Origin: Clostridiales bacterium
Lineage (GTDB): Bacteria > Bacillota > Clostridia > Oscillospirales > Acutalibacteraceae
Length of the DNA: 24,000 bases
Assembly: GCA_036756705.1 (NCBI GenBank)
Contig: DAIOKN010000013.1
Coordinates: 30,957 to 54,956, forward strand
Reading direction: 5' to 3'
Part shown: positions 1 through 24,000 of the stretch, piece by piece
Numbering within the stretch: the stretch's first letter is position 1
Layout of the letters: every line of letters starts with the position of its first letter
Notes under the pieces: model-generated
What the model was told of the DNA's origin: nothing
Databases searched by the model: none
What the model saw: only the letters and a program-made list of their open reading frames with translations
Made by a program: the position numbers and the translations under genes

Positions 1-781
1 CATCCAGCAACCCTTTGTAAGCACTGTTGCACTCCTGCAAAGTGGGTATATTCGCAAGCTCCTTGTTGTCACAGCGAGAATTGGAATAGACGCCGAGGGC
101 TTTCAGCTTCCCAGTGGCGATGTACTGAAGGGCTGAGGCCTGAGAAATCACGGAGGCGTCTACCTCGCCGCTGATCAAAGCGGGCTGCAGCGTGCCGTCG
201 CCGTCGTAGGTAATAGAATTATATTTAATACCTTCGACTATGCAGGTCAGGGCAAAGCAGTTGTAAGGCAGGCCGCCGACACCGGTCGTCCCGATGTTTA
301 ATTTTCCCGGGTTGGCTTTTGCATAGCTGACAAGGTCTTTGTAGGAATTGAACTTCGAGTTGGCCGGAACAACCAGAATTCCTTCGCTTTTCGCCATCAA
401 AAGGATAGGAACGTAATCATCGTAATCGACTTTGCCAAGATTCAGCAATTTGTACAGAGGCGGATTTTCTGCGTTTAAAAGGAGACTGTATCCGTCGGCG
501 GGCTGGTCGTGAACATATTTTGTCGCAATGTATCCGGTTCCGCCGGTTTTATTGGATAAAACAATCGTGGTTCCCAGGTTTTTCGCTGCCAGCGGGCAAA
601 TCGTGCGCATGACGTTGTCGGTTCCGCCGCCGGCGGCCCAGGCAATATATCCGTTGATGCTTTTACTTTTGCTTGGATAGGAACCGTTTCCTCCTCCCGT
701 GCTGCCGGTCAGACTGCTGCAACCCGTTGTGAGGCTCAGAAGCGTGAGCGATGCCAACATGATGGACAAGAATTTTTTCAT
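1..781 (-). CDS. tctC: Tripartite tricarboxylate transporter (TTT) substrate-binding lipoprotein, TctC/Bug family; C-terminal end lies beyond the window start
   Basis: Absent from the ORF track because it is open-ended. Minus-strand translation from the ATG (revcomp of cat 779-781) gives MKKFLSIMLASLTLLSLTTGCSS..., a signal peptide plus lipobox. It continues ...INGYIAWAAGGGTDNVMRTICPLAAKNLGTTIVLSNKTGGTGYIATKY..., typical of Bug/TctC binding proteins. GGGAGGGG RBS at 787-794. Lies directly downstream of tctA. Confidence 0.85.
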   Translation of the reverse strand, partial: MKKFLSIMLASLTLLSLTTGCSSLTGSTGGGNGSYPSKSKSINGYIAWAAGGGTDNVMRTICPLAAKNLGTTIVLSNKTGGTGYIATKYVHDQPADGYSLLLNAENPPLYKLLNLGKVDYDDYVPILLMAKSEGILVVPANSKFNSYKDLVSYAKANPGKLNIGTTGVGGLPYNCFALTCIVEGIKYNSITYDGDGTLQPALISGEVDASVISQASALQYIATGKLKALGVYSNSRCDNKELANIPTLQECNSAYKGLLD

Positions 782-854
782 TTTTACCCCTCCCAAATCA
801 TTTTGTCAGGCTGGAATAGAAAGCGCCGGGCAGCCCCAACCGCTTTTGCTTTTT

Positions 855-2387
855 TTAATCTTCCGCGGTCTTCTTTCCGCGGAAGAAAGCGAAGACTTTC
901 TGCTTTTTGCTGTTTGGAATCGCGATGAAAATAACAAAAAGCAGAAGAATCAGAGAAATAGGATGTGTGAAAAAACCGCCGATAAATTCTCCTAACTGAC
1001 CGTGAGCGATCGTCATCGCCCTGCGCCAGTTGGTATCGAGAATATTGGACAGGATAATCCCAAGCACCATCGTCGCAACCGGAAAATCATGCATTTTGAA
1101 AAGATACCCGAGAACTCCGAAAAAGAACATCCAGAAGATATCCGTGATGCTGTTGTTGATAGAATAACTGCCAATCACGGAAAGAATCACAATGATCGGA
1201 ATGATGACATATTTTGGAACTTCCACCACTTTGCAGAACAGGCGAATCCCGGTCAGACCGAGAAAGAGAAGAAAGCAGTTTGCCAAAATCAAAGAACCGA
1301 CGATCATCCAAAAGAACTGCGGCTGATCCTGCATCAGCAGCGGACCGGGCCGGATGCCGTGAATGGTCAGGGCACCGATCAGAATCGCTGTAACCGAGTC
1401 GCCCGGGATTCCCAGCGTCATTGTGGGGATGAAAGCGCCGCCGATGGCCGCATTGTTTGCACTTTCCGGGGCAATCACACCCGCGTAGGCGCCTTGGCCG
1501 AAAGGCCGGTTCGGGTGCTTTACCGTGCGCTTGGCATGGTCGTATGCAATGAGGGAGGCAATATCGCCGCCTGTACCGGGCAGCGCCCCCACCAGGGTCC
1601 CGAGAAGGGAACAGCGCAGTGCGAGCGGCAGGTGCTGCTTGATGATTTTCTTGTCCGGAAGAATTTTCTGCACCTTCTGCTTGATCGGTTTCAACTCAAA
1701 ATGCAATTGATACAGGGCTTCGGACATCCCGAAAAGGCCGATCATGACCACGACAAAATTAATGCCGGACAGCAGGCTGGAAAATCCGAAGGTCATCCGG
1801 GGCTGCGCCGTGACGGCGTCCATGCCGATCATGCCGACCACCACCCCGAAGAAGGCGGTGATCAGAGCCTTTGCAAGCGATCCGTTGCTCAGAGAGCCCA
1901 CCAGGAACAGCGCCATGACTGCCAGCAGCAGGTAGTCCCGAGCCGAAAAATTGAGGGCCAGCCGGCCGATCAGCGGGGAAAGCAGCGTAAGGCAAAGCAG
2001 GCCGACAAATCCGCCGATTACCGATTCCGTGGTGCTCAGGCCCATCGCGATTCCGGCTTCGCCCTTCTGCGCCAGCGGATACCCGTCAAAAGCCGTTGCC
2101 ACCGCGGCGGGCGCTCCGGGAATATTCAGAAGAATCGAGGATCGGCTCCCGCCGTAGACGCCGCCTGTAAAGACTCCGATCATCAGCGCCAGAGCCGGAT
2201 AAGTGTCCCAGGAAAAAGTAAAGGAAATCAGCAAAGACACCGCCATCGTTACGGACAGGCCCGGGATTGCGCCGATATAAATACCTAAAAAAACGCCCAC
2301 CGCAAGCCATAATATCATGGAAACGGTAACATAGGGTGTGAAAAAGCCGCTGAAACCGTTAAAGTAATTCGCAAATAAAGATGCCAT
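855..2387 (-). CDS. tctA: TTT transporter large permease subunit, TctA family (510 aa)
   Basis: Complete 510-aa polytopic membrane ORF. Size, Gly/Ala-rich TM pattern and position between TctB-like and TctC-like genes fit TctA. AAAGGAG RBS about 10 nt upstream of the ATG at 2387. Confidence 0.9.
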   Translation of the reverse strand: MASLFANYFNGFSGFFTPYVTVSMILWLAVGVFLGIYIGAIPGLSVTMAVSLLISFTFSWDTYPALALMIGVFTGGVYGGSRSSILLNIPGAPAAVATAFDGYPLAQKGEAGIAMGLSTTESVIGGFVGLLCLTLLSPLIGRLALNFSARDYLLLAVMALFLVGSLSNGSLAKALITAFFGVVVGMIGMDAVTAQPRMTFGFSSLLSGINFVVVMIGLFGMSEALYQLHFELKPIKQKVQKILPDKKIIKQHLPLALRCSLLGTLVGALPGTGGDIASLIAYDHAKRTVKHPNRPFGQGAYAGVIAPESANNAAIGGAFIPTMTLGIPGDSVTAILIGALTIHGIRPGPLLMQDQPQFFWMIVGSLILANCFLLFLGLTGIRLFCKVVEVPKYVIIPIIVILSVIGSYSINNSITDIFWMFFFGVLGYLFKMHDFPVATMVLGIILSNILDTNWRRAMTIAHGQLGEFIGGFFTHPISLILLLFVIFIAIPNSKKQKVFAFFRGKKTAED

Positions 2388-2417
2388 AAACGCTTTGCTC
2401 CTTTCTGAACTCTAAAG

Positions 2418-2978
2418 TTATGGCAGGACAACCTGCATCAGATAGTGGAAAATCAGTTGTACGCCGGCTATAACTCCTATAGAGATGAGAAGCTTTTGCA
2501 GCGGTTTCCGCCGATCCAGCAGATACATCGTGCCAAACAAAAAGATCAAAGAAGTTATGGTAAAATGCAGAAACGGCAGAAGCAATAAATAGGCCAAAAC
2601 CATGACCAGCAAAATGACGACATCTTTGGAAACCAGATATTTGATTGCTTCTTTGAAGCTTCGCTCTTTGAATTTATCCCGGAATAAGGTCCTGCAGGTT
2701 ACCAAAATGATCAGGAAAAACAGCAGCAGGAGAAAGATCTGAGGTAAGGAACTCGGGTTCGTGAAACCGGTAAAAATTCCTTTCAGTTTCAGCGAATCAA
2801 GGAACAGCGCCAGGATCATGAGGAACATCAGCCCCAAAAACCAGATTTCACCCGCAGCGTGTTTTGGGGCGTCTTGCCTGTCGGTTTGGTCTGCCGTGTT
2901 TTCTATTTCCTGCTTTGCAGCATCTTCTGCTTTTTCCTTTTTTTCCACATCATTTCCTCCATTCTTTCTGAATTCCAT
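2418..2978 (-). CDS. tctB: TTT transporter small membrane subunit, TctB-like; start uncertain
   Basis: Four predicted TM helices in the C-terminal ~140 aa, immediately upstream of tctA. The ATG at 2978 has no RBS. An in-frame GTG at 2948 is preceded by GGAGGA plus 6 nt and is the more likely start (176 aa). About 35 aa of very charged N-terminus (EKKEKAEDAAKQEIENTADQTDRQD) remains either way. Confidence 0.7.
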   Translation of the reverse strand: MEFRKNGGNDVEKKEKAEDAAKQEIENTADQTDRQDAPKHAAGEIWFLGLMFLMILALFLDSLKLKGIFTGFTNPSSLPQIFLLLLFFLIILVTCRTLFRDKFKERSFKEAIKYLVSKDVVILLVMVLAYLLLLPFLHFTITSLIFLFGTMYLLDRRKPLQKLLISIGVIAGVQLIFHYLMQVVLP

Positions 2979-3004
2979 TTGAAAAATTCAGAGATTTTTC
3001 AAAT
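2977..3004. promoter_or_regulatory. AT-rich inverted repeat ATTTGAAAAAT-N6-ATTTTTCAAAT upstream of tctB
   Basis: 11-bp perfect arms (2977-2987 / 2994-3004) read directly from the sequence. Sits 30-55 nt upstream of the probable GTG start of tctB. Possible operator or 5'-UTR hairpin; function unknown. Confidence 0.25.
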
Positions 3005-3025
3005 CATTTCCCTTGACAGCCATAA

Positions 3026-3073
3026 GGCGGACATCACTGTGGTCATTTACGCACAGTGTGTCCGCCTCTTTTC
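3026..3073. terminator. GC-rich hairpin between the reductase stop and tctB; probable operon boundary or terminator
   Basis: GGCGGACA(T)CACTGTG ... CACAGTGTGTCCGCC: a 15-bp stem with one bulged T and a 10-nt loop. TCTTTTC follows on the plus strand. On the minus strand, where the flanking genes lie, the trailing tract is not U-rich, so the orientation of function is ambiguous. Confidence 0.4.
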
Positions 3074-3105
3074 AAATCGACTCCCTTCTATTCCGACGGC
3101 AAAGA

Positions 3106-5118
3106 TCAGAGAATGCTTTCCGGCAAAAATCCGAGGCGTTCCAGCGTCAGCAGGATATTGCGTCCCTCCTGCACTCCGCTGATGATCTGACCGGCCTTCC
3201 GGCTGTCGCCGATGTTGAGAATTTCTGCGGAGCCTCTGAAATCGGTGCGGATCTCCTCCAGATCCGGCGCATATGCGCGCATTCCCAAGCAGATAAATCC
3301 ATAATCCAGCGGAAGCGCGTAGCGCTTTCCATCCGTTTCAACAAGGAACTGTGTTCTCTGAACTTCCAGGAGCCGGGTGCGAGTCAGCTGACGGACTTTA
3401 TATTTCGCCATCATGTTGAAATCGCCAACCTTGGAGATCGGGTCCAAATCGTTGCCGATCGACGGCAGCAGTTCCACAATCGTCACTTCGGCGCCGCGGG
3501 GTGCAAAATACTCCACGACATCCAGGCCGACAGCGCCGCCGCCGGCAATGACCACCTTTTTCCCCGTCATATCTTCCGGGTAGCTGTCCAGATGGTTGAT
3601 CATGGAGAAAACCGTGCGAATCGGGCTGCCCTCCTGATCTGTCACATCCCGCAAGCCGGGAATGTTGGGCAGAACCGGAATGGAACCCGTGGCGTTGACA
3701 ATAAGATCGGGCCGCAGTTCGCTGATCTTGTCCGAAGTGCCGGGCGTATTCAAAAATACCGTCAAGTTCTTAAGCTTTTGAGCTCTGTGGGTCAAATAAT
3801 CGGTAAAGTCACCCATGCGCGTCTTATCCGGCAGCCGGATGAGATCCGTCACGTGCCCGCCAAGATGATTGGACCGCTCCAGCAGAAACACCGTGCAGCC
3901 GACTTCGGCAGCCGTGCAGGCGGCTTCCAGTCCGGCGGTGCCGCCGCCGATGACAACGACTGTGCACGGACGCACAATTTTGCGGTTCCGATACACGTCT
4001 CCGTCGATGACCGAGGGGTTGATGGTGCAGCGCAGCGGGCGGTTTTTCCCGATGCGGTTTCCCGCGCAGCCGATGTTGCAGGAGATGCACTTGCGGATTT
4101 CGTCTTCTCTTCCTTCTTCGGCCTTTCTGGCCCAGTCGGGATCTGCGATCAAAGCCCGTCCAAGCCCGATCAAATCCGCATCGCCCCGCTCCAGAATATC
4201 CTCGGCCACCTGCGGATTCCGAATATTTCCCATCGTGACGGCCGGCTTTCCAAAGCGTTCCCGTACCGCACGCGCCATGTAGGAGCGCCAGCCGTCCGGC
4301 CTAAAGCTGGAGTCAATCTGATATTCCAGCGAATCGTTGAGAGCGCAGGATACGTCGAAAATGTCCACCAGGTCCGCAACATATTTCAGGTATTCCAAAG
4401 TGTCGTTCAGTGTATTCCCACCGGGGACAAATTCATCCGCGGAAATCCGGAGCATCACCGGGAAATTTTCTCCGACCTGGCTGCGGACTTCTCTGGCTAC
4501 CTCACAGAGAAAGCGGGACCGGTTTTCGGGAGATCCGCCGTATTCGTCCGTACGGAGATTGGTAGTGGGGGAGAGAAACTGGCTGAGCAGATAGGAGTGG
4601 CCGGCATGGATTTCAACGCAGTCAAATCCCGCAATTTTTGCCCGTTGTGCCGCCGCACCGAAATCCTTCACAATTTGATGAATTTCGTCCACCGTCAGCG
4701 GACGGGGAATTTCGTTGCCGCGCTTGCTGGGCCGGTCGGATGCGGAAACGGGCTGCATTCCAATCCGGGACGAGCGGGCGGAAGCACCCGCATGGTTGAG
4801 CTGAACGGAAGCGGCGCACCCCTGGGCGTGAAGGGCTTCGCAAAGCTCGAAGAAACCGGGAATAAAGCGGTCTTCATCCATGCGGAGCTGTGTTGTCCCA
4901 TTGGAACCGGCGGGATTCGAGACATTAACGTTTTCTACATCGATCAGGCCGGTGCCCCCTTTTGCCCTCTGAATGTAGTATTTCATGTGCGCCGGGCTGA
5001 TGGAGCCGTCCGCACGGGCAAAGTTTGTCCCCATAGGCATCATAACAACGCGATTTTTGATCGTCAAGCCTTTTAATTTAAGGGGAGAAAATAAGGTCGA
5101 ATATTTTTGATTTTCCAT
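3106..5118 (-). CDS. NADH:flavin oxidoreductase of the 2-enoate reductase / 2,4-dienoyl-CoA reductase (FadH) / BaiCD-BaiH family: OYE-like FMN barrel, 4Fe-4S site and FAD/NAD(P) domain
   Basis: N-terminal OYE motifs (LFSPLKLKGLTIKNRVVMMPM; HAGHSYLLSQFLSPTTNLRTDEYGGSPENRSRF). Cys cluster CISCNIGCAGN...LRC. Two Rossmann motifs (VVVIGGGTAGLEAA; VVIAGGGAVGLDV). Start moved from the track's 5193 to the ATG at 5118 (MENQKYS...), which has AGGAGA 10 nt upstream and removes the overlap with the upstream gene. Confidence 0.9.
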   Translation of the reverse strand: MENQKYSTLFSPLKLKGLTIKNRVVMMPMGTNFARADGSISPAHMKYYIQRAKGGTGLIDVENVNVSNPAGSNGTTQLRMDEDRFIPGFFELCEALHAQGCAASVQLNHAGASARSSRIGMQPVSASDRPSKRGNEIPRPLTVDEIHQIVKDFGAAAQRAKIAGFDCVEIHAGHSYLLSQFLSPTTNLRTDEYGGSPENRSRFLCEVAREVRSQVGENFPVMLRISADEFVPGGNTLNDTLEYLKYVADLVDIFDVSCALNDSLEYQIDSSFRPDGWRSYMARAVRERFGKPAVTMGNIRNPQVAEDILERGDADLIGLGRALIADPDWARKAEEGREDEIRKCISCNIGCAGNRIGKNRPLRCTINPSVIDGDVYRNRKIVRPCTVVVIGGGTAGLEAACTAAEVGCTVFLLERSNHLGGHVTDLIRLPDKTRMGDFTDYLTHRAQKLKNLTVFLNTPGTSDKISELRPDLIVNATGSIPVLPNIPGLRDVTDQEGSPIRTVFSMINHLDSYPEDMTGKKVVIAGGGAVGLDVVEYFAPRGAEVTIVELLPSIGNDLDPISKVGDFNMMAKYKVRQLTRTRLLEVQRTQFLVETDGKRYALPLDYGFICLGMRAYAPDLEEIRTDFRGSAEILNIGDSRKAGQIISGVQEGRNILLTLERLGFLPESIL

Positions 5119-5167
5119 GGCAGCGGCATCTCCTAAGTTAAAGATATGATATGAAAATTCGCTCGGT

Positions 5168-6295
5168 TTACTGCTTTTCCAGGCATTTGGCAATCGTCAT
5201 GCGCTGGATCTGATTGGTCCCTTCAAAAATCTGAAAGATCTTTGCGTCACGCATCAGTTTTTCCACCGGGTACTCGCGGCTGTAGCCGTAGCCGCCGAAG
5301 ATCTGAACCGCGTTCGAAGTGACCTCCTGTGCCGCGTCGGTCACAAATGTTTTGGTGATGGAGCCCTCCATGCGCAGATCGCGGTGTTCATCCTGATCCA
5401 AAAGACGCATGGTATTGTTGACCAGCACGCGCGACGCCTCGGTTTTAATGGCCATATCCGCCAGCATGGATTGCACCATCTGGAATTTGATGATCGGTTT
5501 TCCAAACTGGGTCCTCTGTTTGGCATAGGCCAGGGATTCATCCAAAGCGCGCTGCATGATGCCGACGCACAGCGTGGCGACGAAGGCGCGGGAAATATCC
5601 AGAGCGCTGAGGGCGACTTTCAGGCCTTTGCCCTTTTCGCCGACAATATTTTTCTCTGGAATGCGGGCATCCTCAAAGATCAGTTCCGTTGTGTTGGAAA
5701 GCCGGAACCCCATTTTCTTTTCATGGGAGCCGACGGAAAAGCCGGGAGTGTCACGGTTGATCAAGAAAGCGGTGATGCCCTCTTCCGTGCGGAAAAAGCT
5801 GATGTACAGAGAAGCGCAGGCACCGTTTGTGGCGAAAGTCTTTGTGCCGTTCAAAATATAGGAATCGCCGTCTTTCACTGCCGTTGCACGCACGGCGCCC
5901 GCATCGGAACCTGCGCCGGGCTCCGTCAGAGCAAAGCAGGCGAATTTTCCCGCCGCAAGCACATTGGCAAAGTACTGAGCCTGTTCCTTCGTGCCATAAA
6001 GCATCACATTCCGAAAGGCTACGAAATTTGTGACAAGCGTGTCCGCATAACCGGCATCGACTTTTGCCAGTTCCTCAAACAGCATTGCGGTCGTCTCAAA
6101 ATCGAGCCCCATACCGCCGTATTCCTCCGGAATTTCCGCCATGTGAAGCCCCATGTCGATCGCCGGCTGAAACAGCTCCATAGGACATTCGCCCTTTTCA
6201 TCGCATTCCGCAACGTAGGGTTTTACTGCTTTTTCCGCCATGTCGCGAACCATTTCAATCAATTCGGTCTGTTCTTCCGTATAAAGAAGAGCCAT
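5168..6295 (-). CDS. Acyl-CoA dehydrogenase (short/medium-chain ACAD-like)
   Basis: Classic ACAD sequence throughout, including the C-terminal catalytic-base region IFEGTNQIQRMTIAK. Start set to the ATG at 6295 (MALLYTEEQ...), preceded by GAAAGGA, rather than the track's 6325. Confidence 0.9.
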   Translation of the reverse strand: MALLYTEEQTELIEMVRDMAEKAVKPYVAECDEKGECPMELFQPAIDMGLHMAEIPEEYGGMGLDFETTAMLFEELAKVDAGYADTLVTNFVAFRNVMLYGTKEQAQYFANVLAAGKFACFALTEPGAGSDAGAVRATAVKDGDSYILNGTKTFATNGACASLYISFFRTEEGITAFLINRDTPGFSVGSHEKKMGFRLSNTTELIFEDARIPEKNIVGEKGKGLKVALSALDISRAFVATLCVGIMQRALDESLAYAKQRTQFGKPIIKFQMVQSMLADMAIKTEASRVLVNNTMRLLDQDEHRDLRMEGSITKTFVTDAAQEVTSNAVQIFGGYGYSREYPVEKLMRDAKIFQIFEGTNQIQRMTIAKCLEKQ

Positions 6296-6391
6296 AAGAT
6301 ACATCCTTTCTTTGATGGAAATCAAATGGGAATTTGCACAAAACGTTTCTAAAAATCAATTTCTTTTCTGGCGCAGATTTGCTTTGATAAT

Positions 6392-6418
6392 AATATAACA
6401 CGTTTTTAACCGCTTCAA
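6392..6418 (-). promoter_or_regulatory. Candidate extended -10 promoter for the minus-strand ACAD/reductase operon
   Basis: The minus strand reads TTGAAG-15 nt-(TGt)TATATT (TATATT = 6397-6392, TG = 6400-6399). The short spacer makes the -35 doubtful; the extended -10 is good. Confidence 0.3.
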
Positions 6419-6438
6419 CAATGAAATCCGGCTACAAT

Positions 6439-6458
6439 TGGAACATCCTATAGTTCCA
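6439..6458. promoter_or_regulatory. Inverted repeat TGGAAC-N8-GTTCCA in the divergent control region; candidate activator (LysR-type) site
   Basis: Perfect 6-bp arms read directly. The centre lies about 60-65 nt upstream of the TSS implied by the 6392-6400 promoter, the usual position of an LTTR recognition site. A further GTTCCAAT (revcomp of ATTGGAAC at 6437) occurs at 6731-6738 just upstream of the plus-strand ACAD. Confidence 0.3.
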
Positions 6459-6777
6459 CTTCAAATGCCAGGAGATTCCGATTGGTATTTTAAATTTGCG
6501 AATGCTATAATAAACAAAAAATCAGGCAAGATAGCGTACAGAATCAGCGTTTTAACAATGCTTTCAAGATTGTGCTGCCGTTCCCCGTTTTTCAGGAGGA
6601 AGATCCGCTCCGTTCACACCAACCGTTGAGGATGGGTTTTGTTTTTGAAAATCCTGCTCAGCGTTCAGTTTTACCTTAAATTGTCAAAACTTTCACAGTC
6701 TGCAGCCTGATTTTTTTATTGTTCCCAAAAGTTCCAATCATCCAACATCATTTTTCATATTTTCAGGAGGTAATCAC

Positions 6778-7971
6778 ATGAGCAAGCTGAATGATCAACA
6801 GTTCCAGGCGTACCTAAAGCAAATCCGTGCCTTGGCCGAGGGTCCGTTTGACGAGATGCAGAAGGAAATTGAAGTTACGAATAAGTTCCCGCAGAAGTTT
6901 TACGATCTCGCGATCCAGAATGATCTCTACCGTTTTGCTCTGCCGGAAAAATACGGCGGATTCGGACTGACCGAAAAGCAGATCCTGATGGTGCAGGAAG
7001 AATTTTCACGCGGCCCGGGCGGCATGCGCATGCACTTGCATCATGCGGCCGATCTGAACTGGCGTATTCTGGACGATTTCGGCAGTGACGAGCTGAAAGC
7101 CAAGTATATGAACAAGTTCCAGGACAAATCGGTGTTTGCAAACTTTGCCCTGACGGAAAAAACCGGCGGCACGGGCGCTGACATTCACACCACTGCGGTC
7201 AAAGACGGCGATTATTATGTCGTCAACGGTGAAAAGACTCTAATTTCACATACGGACTGCTCCGATTTCACTTATGTTATTGCCAGTACGGATCCCACTT
7301 CCGACAAAGACAGCCGCCTTTCCGCTTTCTTTGTAGACGTGCACACTCCCGGCTATGAAATCGTTCCGATGCCCCACATGATGGGCTGCCGCGGTGCGGG
7401 CCATGCCGGACTCCGCTTCACCAACATGCGTGTTCACAAGAAATATCTGTTGGGCAAGGAAGGCATGGGCCTTGAAATCGCAATGCATTCTCTCGCCGTT
7501 TCACGCGCTCACATTGCCGTCAGCAACCTGGGCATGGCGCAGAGAATGCTTGAAATGACCATTCAGCGCGCAAAAGACCGCGTCACGTTCGGCAAGCCTC
7601 TTATTAAACGCCAGGCCATCCAGCAGACCATCGCAGACATGGGGACTCAAATTCACGCTCTCCGCCTGATGATTTATGATTTTGCGGAAGACTATGATGC
7701 GGGCCGCAATATTGAAATGAAGGCCGCCATGTGCAAGCTGCACAGCATCAACACGGTTAAGATGGTTTCCGACGCCATGCTTGAAATCTTCGGCGGCATC
7801 GGCTATTTTGAAGGCTGCGAATACGGACCGACCGAGCGCATGTACCGCGACTGCCGCGCCATGTGGCTGGAGGAAGGCCCCCGCACGGTTCAGCGCCTGA
7901 CTGCGTTCCGCGGACTGGAGAAGAGCGGCGGCGTCATTGCTTACAAAGACAACAATTATCAAACCGTTTAA
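6778..7971 (+). CDS. Acyl-CoA dehydrogenase family protein (divergent paralog)
   Basis: 397-aa ORF with a CAGGAGG RBS. ACAD fold motifs are present (ALTEKTGGTGADIHTTAVKDGDYYVVNGEKTLIS). The C-terminal catalytic region reads MWLEEGPRTVQR instead of the usual (Y/F)EGT. Confidence 0.88.
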   Translation: MSKLNDQQFQAYLKQIRALAEGPFDEMQKEIEVTNKFPQKFYDLAIQNDLYRFALPEKYGGFGLTEKQILMVQEEFSRGPGGMRMHLHHAADLNWRILDDFGSDELKAKYMNKFQDKSVFANFALTEKTGGTGADIHTTAVKDGDYYVVNGEKTLISHTDCSDFTYVIASTDPTSDKDSRLSAFFVDVHTPGYEIVPMPHMMGCRGAGHAGLRFTNMRVHKKYLLGKEGMGLEIAMHSLAVSRAHIAVSNLGMAQRMLEMTIQRAKDRVTFGKPLIKRQAIQQTIADMGTQIHALRLMIYDFAEDYDAGRNIEMKAAMCKLHSINTVKMVSDAMLEIFGGIGYFEGCEYGPTERMYRDCRAMWLEEGPRTVQRLTAFRGLEKSGGVIAYKDNNYQTV

Positions 7972-8050
7972 GATCTGGAACAATGTGGGCGGCGCGCCCG
8001 CGTACCGGTGAAACGTGATTTTAGCAAATTCTTAGAAAGAAAGTGATTTC

Positions 8051-9271
8051 ATGAAGCCTTTGGAAGGGGTTAAGGTTGTTGACCTGACTACGTTTTTGGC
8101 TGCGCCGACCACTGCCCGCGTGCTCGGGGAGTGGGGCGCGGACGTGATCAAAGTCGAAGCGCCCAAGGGAGATCCGGGCCGCACCCAGGGCGCGGTGTTT
8201 GGGATGCCTTATGAAGATGAGGAAAACCTCGGCTTCGATATGTCCAACATGAACAAACGCTTCATTACCCTGAACCTGAAAAACAAGAAGGGTATGGGAG
8301 TAATGAATAAGCTCCTTGCGGATGCGGACGTCTTCATTACCAACATCCGCTCTAAATCCCTGGTAAAACTCGGATTGGATTATGAGACGCTGCGTAAAAA
8401 ATACCCCAAACTTGTCTGGGCACAGTGTCTCGGCTATGGCGAAAAGGGACCGGAAAAGGATTCCGCCGGGTTCGATGTGACCTGCTACATGGCCCGGGGC
8501 GGCGTTTTCGGGACCACCGTGAACAAAGGCGATGCCCCCATGATTCCCACCAACGGCTACGGGGATTTCCAGGTTTCCATGTGCCTTGCCTCCGGAATCA
8601 GCACCGCGCTGTTTAACCGTACCCGCACAGGCCAGGGAGACAAAGTTACCGTCAGCCTGCACCATGCAGCTGCCTTTATGCTGAGCACTGCCGTTGTTTC
8701 CGCTCAGTACGGCAACAAATACCCCAAAAGCCGTTTAGAAGTCATTTGCCCGACCAATAATGTTTACCGGACAAAAGACGACAAGCTGATCGCAATGTGT
8801 GCGCCTGAATATGACCGGGACTTCAACAAGATTATGCGTCTGATTGGCCGCGAGGATTTGGTAGACCATCCCGATTACTCAAACTGCGACCACATGAATG
8901 CCTTGCATAAAAATGCTGAGGTTGTGAAGGTCCTCGACGAGGCGATCGGAAAGTTTACCCGCGACGAAATTCTGAAAATCTTTAAAGGCAACGATGTGCC
9001 CTGCGAGGCCTGCTATGAACCGCTCGATATGTACGACGATGAACAGGTTTGGGCAAACGGGGTCATGACAAAACTCGACTGTCCGTCCGGTAAGCGCTGC
9101 ATTGCAACCGCCCCGGTCAAATTCAGTTCTTATACCGAACCGAGCTACAAGGTATCTTCCGCCCAGGGGACGGATACGGTTGAAGTGATGAAAGAACTTG
9201 GGTATGCCGACGGCGAAATCAAAGAATACCTGGCCGAAGGGGCCGTCGGTGGCAAAAAAGCGCTGAAGTAA
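8051..9271 (+). CDS. Family III CoA-transferase (CaiB/BaiF/Frc type)
   Basis: The N-terminus MKPLEGVKVVDLTTFLAAPTTARVLGEWGADVIKVEAPKGDPGR is the hallmark family III CoA-transferase opening. 406 aa is the typical size. Confidence 0.92.
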   Translation: MKPLEGVKVVDLTTFLAAPTTARVLGEWGADVIKVEAPKGDPGRTQGAVFGMPYEDEENLGFDMSNMNKRFITLNLKNKKGMGVMNKLLADADVFITNIRSKSLVKLGLDYETLRKKYPKLVWAQCLGYGEKGPEKDSAGFDVTCYMARGGVFGTTVNKGDAPMIPTNGYGDFQVSMCLASGISTALFNRTRTGQGDKVTVSLHHAAAFMLSTAVVSAQYGNKYPKSRLEVICPTNNVYRTKDDKLIAMCAPEYDRDFNKIMRLIGREDLVDHPDYSNCDHMNALHKNAEVVKVLDEAIGKFTRDEILKIFKGNDVPCEACYEPLDMYDDEQVWANGVMTKLDCPSGKRCIATAPVKFSSYTEPSYKVSSAQGTDTVEVMKELGYADGEIKEYLAEGAVGGKKALK

Positions 9272-9323
9272 GCGCTTTGAAACACAGCGCATCCAAAATT
9301 ATTTAGAAGAGGAGTAAAAGAGT

Positions 9324-10637
9324 GTGAAAGCAAAAAAATACTTGTGGGTTTTAGTAGCCGTTTATGTGGCGTATTTTACCCAGGGCATTCAAGCGCTGAT
9401 TCTAAGCCAAAACAAGATTTCGTTCTACACTCAATGGGGATTTACCGATCCGAAAGCCGGTGCGGCGGCGGTCAGCGCGGCGATTGCCTTCACCGGTCTC
9501 GGCAAGTTTGTGACCGTGTGGATCTGCGGTGAAATCTCCGACCGAATCGGTCGTAAACCGATGATTACACTTGGTGCTCTTGTGTATATCATCAGTTTCT
9601 TAGGATTGCTGATGACCACCAGCAACGTGGTTGCAGATGTCTGCGCTTTTGGTTTAGGCGCGGCGACCTCCTGCTTTGACGGAGCCAGTTACCCCGCCGT
9701 GCAGGAAAGCTGGGTGGAAGCTCCCGGCACCGCTTTGATTTTGATTAAAGGTTTCATTTCTCTGTCCGGCCTGATTTATCCGTTGCTGGTTGTTTCGCTG
9801 ACACAAGGCGGGAACTGGAAGTTCGGAATTATTATTCCGCTTGTGCTGTCGATTATTACCTTGATCCTTGCAGTGATTGCATCATATTCCTACGACGAGG
9901 AAATGAAACGCCGCAAGACCGATCCTGTAGCTAAGGCTGCCTATGAGAAAGAGCTTGCCGAAAAAAAGCATGTTCTTGACTCCGACGCCAAACGGGCGGC
10001 TGCGCGCTTTGTTTCCAAACCCCCGAAATTTGTCGTGGTTGGATGTGCCCTTTACGGTTTCATTGCGATGGCCACCATGTATTCTGCTCAGCAGTATATT
10101 AAGGCGTTCGGCAAAGTCGTTGTCGGCATGAGCGATATGAGTGCCGCCGGCCTGACCAGTGTTTACACGGCGGGTTCTTTAATCGCCGTTGTTGTCTGGG
10201 GCCTGTTCATGGCAAAATTCCGTTGGCGCACTTTGAAAGTCTTGCTGATTGATTTGAGCGGCTCTGTCCTCGGTTATGCCCTGATCTGCACCATGCGTGT
10301 TTCCTCCATGGTTTACCTCGCAAGCTTTATGATCGGCCTCTTTGCGGCCGGCGGCGCGCTTCAGTGCGGCGTTTCTCTCATGCAGGAATTCCATCCGGGC
10401 AACAAAGGCAGAAACCTCGGAATTTATTACACGTTTATGGGCCTCGCATCCTATGCGATGCCGCAGCTGCAGTCCGCGCTGATTGGTTCAAGTACCGAAG
10501 CTGCCGCTACCGTGACCAACCTTTTGGTAAATCTCTGCATGGCGGTGATTGGGCTGATCTTCATGATCTTCCTGAGTGCCAACTACAAAAAGTGGTTTGG
10601 TGTCAGCGTCATGTCCAAGAGGGGAGAAAACGAATAA
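9324..10637 (+). CDS. MFS transporter (12-TM, with central cytoplasmic loop)
   Basis: GTG start with GAGGAG 9 nt upstream. MFS motif A GEISDRIGRKP between TM2 and TM3. Two 6-TM halves separated by a charged loop. Confidence 0.85.
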   Translation: MKAKKYLWVLVAVYVAYFTQGIQALILSQNKISFYTQWGFTDPKAGAAAVSAAIAFTGLGKFVTVWICGEISDRIGRKPMITLGALVYIISFLGLLMTTSNVVADVCAFGLGAATSCFDGASYPAVQESWVEAPGTALILIKGFISLSGLIYPLLVVSLTQGGNWKFGIIIPLVLSIITLILAVIASYSYDEEMKRRKTDPVAKAAYEKELAEKKHVLDSDAKRAAARFVSKPPKFVVVGCALYGFIAMATMYSAQQYIKAFGKVVVGMSDMSAAGLTSVYTAGSLIAVVVWGLFMAKFRWRTLKVLLIDLSGSVLGYALICTMRVSSMVYLASFMIGLFAAGGALQCGVSLMQEFHPGNKGRNLGIYYTFMGLASYAMPQLQSALIGSSTEAAATVTNLLVNLCMAVIGLIFMIFLSANYKKWFGVSVMSKRGENE

Positions 10638-10759
10638 TCCCGATTGCTCCCTGTCCTTTGGAAGATTTCCGGCTTCCAGTTTCAGCAGCAGATAAAAATG
10701 TTTTGACAAGCTGCGCGGCGGCGGGTTGGAATCCATGAAAATCCGGGAAAGTGGCGAAA

Positions 10760-10799
10760 GGCATAAAATCTCAGAGAGAATTCTCTGAGATTTTATGCC
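10760..10799. repeat. 40-nt perfect palindrome GGCATAAAATCTCAGAGAGAATTCTCTCTGAGATTTTATGCC-type (an 18-bp stem with 4-nt loop as RNA)
   Basis: Read directly: GGCATAAAATCTCAGAGA GAAT TCTCTGAGATTTTATGCC. The whole 40-mer equals its own reverse complement. It lies 120 nt after the MFS stop in a ~475-nt non-coding gap and no U-tract follows on the plus strand. The palindrome itself is certain; its function is unknown. Confidence 0.9.
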
Positions 10800-11114
10800 G
10801 TCGTTGCAAGTTCAGTCTTGCTGAGAAAAAATCCCCTTGTCTTGAGCAAAGCCGAAAAATATCATTGTGCCGCTTTTTTAAGTTTAACTGGCTTGCTGCA
10901 AGACGATTTGCTTTCATATTTTTCTTCTCATTTTAAATTTCATCAATGGACCCGGCGTGTTGAGTCCCATGCTTAAAAACTTTTCTAATATTTTTTAATG
11001 GCGGCCGGATTCCGTCCGCCATTAAAAATAGAAACAAGGGAATACCGATAAAATCCAAGTTCCATCTGGCAACTTTCCTAAAAATTTTTATCTAAGAGGG
11101 AGACGATTTTACTT

Positions 11115-11988
11115 ATGTCAGAAAGAATTACAGGGCATACAGAACTCATCGGCTTGATTGCCTATCCGATTCGCCACTCAAATTCGCCTAAAATGCATAA
11201 TGAGGCGTTTGCAAAACTGGGATTGGATTATGCGTATCCTTGCATTCGAGGTAGACAATGATACGTTGGAGGACACCGTGAAGGGATTCCGCGCAATGAA
11301 AGTGCGCGGTTTCAATGTATCCATGCCGAACAAGACGGTGATTCATCAGTATTTGGATAAGCTGACCCCTGCTGCCGAAATGTGTGGGGCGGTCAACACC
11401 GTGGTGAATGATAACGGTGTGCTGACGGGAACCATTACGGACGGAATCGGTTATATGACCGCGTTAAAAGACGCCGGAATTGATATCATCGGGAAAAAGA
11501 TGACGATTGTCGGCTGCGGCGGCGCTGCGACGGCGGTAGAAGTACAGGCGGCCCTGGACGGCGTTGCCGAGATGTCTATTTTTAACGCGAATGATAAATT
11601 TTGGCCGAGAGCGGAACATAATGTTCAGACCATTAACGAAAAAACGAAATGCAAGGCGACTTTGCACAGGCTGGAAGACTTGGACGATCTGAAGTCGGAA
11701 ATTGCGTCAAGCGCGCTGTTTGCCAACGCGACATGCGTGGGGATGAAACCGCTGGAAGGGCAGACCTATATTCCGGACAAATCTTTTCTGCGCCCCGACC
11801 TGATCGTTACCGATGTTGTCTATGCGCCGACAGAGACCGCCCTTTTAAAAATGGCAAAAGAAGTCGGATGCAAAACCATGAATGGGATGGGTATGATGCT
11901 GTTCCAAGGTGCTGCCGCATTTAAAATTTGGACGGGCAGAGAAATGCCGATCGACTATATGAAAAAGGTTCTCGATATTCACTATTGA
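11115..11988 (+). pseudogene. ydiB: Quinate/shikimate dehydrogenase, YdiB-type (AroE family), interrupted by a 1-nt insertion (+1 frameshift) near 11238
   Basis: ATG 11115 (RBS GAGGGAGA) encodes [41 protein letters not shown], then hits a stop at 11259-11261. The +1 frame continues [32 protein letters not shown]...GCKTMNGMGMMLFQGAAAFKIWTGREMPIDYMKKVL to 11988. The joined protein is colinear with E. coli YdiB as I recall it (YPIRHSLSP...YMAFEVDND...VSMPNK...GCKTIDGYGMLLWQGAEQF). Confidence 0.8.
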
Positions 11989-12058
11989 CAACTGCGACAA
12001 AAGGGAAAGGGCATTAGTTCCTTTGGTAATCCCGGGTAGAAGATAGTGAAAGGATGAG

Positions 12059-12829
12059 ATGAACCGTATGAAGACAGTTACCGTAAAAAATGTCGTCCTC
12101 GGCGACGGAATTCCGAAGATTTGCATACCGGTTGTTGCGCAGACCAAAGCGGAGATTGTTGAGGAGATCAAAGGAATCAAGCAGTACCATGCCGACCTTG
12201 TCGAATGGCGCGTAGATTGGTTTCAGGATGCTGACAACATTGAAAAGATTCAGGAAGTTCTGCGGGAGCTTTCTCCCGTCGTTCAGGATTTTCCTCTTCT
12301 CTTTACCTTCCGCACAGCAAAAGAAGGCGGAAACCGGGCCATCGATCGGGAATCCTATGTCAAAATCAATCGAGCCGCTGTGGCGACCGGCGTCGTGGAT
12401 TTGATCGACGTCGAGCTGTTCCAGGGCGATGAAGTCATGAAAGAACTCGTTGAGAGCGCGCATCGGTCGGGAGTGAAAGTAGTGGCTTCCAGCCATGATT
12501 TTAAAAAGACTCCACCCAAAGACGAAATCCTCTACCGGCTGAGAAAAATGCAGGACTTGGGGGCTGATATCCCGAAGATTGCCGTGATGCCCAATTCGAA
12601 GCTGGATGTTTTGAAACTGCTAGAAGCCACTGCGGTCATGTCGGAACAATATGCCAAGGGGCCCATCATTACGATGTCCATGTCCGGCTCAGGCGTGATT
12701 TCCCGCCTGACCGGAGAACTCTTTGGTTCTGCGCTGACTTTTGGAGCAGCCCAAAAGGCTTCGGCACCCGGGCAGATCGGTGTGGAAGATCTTTATGGTG
12801 CTCTGCATCTGCTTCACGATAGCCTGTAA
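12059..12829 (+). CDS. aroD: 3-dehydroquinate dehydratase, type I
   Basis: The 256-aa ORF shows the typical type I DHQase layout (KICIPVVAQTKAEIVEEI...ADLVEWRVDWF...; PKIAVMPNS carrying the Schiff-base Lys region). An alternative start at ATG 12068 is possible. Confidence 0.9.
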   Translation: MNRMKTVTVKNVVLGDGIPKICIPVVAQTKAEIVEEIKGIKQYHADLVEWRVDWFQDADNIEKIQEVLRELSPVVQDFPLLFTFRTAKEGGNRAIDRESYVKINRAAVATGVVDLIDVELFQGDEVMKELVESAHRSGVKVVASSHDFKKTPPKDEILYRLRKMQDLGADIPKIAVMPNSKLDVLKLLEATAVMSEQYAKGPIITMSMSGSGVISRLTGELFGSALTFGAAQKASAPGQIGVEDLYGALHLLHDSL

Positions 12830-12949
12830 GGATGTTTAAAACCGGGCTTTTGCCCCCGGTCCGTTGCTGGCTCGGGGGCGGCCTTTCACGGAAGGCTGCT
12901 CTGCCAGAATATGGGACAAAAAATTTACGCAAAGGAGATATGTCCTCTG

Positions 12950-13822
12950 ATGGGAAGCTGGATTGACGGTCATACCGTTCCGTTTGGTCTGATCGGTTCG
13001 CCGGTGGGACATTCCGGTTCGCCGGCCATGTATAATTATTGTTTTGAAAAAGACGGATTAAACTGCGTCTATCTCGCGTTCGAGGTCGATCTGAAGACCC
13101 TGGACGCCGGGATGAAAGCAATTCGGGCTCTGCACTTTAAAGGAATCAATATCACCATGCCCTGCAAAAGCGCTGCCGTTCAATATGCGGATGAGTGTAC
13201 CAAAGCGGTAAGATTGATTGGCGCAACCAACTGCATGATTTGTGAAAACGGTAAATGGATTGCACACAATACCGACGGAATCGGGTATGTAAATAATTTA
13301 AAAGCACATGGAGTGGATGTGAAGGGCAAGAAAGTCACTCTGATCGGCGGCGGAGGAGCCGGCATGGCAATTTTGGTCCAGTGCGCGCTTTCCGGTGCAA
13401 AGGAAATTTCTGTTTTTAATATCCGCGACGCTTTTATTGGAAATCTGGAGGAACGCGCGGAGCTGATTAACCGCGAGGTTTCCGGCTGCACAGTCCGCGT
13501 CTTTGATCTGGCCGACCAGGAAAAGCTGAAGGCGGAGATCGCAGACAGCCAAATCTTGACCAATGCGACCCGAGTCGGCATGGCTCCGCAGGATCAGTCG
13601 ATGGCGGTCCCGGATGTCAGCGTTTTTCATAAGGGCCTTGTGGTTGCGGATACCGTATACAATCCGCGCGAAACCCGCCTGATTCGAGAAGCCAGAGCTG
13701 CCGGCTGCCTGGGCGTTGAAGGCATCGGCATGCTCGTCCGCCAGGGAGAGGCAGCTTATCAGATTTTCACATCCAAAGCCATGCCTGTAGAAGAGGTTCA
13801 GAAAAAATTTTTTGAAACGTGA
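12950..13822 (+). CDS. aroE: Shikimate/quinate dehydrogenase paralog (AroE/YdiB family)
   Basis: MGSWIDGHTVPFGLIGSPVGHSGSPAMYNYCF...YLAFEVD...INITMPCK...NTDGIGY...LIGGGGAGMAI...ILTNATRVGM. Start set to ATG 12950 (AAAGGAGA upstream) because it aligns with the N-terminus of the 11115 paralog. The track start 12911 adds 13 unsupported residues. Confidence 0.88.
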   Translation: MGSWIDGHTVPFGLIGSPVGHSGSPAMYNYCFEKDGLNCVYLAFEVDLKTLDAGMKAIRALHFKGINITMPCKSAAVQYADECTKAVRLIGATNCMICENGKWIAHNTDGIGYVNNLKAHGVDVKGKKVTLIGGGGAGMAILVQCALSGAKEISVFNIRDAFIGNLEERAELINREVSGCTVRVFDLADQEKLKAEIADSQILTNATRVGMAPQDQSMAVPDVSVFHKGLVVADTVYNPRETRLIREARAAGCLGVEGIGMLVRQGEAAYQIFTSKAMPVEEVQKKFFET

Positions 13823-13866
13823 CCGCTGCAACTTCACGTTTTAGCATAATCAGTAATCATACTTGC

Positions 13867-13911
13867 AAAAATCGCCGCTATTGGTTACAATACTCAATAG
13901 AGGCGATTTTT
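13867..13911 (+). terminator. Rho-independent terminator after the ydiB-aroD-aroE operon
   Basis: AAAAATCGCCGCTATTG (11-nt loop) CAATAGAGGCGATTTTT. The core stem is 11 bp with one G/A mismatch, an A-run upstream and TTTTT downstream (bidirectional type). Confidence 0.6.
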
Positions 13912-13981
13912 ATTATGGTTATATCTTATCTATATTTTTTCCTTTGAGACAAACACCAAATAAGCGGAAGAGGGGCTTTTC

Positions 13982-14890
13982 ATGAATTTGTCTCAGCTTT
14001 ATTATTTTAAAAAGTTAGCTGAAGTTCAGCATTATACAAAAGCCGCGAAAGCGCTCTATATTACACAGCCCAGCCTGAGCGAAGCCATTTCGTCGCTGGA
14101 GTCCGAGCTTGACATACAGCTCTTTGTAAAAAGGGGACGCAATATTACGCTTACCCAGTATGGGAAAGAATTTTATCAGTATGTTTCCGCGTCGCTCAAT
14201 GAACTTGACAAAGGTATCGCTGTGATCCAGGAACACGTCAAAGACATCGGAGGCACGATTAATATTGGCTGCATTGCCACTCTGCTGGTCGGATTCATGC
14301 CGCACGCCATGTACTCTTACCGTCAGAAGATCAGCGGAAAAACAGTTTTTCATGTTTTTGAGACTCCGACCGCTGTGGCGGTTGCGGGGCTAAAATCCGA
14401 AATTTATGATGTGGCTTTCTGCTCAAAGGTGGAAGAGTCTGATTTGTGTTTTATGCCGATTCTGGAACAGGAAATGCTGGCACTCGTCAACCGGGACCAT
14501 CCGCTGGCGGACCGTAAAACGATCTCGTTAAAGGATTTGGAAGGTTACAGCCTCGTCACCTATCGCCCGGATATTCAAATCGGCAGAGATGTGGGTGCAC
14601 TTTTAGCTGAAAATGGGCTGAAAGCGGATTGCCTCTTCATGGAAGAAGGTTCAATCGGGGCCTCTGTGAGGGTGAATCCGGTGGTCGGAGTTCTTGCCAA
14701 CACATTATGGCTCAGCCAGTATCCGGATCTGGTGCAGATCCATTTTTCCGATGTTCCAAAAGCGTTCCGAAAAGTTTACATGGTCTACAACAAAAAGCAC
14801 TTTATCACCCTGCCGGTAGAAAGATTCATGAATTTCATCCAGGCAAACCTTGACACACTGGTATCTGAAGACTACCGGTTACAAAATTGA
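13982..14890 (+). CDS. LysR-family transcriptional regulator
   Basis: N-terminal wHTH MNLSQLYYFKKLAEVQHYTKAAKALYITQPSLSEAISSLESELDIQLF is canonical LTTR. 302 aa with a C-terminal effector-binding domain of the right length. Confidence 0.9.
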   Translation: MNLSQLYYFKKLAEVQHYTKAAKALYITQPSLSEAISSLESELDIQLFVKRGRNITLTQYGKEFYQYVSASLNELDKGIAVIQEHVKDIGGTINIGCIATLLVGFMPHAMYSYRQKISGKTVFHVFETPTAVAVAGLKSEIYDVAFCSKVEESDLCFMPILEQEMLALVNRDHPLADRKTISLKDLEGYSLVTYRPDIQIGRDVGALLAENGLKADCLFMEEGSIGASVRVNPVVGVLANTLWLSQYPDLVQIHFSDVPKAFRKVYMVYNKKHFITLPVERFMNFIQANLDTLVSEDYRLQN

Positions 14891-14962
14891 CAGACGCCTA
14901 TACGGGAAAATAAAGAACAGTGCTCCTGTCCAAATGACAGATTTGTTTATGCCAAAGTTCTT

Positions 14963-17164
14963 TTATGGCTTGTTGGGAGTCGGCGCCCGCATTTTATCCA
15001 TCGGGATCCGCATCAACCCGAGTTTGCTGTTCCAAATATAGATTGCAAAATCCCGCTTGCAGCGGAAAGTACACTCCAAACAAGGGTTCTCATCGCAGTA
15101 ACAGTAAGCGTCAGTATCTGCAAGCGCAAATACGAGGGAATGTTTGGCAGGGGTAACATATTTCAGCTGTCCGCCGGTAAAAGTCCTTAAATAAATCCAC
15201 TCCGGCTCCGGAATACCCTCGCTGCATAGCCAGGTAATGCAAACGGCGTTTTCGTTGAATCCGCCGACAATTTTATAATCAACCTGCAGGCCGCAGCCGG
15301 CTTCCCATTCAGCCGGCTGCAATCTTTGCATGGGCGCGGAACAGCAGACTGCCTCCGCCTCCGCAGCGGGGCTGATTTGCTGGAAAACGCTGCCGCACGA
15401 CTCGCAGAGAAAAAATTGCGGCTCGCTGCAAATCGGTTTCGGTTTACTGGTTTCCCTGGCACGCCGCGTCCCAAATCTTTGATCCGGCATCTTGGATGCT
15501 CCTGTCTGAATCTGCTCGGAAGAGTTTTGCCCCATCCGCCGGCTCAATTCTTTCGCAAGCAGGTATTTTTTTACCTTTCCCGACTCTGTCATCGGGATTT
15601 GTTCGATATTTTCCACGCGTTCCGGCCATCCATACTTGGAAACCTTTGATTTGCGCAGAAAATCCGTCAGCGTTTCCAGCGTAACCGGCGCTTTTGCGTC
15701 GGATGGTACGACAAACGCGCAGATCCGTTCTCCCAAACGGGGATCCGGCATTCCGATTACGGCGGAATCCTTCACGGCGGGGCAGCGGCGCACGTTTTCA
15801 TTGATAGCGTTCGCATTTAAATTGACGCCGCCCCGGATAATCACATCCTTGATTCTTCCGATTACCCGGATCTTTTTTTCCTCATCGCGGATGCAGAGAT
15901 CCCCGCTGTGGAACCATCCCTCGTCGTCCAGAACTTTCCCTGTGGCGGCGGGGTCGTTCATATAACCGACAAAAACGTTGGGACCGCGGGACCATTCTTC
16001 TCCTTCGGAACCGTCGGGAGCGTCTTTGCCGTCTCTGCCGACAATGCGCACCTCGACTCCGTCAATCGGCCTTCCGGCGGAAGGCTTGATATCCGCCGAC
16101 CACTCGTCCGGGCGGATCAGCGTATGGGGGATGCTTTCTGTGGAGCCATAGCACTCGCAGACACGGAGCCCGTATTTGGAAGCCTCTTTGACCAGATAGG
16201 ATGGAACCGGAGCACCACCGCAGATAAACAGCCCCAGTGTCGGCATTCTTTGCGGATTCGTCTGAAAAAATTTAAGAATATCGTAGACAAAAGTCGTGGT
16301 CCCCATCGAATAGGTGCAGTGTTCACGGTTTACCAGATTCACCGCATCGGCAACGGAAAAGTGCTTTTGCAGAACGAGTTCCGCGCCGGCCAGCAGGGTG
16401 GACACAATCCCGTGTGCAAAACCTGTGGCGTGATAGAGCGGAGCCGGCATGAACATGATGTCCTCTGCGGTGATTCTGACCGCCTGATTGAATCCCTGTT
16501 CGCAAAAGATCAGGTTGTTGTGCGTCAGCATGGCGCATTTCAGCGCGCCCGCCGTGCCGGAAGTGCAAATGGCTGCCGCTACGGAATCGCTGCCGGCAGG
16601 ACCCGCACTGCGAAGCAGATCCGGATTTTTGGGGGTGTTCATTATCTCCCGAAGGGTTGGAAAAGCGGCAGGCTCCGCCGACTGAGCGTCTTCCACCTGA
16701 ATCACAGTGCAAACGTCCGGATGACGGCGGCACAGCTGTTTCGCAAGCGTGGCATATTCCACGCTTTTGTAGCGGACCGGGCAGAGATAGGCCCGGGTCC
16801 CGACCCGGCGGAAGATTTTAGACAGTTCTTCCCCTTGAAAGGAAGGGGAAAGCGGGTTTGCAACCGCACCGACTTTCAGGCAGGCAATGGTGATGATGGC
16901 AAATTCGCTCCACACCGGAAGCTGATAAGAGACCGTGTCGCCGGGGCGAATCCCGGAAGAAAGAAAATAGGCGGCCAAACGGCTGCTCTTTTCGTCCAGT
17001 TCCCTGTAGGTATACCGAAAGCCGCGGTCATCCGTGACATAGGTGCGGTTTCCGTACCGCTTGACAGTATCGTTCCAGCAATCCAACAGAGTCCGTGACG
17101 TCCAATATCCTTTTTTATAATAGAGATCTTTCTGGCGGTCGTTGATTTTTATCTTGTTTGTCAT
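14963..17164 (-). CDS. AMP-forming aryl/alicyclic-acid CoA ligase (residues ~1-545) fused to a C-terminal desulforedoxin-like CxxC...CC domain and a Cys-rich SOR-like domain (~175 aa)
   Basis: Adenylation motifs are present: TSGTAGALKCAMLTH, YGSTE, WFHSGD, GRIKDVIIRGGVNL, PMTESGKVKK. The N-terminus YYKKGYW resembles EntE/DhbE and alicyclic-acid ligases. The C-terminal FFLCESCGSVFQQISPAAEAEAVCCSAPMQRL matches the desulforedoxin pattern C-E-x-C-G-x-V...V-C-C-x-x-x-M. Confidence 0.88.
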   Translation of the reverse strand: MTNKIKINDRQKDLYYKKGYWTSRTLLDCWNDTVKRYGNRTYVTDDRGFRYTYRELDEKSSRLAAYFLSSGIRPGDTVSYQLPVWSEFAIITIACLKVGAVANPLSPSFQGEELSKIFRRVGTRAYLCPVRYKSVEYATLAKQLCRRHPDVCTVIQVEDAQSAEPAAFPTLREIMNTPKNPDLLRSAGPAGSDSVAAAICTSGTAGALKCAMLTHNNLIFCEQGFNQAVRITAEDIMFMPAPLYHATGFAHGIVSTLLAGAELVLQKHFSVADAVNLVNREHCTYSMGTTTFVYDILKFFQTNPQRMPTLGLFICGGAPVPSYLVKEASKYGLRVCECYGSTESIPHTLIRPDEWSADIKPSAGRPIDGVEVRIVGRDGKDAPDGSEGEEWSRGPNVFVGYMNDPAATGKVLDDEGWFHSGDLCIRDEEKKIRVIGRIKDVIIRGGVNLNANAINENVRRCPAVKDSAVIGMPDPRLGERICAFVVPSDAKAPVTLETLTDFLRKSKVSKYGWPERVENIEQIPMTESGKVKKYLLAKELSRRMGQNSSEQIQTGASKMPDQRFGTRRARETSKPKPICSEPQFFLCESCGSVFQQISPAAEAEAVCCSAPMQRLQPAEWEAGCGLQVDYKIVGGFNENAVCITWLCSEGIPEPEWIYLRTFTGGQLKYVTPAKHSLVFALADTDAYCYCDENPCLECTFRCKRDFAIYIWNSKLGLMRIPMDKMRAPTPNKP

Positions 17165-17215
17165 CGGGATTCCGCCACTCCTCTCTAAACTTTTTTATGG
17201 AAATGCACTGTATTT

Positions 17216-17244
17216 ATTATACAATAAAATGTGTAAAATACACA
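17216..17244 (-). promoter_or_regulatory. Candidate promoter (-10 TATAAT) of the ligase gene, overlapped by the palindrome TGTGTA-N3-TACACA
   Basis: The minus strand reads TTGTGT-18 nt-TATAAT (TATAAT = 17221-17216). The 15-nt palindrome TGTGTAAAATACACA at 17230-17244 covers the -35/spacer region, as expected for a repressor operator. Confidence 0.3.
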
Positions 17245-17460
17245 AGAATGATTGCTAAAACAATCTATCGTTTTGTGCTATTTATATGGAAATATATATA
17301 GGAAACAACTATGATATGCGGCGGTACCGCAAAGCTCAGAGAGAAAAATTACCATTTTTAAGTAAAAAAATTTTGCATAAATATACAAAGCCCGCTTCGC
17401 TGCGAAAGACTTGAAAAGAGGGTTCGAAATATGGGGTTGAAAGAGTCCTTTCCGGACAGA

Positions 17461-17913
17461 TTATAAAACTTCAACCCGGTCTAAGACGTATAGCAATACG
17501 CTTCCAATTGTGACCGCTTTATTGTTTTCGTCCCGAATAACGGCCCTTACGTTGCAGAGATTCCGGCCGACTTTTTCCGGGGCTGCGGTGCAAGTGAGCT
17601 TTTTTCCGCCGCCCGGGCGCAGAAATTGGAGGTTCATGGCCGCGGTGGTCACGTCGAGGCCGAGGCTGAAGCAGGAAAAGGCTGAGATCACGTCGACGAT
17701 GGTGCTGAGCGCTCCGCCATGGCAGGTGCCGTGAAGATTCAGATTCTTCTCTGACAGCACAATTTCACCTTTTGCCGTACCCTCGCCGAGATCGGTCAGG
17801 CACACATCGGAGGCGAGCGGATAACGCTCCTCCGTGTTGAATTTTTCAAAAAGGTACCGGTACCACAGTTCCTTGGTCCATGGCTTCCCATGATTTGTCT
17901 TGTCAAAGGCCAT
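17461..17913 (-). CDS. Hotdog-fold thioesterase, PaaI/EntH (4HBT class) family
   Basis: The LHGTCHGGALSTIVDV motif and ~150-aa size are typical of PaaI/YbdB-type thioesterases. Start set to ATG 17913 (MAFDK...), which has GAAGGA 8 nt upstream; the track ATG at 17922 overlaps that RBS. Confidence 0.85.
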   Translation of the reverse strand: MAFDKTNHGKPWTKELWYRYLFEKFNTEERYPLASDVCLTDLGEGTAKGEIVLSEKNLNLHGTCHGGALSTIVDVISAFSCFSLGLDVTTAAMNLQFLRPGGGKKLTCTAAPEKVGRNLCNVRAVIRDENNKAVTIGSVLLYVLDRVEVL

Positions 17914-18178
17914 TTCAATCATCCTTCGTTTGTTTTAGCGGTCCGGTTTTTAGCCGGGCTTGAAATTGCACTTTCATTTTATAAGAAGCAGTAGTGCGAA
18001 ACAAGTGGATTCACCGGATTTATATATCGGAACTCTCCGGATTTGCTTTGCAGACCATAAAAATTTCCTATCAATGCGGCGCCTGAAAAGCCATTTTACA
18101 TTGCTTTTTTTAGCCGGAATTGATCTTTTCCGTTAAAACAAGGGGAGATTTAAGAGACAATTTTAGATATTTCTACCG

Positions 18179-18207
18179 TTGACTTTAGAAATTTAAAGTG
18201 ATATATT
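18179..18207 (+). promoter_or_regulatory. Sigma-A-type promoter TTGACT-17 nt-(TGa)TATATT driving the leader and ABC operon
   Basis: -35 at 18179-18184, a 17-nt spacer, the extended -10 TG at 18199-18200 and -10 at 18202-18207, all read directly. Confidence 0.55.
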
Positions 18208-18245
18208 TAACTTAATTTAAAGTTCTGTGAAGGGAGATCCGCAAA

Positions 18246-18374
18246 ATGCACAGCGAAGTTTTCTGTAAATTTGTCCGCAATAACACCTGCGCAGCGGCGG
18301 GTCGATTTTACTATGCCTATTATTGCTTTTTTACGGGGTTAAAACATAATAGGCATGCCGCAACAGAACGATAA
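18246..18374 (+). CDS. 42-codon leader ORF rich in Tyr/Phe codons (candidate attenuation leader peptide)
   Basis: AAGGGAGA RBS 8 nt upstream of ATG 18246. The product is MHSEVFCKFVRNNTCAAAGRFYYAYYCFFTGLKHNRHAATER. Too short for the ORF track. Sits between a strong promoter and an intrinsic terminator. Confidence 0.5.
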   Translation: MHSEVFCKFVRNNTCAAAGRFYYAYYCFFTGLKHNRHAATER

Positions 18375-18407
18375 AGCCGAACACAAAACTTTTTTATTTT
18401 AAAAAAA

Positions 18408-18446
18408 GCAGTGGCTTGTCTGGAAAGGCAGGCCGCTGCTTTTTCT
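18408..18446 (+). terminator. Intrinsic terminator inside the 5' leader, 40 nt upstream of the SBP start (attenuator)
   Basis: GCAGTGGCTTGTCT GGAA AGGCAGGCCGCTGC followed by TTTTTCT: a 14-bp stem (11 Watson-Crick pairs plus 3 G-U) with a GGAA loop and an A-run upstream. Confidence 0.7.
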
Positions 18447-18485
18447 ATATTACCGTATTCAATCACAATAAGGGAGAGGGATAAC

Positions 18486-19505
18486 ATGAAAAAGAAAATC
18501 GCAGTATTGCTTCTGGCTGCTGCCACAGCCCTGTCGCTGACAGCGTGCAGCGGGGGTTCCAACGCCTCAAAATCCGGACCCTCGTCATCCGCTTCATCGG
18601 CCTCTAAAGCTTCGGCGGGGAAACACTATACGGTCGGAATTTGTCAGCTGGTGCAGCACCCCGCGCTCGACGCCGCCACCAAAGGTTTTCAAAAGGCCTT
18701 AACTGACAAGCTGGGCAGCAGAGTTACCTTCAACATGCAGAACGCGTCGGGTGATTCCCCCACCTGCGCGGTCATCTGCAATCAGTTCGTTTCTTCCAAT
18801 GTGGATCTGATCATGGCAAACGCCACGCCGGCGCTTCAGGCTGCCCAGACGGCTACCAGCAAGATCCCGATCCTCGGCACTTCCGTCACCGATTACGGCA
18901 CCGCCCTTGGCATCAGCAACTGGTCCGGCACGACCGGCAAAAACATCTCCGGCACCTCGGATCTGGCTCCCATTGAACAGCAGGCCAATCTGCTGCATGA
19001 GCTTTTTCCGAAGGCGAAGAAGGTCGGAATTATTTACTGTTCCGCAGAGCCCAACTCAAAATATCAGGACAAAGTGATCAAGAAAGCACTCACCAAGCTG
19101 GGCTACACCTGCAAGGACTACACTTTTTCCGATTCCAACGACGTTCAGTCCGTCACAAAGACGGCGGCTTCTGAAAGCGACGTAATCTATCTGCCTACGG
19201 ATAATACGGTCGCTTCCAATACGGGGATTATCAAAAACGTCTGCCTGCCTGCAAAAGTGCCGGTCATTGCCGGAGAAGAGGGCATTTGCGCCGGCTGCGG
19301 GGTTGCGACGCTTTCCATCAGCTATTACGACCTTGGCTACACAACCGGCGAAATGGCCTATGATATTCTGGTCAATCACGCGAACCCCGCCACCATGAAA
19401 GTGAAGTTTGCTCCCAAGTACACCAAAGAGTACAATCCCAGCGTTTGCAAGGCGATGGGGATCACGCTGCCCAGTGGTTTCAAGGCGATCAAAGCATCCT
19501 CCTGA
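18486..19505 (+). CDS. ABC transporter substrate-binding lipoprotein of the ABC_sub_bind family, commonly annotated as a putative tryptophan/tyrosine transport system SBP
   Basis: Start at ATG 18486 (AAGGGAGAGGG RBS). MKKKIAVLLLAAATALSLTACSGG is a signal peptide plus lipobox, followed by a Ser-rich linker. HYTVGICQLVQHPALDAATKGFQKAL and the overall pattern are characteristic of this SBP family. The track start 18411 would run through the terminator. Confidence 0.88.
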   Translation: MKKKIAVLLLAAATALSLTACSGGSNASKSGPSSSASSASKASAGKHYTVGICQLVQHPALDAATKGFQKALTDKLGSRVTFNMQNASGDSPTCAVICNQFVSSNVDLIMANATPALQAAQTATSKIPILGTSVTDYGTALGISNWSGTTGKNISGTSDLAPIEQQANLLHELFPKAKKVGIIYCSAEPNSKYQDKVIKKALTKLGYTCKDYTFSDSNDVQSVTKTAASESDVIYLPTDNTVASNTGIIKNVCLPAKVPVIAGEEGICAGCGVATLSISYYDLGYTTGEMAYDILVNHANPATMKVKFAPKYTKEYNPSVCKAMGITLPSGFKAIKASS

Positions 19506-19527
19506 CCTTTTGCCCCAATCGCCGCTT

Positions 19528-19549
19528 GCGGTCCCTGTAAGGGAGCCGC
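19528..19549 (+). other. Intercistronic hairpin between the SBP and permease genes
   Basis: GCGGTCCCT GTA AGGGA(G)CCGC: a 9-bp stem with one bulge. No clear U-tract. May stabilise the upstream SBP message; weak evidence. Confidence 0.2.
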
Positions 19550-19587
19550 TCCGGCCCTCCATTTTCAAGCATCAGAAAGGAAGCGCT

Positions 19588-20544
19588 ATGGATTTCATGA
19601 TGGCATATCTTTCATCTCTCAGCCCAATCAACCTGCTCATGGCGATTCCGGGCAATATTGCCCAGGGAATCATCTGGGGGATCATGGCTCTGGGGGTGTT
19701 AATCACATTTCGGCTGCTGAACTTTGCAGATCTGACGGTGGACGGCACTTTCGCGACGGGCGGCGCCGTGACGGTCGTGCTGATCCTCGCCGGCGCGCCG
19801 GTTCCGCTGGCCCTCGTTGCCGCGCTGGCTGCGGGGCTTCTCGCCGGTACCGTCACCGGTCTGCTGAACACCGTTTTAGGGATTCCGGAGATCCTGTCCG
19901 GGATCCTCACGCAGATTTCGCTCTGGTCTGTGAACCTGCTGATCCTGAGCGGGGCGAACAAGGCCGTCAATGTGGATGAGTATCCGCTGATTGTGACCCT
20001 GCGGAATGTAAAAAGCTCCATTGTCACCGCGCTCGTTTTTGCAGCGGTTCTCATCTGTATTCTGTACTGGTATTTCGGGACCGAGCAGGGGAGCGCCATC
20101 CGGGCCACCGGCTGCAACCCGCACATGGCCAGAGCGCAGGGCATCAATATCGATTTTATGAAGGTGCTCGCCATCAGCCTTTCCAATGGGCTGGTGGGCC
20201 TTTCCGGCGGGCTTCTGGCTCAATATCAGGGGTTTGCGGATATCAAAATGGGGCAGGGCTCCATTGTCATCGGGCTGGCCGCCGTCATCATCGGGGAAGT
20301 CTTGGGAGACGCGCTTTTGGGCAAATCTATGAATTTTGCCCTGCGTCTTGGATTTGTCGTGGTTGGCGGCGTTCTTTATTACCTTGTCATCGGCCTTGTC
20401 ATGTGGCTGAAAATGCCGACCGACCTGCTCAAGCTTCTTACGGCCGTCATTGTGGCGACATTCCTGGCGGTCCCTTATCTCAGGGCAAAATCCAAAAATT
20501 CCTTTGCACTCGCAGGCAAGAGAGGGGCGCAGAACCATGCTTAA
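19588..20544 (+). CDS. ABC transporter permease (branched-chain-type inner membrane component partnered with the ABC_sub_bind SBP)
   Basis: Start at ATG 19588 (GAAAGGAAG RBS). The 318-aa polytopic protein begins MDFMMAYLSSLSPINLLMAIPGNIAQGIIWGIMALGVL. Its stop overlaps the ATPase start (ATGCTTAA), indicating translational coupling. Confidence 0.88.
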   Translation: MDFMMAYLSSLSPINLLMAIPGNIAQGIIWGIMALGVLITFRLLNFADLTVDGTFATGGAVTVVLILAGAPVPLALVAALAAGLLAGTVTGLLNTVLGIPEILSGILTQISLWSVNLLILSGANKAVNVDEYPLIVTLRNVKSSIVTALVFAAVLICILYWYFGTEQGSAIRATGCNPHMARAQGINIDFMKVLAISLSNGLVGLSGGLLAQYQGFADIKMGQGSIVIGLAAVIIGEVLGDALLGKSMNFALRLGFVVVGGVLYYLVIGLVMWLKMPTDLLKLLTAVIVATFLAVPYLRAKSKNSFALAGKRGAQNHA

Positions 20545-21331
20545 ACTTTCCGGAATATGCAAAACATTCAATATCGGCACCGTCAATGAAAAAGCCGCTC
20601 TCTGCGGGATTGACCTCAATTTGAAAGAGGGCGATTTCGTGACGGTGATCGGCGGCAACGGCGCGGGAAAATCGACCATGCTAAACGCAATCGCAGGGGT
20701 TTGGCCCGTAGATAAAGGAACCATCTCGATTGACGGCACCGATGTGACTTCCCTGCCGGAATACAAGCGCGCACCGTATATCGGCAGGGTCTTCCAGGAC
20801 CCGATGATGGGAACCGCCGCCAATATGGAAATTGCAGAAAACCTGGCGCTGGCCATGCGCCGGGGGAACAGGCGAACGGTGCGCTGGGGAGTTACAAAAT
20901 CGGAGTGCAAGCATTACCGCGAAGCGCTGGAAAAGCTCGGCCTTGGCCTGGAAGACCGCATGACTTCCAAAGTGGGGCTTCTTTCCGGGGGCCAGCGGCA
21001 GGCCCTCACGCTGCTGATGGCGACGCTCCAGAAGCCGAAGCTTCTGCTTTTAGACGAACACACCGCGGCACTGGACCCCGCAACCGCCGCGAAAGTTCTG
21101 GAACTTTCCGATCAGTTTGTCGCGGAAAACAACCTGACTGCCATGATGATCACCCACAACATGACGGATGCCATCCGCCATGGGAACCGGCTGCTGATGA
21201 TGAACGCCGGAAAAATTATTCTGGATATTTCAGGGGAGGAGAAGAAAAAGCTCAAAAAAGCCGACCTTCTGCAAAAATTTGCCGAACTGGCCGGCGTGCA
21301 GGAAGAAACGGACGAGGTCCTTCTGTCGTGA
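20537..21331 (+). CDS. ABC transporter ATP-binding protein
   Basis: Walker A GGNGAGKST, signature LSGGQRQAL, Walker B LLLLDE and an H-loop ITHN. Start at ATG 20537 (MLKLSGICKTF). Confidence 0.92.
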   Translation: MLKLSGICKTFNIGTVNEKAALCGIDLNLKEGDFVTVIGGNGAGKSTMLNAIAGVWPVDKGTISIDGTDVTSLPEYKRAPYIGRVFQDPMMGTAANMEIAENLALAMRRGNRRTVRWGVTKSECKHYREALEKLGLGLEDRMTSKVGLLSGGQRQALTLLMATLQKPKLLLLDEHTAALDPATAAKVLELSDQFVAENNLTAMMITHNMTDAIRHGNRLLMMNAGKIILDISGEEKKKLKKADLLQKFAELAGVQEETDEVLLS

Positions 21332-21411
21332 AAGTGAGATACGGAACAGAACAGCAGACCCAGAACGTAGGCGATCAGCAAAATCACCACAAGATTTCCT
21401 GAACTGCGAAC

Positions 21412-22308
21412 TTATTGAAGCCCCATTTTAGTGAGCAATGCTCCCACGGCTTCCTTTGCGGCTGCCGAAAGGGACTGCCCGGGAAGACGCTCTGCGTGAC
21501 TTCCTCCAATCACGCGCTGATAAGCCGCTTCTTTGCAGGCCAGAAACATCGGCGTGCTGTACTGATAAACATCCATAGCTTCGGTCATCTTCTTTGCGCT
21601 TTTCACCGTGGCATCCATATCTCCGCGGTGAAAGCTCTGCCAGGTATTTACCGTAAATTCCGGGGAAAAGTTTGCGGTGGCATTGATAAATCCGTCAATG
21701 CCGAATGGTAGCGTGGCCAGGACGTGGTTTTCATAGGCAGCAAATACCATGAAATCCGGTTTCGACTTTTTGATGGTCAGCATGCTGCGGATATGTTCGG
21801 TGTCTGATACGGTTTCCTTGATACCGACGATATTCTCATGTTTCAAAGCAAGCCGGCGAACCAGCTCGGTCTGGCAGTCAAAGCCGGTAAGATCAGGAAA
21901 ATTGTAAATCAGAATGGGTAAAGAAGTGGAAGCCACGACCTCATCGTAGTAGGCTTCTACCATCTCCTCCGAATAGATGTTGAAGTAAGGGATAATTAAC
22001 AAAATACCATCGACACGGGCCTCTTCGGCTGTCGCGATTAGCTCCCGGACGTTGGAGAGACAAGTGTCGCCCACGCCGACAATGACATGCGCCCGATGGT
22101 TCACATAAGCGGTCATCTTACGGATGAATTCTTTTCTCTCTTTCAGAGTCAGAACACTGAACTCTCCGCTTGTTCCCAGATAAGAAAGCCCATTCACACC
22201 CTTTTCTATCAAAAAATCAGCCTGCTTTTTGTTTGCTTCCCAGTCCAAGTTTCCTTTTTCATCGAATATTGTGATGACGGGTGGATTGACTCCTGATAAA
22301 TTTATCAT
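21412..22308 (-). CDS. DHDPS/N-acetylneuraminate lyase-family class I aldolase or dehydratase (DapA-like; substrate unknown)
   Basis: GTSGEF motif, IYNFP Tyr and the Schiff-base Lys context IVGIKE. AGGAGG RBS 7 nt upstream. Co-transcribed with the IclR regulator, so more likely a keto-deoxy-acid catabolic enzyme than biosynthetic DapA (inference). Confidence 0.85.
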   Translation of the reverse strand: MINLSGVNPPVITIFDEKGNLDWEANKKQADFLIEKGVNGLSYLGTSGEFSVLTLKERKEFIRKMTAYVNHRAHVIVGVGDTCLSNVRELIATAEEARVDGILLIIPYFNIYSEEMVEAYYDEVVASTSLPILIYNFPDLTGFDCQTELVRRLALKHENIVGIKETVSDTEHIRSMLTIKKSKPDFMVFAAYENHVLATLPFGIDGFINATANFSPEFTVNTWQSFHRGDMDATVKSAKKMTEAMDVYQYSTPMFLACKEAAYQRVIGGSHAERLPGQSLSAAAKEAVGALLTKMGLQ

Positions 22309-22330
22309 ATGATTACCTCCTGTTTTGATC

Positions 22331-23110
22331 TTATTCCATAGGATTTTTCAGCTTGTTTTTGGGGGAGAGATATCCGCATTTCCGTGAAATATCGCGGGTC
22401 GCCTGAAGAATGGTCTTTACGACCAGTTCCCGTTTCTGAGTCATTCTTTCTCTGGGGCCGGAAACACTGACGGCGGCGATCACTTTGCTGTTAGCATCAT
22501 AGATCGGTGCAGCAGCGCACCACAGGCCTTCTTCAATTTCACCGTCGTCCACCGCATATCCCTGCCGTTTAAATTTCTCCATTTGCCGGTACAAATCCTC
22601 TTTTGAACGGACGGTATTGTCGGTAATTGGCTGAAACTGCAGTCCGGCAATCATGGCTTGACTTCGGTTTGGTTCCATAAAAGTCAAAAATGCTTTGCCC
22701 AGTCCGGTACAGTAAATAGGTTTCCGGCTGCCGATGCTGGCGTTTGTAGAAACGGTCTTTTCACTGTTAATCTTGGCCACATACACAACCTCATCGCCGG
22801 AAAGGACTGCCATAAATACTGTTTCGCTGACGATGTCCATCACCCATTGAAGCATGGGTGCGGCGATGCGGTTGATGTCGAGAAAAGCCGCGGCATTCAT
22901 GCCCAGACGAATCAGTCTGGGCCCCAGGGCATAGCATTTGTTTGTGTCTACCAGAAGATATTCGTTCTCACTAAGCGTTTGAAGGATTTCAAAAGTGCTG
23001 CTTCTGGCGTATCCTAATTGTTCGCCGACCTGTTTTGCCGTGAGTCCGCGCGGAAAATTTGAAAGAAGCTCAAAGATCCGCAGAACCCTTTCCGCTGATT
23101 TTACAGACAT
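22331..23110 (-). CDS. IclR-family transcriptional regulator
   Basis: N-terminal wHTH SVKSAERVLRIFELLSNFPRGLTAKQVGEQLGYARSSTFEILQTL plus a C-terminal IclR effector domain (GLGKAFL..., VSVSGP). Start set to ATG 23110 (GGAGGA 7 nt upstream) rather than the track's TTG at 23125. Confidence 0.9.
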   Translation of the reverse strand: MSVKSAERVLRIFELLSNFPRGLTAKQVGEQLGYARSSTFEILQTLSENEYLLVDTNKCYALGPRLIRLGMNAAAFLDINRIAAPMLQWVMDIVSETVFMAVLSGDEVVYVAKINSEKTVSTNASIGSRKPIYCTGLGKAFLTFMEPNRSQAMIAGLQFQPITDNTVRSKEDLYRQMEKFKRQGYAVDDGEIEEGLWCAAAPIYDANSKVIAAVSVSGPRERMTQKRELVVKTILQATRDISRKCGYLSPKNKLKNPME

Positions 23111-23131
23111 GAAATAATCCTCCAATTTAAC

Positions 23132-23149
23132 GGTTCACATATATGAACC
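23132..23149. promoter_or_regulatory. Imperfect palindrome GGTTCAcATATaTGAACC upstream of iclR; candidate autoregulatory operator
   Basis: The 6-bp outer arms GGTTCA/TGAACC are perfect and 16 of 18 positions are symmetric. Located 22-39 nt upstream of the iclR ATG, downstream of the candidate promoter. Confidence 0.35.
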
Positions 23150-23178
23150 TAATTCTCATACTTGTCAAAATTTATTCT

Positions 23179-23206
23179 ATTATAAATGACATTTTTCTAA
23201 AGTCAA
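23179..23206 (-). promoter_or_regulatory. Candidate promoter of the iclR operon: TTGACT-16 nt-TATAAT (minus strand)
   Basis: -35 is the revcomp of AGTCAA 23201-23206 and -10 is the revcomp of ATTATA 23179-23184, with a 16-nt spacer. Confidence 0.45.
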
Positions 23207-23350
23207 GCTTTTCCTACTACTTTTTCCTTAATGCACAAATTAGATCACACCCAAATTATTCATAAAGACTTCGACTGAAAGCGAAGAGGGTGCGGCGCAA
23301 TATCCCGGTGTAGGCCGGCATATCCATGAAAAATAGCATAGACAAAACGA

Positions 23351-23393
23351 GGGCGTACCGGATTGATTTCCGGGACGCCCTTCATTTTATTTA
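23351..23393. terminator. Orphan GC-rich hairpin with U-rich tracts on both strands (bidirectional terminator or insulator)
   Basis: GGGCGTACCGG (8-nt loop) CCGGGACGCCC: 10 bp plus one mismatch. The plus strand continues TTCATTTTATTT and the minus strand continues TCGTTTTGTCT. No CDS ends next to it. Confidence 0.5.
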
Positions 23394-23430
23394 TTATATG
23401 GTTCTGCTAAAGCGTTTTTTATTTTTCATC

Positions 23431-23459
23431 TTGAAATTTTACCAAATTATGGTTATAAT
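23431..23459 (+). promoter_or_regulatory. Near-consensus promoter TTGAAA-17 nt-TATAAT for the small hydrophobic-peptide transcript
   Basis: -35 at 23431-23436, a 17-nt spacer and -10 at 23454-23459, read directly. Confidence 0.55.
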
Positions 23460-23541
23460 ACTTTTGCAAAGGGCCTCGGGCGGTTCTTCCATTTCTAGGC
23501 AAAGGCTTTGGCACATAACCCAAGAAATGGAGGTGAGAAGC

Positions 23542-23619
23542 ATGGAAATGCTCTATGCTGCCTTGCTCCTTGTTGCAGCTACGGGCTACATACTCGTGCT
23601 CAGCAAGGCAAACAAATAA
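23542..23619 (+). CDS. 25-aa hydrophobic peptide MEMLYAALLLVAATGYILVLSKANK (candidate type I toxin or small membrane protein)
   Basis: GGAGGTGA RBS at 23529-23536. A single TM-like segment is followed by a Lys-rich tail. The 5'-UTR segment CTTCCATTTCT (23486-23496) is complementary to AGAAATGGAGG (23523-33), which covers the SD. Confidence 0.45.
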   Translation: MEMLYAALLLVAATGYILVLSKANK

Positions 23620-23695
23620 CCGCCCCCAGCCAAAGGAAAGCGGTTATCGTGAGTACATTGGACCGTCCACTTCGGTGGAGGGCCCTTTGCATTTC
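23605..23695 (-). ncRNA. Candidate cis-antisense RNA (antitoxin) overlapping the 3' end and 3' UTR of the small-peptide mRNA
   Basis: Bounded by the minus-strand promoter at 23702-23730 and a minus-strand hairpin ATAACCGC...GCGGTTAT (23616-23647), followed by TTGTTTGCCTTG. Contains the CCAC-(4 nt)-GTGG stem (23667-23678). The ends are estimates. Confidence 0.35.
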
Positions 23696-23701
23696 TATGA
23701 T

Positions 23702-23730
23702 ATTGTATGCAGCCAATTTCCATTTGTCAA
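23702..23730 (-). promoter_or_regulatory. Near-consensus convergent promoter TTGACA-17 nt-TACAAT on the minus strand
   Basis: -35 is the revcomp of TGTCAA 23725-23730 and -10 is the revcomp of ATTGTA 23702-23707, with exactly 17 nt between. It points into the 3' UTR of the 23542 ORF. Confidence 0.5.
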
Positions 23731-23745
23731 GAAATTTTTTCTTTG

Positions 23746-23780
23746 ATCGTTGGTAATAAACCGACGATTTTCTTTATTAT
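23746..23780 (+). terminator. Rho-independent terminator of the small-peptide transcript
   Basis: ATCGTTGG TAATAAA CCGACGAT (8-bp stem including one G-U) followed by TTTCTTTATTAT. Confidence 0.5.
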
Positions 23781-23865
23781 CTGAATGGACTATTCATGTT
23801 TTTTATATGTTCCTATTAAAATACTGCCTTATTATACGGTGAATATTTTTGGAGGTATAAGAGAA

Positions 23866-24000
23866 ATGGACGAAGATTTAAAGCAGCAACTCGAGTGGTT
23901 AAACGCCAACCTGAACACTGTTGCACAAAACCAGGCGATGCTGTACGCGGAACTGAAAGAGATCGAGGGGAGGCTGCCAGAGCAGGAAGCGGAAGGGTAA
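23866..24000 (+). CDS. Small (44 aa) acidic, probably coiled-coil hypothetical protein
   Basis: GGAGG at 23851-23855, 10 nt upstream of ATG 23866. The product is MDEDLKQQLEWLNANLNTVAQNQAMLYAELKEIEGRLPEQEAEG, with the stop at the window end. I recognise no family. The track start 23785 lacks an RBS. Confidence 0.45.
   Translation: MDEDLKQQLEWLNANLNTVAQNQAMLYAELKEIEGRLPEQEAEG

Follow-up and report, generated by a model that had tools for sequence, protein, structure and literature searches.

Desulfoferrodoxin, the class I (2Fe) superoxide reductase (SOR) of Desulfoarculus baarsii (2ji1 and 1vzg) and Desulfovibrio desulfuricans (1dfx), carries a CxxC...CC site followed by an immunoglobulin-like beta-sandwich, and desulforedoxin (Dx) from Desulfovibrio gigas (1dxg and 1cfw), a stand-alone homodimer of 36 amino acids, contains an Fe(Cys)4 site with an adjacent Cys pair. 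MbtH-like proteins are small, have no metal sites, and are encoded beside (and sometimes fused to) the NRPS adenylation enzyme of which they are obligatory partners. In the caffeate respiration of Acetobacterium woodii, the carABCDE operon provides a CoA-transferase loop, a ligase that uses ATP for priming, and a reductase (ACAD/EtfBA) that bifurcates electrons. Escherichia coli possesses the ydiN-ydiB-aroD-ydiF-ydiO-ydiP-ydiQRST-fadK cluster. We analyzed a window of 24,000 nucleotides from a Clostridiales bacterium, in which a FadK-type acyl-CoA ligase is continuous with a desulfoferrodoxin-like protein (referred to as DFXL).

The ORF of 733 amino acids was present as given in a preliminary description of this DNA (Table 1), and all of the peptides quoted there were found in it. 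The region 14963-15490, to which the extension had been assigned, corresponded exactly to the 175 codons that start at an internal ATG (15490-15488) and continue up to the TAA stop; DFXL comprises residues 559-733 of the fusion. A "~30-aa basic linker" between the two parts had also been proposed; this segment actually consists of 13 residues of the C-terminal tail of the ligase and the conserved N-terminal tail (FGxRRxRxTxKP) of the downstream protein.

Table 1. Positions of the fusion gene, its parts, and neighboring genes in the window.
Feature	Position	Strand	Basis
733-aa fusion ORF: FadK-type acyl-CoA ligase and DFXL	14963-17164	-	ORF and domain scans
Ligase body, residues 1-545	15530-17164	-	AMP-binding and AMP-binding_C domains, core motifs, FadK identity
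Ligase residues 546-558 (QNSSEQIQTGASK), the native C-terminal tail of the enzyme and now the linker	15491-15529	-	
AGGAG Shine-Dalgarno, 8 nt 5' of the internal ATG; ribosome-binding site left from the once-separate small gene	15499-15503	-	
Internal ATG (Met559), start codon of stand-alone homologues	15488-15490	-	
Basic tail at the DFXL N-terminus, conserved; small-protein residues 1-23	15422-15490	-	
Desulforedoxin-type module, small-protein residues 24-57	15320-15421	-	
SOR-like beta-sandwich without His ligands, small-protein residues 66-165	14996-15295	-	
Invariant C132-x4-C137-x2-C140-x3-C144 motif (YCDENPCLECTFRC)	15059-15097	-	
4HBT hotdog thioesterase, directly upstream; same operon as in Caproiciproducens relatives	17461-17922	-	
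LysR regulator, convergent; beside the gene pair in 73/80 species loci	13982-14890	+	
OYE/BaiCD-like flavoenzyme	3106-5193	-	
ACAD1	5168-6325	-	
ACAD2	6778-7971	+	
Family III CoA-transferase	8051-9271	+	
MFS transporter	9324-10637	+	
Shikimate/quinate dehydrogenase, first	11158-11988	+	
Type I dehydroquinase	12059-12829	+	
Shikimate/quinate dehydrogenase, second	12911-13822	+	

The N-terminal part was a complete adenylate-forming ligase, in agreement with the preliminary description: the Pfam domains AMP-binding (PF00501; residues 32-401) and AMP-binding_C (PF13193; residues 456-530) were matched with 243 and 52 bits (cut-offs of 29.9 and 24.5), respectively. The best NCBIfam model by far was the FadK-type PRK06087 (NF004758, medium-chain fatty-acid--CoA ligase), which aligned from end to end and stopped at fusion residue 551. 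Since its score of 672.5 bits was below the equivalog cut-off of 736, the enzyme is FadK-like and not a FadK equivalog; identity with E. coli FadK was 37% over the full length. The motifs TSGTAG (201-206), YGSTE (339-343), and PMTESGK (524-530) were found, the last of which we take to be the motif with the A10 catalytic Lys, by the core-motif assignment of ANL enzymes.

DFXL belongs to an unnamed family of ~175-200 amino acids distributed in 118 species, mostly Clostridia, and annotated only as "hypothetical protein". The 175-aa part had 160 homologues at E<=0.01 (best non-self values of 1e-77 to 1e-72), with 69-76% identity to the members from Caproiciproducens and Oscillospiraceae. The family signatures are the FGxRRxRxTxKP tail, CxxC...CC, TFTGGxLKY, and ADxDAYxYCDxxPCxECxFRCKRGF, and the window copy had every invariant column of a 39-member alignment. 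In the N-terminal tail, which was predicted to be disordered, F6, R10, K16, P17, and C21 were conserved. When the extension was scanned as a single sequence against Pfam and NCBIfam, only Dx matches below threshold were obtained, and the relationship with desulfoferrodoxin reached significance only with the family profile and a structure model. The match to Desulfoferrod_N (PF06397) that had been anticipated was thus below threshold for the window copy (18 versus 23 bits) and was obtained for 15 of the 39 family members (best, 3.5e-7). In a profile search against PDB, positions 24-135 of the family aligned to chain residues 5-117 of 2ji2, 1vzg, and 1dfx (E=5e-8 to 7e-7); the match covered both domains, and the earlier calls of a desulforedoxin and a SOR domain were both right. 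The value against the 36-aa desulforedoxin chain was E=0.11. Below E~1e-11, the matches of the profile became canonical Dfx proteins of ~125 amino acids. The AlphaFold and Foldseek comparison that had been proposed pointed in the same direction: the DFXL model (pLDDT of 78) gave seven significant PDB matches, all SOR/desulfoferrodoxin, with E values of 4e-5 to 2e-4, a probability of 1.0, and TM scores (target) of 0.59-0.67. DFXL is a descendant of desulfoferrodoxin (2Fe SOR).

The extension contained 13 Cys, not 14 as first counted, and one His. Eight of these Cys were conserved in at least 38 of the 39 family members. Among them, C29-x2-C32 and C49-C50 (kept in 38-39 members) aligned with Cys10, Cys13, Cys29, and Cys30 of centre I in D. 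baarsii SOR. The SOR-like domain had been described as His-less, and the profile alignment confirmed that all four His ligands are gone: His49 and His75 fell on variable positions, His69 corresponded to an invariant Trp (W87), and His119, by its offset from the aligned Cys, corresponded to D/N135, a position that the HMMER alignment no longer reaches. The single His of the window copy was at a non-ligand position. On the other hand, the axial ligand Cys116 aligned with the invariant C132. In the Cys cluster, C137, C140, and C144 are located in a family-specific insert, and C-x4-C-x2-C-x3-C is invariant. The C132-C144 region was modeled with low confidence (pLDDT of 53-72). This spacing is found as a variant half-motif in subtypes of 2[4Fe-4S] ferredoxin (PMC11430716). 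From these patterns, DFXL most likely has two all-cysteine metal centres; with the His ligands of SOR lost and the all-Cys pattern gained, it would be unable to act as a superoxide reductase.

A stand-alone gene is the normal state of DFXL. An orthologous ligase (42-52% identity) was located directly upstream on the same strand in 77 of the 80 species loci, and most junctions lay between an overlap of 76 nt and a gap of 87 nt, the two genes usually being a few bases apart or overlapping; in the commonest junction, they are in the same frame and separated by the stop codon and two codons. The DFXL gene is translationally coupled to the ligase in almost all relatives. The pair was kept together in operons of at least three different layouts, and the adjacency persisted where rearranged operons place the ACADs elsewhere. 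In two Sporomusa genomes, DFXL (with the N-terminal tail kept) was found between ACAD2 and the CoA-transferase, where no ligase was present at a distance of up to 6 kb; one of these loci (L086) also contained an HdrD-like Fe-S protein; in another locus (L067), DFXL followed EtfA and the ligase was 1 kb downstream. These arrangements suggest that DFXL may act for the pathway and not solely for the ligase. The tail as a ligase-specific docking element was unsupported, since the ligase-less Sporomusa copies retain it.

The pathway genes at 3106-13822 travel with the ligase-DFXL pair. The typical order of the DFXL operon is CoA-transferase, ACAD, EtfB, EtfA, ligase, and DFXL, and its carriers are gut Lachnospiraceae, acetogens (C. 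ljungdahlii, C. autoethanogenum, and Acetobacterium), and chain-elongating Oscillospiraceae. Quinate/shikimate genes were its neighbors in three separate lineages.

The position at which an Oscillospiraceae relative (L003) has the TGA stop of the ligase was occupied by a TCC codon (15494-15496) in the window. The small gene had an intact AGGAG and ATG, with GGAG-type motifs at the same position in relatives, and free DFXL may, therefore, still be made beside the fusion protein. The concern had been raised that the stop was erased, or a frameshift introduced, by an assembly or sequencing error that falsely joined two genes. Such an error might be suspected because the genes are separate in 80/80 species loci as well as in the nearest relatives (69-76% identity, unfused), and because an apparent 1-nt insertion near 11236, which frameshifts the first shikimate dehydrogenase gene, indicates that the window sequence may not be error-free. 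However, the exact 733-aa protein was found on five contigs (from the NCBI MAG GCA_002399225.1, an ENA MEGAHIT assembly, and the Logan assembly of SRR1561995), with identical DNA across the fusion gene, and a contig from a separate run (L006; SRR1562004), differing by one amino acid elsewhere, had the same stop-less junction. TCC for TGA is, moreover, a substitution-type difference and not an indel. Because the junction was identical in three assemblies and a second sequencing run, an artefact is very unlikely; the concern was justified insofar as a stop has been lost, but this happened in the organism and not in the assembly. The exact junction DNA had no match in JGI metagenome contigs. Three other, unrelated fused proteins also argue against an error: P0310 (746 aa), P0311 (731 aa), and P0312 (747 aa), all without an internal Met, the first of which was on 12 contigs from several runs. 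They were found with the full-length query; the 733-aa protein clusters under a 175-aa representative (P0001). The DFXL domain of P0310 was 74-78% identical to those of the unfused loci L079, L077, and L065, and those of P0312 and P0311 were 55 and 47% identical, respectively, to unfused P0123. Judging from these relationships, the ligase-DFXL fusion has evidently arisen several times independently.

Fusion to the gene that normally follows suggests that proteins of the DFXL family are partners dedicated to the ligase. The window gene is a real and evolutionarily young fusion produced by loss of the ligase stop, and we consider it probable that DFXL is a desulfoferrodoxin-derived partner subunit; its role is most likely that of an all-Cys metal-binding subunit of the ligase and not of a superoxide reductase. 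With TCC in place of TGA, translation would continue through the 13-residue tail of the ligase into the next gene. DFXL would then be a stoichiometric subunit attached at or near the mobile C-terminal domain of the ligase, and may work in a ydi/fadK-like, quinate/shikimate-linked, CoA-dependent reductive pathway (ACAD, Etf or OYE, CoA-transferase, and ligase). We prefer the role of a redox-active or metal-dependent accessory subunit, which, speculatively, may couple the ATP-consuming priming ligase to the pathway's redox state or pass electrons on to the neighboring flavoenzymes. Its most explicit form, in which DFXL is a two-centre redox-active iron protein complexed with the CoA ligase and either gates the ligase by redox or couples ATP-dependent acid activation to electron transfer into the ACAD/OYE enzymes, is rather doubtful. 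Ligases need no electrons, so that a redox function is not an obvious necessity, and the Cys4 motifs could bind structural Zn. In an AlphaFold model of the full fusion, built from a block alignment to which the three other natural fusions contributed (three paired and many unpaired rows; pTM of 0.73), the junction residues 547-572 had pLDDT <50, and no confident docking between ligase and DFXL was predicted.

There is a modest chance that DFXL is a purely structural, MbtH-like helper, in which two Zn(Cys)4 knuckles stabilize a small domain serving as chaperone or activator of the adenylating enzyme without any redox function. The tight 1:1 genetic coupling, the recurrent fusion, and the loss of the catalytic Fe site are consistent with this, as are the dispensability of electrons to ligases, the frequent binding of Zn by Cys4 sites, and weak Zn-ribbon Pfam matches in several members; however, the N-terminal site has kept adjacent Cys (CC), a very unusual geometry that characterizes desulforedoxin Fe centres and not Zn ribbons, and homology with MbtH was not found. 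The Sporomusa copies beside ACAD2, with no adjacent ligase (and, in L086, with the HdrD-like Fe-S protein), also disagree with a helper of the ligase, and speak for an electron carrier of the pathway for ACAD-like enzymes, in particular ACAD2, whereby the ligase adjacency is inherited order and the fusions are tolerated accidents. ACAD2, the CoA-transferase, and DFXL are the genes that the ligase-less Sporomusa loci also contain, DFXL follows EtfA in L067, and the equivalent position beside fadK in E. coli is held by the ferredoxin-like YdiT. Nevertheless, at least three independent fusions always joined DFXL to the C-terminus of the ligase and never to ACAD or the CoA-transferase, and the ligase-DFXL adjacency outlasts rearrangements that displace ACADs, which makes such a carrier improbable. 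It is extremely unlikely that DFXL still detoxifies superoxide or oxygen to protect oxygen-sensitive enzymes of the pathway: in spite of the descent from desulfoferrodoxin and the retention of centre I, 0/4 His ligands of the Fe(His)4Cys centre and no Glu47/Lys48 pair were present, the score with the TIGR00320 (dfx_rbo) equivalog was only 15.4 bits against a cut-off of 146.9, and a Cys4-saturated metal site leaves no open coordination position for SOR chemistry.

The literature searched on desulfoferrodoxin/CoA ligase, quinate/shikimate, cyclohexanecarboxylate, and ydi/fadK did not describe the DFXL family or operon, and contained no precedent for a dedicated metalloprotein partner of an adenylate-forming CoA ligase, which DFXL would be if the partner-subunit reading holds. 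The recurrent natural fusions would then be a Rosetta stone, making the ligase-DFXL interaction directly testable. The same reading would imply that a SOR scaffold was re-tooled by exchange of the His4Cys iron site for an all-Cys site, with a role beyond oxygen detoxification, which would be of interest to metalloprotein evolution. DFXL shares the overall layout of 2Fe SOR, including the structural Trp79 and the position of the axial Cys116, but differs in three extra invariant Cys within a ~15-residue insert, in a basic, conserved tail at the N-terminus that adds a ninth conserved Cys, in a length greater by ~50 residues, and in its genetic tie to a CoA ligase instead of rubredoxin or oxidative-stress genes. 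Dx has the same Cys spacing at its Fe(Cys)4 site, while in DFXL this motif forms one module within a larger protein. The likeness to MbtH-like proteins is an analogy only, with no relationship in sequence or fold.

The DFXL operon follows the same logic as carABCDE with a different gene order, and its substrate is probably derived from quinate/shikimate, in contrast to phenylacrylate; to our knowledge, the car operon has no DFXL gene. The operon also parallels the still unexplained ydi/fadK cluster of E. coli, with which the set of MFS transporter, quinate/shikimate dehydrogenase, type I dehydroquinase, CoA-transferase, ACAD, and ligase is common, as is EtfBA in most relatives carrying the DFXL operon. 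YdiF is annotated as an acetate-CoA transferase, whereas the enzyme in the window is of family III, and, instead of DFXL, which is absent, the ferredoxin-like YdiT and YdiS precede fadK. If redox gating or coupling were true, DFXL would represent a new use of the SOR scaffold and a missing component of an enigmatic ydi/fadK-type anaerobic pathway, which in gut and fermentation Clostridia would be tied to the conversion of quinate/shikimate.

The window encoded one fused protein (see the table) and, as the preliminary description had claimed, its ligase ran on into the C-terminal extension as one open frame. The top NCBIfam model for the ligase part, PRK06087 (FadK-type 'medium-chain fatty-acid--CoA ligase'), covered residues 1-551 end-to-end with 672 bits, slightly below the 736-bit cut-off. 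The remaining 175-codon part contained one His and 13 Cys, not 14 as first counted, and AGGAG was located 8 nt ahead of its internal ATG (Met559). When the last 159 residues were used as a query, 160 proteins were returned from Caproiciproducens, Oscillospiraceae, Lachnospiraceae, Acetobacterium, Clostridium ljungdahlii, C. autoethanogenum, and related organisms; among the matches listed, lengths were 139-253 aa, and every named one was a 'hypothetical protein'. Stand-alone homologues began at the counterpart of Met559, with MPDKRFGPRRARET... Since these starts coincided with a window ATG preceded by AGGAG, the 'extension' is a gene in its own right and a member of a family referred to as DFXL (desulfoferrodoxin-like; residue 1 = window Met559). 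This family is unnamed, carrying only 'hypothetical protein' labels plus one automatic UniRef label, and a literature search found no publication on it.

Coordinates, residue correspondences, and identities of the features compared
Feature	Position or size	Counterpart or value	Basis or remark
Fused ORF (single, uninterrupted)	14963..17164, minus strand	733 aa	
AMP-binding domain	residues 32-401 of 733-aa ORF, minus strand		domain scan
AMP-binding_C domain	residues 456-530 of 733-aa ORF, minus strand		domain scan
DFXL part	14963-15490	175 codons	internal ATG to stop exactly
SOR centre I	Cys10, Cys13, Cys29, Cys30	four conserved DFXL Cys	HMMER alignment
SOR axial ligand	Cys116	invariant DFXL C132	HMMER alignment
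SOR His ligands	His49, His75	variable DFXL positions	HMMER alignment
SOR His ligand	His69	invariant Trp in DFXL	HMMER alignment
SOR His ligand	His119	DFXL D/N135	offset from aligned Cys; past alignment end
P0310	746 aa	fused	12 contigs, several runs
P0311	731 aa	fused	
P0312	747 aa	fused	NCBI MAG
Sporomusa acidovorans CP155571 locus (L086)	2454-9887	DFXL without ligase	
Metallo-beta-lactamase-fold protein	L067 6556-7560; L094 12362-13345		beside DFXL or fusion
First shikimate dehydrogenase gene	11158-11988, plus strand		apparently frameshifted; region compared, 11115-11240
Window ligase		E. coli FadK	37% identity
Window dehydroquinase		E. coli AroD	55% identity
Window shikimate/quinate dehydrogenases		E. 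coli YdiB	42-44% identity
Window ACAD1		E. coli YdiO	31% identity
Firmicutes counterpart of the E. coli ydi/fadK region	3106-13822 and 14963-17922	NC_000913.3 1772512-1784677 (L087)	

In an alignment of 39 DFXL members, the N-terminal basic tail (FGxRRxRxTxKP) and three blocks (GGYNxNA, WIYLKTFTGGxLKY, and FALADxDAYxYCDEDPCLECTFRCKRGF) were conserved. C132, C137, C140, and C144 were invariant, while C29-x2-C32 and C49-C50 were found in 38-39 members and C21 in 36. In P0005 (L092), from an activated-sludge metagenome, HG replaced CC at the desulforedoxin (Dx) site, the sole such case among the 39 sequences, and CEPCG was found in place of CESCG; the copy may be degenerating, or the sequence may be wrong. 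Several GenBank records of the P0063 clusters (C. ljungdahlii, C. autoethanogenum, C. ragsdalei, and C. coskatii; loci L013 and L014) give a 128-aa protein that lacks the Dx-site CxxC; the complete form (175 aa) has a TTG start and a 73-nt overlap with the ligase gene, so that the shorter records look like start-codon misannotation in the deposited genomes.

The window copy alone was sub-threshold for both Desulfoferrod_N (18 bits; cut-off, 23) and TIGR00320 (15 bits; cut-off, 147). Across the family the signal was clear: Desulfoferrod_N matched 15 of the 39 members (best, 3.5e-7). The family profile matched the solved 2Fe-SORs (desulfoferrodoxins) 2ji2, 2ji1, 1vzg, and 1dfx (E=5e-8 to 7e-7) across both domains, with profile positions 24-135 corresponding to SOR (superoxide reductase) residues 5-117. 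In a profile scan of 1.84 billion representative proteins, canonical ~125-aa desulfoferrodoxins appeared beyond E~1e-11. An AlphaFold model from the family alignment (pLDDT 78, pTM 0.77) had seven significant matches in the PDB, all SOR or desulfoferrodoxin (E 4e-5 to 2e-4, probability 1.0). Residue correspondences were read off a HMMER alignment with D. baarsii SOR as the reference. Family profile and ligand mapping both agreed with the Dx motif, His-less SOR-like sandwich, and inserted Cys cluster of the preliminary description. Because the His ligands and Glu47/Lys48 of superoxide reductase are missing, DFXL cannot be classed as this enzyme; it descends from desulfoferrodoxin, with eight or nine Cys conserved and the catalytic His site absent.

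In the nearest relatives, the ligase and small gene were separate: they overlapped by 11 nt in different frames in Caproiciproducens sp. NJN-50 (L001) and L091, were 5 nt apart in L092, and shared a frame in an Oscillospiraceae MAG (L003 and L004), with TGA and one codon between them (GCG TGA ATC ATG in L003 versus GCA TCC AAG ATG in the window). The possibility that the fusion is an assembly artefact is very unlikely, since the junction matched across assemblies and in a second run: the identical 733-aa protein was found on five public contigs (NCBI MAG, ENA assembly, and Logan assembly of SRR1561995) with identical DNA across the fusion gene, and a contig from SRR1562004 (L006) had the same junction and one different residue elsewhere. 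That the Shine-Dalgarno sequence and the ATG are both intact indicates that the fusion is young, and free DFXL may still be made beside the fusion protein.

The NCBI MAG contig L088 (GCA_002399225.1 DHDF01000091.1) departed from the window, ENA, and Logan assemblies from position 5766, inside the LysR gene (approximately window 14400; 148 versus 302 aa), and downstream genes were displaced by 128 nt. The probable cause is an insertion or a difference in assembly.

DFXL was detected in 118 of 185,579 species (one genome per species), from which 80 loci were taken. An orthologous ligase (42-52% identity) immediately preceded DFXL on the same strand in 77 of these, lay downstream in one, and was absent in two, both from Sporomusa. 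Junctions mostly ranged between a 76-nt overlap and an 87-nt gap, the most frequent form being one frame with a stop codon and two codons, and none of the 80 loci was fused. The uniqueness of the window fusion, as suggested by this count and by hit lengths, was ruled out by P0310, P0311, and P0312. At 90% identity, the 733-aa protein clusters with, and is listed under, a 175-aa representative, P0001 (cluster of P0001 and P0304); a representative need not be as long as its members, and therefore listed lengths can hide longer fused proteins. The full-length query returned these three further fused proteins (99% query coverage, 43-44% identity), which had no Met at the junction and are, therefore, obligate fusions. 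The DFXL domain of P0310 was 74-78% identical to unfused L079, L077, and L065, with stops or frame changes at their junctions, and those of P0312 and P0311 were 55 and 47% identical, respectively, to unfused P0123, a separate gene 4 nt past its ligase in the same synteny. The fused domains were thus closest to unfused genes, so fusion arose at least three times. The order was always ligase C-terminus to DFXL N-terminus. DFXL is genetically locked to, and repeatedly fused with, the FadK-type ligase, and recurrence of this kind is classic Rosetta-stone evidence that the two are partners, physically or functionally.

The ligase-less L086 contained, in order, an HdrD-like CCG/4Fe-4S protein, ACAD2 (an acyl-CoA dehydrogenase homologue), DFXL, family III CoA-transferase, UbiD-type decarboxylase, and PAC_bac protein, with LysR opposite. 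L082, also without the ligase, had the ACAD2-DFXL-CoA-transferase core in common, and the N-terminal tail was conserved in both. The metallo-beta-lactamase-fold protein, which recurs in some operon variants, and a GFO_IDH_MocA oxidoreductase (L092 and L094) are possible extra pathway enzymes.

DFXL would have two all-Cys metal centres: a Dx-type site, and a second formed by the old axial Cys with C137, C140, and C144. The C-x4-C-x2-C-x3-C spacing is also known from ferredoxin half-motifs (PMC11430716), and, therefore, the second centre may be either a mononuclear site or an Fe-S cluster. We prefer a role for DFXL as a redox-active or metal-dependent accessory subunit, presumably a stoichiometric partner of the ligase, which would link the priming step, where ATP is consumed, to the pathway's redox state or, alternatively, hand electrons to neighbouring flavoenzymes. 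AlphaFold modelling of the whole 733-aa fusion gave no confident docking (junction pLDDT <50, pTM 0.73). The main rival is a purely structural, MbtH-like Zn helper, followed by a pathway-level electron carrier for ACAD2; the latter is suggested by L067 and by ligase-less Sporomusa loci such as L086 (HdrD-like-ACAD2-DFXL-CoA-transferase-UbiD). DFXL, like the ligase, belongs to a known superfamily, and so the pair is not categorically new; what is new is that centre II has been remodelled and that the family is obligately linked to a CoA ligase. The finding is valuable mainly for a testable ligase-DFXL partnership and for its tie to the unexplained ydi/fadK-type pathway.

The window pair was surrounded by genes for TctAB, an OYE/BaiCD-like flavoenzyme, two acyl-CoA dehydrogenase homologues, family III CoA-transferase, MFS transporter, two shikimate/quinate dehydrogenases, type I dehydroquinase, LysR regulator, hotdog thioesterase, and ABC transporter. 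The most frequent operon in other genomes was (ACAD2)-CoA-transferase-ACAD1-EtfB-EtfA-ligase-DFXL-transporter-LysR, and fused loci had these genes together with shikimate dehydrogenase and TctCBA. In the first shikimate dehydrogenase gene of the window, residues 1-41 of the Caproiciproducens homologue matched frame 3 at 11115-11237 (95% identity) and the remainder frame 1; the site (TATCCTTGCA versus TACCTGGCG (Y-L-A) in the relative) looks like one extra C, which leaves a pseudogene or an error in the sequence as explanations. Quinate/shikimate dehydrogenase and type I dehydroquinase adjoined the FadK-type ligase/ACAD/CoA-transferase genes in Enterobacteria, Oscillospiraceae, and some Lachnospiraceae.

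E. coli ydiN-ydiB-aroD-ydiF-ydiO-ydiP-ydiQRST-fadK is a close parallel to the window cluster. The gene neighbourhood suggests that the ydi/fadK system has a quinate/shikimate-derived acid, not fatty acids, as its substrate; such an acid would enter a CoA-dependent reductive pathway. Caffeate respiration uses a priming ATP-dependent ligase and CoA-transferase loop, and, by analogy, the same arrangement would feed this pathway.

Follow-up and report, generated by a model that had tools for sequence, protein, structure and literature searches.

The 24,000-nucleotide stretch of DNA analysed here (the window), from a Caproiciproducens-like Clostridium, carries, directly upstream of an operon for an ABC importer, what is probably a ribosome-mediated (leader-peptide) transcription attenuator of the trpL/pheL type, which would tune a TrpX-like importer in response to how much charged tRNA-Phe and tRNA-Tyr is available. 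In form the element resembles the classical attenuators of trp and pheA, a kind of control so far not described for this bacterial group or this type of gene. We regard it as a member of a real, undescribed family that would use a known mechanism and probably senses the charging of Phe-tRNA and Tyr-tRNA. A preliminary description of the locus, made from the letters of the window, had proposed the same trp/pheA logic, and that proposal has gained support from the conservation of the leader and its aromatic run, from covariation in the 1:2 and 3:4 helices and from a T-box in front of an orthologous gene. The features of the locus are collected in Table 1.

Table 1. Coordinates of the leader elements and of the importer genes in the window
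Feature	Position	Strand	Basis
Sigma-70-type promoter with TG-extended -10 box	18179..18207	+	10/12 consensus matches; present in all homologous leaders
Shine-Dalgarno sequence GGGAG of the leader ORF	18232..18236	+	Read from the sequence; 9 nt 5' of the ATG
Hairpin P1/P1b	18236..18303	+	RNAalifold and pair counts in homologues
Leader ORF, 42 codons, MHSEVFCKFVRNNTCAAAGRFYYAYYCFFTGLKHNRHAATER	18246..18374	+	Translation; homologous ORFs already called by gene callers
Proposed regulatory codons 21-29, F-Y-Y-A-Y-Y-C-F-F	18306..18332	+	TTT TAC TAT GCC TAT TAT TGC TTT TTT
Segment 1, 5' arm of the 1:2 hairpin (putative anti-antiterminator), within the Tyr codons	18311..18323	+	Folding, RNAalifold, covariation
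Segment 2, 3' arm of 1:2 (18346-18358), with overlapping segment 2' (18351-18361)	18346..18361	+	Folding, homologues
Conserved block ACAGAACGAUAAAGCC with the leader stop codon UAA (18372-18374)	18362..18380	+	Conservation in homologues
Intrinsic terminator	18401..18446	+	Fold of 18390-18450 (-30.9 kcal/mol); pair counts
Substrate-binding protein (SBP), PF04392 ABC_sub_bind, TrpX-like	18477..19505	+	E 1e-58
Permease, BPD_transp_2, 318 aa	19588..20544	+	Domain match; gene order shared with homologous loci
ATP-binding protein, ABC_tran, 264 aa	20537..21331	+	Domain match; homologous loci

The promoter consists of TTGACT (18179-18184), a 17-nt spacer, a TG extension (18199-18200) and TATATT (18202-18207), and with its ten of twelve consensus matches plus the TG it is the top-ranking promoter-like site between positions 17400 and 21600; transcription would start near 18214. 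The motif TTTAAAG (18192-18198) lies inside the spacer, and a palindromic operator ACTTTA-N6-TAAAGT that was considered around it was discarded because only TTTAAAG is conserved. The sequence agrees with the preliminary description in this promoter as well as in the ribosome-binding site and the 42-codon ORF with its aromatic run. Seven of the nine codons 21-29 encode Phe or Tyr, and a density of seven such codons in ten was reached in none of 2000 shuffles of the window ORF. The stop codon TAA (18372-18374), placed about 10 nt past segment 2 in the preliminary description, lies 11 nt 3' of segment 2'.

Thirteen homologous leaders (family A) were recovered 5' of SBP orthologues (66-85% identity), including two from complete Caproiciproducens genomes, and the whole arrangement recurs in these homologues. 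In Caproiciproducens sp. NJN-50 (CP035283) the leader lies at about 766 kb. The short ORF, for which the preliminary description had proposed a search in orthologous leaders, has its Shine-Dalgarno sequence and ATG in the same place in 12 of the 13, with a GGAGG-like sequence at the matching position, and the reading frame is maintained in these 12 across indels of 3-18 nt. The distance from the ATG to the CGA-TTT preceding the run is 45, 54, 57 or 63 nt in 12 leaders and is always a multiple of three. This coding constraint extends only from the ATG to the aromatic run; beyond it, indels of 1 and 5 nt occur and the stop codon shifts. The TTT codons at 18306 and 18327 are retained in 12 leaders, and the run is kept in spite of exchanges between Tyr and Phe and of synonymous TAT/TAC changes, with one in-frame duplication of 9 nt that adds Y-A-Y. 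Counted in frame, Phe and Tyr codons number 162; the other two frames have 60 and 103. As the aromatic codons lie in the unpaired loop of the 1:2 hairpin, no pairing accounts for their conservation.

A peptide profile search of 5.8 billion proteins returned 27 clusters of 33-47 aa; all of them have a Tyr/Phe run after AGRF, and Trp is absent throughout. The N- and C-terminal parts of the peptides are unconserved apart from the run. The exact window peptide is absent from this protein collection, the nearest cluster being 98% identical, and a strain with a 98%-identical peptide has Tyr in place of Cys27. The conserved stretches VRAQAGRF and NRHA overlap paired RNA, so that conservation of the peptide alone is not independent evidence for translation. 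Judged by these comparisons, the window leader is a member of a sizeable family and not a one-off oddity; a scan of metagenome contigs with the SBP yielded only relatives of at most 67% identity and no new family-A leader.

The preliminary description had also made aromatic codons in orthologous leaders a touchstone, and most of these leaders have kept the run. A run of 5-8 Phe/Tyr per ten codons (P <= 0.0005) is found in eight of the 12 family-A ORFs that are in frame, and at least five in ten codons in 26 of the 27 peptide clusters, while in four or five of the 13 leaders the Tyr run is gone and just two or three Phe codons remain. In a subclade of three leaders (L002, L003 and L171) a 1-nt deletion after CGA-TTT shifts the frame, which then reads RFMLSIITFH, so that the Tyr run is lost and only 2-3 Phe and 0-1 Tyr codons are left; the Tyr codons are lost from L168 and L167 as well, of which L168 has just three aromatic codons in the run and L167 has lost both the Shine-Dalgarno sequence and the frame. 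An ORF in the +1 frame of L002 (…IYAVYHYF…) that would restore the Tyr run was rejected, as its ATG falls in or at the -10 box, it is without a Shine-Dalgarno sequence and it is absent from L003.

The RNA of the window leader folds more stably than dinucleotide shuffles (z = -4.65), and four nested helices, P1, P1b, 1:2 and the terminator, covary among the homologues with 14 pairs changed on both sides, a covariation score reached in none of 500 shuffles. P1 pairs GAUCCGC (18236-18242) with GCGGGUC (18297-18303) and P1b pairs UGCACAG (18247-18253) with CUGCGCA (18287-18293); 89.7% and 83.1% of cells, respectively, are paired, with three pairs changed on both sides in each. Together they enclose the start codon and the last base of the Shine-Dalgarno sequence, and their apical part is coding and hypervariable. 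The perfect complementarity of segments 1 and 2 noted earlier is borne out, ATGCCTATTAT (18313-18323) being the exact reverse complement of ATAATAGGCAT (18346-18356); the bare 1:2 helix has an energy of -10.3 kcal/mol and shows a compensatory change from GCC/GGC to GUC/GAC. The terminator likewise has the 14-bp stem previously ascribed to it (18408-18421 / 18426-18439, segments 3 and 4), with the loop GGAA and a T-run from 18440, and an upstream A-run pairs with the U-run and lengthens the stem to the limits given in Table 1. In this helix 95.6% of cells are paired and five pairs are changed on both sides. The distance from the terminator to the SBP start, put at 40 nt in the preliminary description, had to be corrected to about 31-37 nt (ATG at 18477). 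No promoter was found in the interval between them (about 30-37 nt), and none would fit there, which means that the operon must be transcribed through the terminator.

The candidate antiterminator is formed by segment 2', AGGCAUGCCGC (18351-18361), whose alternative partner is the 5' arm of the terminator. As the preliminary description had it, AGGCATGCCGC (18351-18361) can pair with GTGGCTTGTCT (18411-18421) at 10 of 11 positions, two of them G-U, the remaining one being a U.U mismatch, and the 2':3 helix has an energy of -11.6. Whether this pairing is competitive had been named as a decisive point: it is the minimum free energy structure of the window leader once segment 1 is removed or masked (-15.8 kcal/mol), and masking segment 1 likewise gives the 2:3 antiterminator fold in 10 of the 13 homologous leaders. 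In the alignment 80% of the cells of 2':3 are paired, against 23-53% for slid controls. Its middle pair (168-230) is A.C in six leaders with a U->C change in segment 3, a change that segment 4 compensates in five of the six. Within the conserved block the 5' arm of the terminator has another, weaker complement, strand 2b (GAUAA(A)GCCG, 18370-18379); 79.8% of its cells are paired, its helix has an energy of -6.0 kcal/mol, and it appears in folds of truncated transcripts. Neither 2':3 nor 2b:3 covaries above shuffles. Of the three alternative helices proposed earlier, 1:2 and 3:4 thus covary and 2:3 is complementary without covariation; we infer its antiterminator function, and the identity of the strand, from this complementarity. 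The stop codon of the window leader lies inside 2b, and in the homologues it falls in segment 2, just past 2' or in 2b, with L168 as the sole exception; a ribosome placed at the stop codon leaves segment 3 without a pairing partner. Equilibrium folding of the complete leader left the terminator in place in every case, even with the ribosome footprint masked. Since it always wins at equilibrium, the switch would have to be kinetic, a situation in which equilibrium folds are uninformative, and folds of truncated transcripts were used in their place.

From these parts we infer a sequence of ribosome positions, a kinetic competition and a physiological signal. After transcription has begun near 18214, a ribosome would load on the Shine-Dalgarno sequence and AUG ahead of the synthesis of the 3' strand of P1/P1b. 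With ample Phe-tRNA and Tyr-tRNA it would proceed to the UAA at 18372 and cover 2' and 2b, leaving segment 3 free for the 3:4 terminator, and transcription would end at about 18446. When Phe or Tyr is scarce, the ribosome would stall on codons 21-29 and cover segment 1, so that 2' could pair with segment 3, no terminator would form and the genes for the SBP, the permease and the ATPase would be transcribed. If the leader is not translated, P1/P1b would shut over the start codon, 1:2 would form and the terminator should mostly win.

The SBP scores 239 bits against the TrpX equivalog NF041285 (NCBIfam), far below the cut-off of 390, and is best assigned to a clade paralogous to TrpX. The leaders contain no Trp codons. 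Leader codons for Phe and Tyr without any for Trp, together with an orthologue's T-box that we read as Phe-specific, suggest Phe and Tyr rather than Trp as the transported substrates. The T-box stands in front of an SBP gene with 76% identity (locus L180) and matches the Rfam model with 110 bits. Its specifier reads GAA-UUC-A, which we take to be Phe by established T-box rules, under which its UGGU also fits the A73 discriminator base. Such an element would fit control by the charging of a tRNA for an aromatic amino acid. The statement in the preliminary description that this SBP family is usually T-box controlled fails for this clade, in which a T-box-like motif precedes the SBP gene at four of about 150 orthologous loci and L180 alone passes the Rfam threshold; the other three (L015, L043 and L056) matched a motif regular expression only and were rejected as T-box loci. 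For the window leader itself the earlier statement that no T-box motif is present holds, with neither a match to RF00230 nor a GGUGGNACCGCG-like motif in the window. At the gathering threshold no Rfam family matches the leader in the whole 24-kb window, and at E <= 10 the region 17900-18520 gives only noise such as HIV_FE and BTnc060, with no leader family (Phe_leader, Trp_leader or the Lactococcus leu/phe leader, for example) among the hits. A second leader family was found 5' of SBP orthologues at 62-70% identity, with Phe/Tyr-rich ORFs of 39-57 aa (for example RYFFFAFFF); its terminator-complementary strand lies at or just 5' of the stop codon and shows one compensatory change.

Several other readings of the locus were weighed against tRNA-charging control. 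The nascent peptide AGRF-S/Y-Y-A-Y-Y-Y-F-F might halt elongation from within the exit tunnel and throw the same terminator switch irrespective of codon supply; a free small molecule could take part, as Trp does for TnaC and ornithine for SpeFL. AGRF and the aromatic run are invariant or nearly so in the 27 clusters, and exchanges between Tyr and Phe are conservative at the peptide level too. We nevertheless consider this reading unlikely: the number and order of the aromatic residues vary (YYAYYCFF, SYAYFTFF, RYAYYAYYAYF, SYAYFAAE) and the 9-nt duplication is tolerated, the distance from motif to stop ranges over 12-26 codons, the peptide of the frameshifted clade is unrelated although its RNA switch persists, the covarying 3' strand of P1 also supplies the AGRF codons, and the Phe T-box of the orthologue is harder to reconcile with an importer induced by its free substrate. 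That this T-box exists, and that the target is an importer of amino-acid type and not a resistance factor, also speaks against a general sensor of translation capacity, in which any slowdown of the first ribosome, by starvation or antibiotics, would cause read-through and the aromatic codons would be unspecific. Attenuators of the ermC or vmlR type do occur in Firmicutes (PMC2965389, PMC9226507), and the four or five leaders with few aromatic codons, if they work at all, would be accommodated; the strong aromatic enrichment, upheld by independent substitutions in two leader families, makes such a sensor quite improbable.

The covariation of P1, P1b and 1:2 would also suit an RNA that binds a ligand or a protein (a riboswitch, or a TRAP- or PyrR-like target) and thereby stabilises P1/1:2 or the antiterminator, with the ORF being incidental. 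Such an RNA might also be read from a conserved 24-nt block, GCCAUGACAGAACGAUAAAGCC, that neither coding nor the nested helices explain, but the block holds the stop codon and complements the terminator arm, which explains its conservation. As no Rfam family appears even at the permissive threshold, the P1/P1b apex is hypervariable, unlike an aptamer, indels between ATG and CGA-TTT come in multiples of three with the Shine-Dalgarno sequence and ATG kept in 12 of 13, and the loop in which the aromatic codons are conserved is unpaired, we hold this to be very improbable. Least credible is that 18214-18446 forms a separate small gene, for a 42-aa protein or an sRNA, under its own promoter and terminator, and that the operon is expressed by unregulated leak-through: the ORF appears in gene calls as a hypothetical protein and the terminator is very strong, yet the ORF always lies directly 5' of this one SBP gene in otherwise varying gene neighbourhoods, there is no promoter between terminator and SBP gene, and the ends of the peptide are unconserved. 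Finally, a view of the leader as more than a passive codon counter is rather unlikely as well, in which AGRF-SYAYYYFF is an arrest sequence that responds to an aromatic ligand, or to Phe/Tyr-tRNA shortage in combination with the peptide context, or else in which the element is a sign of tight, pause-enforced coupling of transcription and translation in Clostridia; under the coupling variant the hairpin within the ORF and the U-run after it, with the TTTTTT of the Phe-Phe codons matching the NusG pause motif TTNTTT, would act as a synchroniser.

The attenuator proposed here resembles E. coli pheL-pheA and trpL-trpEDCBA in having a short ORF with a Shine-Dalgarno sequence whose codons for the sensed amino acid overlap segment 1, a set of 1:2, 2:3 and 3:4 helices, of which 2:3 is a candidate in the present case, with an intrinsic terminator before the structural genes, and a stop codon at which a terminating ribosome would cover the antiterminator strand. 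It differs from them in showing no sequence or Rfam similarity, in its host from the Clostridia and not the Proteobacteria, in its target, an ABC importer instead of a biosynthetic operon, in its mixture of Tyr and Phe codons, in its longer leader of 42 codons, and in the extra covarying hairpin around the end of the Shine-Dalgarno sequence and the start codon. TnaC and SpeFL likewise combine a short conserved leader peptide, genes for the same class of metabolite and ribosome stalling as the signal; in them arrest takes place at the stop codon or close to it, the spacing is fixed and termination is Rho-dependent, whereas the present family has variable spacing, an intrinsic terminator and a frameshifted clade that keeps the RNA switch. 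We know of no described leader peptide with Tyr codons. A literature search found none, nor a paper describing the present element.

Leader-peptide control is considered rare in Firmicutes, in which T-boxes are the norm. 'Regular' leader peptides that take the place of T-boxes and work on the same general principle have precedents there: hisZ and hisS paralogues of bacilli are preceded by a His leader (PMC2965389), and the ilv-leu operon of Staphylococcus aureus has a Leu-rich attenuator peptide (PMC5794164). Amino acid and sequences differ from ours, they belong to Bacilli and not Clostridia, and they serve tRNA synthetase paralogues or biosynthesis and not an importer. The trpXYZ T-box riboswitch of Streptococcus suis (PMC9382623) and that of L180 control the same transporter family through a choice between terminator and antiterminator, with uncharged tRNA for an aromatic amino acid as the signal. 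A T-box senses this tRNA directly by RNA-RNA contacts, whereas the window leader would read its charging indirectly through the speed of the ribosome. One transporter with a T-box in one lineage and leader peptides in others would represent a natural exchange of tRNA-charging sensors.

Firmicutes are believed to depend on runaway transcription, and their preference for T-boxes is usually ascribed to it. In Bacillus subtilis RNA polymerase outruns the ribosomes (PMC13323073); should the same apply in the present host, the attenuator would need a pause. As attenuation requires a ribosome that paces RNA polymerase, the family could serve as a test bed for coupling and pausing in Clostridia. The analysis adds an unannotated family of putative leader-peptide attenuators in anaerobic Clostridia, with at least 27 peptide clusters and the second family, and it predicts a function for an ABC clade that is widespread but poorly annotated and goes under the label 'putative Trp/Tyr transporter'. 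If the reading is true, this would be the first leader peptide with Tyr codons known to us and among the few that control an importer. The hosts include Caproiciproducens, other Acutalibacteraceae and Oscillospiraceae, rumen Clostridiales and Christensenellales, in whose genomes small ORFs now labelled hypothetical proteins can be re-annotated.

All of the parts named in the preliminary description, namely the promoter, the Shine-Dalgarno sequence (SD) with a short open reading frame, the pairing segments 1 to 3 and the terminator, were recovered when we read positions 17900-18700 of the window (see table). In a scan of 17400-21600 the promoter is the top promoter-like site. Codons 21-29 of the leader ORF encode F-Y-Y-A-Y-Y-C-F-F. 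The leader folds far more stably than its shuffled versions (z = -4.65), with the terminator region (18390-18450) alone folding at -30.9 kcal/mol. As had been claimed, the leader contains no T-box: Rfam gives no match to it, T-box included, even at E <= 10.

Positions of the leader parts and importer genes in the window, and of second-family leaders at other loci
Feature	Position	Description
Promoter -35	18179-18184	TTGACT, followed by a 17-nt spacer
Promoter -10	18199-18207	TATATT, TG-extended
SD	18232-18236	GGGAG, 5' of the leader ATG
Leader ORF	18246-18374	42 codons, ATG start; peptide MHSEVFCKFVRNNTCAAAGRFYYAYYCFFTGLKHNRHAATER
Segment 1	18313-18323	ATGCCTATTAT, exact complement of segment 2
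Segment 2	18346-18356	ATAATAGGCAT
Segment 2'	18351-18361	AGGCATGCCGC, pairs with segment 3 at 10/11 positions
Segment 3	18411-18421	GTGGCTTGTCT
Terminator stem	18408-18421 / 18426-18439	lengthened to 18401-18446 by A-run/U-run pairing
Substrate-binding protein (SBP) gene	18477-19505	PF04392 ABC_sub_bind, downstream of the leader
Permease gene	19588-20544	BPD_transp_2, downstream of the SBP gene
ABC ATPase gene	20537-21331	downstream of the permease gene
Second-family leader, L023	2691-2861	
Second-family leader, L040	2749-2910	
Second-family leader, L055	196-366	
Second-family leader, L070	2785-2904	
Second-family leader, L073	1943-2116	
Second-family leader, L085	21-170	

The SBP is TrpX-like at 239 bits, under the equivalog cut-off of 390, which places it in a paralogous clade; the closest named relative is Caproiciproducens sp. 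NJN-50 (80% identity of the SBP). As the gap of ~30 nt between terminator and SBP start is too small for any promoter, transcription of the operon has to run through the terminator. When genomes were scanned with the SBP as query, 80 loci came up (L-numbers denote loci with orthologues of this gene, including upstream DNA), amongst which the leader is common only to L002, L003 and L007 and, weakly, to L001 and L038; a metagenome scan added no close relatives. Exact-protein look-ups of closer SBP clusters led to further loci; among these the leader is present in L161-L163, which take in two complete Caproiciproducens genomes, as well as in L164, L165/L166, L167, L168, L171, L173, L178 and L183, and is missing from L174-L177 and L179. 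An ORF of 33-47 aa at the leader position was already among the gene calls at several loci. At L179 (1080-1200; SBP orthologue 77% identical, no leader ORF), a terminator-like hairpin GGTCGCTCGTCTGGTGAGGCGAGCGACC is kept directly 3' of a promoter, with no clear U-tract.

The short ORF anticipated in orthologous leaders is indeed conserved: a GGAGG-like SD and an ATG occupy the same alignment column in 12 of 13 leaders, and the distance from the ATG to an invariant CGA-TTT is 45, 54, 57 or 63 nt, all divisible by three, across otherwise hypervariable sequence. Beyond the aromatic run, indels of 1 and 5 nt occur and the position of the stop varies, from segment 2 to the block that follows. A leader peptide depends on nothing but its regulatory codons and the place of its stop, and, judged from the alignment, a frame constraint reaching only up to the aromatic run is the pattern expected of such a peptide; the ORF is under selection as a reading frame. 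Phe and Tyr codons summed over 21 leaders number 162 in frame versus 60 and 103 in the two alternative frames. Differences between the runs are TAT/TAC or Tyr/Phe swaps, an in-frame 9-nt duplication in L178 adds Y-A-Y, and Cys27 of the window peptide is Tyr in a 98%-identical strain. A profile built from eight leader peptides and searched against 5.8 billion proteins returned 27 clusters, each of 33-47 aa and each with AGRF followed by the aromatic run, and without a single Trp residue among them. Because part of the run falls within the loop of hairpin 1:2, which is unpaired, RNA pairing leaves its conservation unexplained; the aromatic codons themselves are under selection.

The predicted Tyr/Phe runs are found in 8 of the 12 in-frame leaders (5-8 F/Y per 10 codons; P <= 0.0005 against shuffles) and in 26 of the 27 clusters (at least five in 10 codons), and are reduced in L002, L003, L171 and L168. 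L002 (2784-2888), L003 and L171 have in common a 1-nt deletion directly after CGA-TTT that shifts the frame to the peptide RFMLS(I/M)(I/F)(T/A)F, with the stop, a UAG, now within segment 2; the Tyr codons are gone entirely or almost so, the RNA helices are kept, and Phe is left only at the two codons flanking segment 1, with one extra in L171. L168 retains three aromatic codons in the run, and L167 (135-370) has lost both SD and frame. Such variants weaken the claim that the Tyr codons are essential, and these leaders may be decaying, Phe-only or differently regulated. Since two regulatory codons suffice in E. coli trpL, a Phe-only response could still operate in L002, L003 and L171.

On the RNA side, four nested helices are supported by RNAalifold (11 leaders) and by pair counts (13 leaders): P1, pairing the last SD base and following nucleotides with the A-G-R codons; P1b, pairing the start codon and codons 2-3 with codons ~14-16; the anti-antiterminator hairpin 1:2; and the terminator, 3:4. 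Overall 85.8% of cells are paired (38-45% in slid controls), 14 pairs are changed on both sides, and none of 500 shuffles reached the observed scores. A test for covariation had been proposed for three helices; covariation is seen in 1:2 and 3:4 and is absent from the antiterminator, 2':3. The latter is 80% paired across homologues versus 23-53% in slid controls; its central pair becomes A.C in six leaders with a C in segment 3, a change for which segment 4 compensates in five.

The antiterminator strand could alternatively lie in a second conserved block, ACAGAACGAUAAAGCC (18362-18380), which includes the stop codon and, like 2', complements segment 3: its strand 2b, GAUAA(A)GCCG, is complementary to UGGCUUGUC and 79.8% paired, likewise without covariation across homologues. 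At -11.6 kcal/mol 2':3 is the stronger helix (2b:3, -6.0), and once segment 1 is taken away, the window (-15.8) and 10 of 13 homologues have it as their minimum-energy fold, so the earlier proposal that it is competitive stands up to masked folding. Placing a ribosome at the stop codon leaves segment 3 without a partner, in agreement with the idea that a ribosome there favours the terminator. At equilibrium the terminator wins in every case, and the switch must therefore be kinetic, as in classical systems.

The analysis shows the parts and how well they are kept, covariation in all four nested helices, a maintained frame and an excess of aromatic codons; from these we infer the ribosome footprints, timing, pausing, signal and substrate of the device. 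A ribosome stalled on the Tyr/Phe codons would cover segment 1 and free 2' to pair with 3, allowing read-through. As it pairs the start codon, P1/P1b closes over that codon once its own 3' strand is made, which would restrict translation to a co-transcriptionally loading ribosome; with the following U-run it is possibly a pause hairpin. TTTTTT at 18330-18335 (encoding Phe-Phe) and at 18390-18395 fits TTNTTT, the B. subtilis NusG pause motif, which occupies positions -11 to -6 relative to the pause site (PMC11602163). If NusG acted alike here, which is speculative, pauses would fall just 5' of segment 2 and just 5' of the terminator.

The element is alike in function to the trpL/pheL attenuators and matches none of the Rfam leader families. 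Precedents in Firmicutes are the His leaders of bacilli (PMC2965389) and the Leu peptide of S. aureus ilv-leu (PMC5794164), and S. suis TrpXYZ is under a Trp T-box (PMC9382623). In the literature, covered in part such that absence is no proof, we found no description of a leader peptide of the Tyr/Phe type, either for this transporter or from Clostridia. The attenuator interpretation is supported, qualified as to the antiterminator strand and the lineages without the Tyr run, and the leader would be a new family of an already known kind of regulator.

Independent support comes from a second leader family, present at seven loci with more divergent SBP genes (L023, L040, L044, L055, L070, L073 and L085; SBP identity 62-70%) in Clostridiales and Christensenellales of rumen and gut; L159 and L038 are similar to it in style. 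These leaders have an SD, and their ORF, 39-57 codons long, includes a conserved hairpin GCGCAGUGCGAUUUA…CUGCGCUUUU with a U-run and then a Phe/Tyr-rich run (e.g. RYFFFAFFF, RFSFYAYFACF); a small hairpin is also present and a terminator comes after. Either at the stop or immediately 5' of it, the strand CCCAUCUG is complementary to CGGAUGGG in the loop and 3' arm of the terminator, with a compensatory pair in L040. L180 (SBP 76% identity) instead has a genuine T-box at 907-1158 (Rfam, 110 bits), as do L181 and L182. In T-boxes the codon follows GAA and precedes a purine, a 3'-C is preferred, and the N of the T-box sequence pairs with the discriminator base. TBDB also provides these rules (doi 10.1101/2020.06.17.157016). 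Read accordingly, the specifier loop GAA-UUC-A and the T-box sequence UGGU of L180 indicate specificity for tRNA-Phe. Thus one transporter clade has T-box control in one lineage and leader peptides in others, and going by sequence two or three unrelated putative devices for aromatic tRNA charging front it.

The window promoter spacer (18185-18201) contains a conserved (C)TTTAAAG (TTTAAAG, 18192-18198) between the -35 TTGAC(T) and the -10. The arrangement TTGA…TTTAAAG…TAnnnT occurs in 26 of 145 distinct regions upstream of orthologous SBP genes, including L001, L017, L032, L053, L074, L084, L110, L115, L116, L121, L124 and L131, and also at Lachnospiraceae loci without leader ORF or terminator; its role may be that of an operator recognised by a shared transcription factor, or of a promoter-specific element. 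The AMP-dependent ligase at 14963-17164 (minus strand) has 733 aa versus 561 aa in syntenic Caproiciproducens loci. Its extra C-terminal ~200 aa are Cys-rich, show a weak, sub-threshold resemblance to the desulfoferrodoxin N-terminal domain (E 0.0018, 18.3 bits, cut-off 23), and may represent a domain fusion. By its ORF translations alone, the stretch 3106-13822 looks like an island for the catabolism of aromatic or alicyclic acids, with a putative enoate-reductase-like flavoprotein, two acyl-CoA dehydrogenases, a family III CoA-transferase, an MFS transporter, two shikimate/quinate dehydrogenase paralogues, a type I dehydroquinase, and LysR and IclR regulators.

What the first reader, a model, noticed from the sequence alone, without database searches (positions are those of the whole stretch)
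23431..23780. Candidate type I toxin-antitoxin module: 25-aa hydrophobic peptide, SD-sequestering 5' UTR and convergent antisense promoter
Seen directly:
- A near-consensus promoter TTGAAA-17-TATAAT (23431-23459).
- A ~75-nt 5' UTR in which CTTCCATTTCT (23486-23496) can pair with AGAAATGGAGG (23523-23533), which is the Shine-Dalgarno region (11 bp, one G-U).
- The ORF MEMLYAALLLVAATGYILVLSKANK (23542-23619), one TM-like helix with a Lys-rich tail.
- A ~150-nt 3' UTR ending in a terminator (23746-23780).
- Inside that 3' UTR, on the opposite strand, a near-consensus promoter TTGACA-17-TACAAT (23730-23702).
- The transcript from that promoter would run back across the ORF stop codon to a hairpin plus U-rich tract (23647-23605).
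Established knowledge: convergent 3'-overlapping toxin mRNA and antitoxin sRNA, a buried SD and a short hydrophobic peptide with a basic tail describe Gram-positive type I systems such as txpA/RatA and bsrG/SR4. I do not recognise the peptide as a member of a named toxin family. The locus sits in an AT-richer, otherwise non-coding tail bordered by an orphan bidirectional terminator.
Basis: partly seen in the sequence, partly recalled or inferred. Interest (0 to 1): 0.75.

Follow-up and report, generated by a model that had tools for sequence, protein, structure and literature searches.

The report
New prophage-linked type I toxin-antitoxin cassette
A roughly 440-base self-contained cassette encodes a 25-residue membrane peptide and a convergent antisense RNA; it recurs in prophages and at chromosomal breakpoints of fermentation Clostridia and has the anatomy of an RNA-controlled (type I) toxin-antitoxin pair from a family not yet named.

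Summary
I found the same module in 15 other loci, giving 11 distinct close sequences plus one distant homologue. Four of these lie on viral contigs, and the window-type copies have three different left flanks and two different right flanks. The ORF is always 24-26 codons. Variable columns by codon position are 9/4/16, and all replacements are conservative. Both promoters keep their hexamers while the spacers drift: the antisense TTGACA/TACAAT is invariant in the 11 close modules. The mRNA fold is supported by covariation (96% of cells paired against 34-43% in slid controls; 10 compensatory pairs). The conserved sense terminator is the hairpin at 23660-23685, so the mRNA is probably about 230 nt and the antisense RNA about 90 nt, fully complementary to its 3' end. 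Outward-facing terminators insulate the cassette. The peptide matches no Pfam, NCBIfam, PHROGs, PDB or Rfam entry. Best reading: a new family within the known type I toxin-antitoxin class. Toxicity and transcription remain untested.

The parts
23351..23390 (.). Bidirectional terminator hairpin (GGGCGTACCGG...CCGGGACGCCC) with an A-run on the left and a T-run on the right. It acts as an outward-facing backstop for antisense-direction transcription and as the left insulator of the cassette.
   Evidence: Read directly in the sequence; the hairpin also appears in the alignments. It is retained together with the module in L026 and L027, whose further-left flanks differ, and the two changes there (23358C>T, 23374G>T) keep or improve the pairing. 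Analogous antisense-direction terminators lie upstream of the sense promoter in L012, L019 and L014.
23431..23459 (+). Sense (toxin mRNA) promoter, TTGAAA-17-TATAAT. The predicted +1 is G23466.
   Evidence: The -10 TATAAT is invariant in 11 distinct modules. The -35 is TTGAAA, TTGCAA or TTGATA, with 16-17 nt spacing, across 6 distinct spacers averaging 47% identity. The distant homologue L014 has a perfect TTGACA-17-TATAAT.
23466..23484 (+). 5' strand of the long-distance 5'-3' clamp. 23466-23476 pairs with 23680-23690, and 23480-23484 pairs with 23662-23666.
   Evidence: The MFE of the full transcript has z = -5.3. In the RNAalifold consensus, helix 1 is 100% paired in 9 of 9 sequences, with one pair changed on both sides and wobble changes elsewhere. 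An equivalent clamp built from different nucleotides is predicted in L014, z = -6.5.
23486..23533 (+). Anti-SD hairpin: CUUCCAUUUCU (23486-23496) pairs with AGAAAUGGAGG (23523-23533), which contains the SD GGAGG at 23529-23533.
   Evidence: Three pairs show compensatory changes across homologues (UA<->CG, CG<->UA), and the helix is 95.7% paired. The SD stays paired in every 3' or 5' truncation folded.
23539..23559 (+). Small hairpin that encloses the start codon (AGCAUGGA / UCUAUGCU).
   Evidence: It is invariant, so it says nothing either way about structure. P(unpaired) of the AUG is about 0 once the ORF has been transcribed.
23542..23619 (+). ORF of 25 codons, MEMLYAALLLVAATGYILVLSKANK: one TM-length hydrophobic core, an acidic N-terminus and a basic C-terminal tail. 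This is the candidate toxin.
   Evidence: Eight distinct peptides of 24-26 aa were found among the homologues. Variable columns by codon position are 9/4/16, all replacements are conservative, the one indel is a whole codon, and start and stop are conserved. Y5, A13-T14-G15-Y16-I17 and V19 are invariant.
23605..23648 (-). Intrinsic terminator of the antisense RNA: hairpin 1 (23617-23646) plus the U-tract UUAUUUGUUUGCC. It overlaps the last four sense codons and the stop codon of the ORF.
   Evidence: It is also called on the antisense strand in L012 and L019. The stem is invariant while the loop varies between variants.
23660..23697 (+). Hairpin 2, with a cUUCGg tip, followed by UUUGCAUUUCU. 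It is the probable sense-mRNA terminator. Its 3' half is also the 3' strand of the 5'-3' clamp, and on the other strand it forms the 5' hairpin of the antisense RNA.
   Evidence: The homologous hairpin is called as a sense-strand terminator (11 pairs) in L012, L011 and L019. The tip shows two compensatory pairs: CCAC/GUGG, CUAC/GUAG and CUGC/GCAG. The antisense fold has z = -3.1.
23605..23695 (-). Predicted antisense (antitoxin) RNA of about 90 nt, with +1 near 23695. It begins GAAAUGCAAAGGGCC, so it repeats the first 10 nt of the mRNA (GCAAAGGGCC).
   Evidence: The ends are inferred from the promoter and terminator positions. It folds into two hairpins. Its complementarity to the mRNA 3' end follows by construction.
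23702..23730 (-). Antisense promoter, TTGACA-17-TACAAT.
   Evidence: Both hexamers are invariant in 11 distinct modules, across 7 distinct spacers averaging 59% identity, with 17-18 nt spacing. L014 has TTGACA-17-TAATAT with an extended TG. Sequence conservation of the module ends exactly at this -35.
23745..23780 (+). Outer sense-strand terminator: the right insulator and a backstop for read-through.
   Evidence: It is shared with L026 and L027 and partly with L018. An analogous element exists in L014. It is absent from L001 and from the phage copies L011, L012 and L019.

Best explanation
This is a self-contained type I toxin-antitoxin cassette of a family that has not been named.

Predicted parts:
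- A strong sigma-A-type promoter makes an mRNA of about 230 nt (23466 to about 23695) that encodes a 25-residue single-helix membrane peptide.
- The mRNA is built to be translationally silent and stable. A local hairpin pairs the Shine-Dalgarno sequence with an upstream anti-SD as soon as it is transcribed. The start codon sits in a second hairpin. The first 19 nt of the mRNA pair with its last 30 nt or so, forming a 5'-3' clamp.
- A convergent promoter, 29 nt long and placed just beyond the mRNA end, makes an antisense RNA of about 90 nt. It is fully complementary to the mRNA 3' end, from the last four codons through the clamp strand.

Inferred mechanism: the antisense RNA starts with the same 10 nt as the mRNA, so it competes with the mRNA 5' end for the mRNA 3' end. 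Pairing would open the clamp and create a duplex of about 90 bp. That duplex would be cut by RNase III, and the exposed ends would be attacked by exonucleases, so the toxin mRNA is destroyed, as described for txpA/RatA and bsrG/SR4. When the unstable antisense RNA is no longer supplied (loss of the element, or stress), the stable clamped mRNA persists, is processed to free the SD, and the peptide inserts into the membrane and arrests or kills the cell.

Outward-facing terminators on both sides make the cassette transcriptionally autonomous. This fits its occurrence in prophages and at chromosomal rearrangement junctions.

Shown here: the elements, their conservation, the coding constraint, structural covariation and association with mobile elements. 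Inferred: the transcript ends, RNase III dependence, the activation step and toxicity.
For: 1. Elements at the stated coordinates.
2. Family. The module occurs in 15 other loci, giving 11 distinct close sequences at 66-99% identity, plus a distant homologue, L014, with the same layout.
3. Coding. The ORF is 24-26 codons in all copies. Variable columns by codon position are 9/4/16, replacements are conservative only, and the one indel is a whole codon.
4. Promoters. The antisense hexamers are invariant in the 11 close modules over 7 diverged spacers, and the sense -10 is invariant. Conservation begins at the sense -10/+1 and stops at the antisense -35.
5. Structure. There are 68 consensus pairs, 96.1% paired against 34-43% when the partners are slid. 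Ten pairs change on both sides, against 0-2 in the slid controls. No shuffle out of 500 reaches the observed covariation score. The full mRNA fold has z = -5.3, and the L014 fold has z = -6.5 with the same clamp built from a different sequence. The SD is paired in every truncation tested.
6. Terminators. Hairpin 2 is called as a sense terminator in three phage copies and hairpin 1 as an antisense terminator.
7. Context. The module lies next to integrases, tail, lysis or replication genes on viral contigs. The window-type copy is flanked by three different left contexts and two different right contexts, with mosaic crossovers inside the module.
8. Literature. SD/anti-SD pairing, terminator stem-loops and 5'-3' long-distance interactions are the stated key determinants of type I toxin mRNAs (PMC8594479). 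3'-overlapping convergent antisense RNAs that trigger RNase III decay, and location in prophages, are the Gram-positive pattern (PMC4147584, PMC5961336).
Against: - There are no expression data of any kind. Both transcription start sites and both 3' ends are predictions.
- Toxicity and antisense rescue are untested.
- The SD is sequestered in every conformer I folded, so no route to translation is evident from sequence alone.
- The covariation rests on about 9-11 related sequences that fall into 3-4 clades, so the number of independent compensatory events is small. The shuffle control does not correct for relatedness.
- In L014, hairpin 1 is followed by a U-tract on the sense strand as well. 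That could end the mRNA before the 3' clamp strand.
- The family is rare. One class-pattern scan of 185,579 species genomes hit only one, although that pattern is strict.
- The peptide matches no known toxin model.
Confidence: 0.68

Rival explanations
1. The sense/antisense gene pair is real and antisense-regulated, but its peptide is a non-toxic small membrane protein. It could be, for example, a prophage 'moron' that modulates a host membrane protein, excludes superinfection or tunes lysis. In that case it would not be an addiction or toxin module.
For: The coding constraint, promoters and structure show that the peptide is made and regulated. They do not show that it is toxic. The phage copies sit in accessory positions, next to an integrase or between tail and lysis genes, where morons of many functions are found. 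No known toxin family is matched.
Against: The multi-layer silencing is hard to rationalise for a harmless peptide: a buried SD, a hairpinned AUG, a 5'-3' clamp, a near-consensus antisense promoter and insulating terminators. This combination is the recognised signature of type I toxin mRNAs (PMC8594479). The peptide has the canonical size and charge layout of type I toxins (PMC5961336). The chromosomal copies persist outside any prophage.
Confidence: 0.22
2. The locus is a pair of non-coding regulatory RNAs (a structured sRNA and its antisense), and the 25-codon ORF is incidental.
For: Nucleotide-level conservation is very high in the 3' half of the ORF: ACGGGNTACATA is invariant even in L014. 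Both RNAs are strongly structured.
Against: The third-position excess (9/4/16 variable columns), conservative-only replacements, a whole-codon indel, conserved ATG and TAA, constant 24-26 codon length and a conserved GGAGG at the correct spacing in all copies are not expected for a non-coding RNA.
Confidence: 0.04
3. The region is a cis-acting leader or attenuator, or terminator clutter, belonging to the neighbouring genes (the IclR regulator or the downstream 44-codon ORF).
For: It lies in an intergenic, AT-richer stretch between two genes and is rich in hairpins.
Against: The same module occurs with unrelated neighbours on both sides. L001 has a different right flank. L026, L027 and L018 have different left flanks. 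L011, L012, L019 and L014 lie in phage genomes. The module is bracketed by outward-facing terminators. No Rfam cis-regulatory family matches.
Confidence: 0.02

Closest known systems
txpA/RatA, bsrG/SR4 and bsrE/SR5 of Bacillus subtilis (type I TA systems on the skin, SPbeta and P6 elements)
   Same: Convergent toxin mRNA and antisense RNA that overlap at their 3' ends (75-120 nt there, about 90 nt here). The SD is partly or fully buried in a stem of the toxin mRNA. The product is a small single-TM peptide with a basic tail. The systems are prophage-located. The expected mode of action is duplex-triggered decay by RNase III (PMC4147584).
   Different: There is no sequence similarity in either peptide or RNA. 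The peptide here is much shorter: 24-26 aa, against 59 aa for TxpA (PMC4147584) and roughly 30-40 aa for BsrG and BsrE (from memory). The mRNA has an explicit 5'-3' end clamp whose 3' strand lies inside the antisense target. The host is a Clostridia (Oscillospiraceae) lineage, not Bacilli.
hok/Sok (plasmid R1) and aapA1/IsoA1 (Helicobacter pylori)
   Same: The full-length toxin mRNA is held inactive and stable by a long-distance interaction between its 5' and 3' ends together with SD sequestration (PMC5416894, PMC6733600, PMC8594479).
   Different: In those systems the antisense RNA targets the 5' region, and activation is by 3' trimming. Here the antisense RNA overlaps the 3' end and would itself compete with the clamp. 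There is no sequence relationship: no Pfam HOK_GEF or other hit. Those are Gram-negative systems.
Clostridioides difficile type I TA modules (CD2517.1/RCd8, CD2907.1/RCd9, CD0956.2/RCd10)
   Same: The same bacterial class (Clostridia). Convergent overlapping transcripts. The RBS is buried in a double-stranded region. Prophage location and a basic C-terminal tail (PMC5961336).
   Different: The C. difficile toxins are 50-53 aa and are associated with CRISPR arrays. The peptides here are 24-26 aa, and I saw no CRISPR array near the module in the window or the fetched loci (I did not search systematically).
par (Fst/RNA II) of Enterococcus faecalis pAD1 and the Fst/Ldr superfamily
   Same: A Gram-positive type I system with convergent RNAs that share a terminator region. 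The peptide is a short single-TM helix with a charged C-terminus. The 5' end of the toxin RNA is sequestered in a helix that stabilises it (from memory: the 'upstream helix' of RNA I).
   Different: None of the 7 peptides hits the Pfam or NCBIfam Fst or Ldr models. In par the interaction also uses 5' direct repeats, and none are seen here.

Membership tests
Type I toxin-antitoxin systems (class) | Toxin is a small (<60 aa) hydrophobic protein with one potential TM domain and charged residues at the C-terminus | tested here: met
   The peptide is 24-26 aa with a hydrophobic core from L4 to L20 and a basic tail (SKANK, GKAKK, AQQAKK or KKK) in all 8 variants. The definition is quoted from PMC5961336.
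Type I toxin-antitoxin systems (class) | An antisense RNA gene with its own promoter and terminator that base-pairs with the toxin mRNA | tested here: met
   In silico only. The near-consensus convergent promoter and intrinsic terminator are conserved in all copies. Because the RNA is cis-encoded, it has about 90 nt of perfect complementarity to the mRNA.
Type I toxin-antitoxin systems (class) | Toxin mRNA fold that sequesters the SD (anti-SD), with terminal stem-loops and/or a 5'-3' long-distance interaction | tested here: met
   The determinants are as listed in PMC8594479.
Type I toxin-antitoxin systems (class) | Both RNAs are actually transcribed; the antitoxin RNA is unstable relative to the toxin mRNA | not testable with these tools
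   No transcriptome data are available here.
Type I toxin-antitoxin systems (class) | Overexpression of the peptide is toxic, and the antisense RNA neutralises it | not testable with these tools
   This requires an experiment.
TxpA/BsrG-type toxins and the RatA/SR4 RNAs (B. subtilis) | Sequence homology of the toxin to TxpA/BsrG models, or of the RNAs to the Rfam families | tested here: not met
   The 7 peptides give no Pfam hit at E<=10 and no relevant NCBIfam hit. There is no Rfam hit at gathering score in the window, and only chance-level hits at E<=10 in 23100-24000.
TxpA/BsrG-type toxins and the RatA/SR4 RNAs (B. subtilis) | Convergent 3'-overlap gene layout and location on prophage-like elements | tested here: met
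   For the layout. Four homologues lie on IMG/VR viral contigs beside integrase, tail, endolysin or other phage-type genes.
Fst/Ldr, Hok, TisB, Ibs and other Pfam-modelled type I toxin families | A match to the family HMM | tested here: not met
   There are zero Pfam families for any of the six close peptides at E<=10. The PDB sequence search gave only a chance 8-residue match to PetM, E = 0.65.
Clostridioides difficile CD toxins / RCd antitoxins | Sequence homology to the 50-53 aa CD toxins | not tested
The length difference (24-26 against 50-53 aa, PMC5961336) argues against membership.

The most novel reading that the evidence does not exclude
The cassette is a previously unrecognised type I toxin family with the shortest toxin known in Gram-positive bacteria (24-26 aa) and a control logic not described before. 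The antitoxin RNA begins with the same 10 nt as the toxin mRNA. It therefore acts by displacing the mRNA's own 5' end from a 5'-3' clamp, converting a nuclease-protected closed mRNA into an open one with a long duplex. The unit is also a portable, terminator-insulated block of about 440 nt. It moves between prophages and chromosomal sites and serves as a recombination junction, as shown by the mosaic alleles in L001 and L002.
Probability: 0.3. Interest if true: 0.6.

Novelty: new member of a known kind. Interest (0 to 1): 0.5.

Why it matters
[quoted passage not shown] Here every pipeline called a spurious 97-codon ORF instead. The toxins also share no sequence between families. In Clostridia the only characterised examples I know of are those of C. 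difficile.

This locus gives a well-delimited, comparatively validated new family from uncultured fermentation Oscillospiraceae and their phages. It comes with a ready-made alignment and a set of covarying helices. It combines, in one small module, the 3'-overlap design typical of Gram-positive systems with the 5'-3' clamp known from hok and aapA1.

If toxicity is confirmed, it offers three things:
- a very small membrane-active peptide;
- a compact counter-selection or stabilisation cassette for Clostridia;
- a test case for how an antisense RNA can act by competing with an intramolecular clamp.

Tried and rejected
1. Protein-database routes were closed. The search for homologous proteins and the search for related loci refuse a 25-aa query, and the exact peptide is not in the 15-billion-protein collection.
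2. blastn of the module against the plasmid and phage GenBank collections gave no match.
3. An N-terminal back-translated pattern (MEMLYAALL) on viral contigs gave nothing.
4. A C-terminal pattern (ATGYILVL) gave 10 hits. Three of them (L011, L012, L014) proved real. The other seven are chance matches inside unrelated frames.
5. Full-text search for six peptide substrings found no paper.
6. The alternative pairing GGGCGGUU (23478-85) with AACCGCCC (23620-27) appears in the single-sequence MFE. I set it aside because homologues create uncompensated mismatches there, and the alignment consensus instead pairs 23480-84 with 23662-66.
7. I looked for a partner gene. An RHH-like phrog_13890 gene lies upstream of the module in L012 and L019 only. 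It is not present in the other contexts, so it is synteny and not part of the module.
8. I looked for second copies within the window and the fetched loci with blastn and nhmmer. Apart from L014, there is one copy per locus.
9. The 17-nt direct repeat flanking the module (23384-23400 and 23767-23783, 2 mismatches) is AT-rich terminator tail with E of about 1. I do not treat it as a target-site duplication.
Full report
**1. The observation**

- Sense promoter TTGAAA-17-TATAAT at 23431-23459 (+).
- The 25-codon ORF at 23542-23619 (MEMLYAALLLVAATGYILVLSKANK), preceded by GGAGG at 23529-23533.
- Antisense promoter TTGACA-17-TACAAT at 23730-23702 (-).
- A minus-strand terminator at 23648-23615 with a T-rich tail.
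- A plus-strand terminator at 23745-23769.
- An imperfect bidirectional hairpin at 23351-23380.

In this one window the number of promoter-like and terminator-like sites is only slightly above the shuffles (6 against 3.2, and 4 against 2.1). The single sequence therefore cannot settle whether the arrangement is meaningful. Rfam gives nothing at gathering thresholds and only chance-level hits at E<=10. Pfam and NCBIfam give nothing for the peptide.

**2. Finding relatives**

The peptide is too short for the protein-search tools and is absent as an exact sequence from the protein collection. Gene callers had instead called a spurious 97-codon ORF that runs through the promoter into the real ORF.

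I used three routes to find relatives:
- Exact look-ups of the neighbouring genes.
- A class-level back-translated DNA pattern (T or C at second codon positions, with Y, G and K/R anchors).
- An RNA-level pattern joining three invariant blocks: TGCAAAGGG, GGAGGTGA and GGCCCTTTG.

These returned the following loci:
- The orthologous locus in a MAG and a fermentation metagenome (L001, L002).
- A MAG labelled Ruminococcaceae bacterium UBA5406 (L018; Clostridia, Oscillospiraceae).
- Three IMG/VR viral contigs (L011, L012, L019).
- Five metagenome contigs, four of them from fermentation metagenomes (L020-L024).
- Two further contigs reached through the downstream 44-codon gene (L026, L027).
- A distant homologue on a fourth viral contig, found by an nhmmer profile (L014).

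Together these are 15 other loci. They give 11 distinct close module sequences at 66-99% identity and 8 distinct peptides of 24-26 residues.

**3. The ORF is a real coding sequence**

- All copies keep the ATG, the TAA, the GGAGG and the codon count (25, 26 or 24).
- Across nine distinct sequences, the variable columns by codon position are 9, 4 and 16.
- Every replacement is conservative: E/D, M/L/I, L/I/F/V, A/V/T, S/G/A, K/R/Q and N/K.
- The only length change among the close copies is one whole codon.
- Y5, the A-T-G-Y-I block and V19 are invariant even in L014.
- The product is one TM-length hydrophobic helix with an acidic N-terminus and a basic C-terminal tail. That matches the textbook description of a type I toxin (PMC5961336).

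**4. Both promoters are under selection**

In the multiple alignment, conservation begins at the sense -10/+1 (TATAAT ... TGCAAAGGG) and ends exactly at the antisense -35 (TTGTCAAGA on the plus strand). The flanks beyond are unrelated between contexts.
- The antisense hexamers TTGACA and TACAAT are invariant in all 11 close modules. Their 17-18 nt spacer exists in 7 versions averaging 59% identity.
- The sense -10 is invariant and its -35 is TTGAAA, TTGCAA or TTGATA, over 6 spacers averaging 47% identity.
- L014 has diverged in most of its nucleotides, yet it has TTGACA-17-TATAAT for the sense RNA and TTGACA-17-TAATAT with an extended TG for the antisense RNA.

**5. RNA structure**

The predicted sense transcript folds far better than shuffles, z = -5.3. 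The RNAalifold consensus of nine sequences, re-counted independently, has 68 pairs:
- 96.1% of cells are paired, against 34-43% when the 3' partners are slid by 1-3 columns.
- Ten pairs change on both sides, against 0-2 in the slid controls.
- No shuffle out of 500 reaches the observed covariation score.

The helices are:
- **(i) A 5'-3' clamp.** 23466-23476 pairs with 23680-23690 (11 pairs, 100% paired, starting at the predicted +1). It is extended by 23480-23484 pairing with 23662-23666.
- **(ii) The anti-SD/SD hairpin.** 23486-23496 pairs with 23523-23533. It has three compensatory pairs, including a matched one-base shortening of both arms in the phage copies.
- **(iii) A hairpin over the start codon.** It is invariant and therefore uninformative.
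- **(iv) Hairpin 1.** 23617-23646, with an invariant stem and a variable loop.
- **(v) The tip of hairpin 2.** A cUUCGg loop, with two compensatory pairs.

L014 folds with z = -6.5 into the same plan. Its clamp starts at its predicted +1 but is made from different nucleotides. In the window sequence the SD and AUG are paired in the nascent, stop-codon-length, hairpin-1-length, full-length and 5'-trimmed forms.

The covariation evidence comes from a small number of clades. It is good but not overwhelming.

**6. Transcript ends**

In the three phage copies, hairpin 2 plus UUUGCUUUAU is called as an 11-pair intrinsic terminator on the sense strand. The window version has two mismatches and so escaped the scan, but it is homologous. 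The conserved sense 3' end is therefore at about 23692-23697, giving an mRNA of about 230 nt.

That outer terminator is shared with L026 and L027, partly with L018, and by analogy with L014. It is missing from L001 and the phage copies.

The two substitutions in the L026 copy of that hairpin restore or keep pairing. In L014 the two outer terminators overlap the two -35 boxes and are inverted copies of each other.

I read these as outward-facing insulators that make the cassette transcriptionally autonomous. This is an inference.

The antisense RNA, from about 23695 to about 23607, folds into two hairpins, z = -3.1. It is entirely complementary to the mRNA 3' end, including the last four codons. 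It starts with GAAAUGCAAAGGGCC, so it repeats the mRNA's first ten bases.

**7. Context**

Phage and element copies:
- On L012 the module lies between a tyrosine integrase and a small RHH-like gene, with a tail gene nearby.
- On L019 it lies between the homologous small gene and a serine-recombinase-type integrase.
- On L011/L023 it lies between a 171-codon gene and the tape-measure gene, with an endolysin a few kb away.
- On L018 it lies next to a DnaD-like replication gene.

The window copy is chromosomal and lies outside any prophage: an IclR regulator, a DHDPS-family gene and an ABC transporter lie to its left. It also sits at a synteny breakpoint.
- L001 shares 7.3 kb to the left at essentially 100%. 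It becomes divergent from 23666 and unrelated after 23743.
- L026 and L027 share the right flank but have a sigma-54 gene or a copper-amine-oxidase-like gene to the left. Their homology to the window starts at the left terminator.
- L002 differs from the window at only four positions in 7,670 bp. All four are inside the ORF (two synonymous, plus AAG>AGA for K>R) and all four are shared with L026. L002 is therefore a mosaic with a crossover at 23560-23562.

Either the module is a recombination substrate between alleles or copies, or short-read assemblers switched paths inside it. I cannot tell which.

**8. Mechanism**

The anatomy fits a type I toxin-antitoxin cassette. The mRNA is made silent co-transcriptionally by the anti-SD hairpin. 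It is closed by the 5'-3' clamp, which should protect both ends. The cis-antisense RNA pairs with the 3' 90 nt or so.

By analogy with txpA/RatA and bsrG/SR4 (PMC4147584), I infer that the duplex recruits RNase III and the mRNA is degraded. Because the antisense RNA carries the same 10-nt 5' sequence as the mRNA, it should also displace the mRNA's 5' end from the clamp and expose it.

The variable loop of hairpin 1, which differs between variants while its stem is invariant, is a plausible first-contact and specificity determinant.

How the SD is ever freed is not evident from the sequence. 5' processing, as in several known systems, is the likeliest route.

Transcription, RNA stability, toxicity and rescue are all untested.

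**9. Comparison with known systems and novelty**

- The layout is that of the Gram-positive 3'-overlap systems (PMC4147584, PMC5961336).
- The clamp is the feature known from hok and aapA1 (PMC5416894, PMC6733600). It is listed among the general determinants of type I toxin mRNAs (PMC8594479).
- Membership of any named family fails on sequence. None of the peptides gives a Pfam, NCBIfam or PHROGs hit. PDB gave only a chance match. Rfam gave nothing, and the peptide strings appear in no held paper.

I therefore classify it as a new family within a known class. The interest is moderate:
- The class is well known.
- This is a cleanly delimited and comparatively validated example from a lineage where such systems are essentially unexplored.
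- The peptide is unusually short.
- The antisense RNA and the clamp are coupled in an unusual way.

Noticed in passing
window 23326-23619 (+); L001 and L002 5492-5785: Automatic gene callers annotated a spurious 97-codon ORF. It starts inside the left terminator region, runs through the sense promoter and 5' UTR, and ends with the real 25-codon ORF. The real peptide is absent from the 15-billion-protein collection.
   Followed up: yes
window 23847-24000 (+): A 44-codon ORF (MDEDLKQQLEWLNANLNTVAQNQAMLYAELKEIEGRLPEQEAEG) with a good GGAGG SD. It is predicted to be helical or coiled-coil-like, has no significant family match (Pfam hits are all far below gathering score), and is conserved exactly on 4-5 contigs. 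It travels with the module's right flank in L002, L026 and L027.
   Followed up: partly
window 23666-23743 vs L001; window 23562-23607 vs L002 and L026: Strain differences are confined to the module and form mosaics. L001 switches to a diverged allele at about 23666 and to unrelated sequence at 23743. L002 carries an L026-type patch inside the ORF. The module lies at a synteny breakpoint with three different left flanks and two different right flanks. This could be real recombination or short-read assembly chimeras.
   Followed up: partly
L014 1427-1452 and 1080-1102: The two outward-facing terminators that bracket the distant homologue overlap the two -35 boxes. They are inverted repeats of each other (TGTCAACAG[C/T]GC...GCTGTTTTTTT), which gives the cassette terminal inverted repeats.
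   Followed up: partly
L010 7306-7395 (+): An unrelated viral contig, fetched through a chance pattern match, carries another SD-preceded 29-codon hydrophobic ORF with a basic tail (MKLITLVFPFIATILLVWIVMILLKRMKK). It is followed by a weak nhmmer match (E = 0.0016) to the ACGGGNTACATA block of the module. It may be another small-toxin locus or a remnant.
   Followed up: no
window 23133-23150: An inverted repeat, GGTTCA-N6-TGAACC, lies in the leader region just upstream of the IclR-family gene's start codon (the candidate promoter is at 23206-23179, minus strand). It is probably that regulator's own operator.
   Followed up: no
L012 3278-3754 and L019 156-503: A small RHH-like gene (phrog_13890; 48% identity over 54 aa between the two) lies immediately upstream of the module on two phage contigs. 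It is absent from all other contexts.
   Followed up: partly
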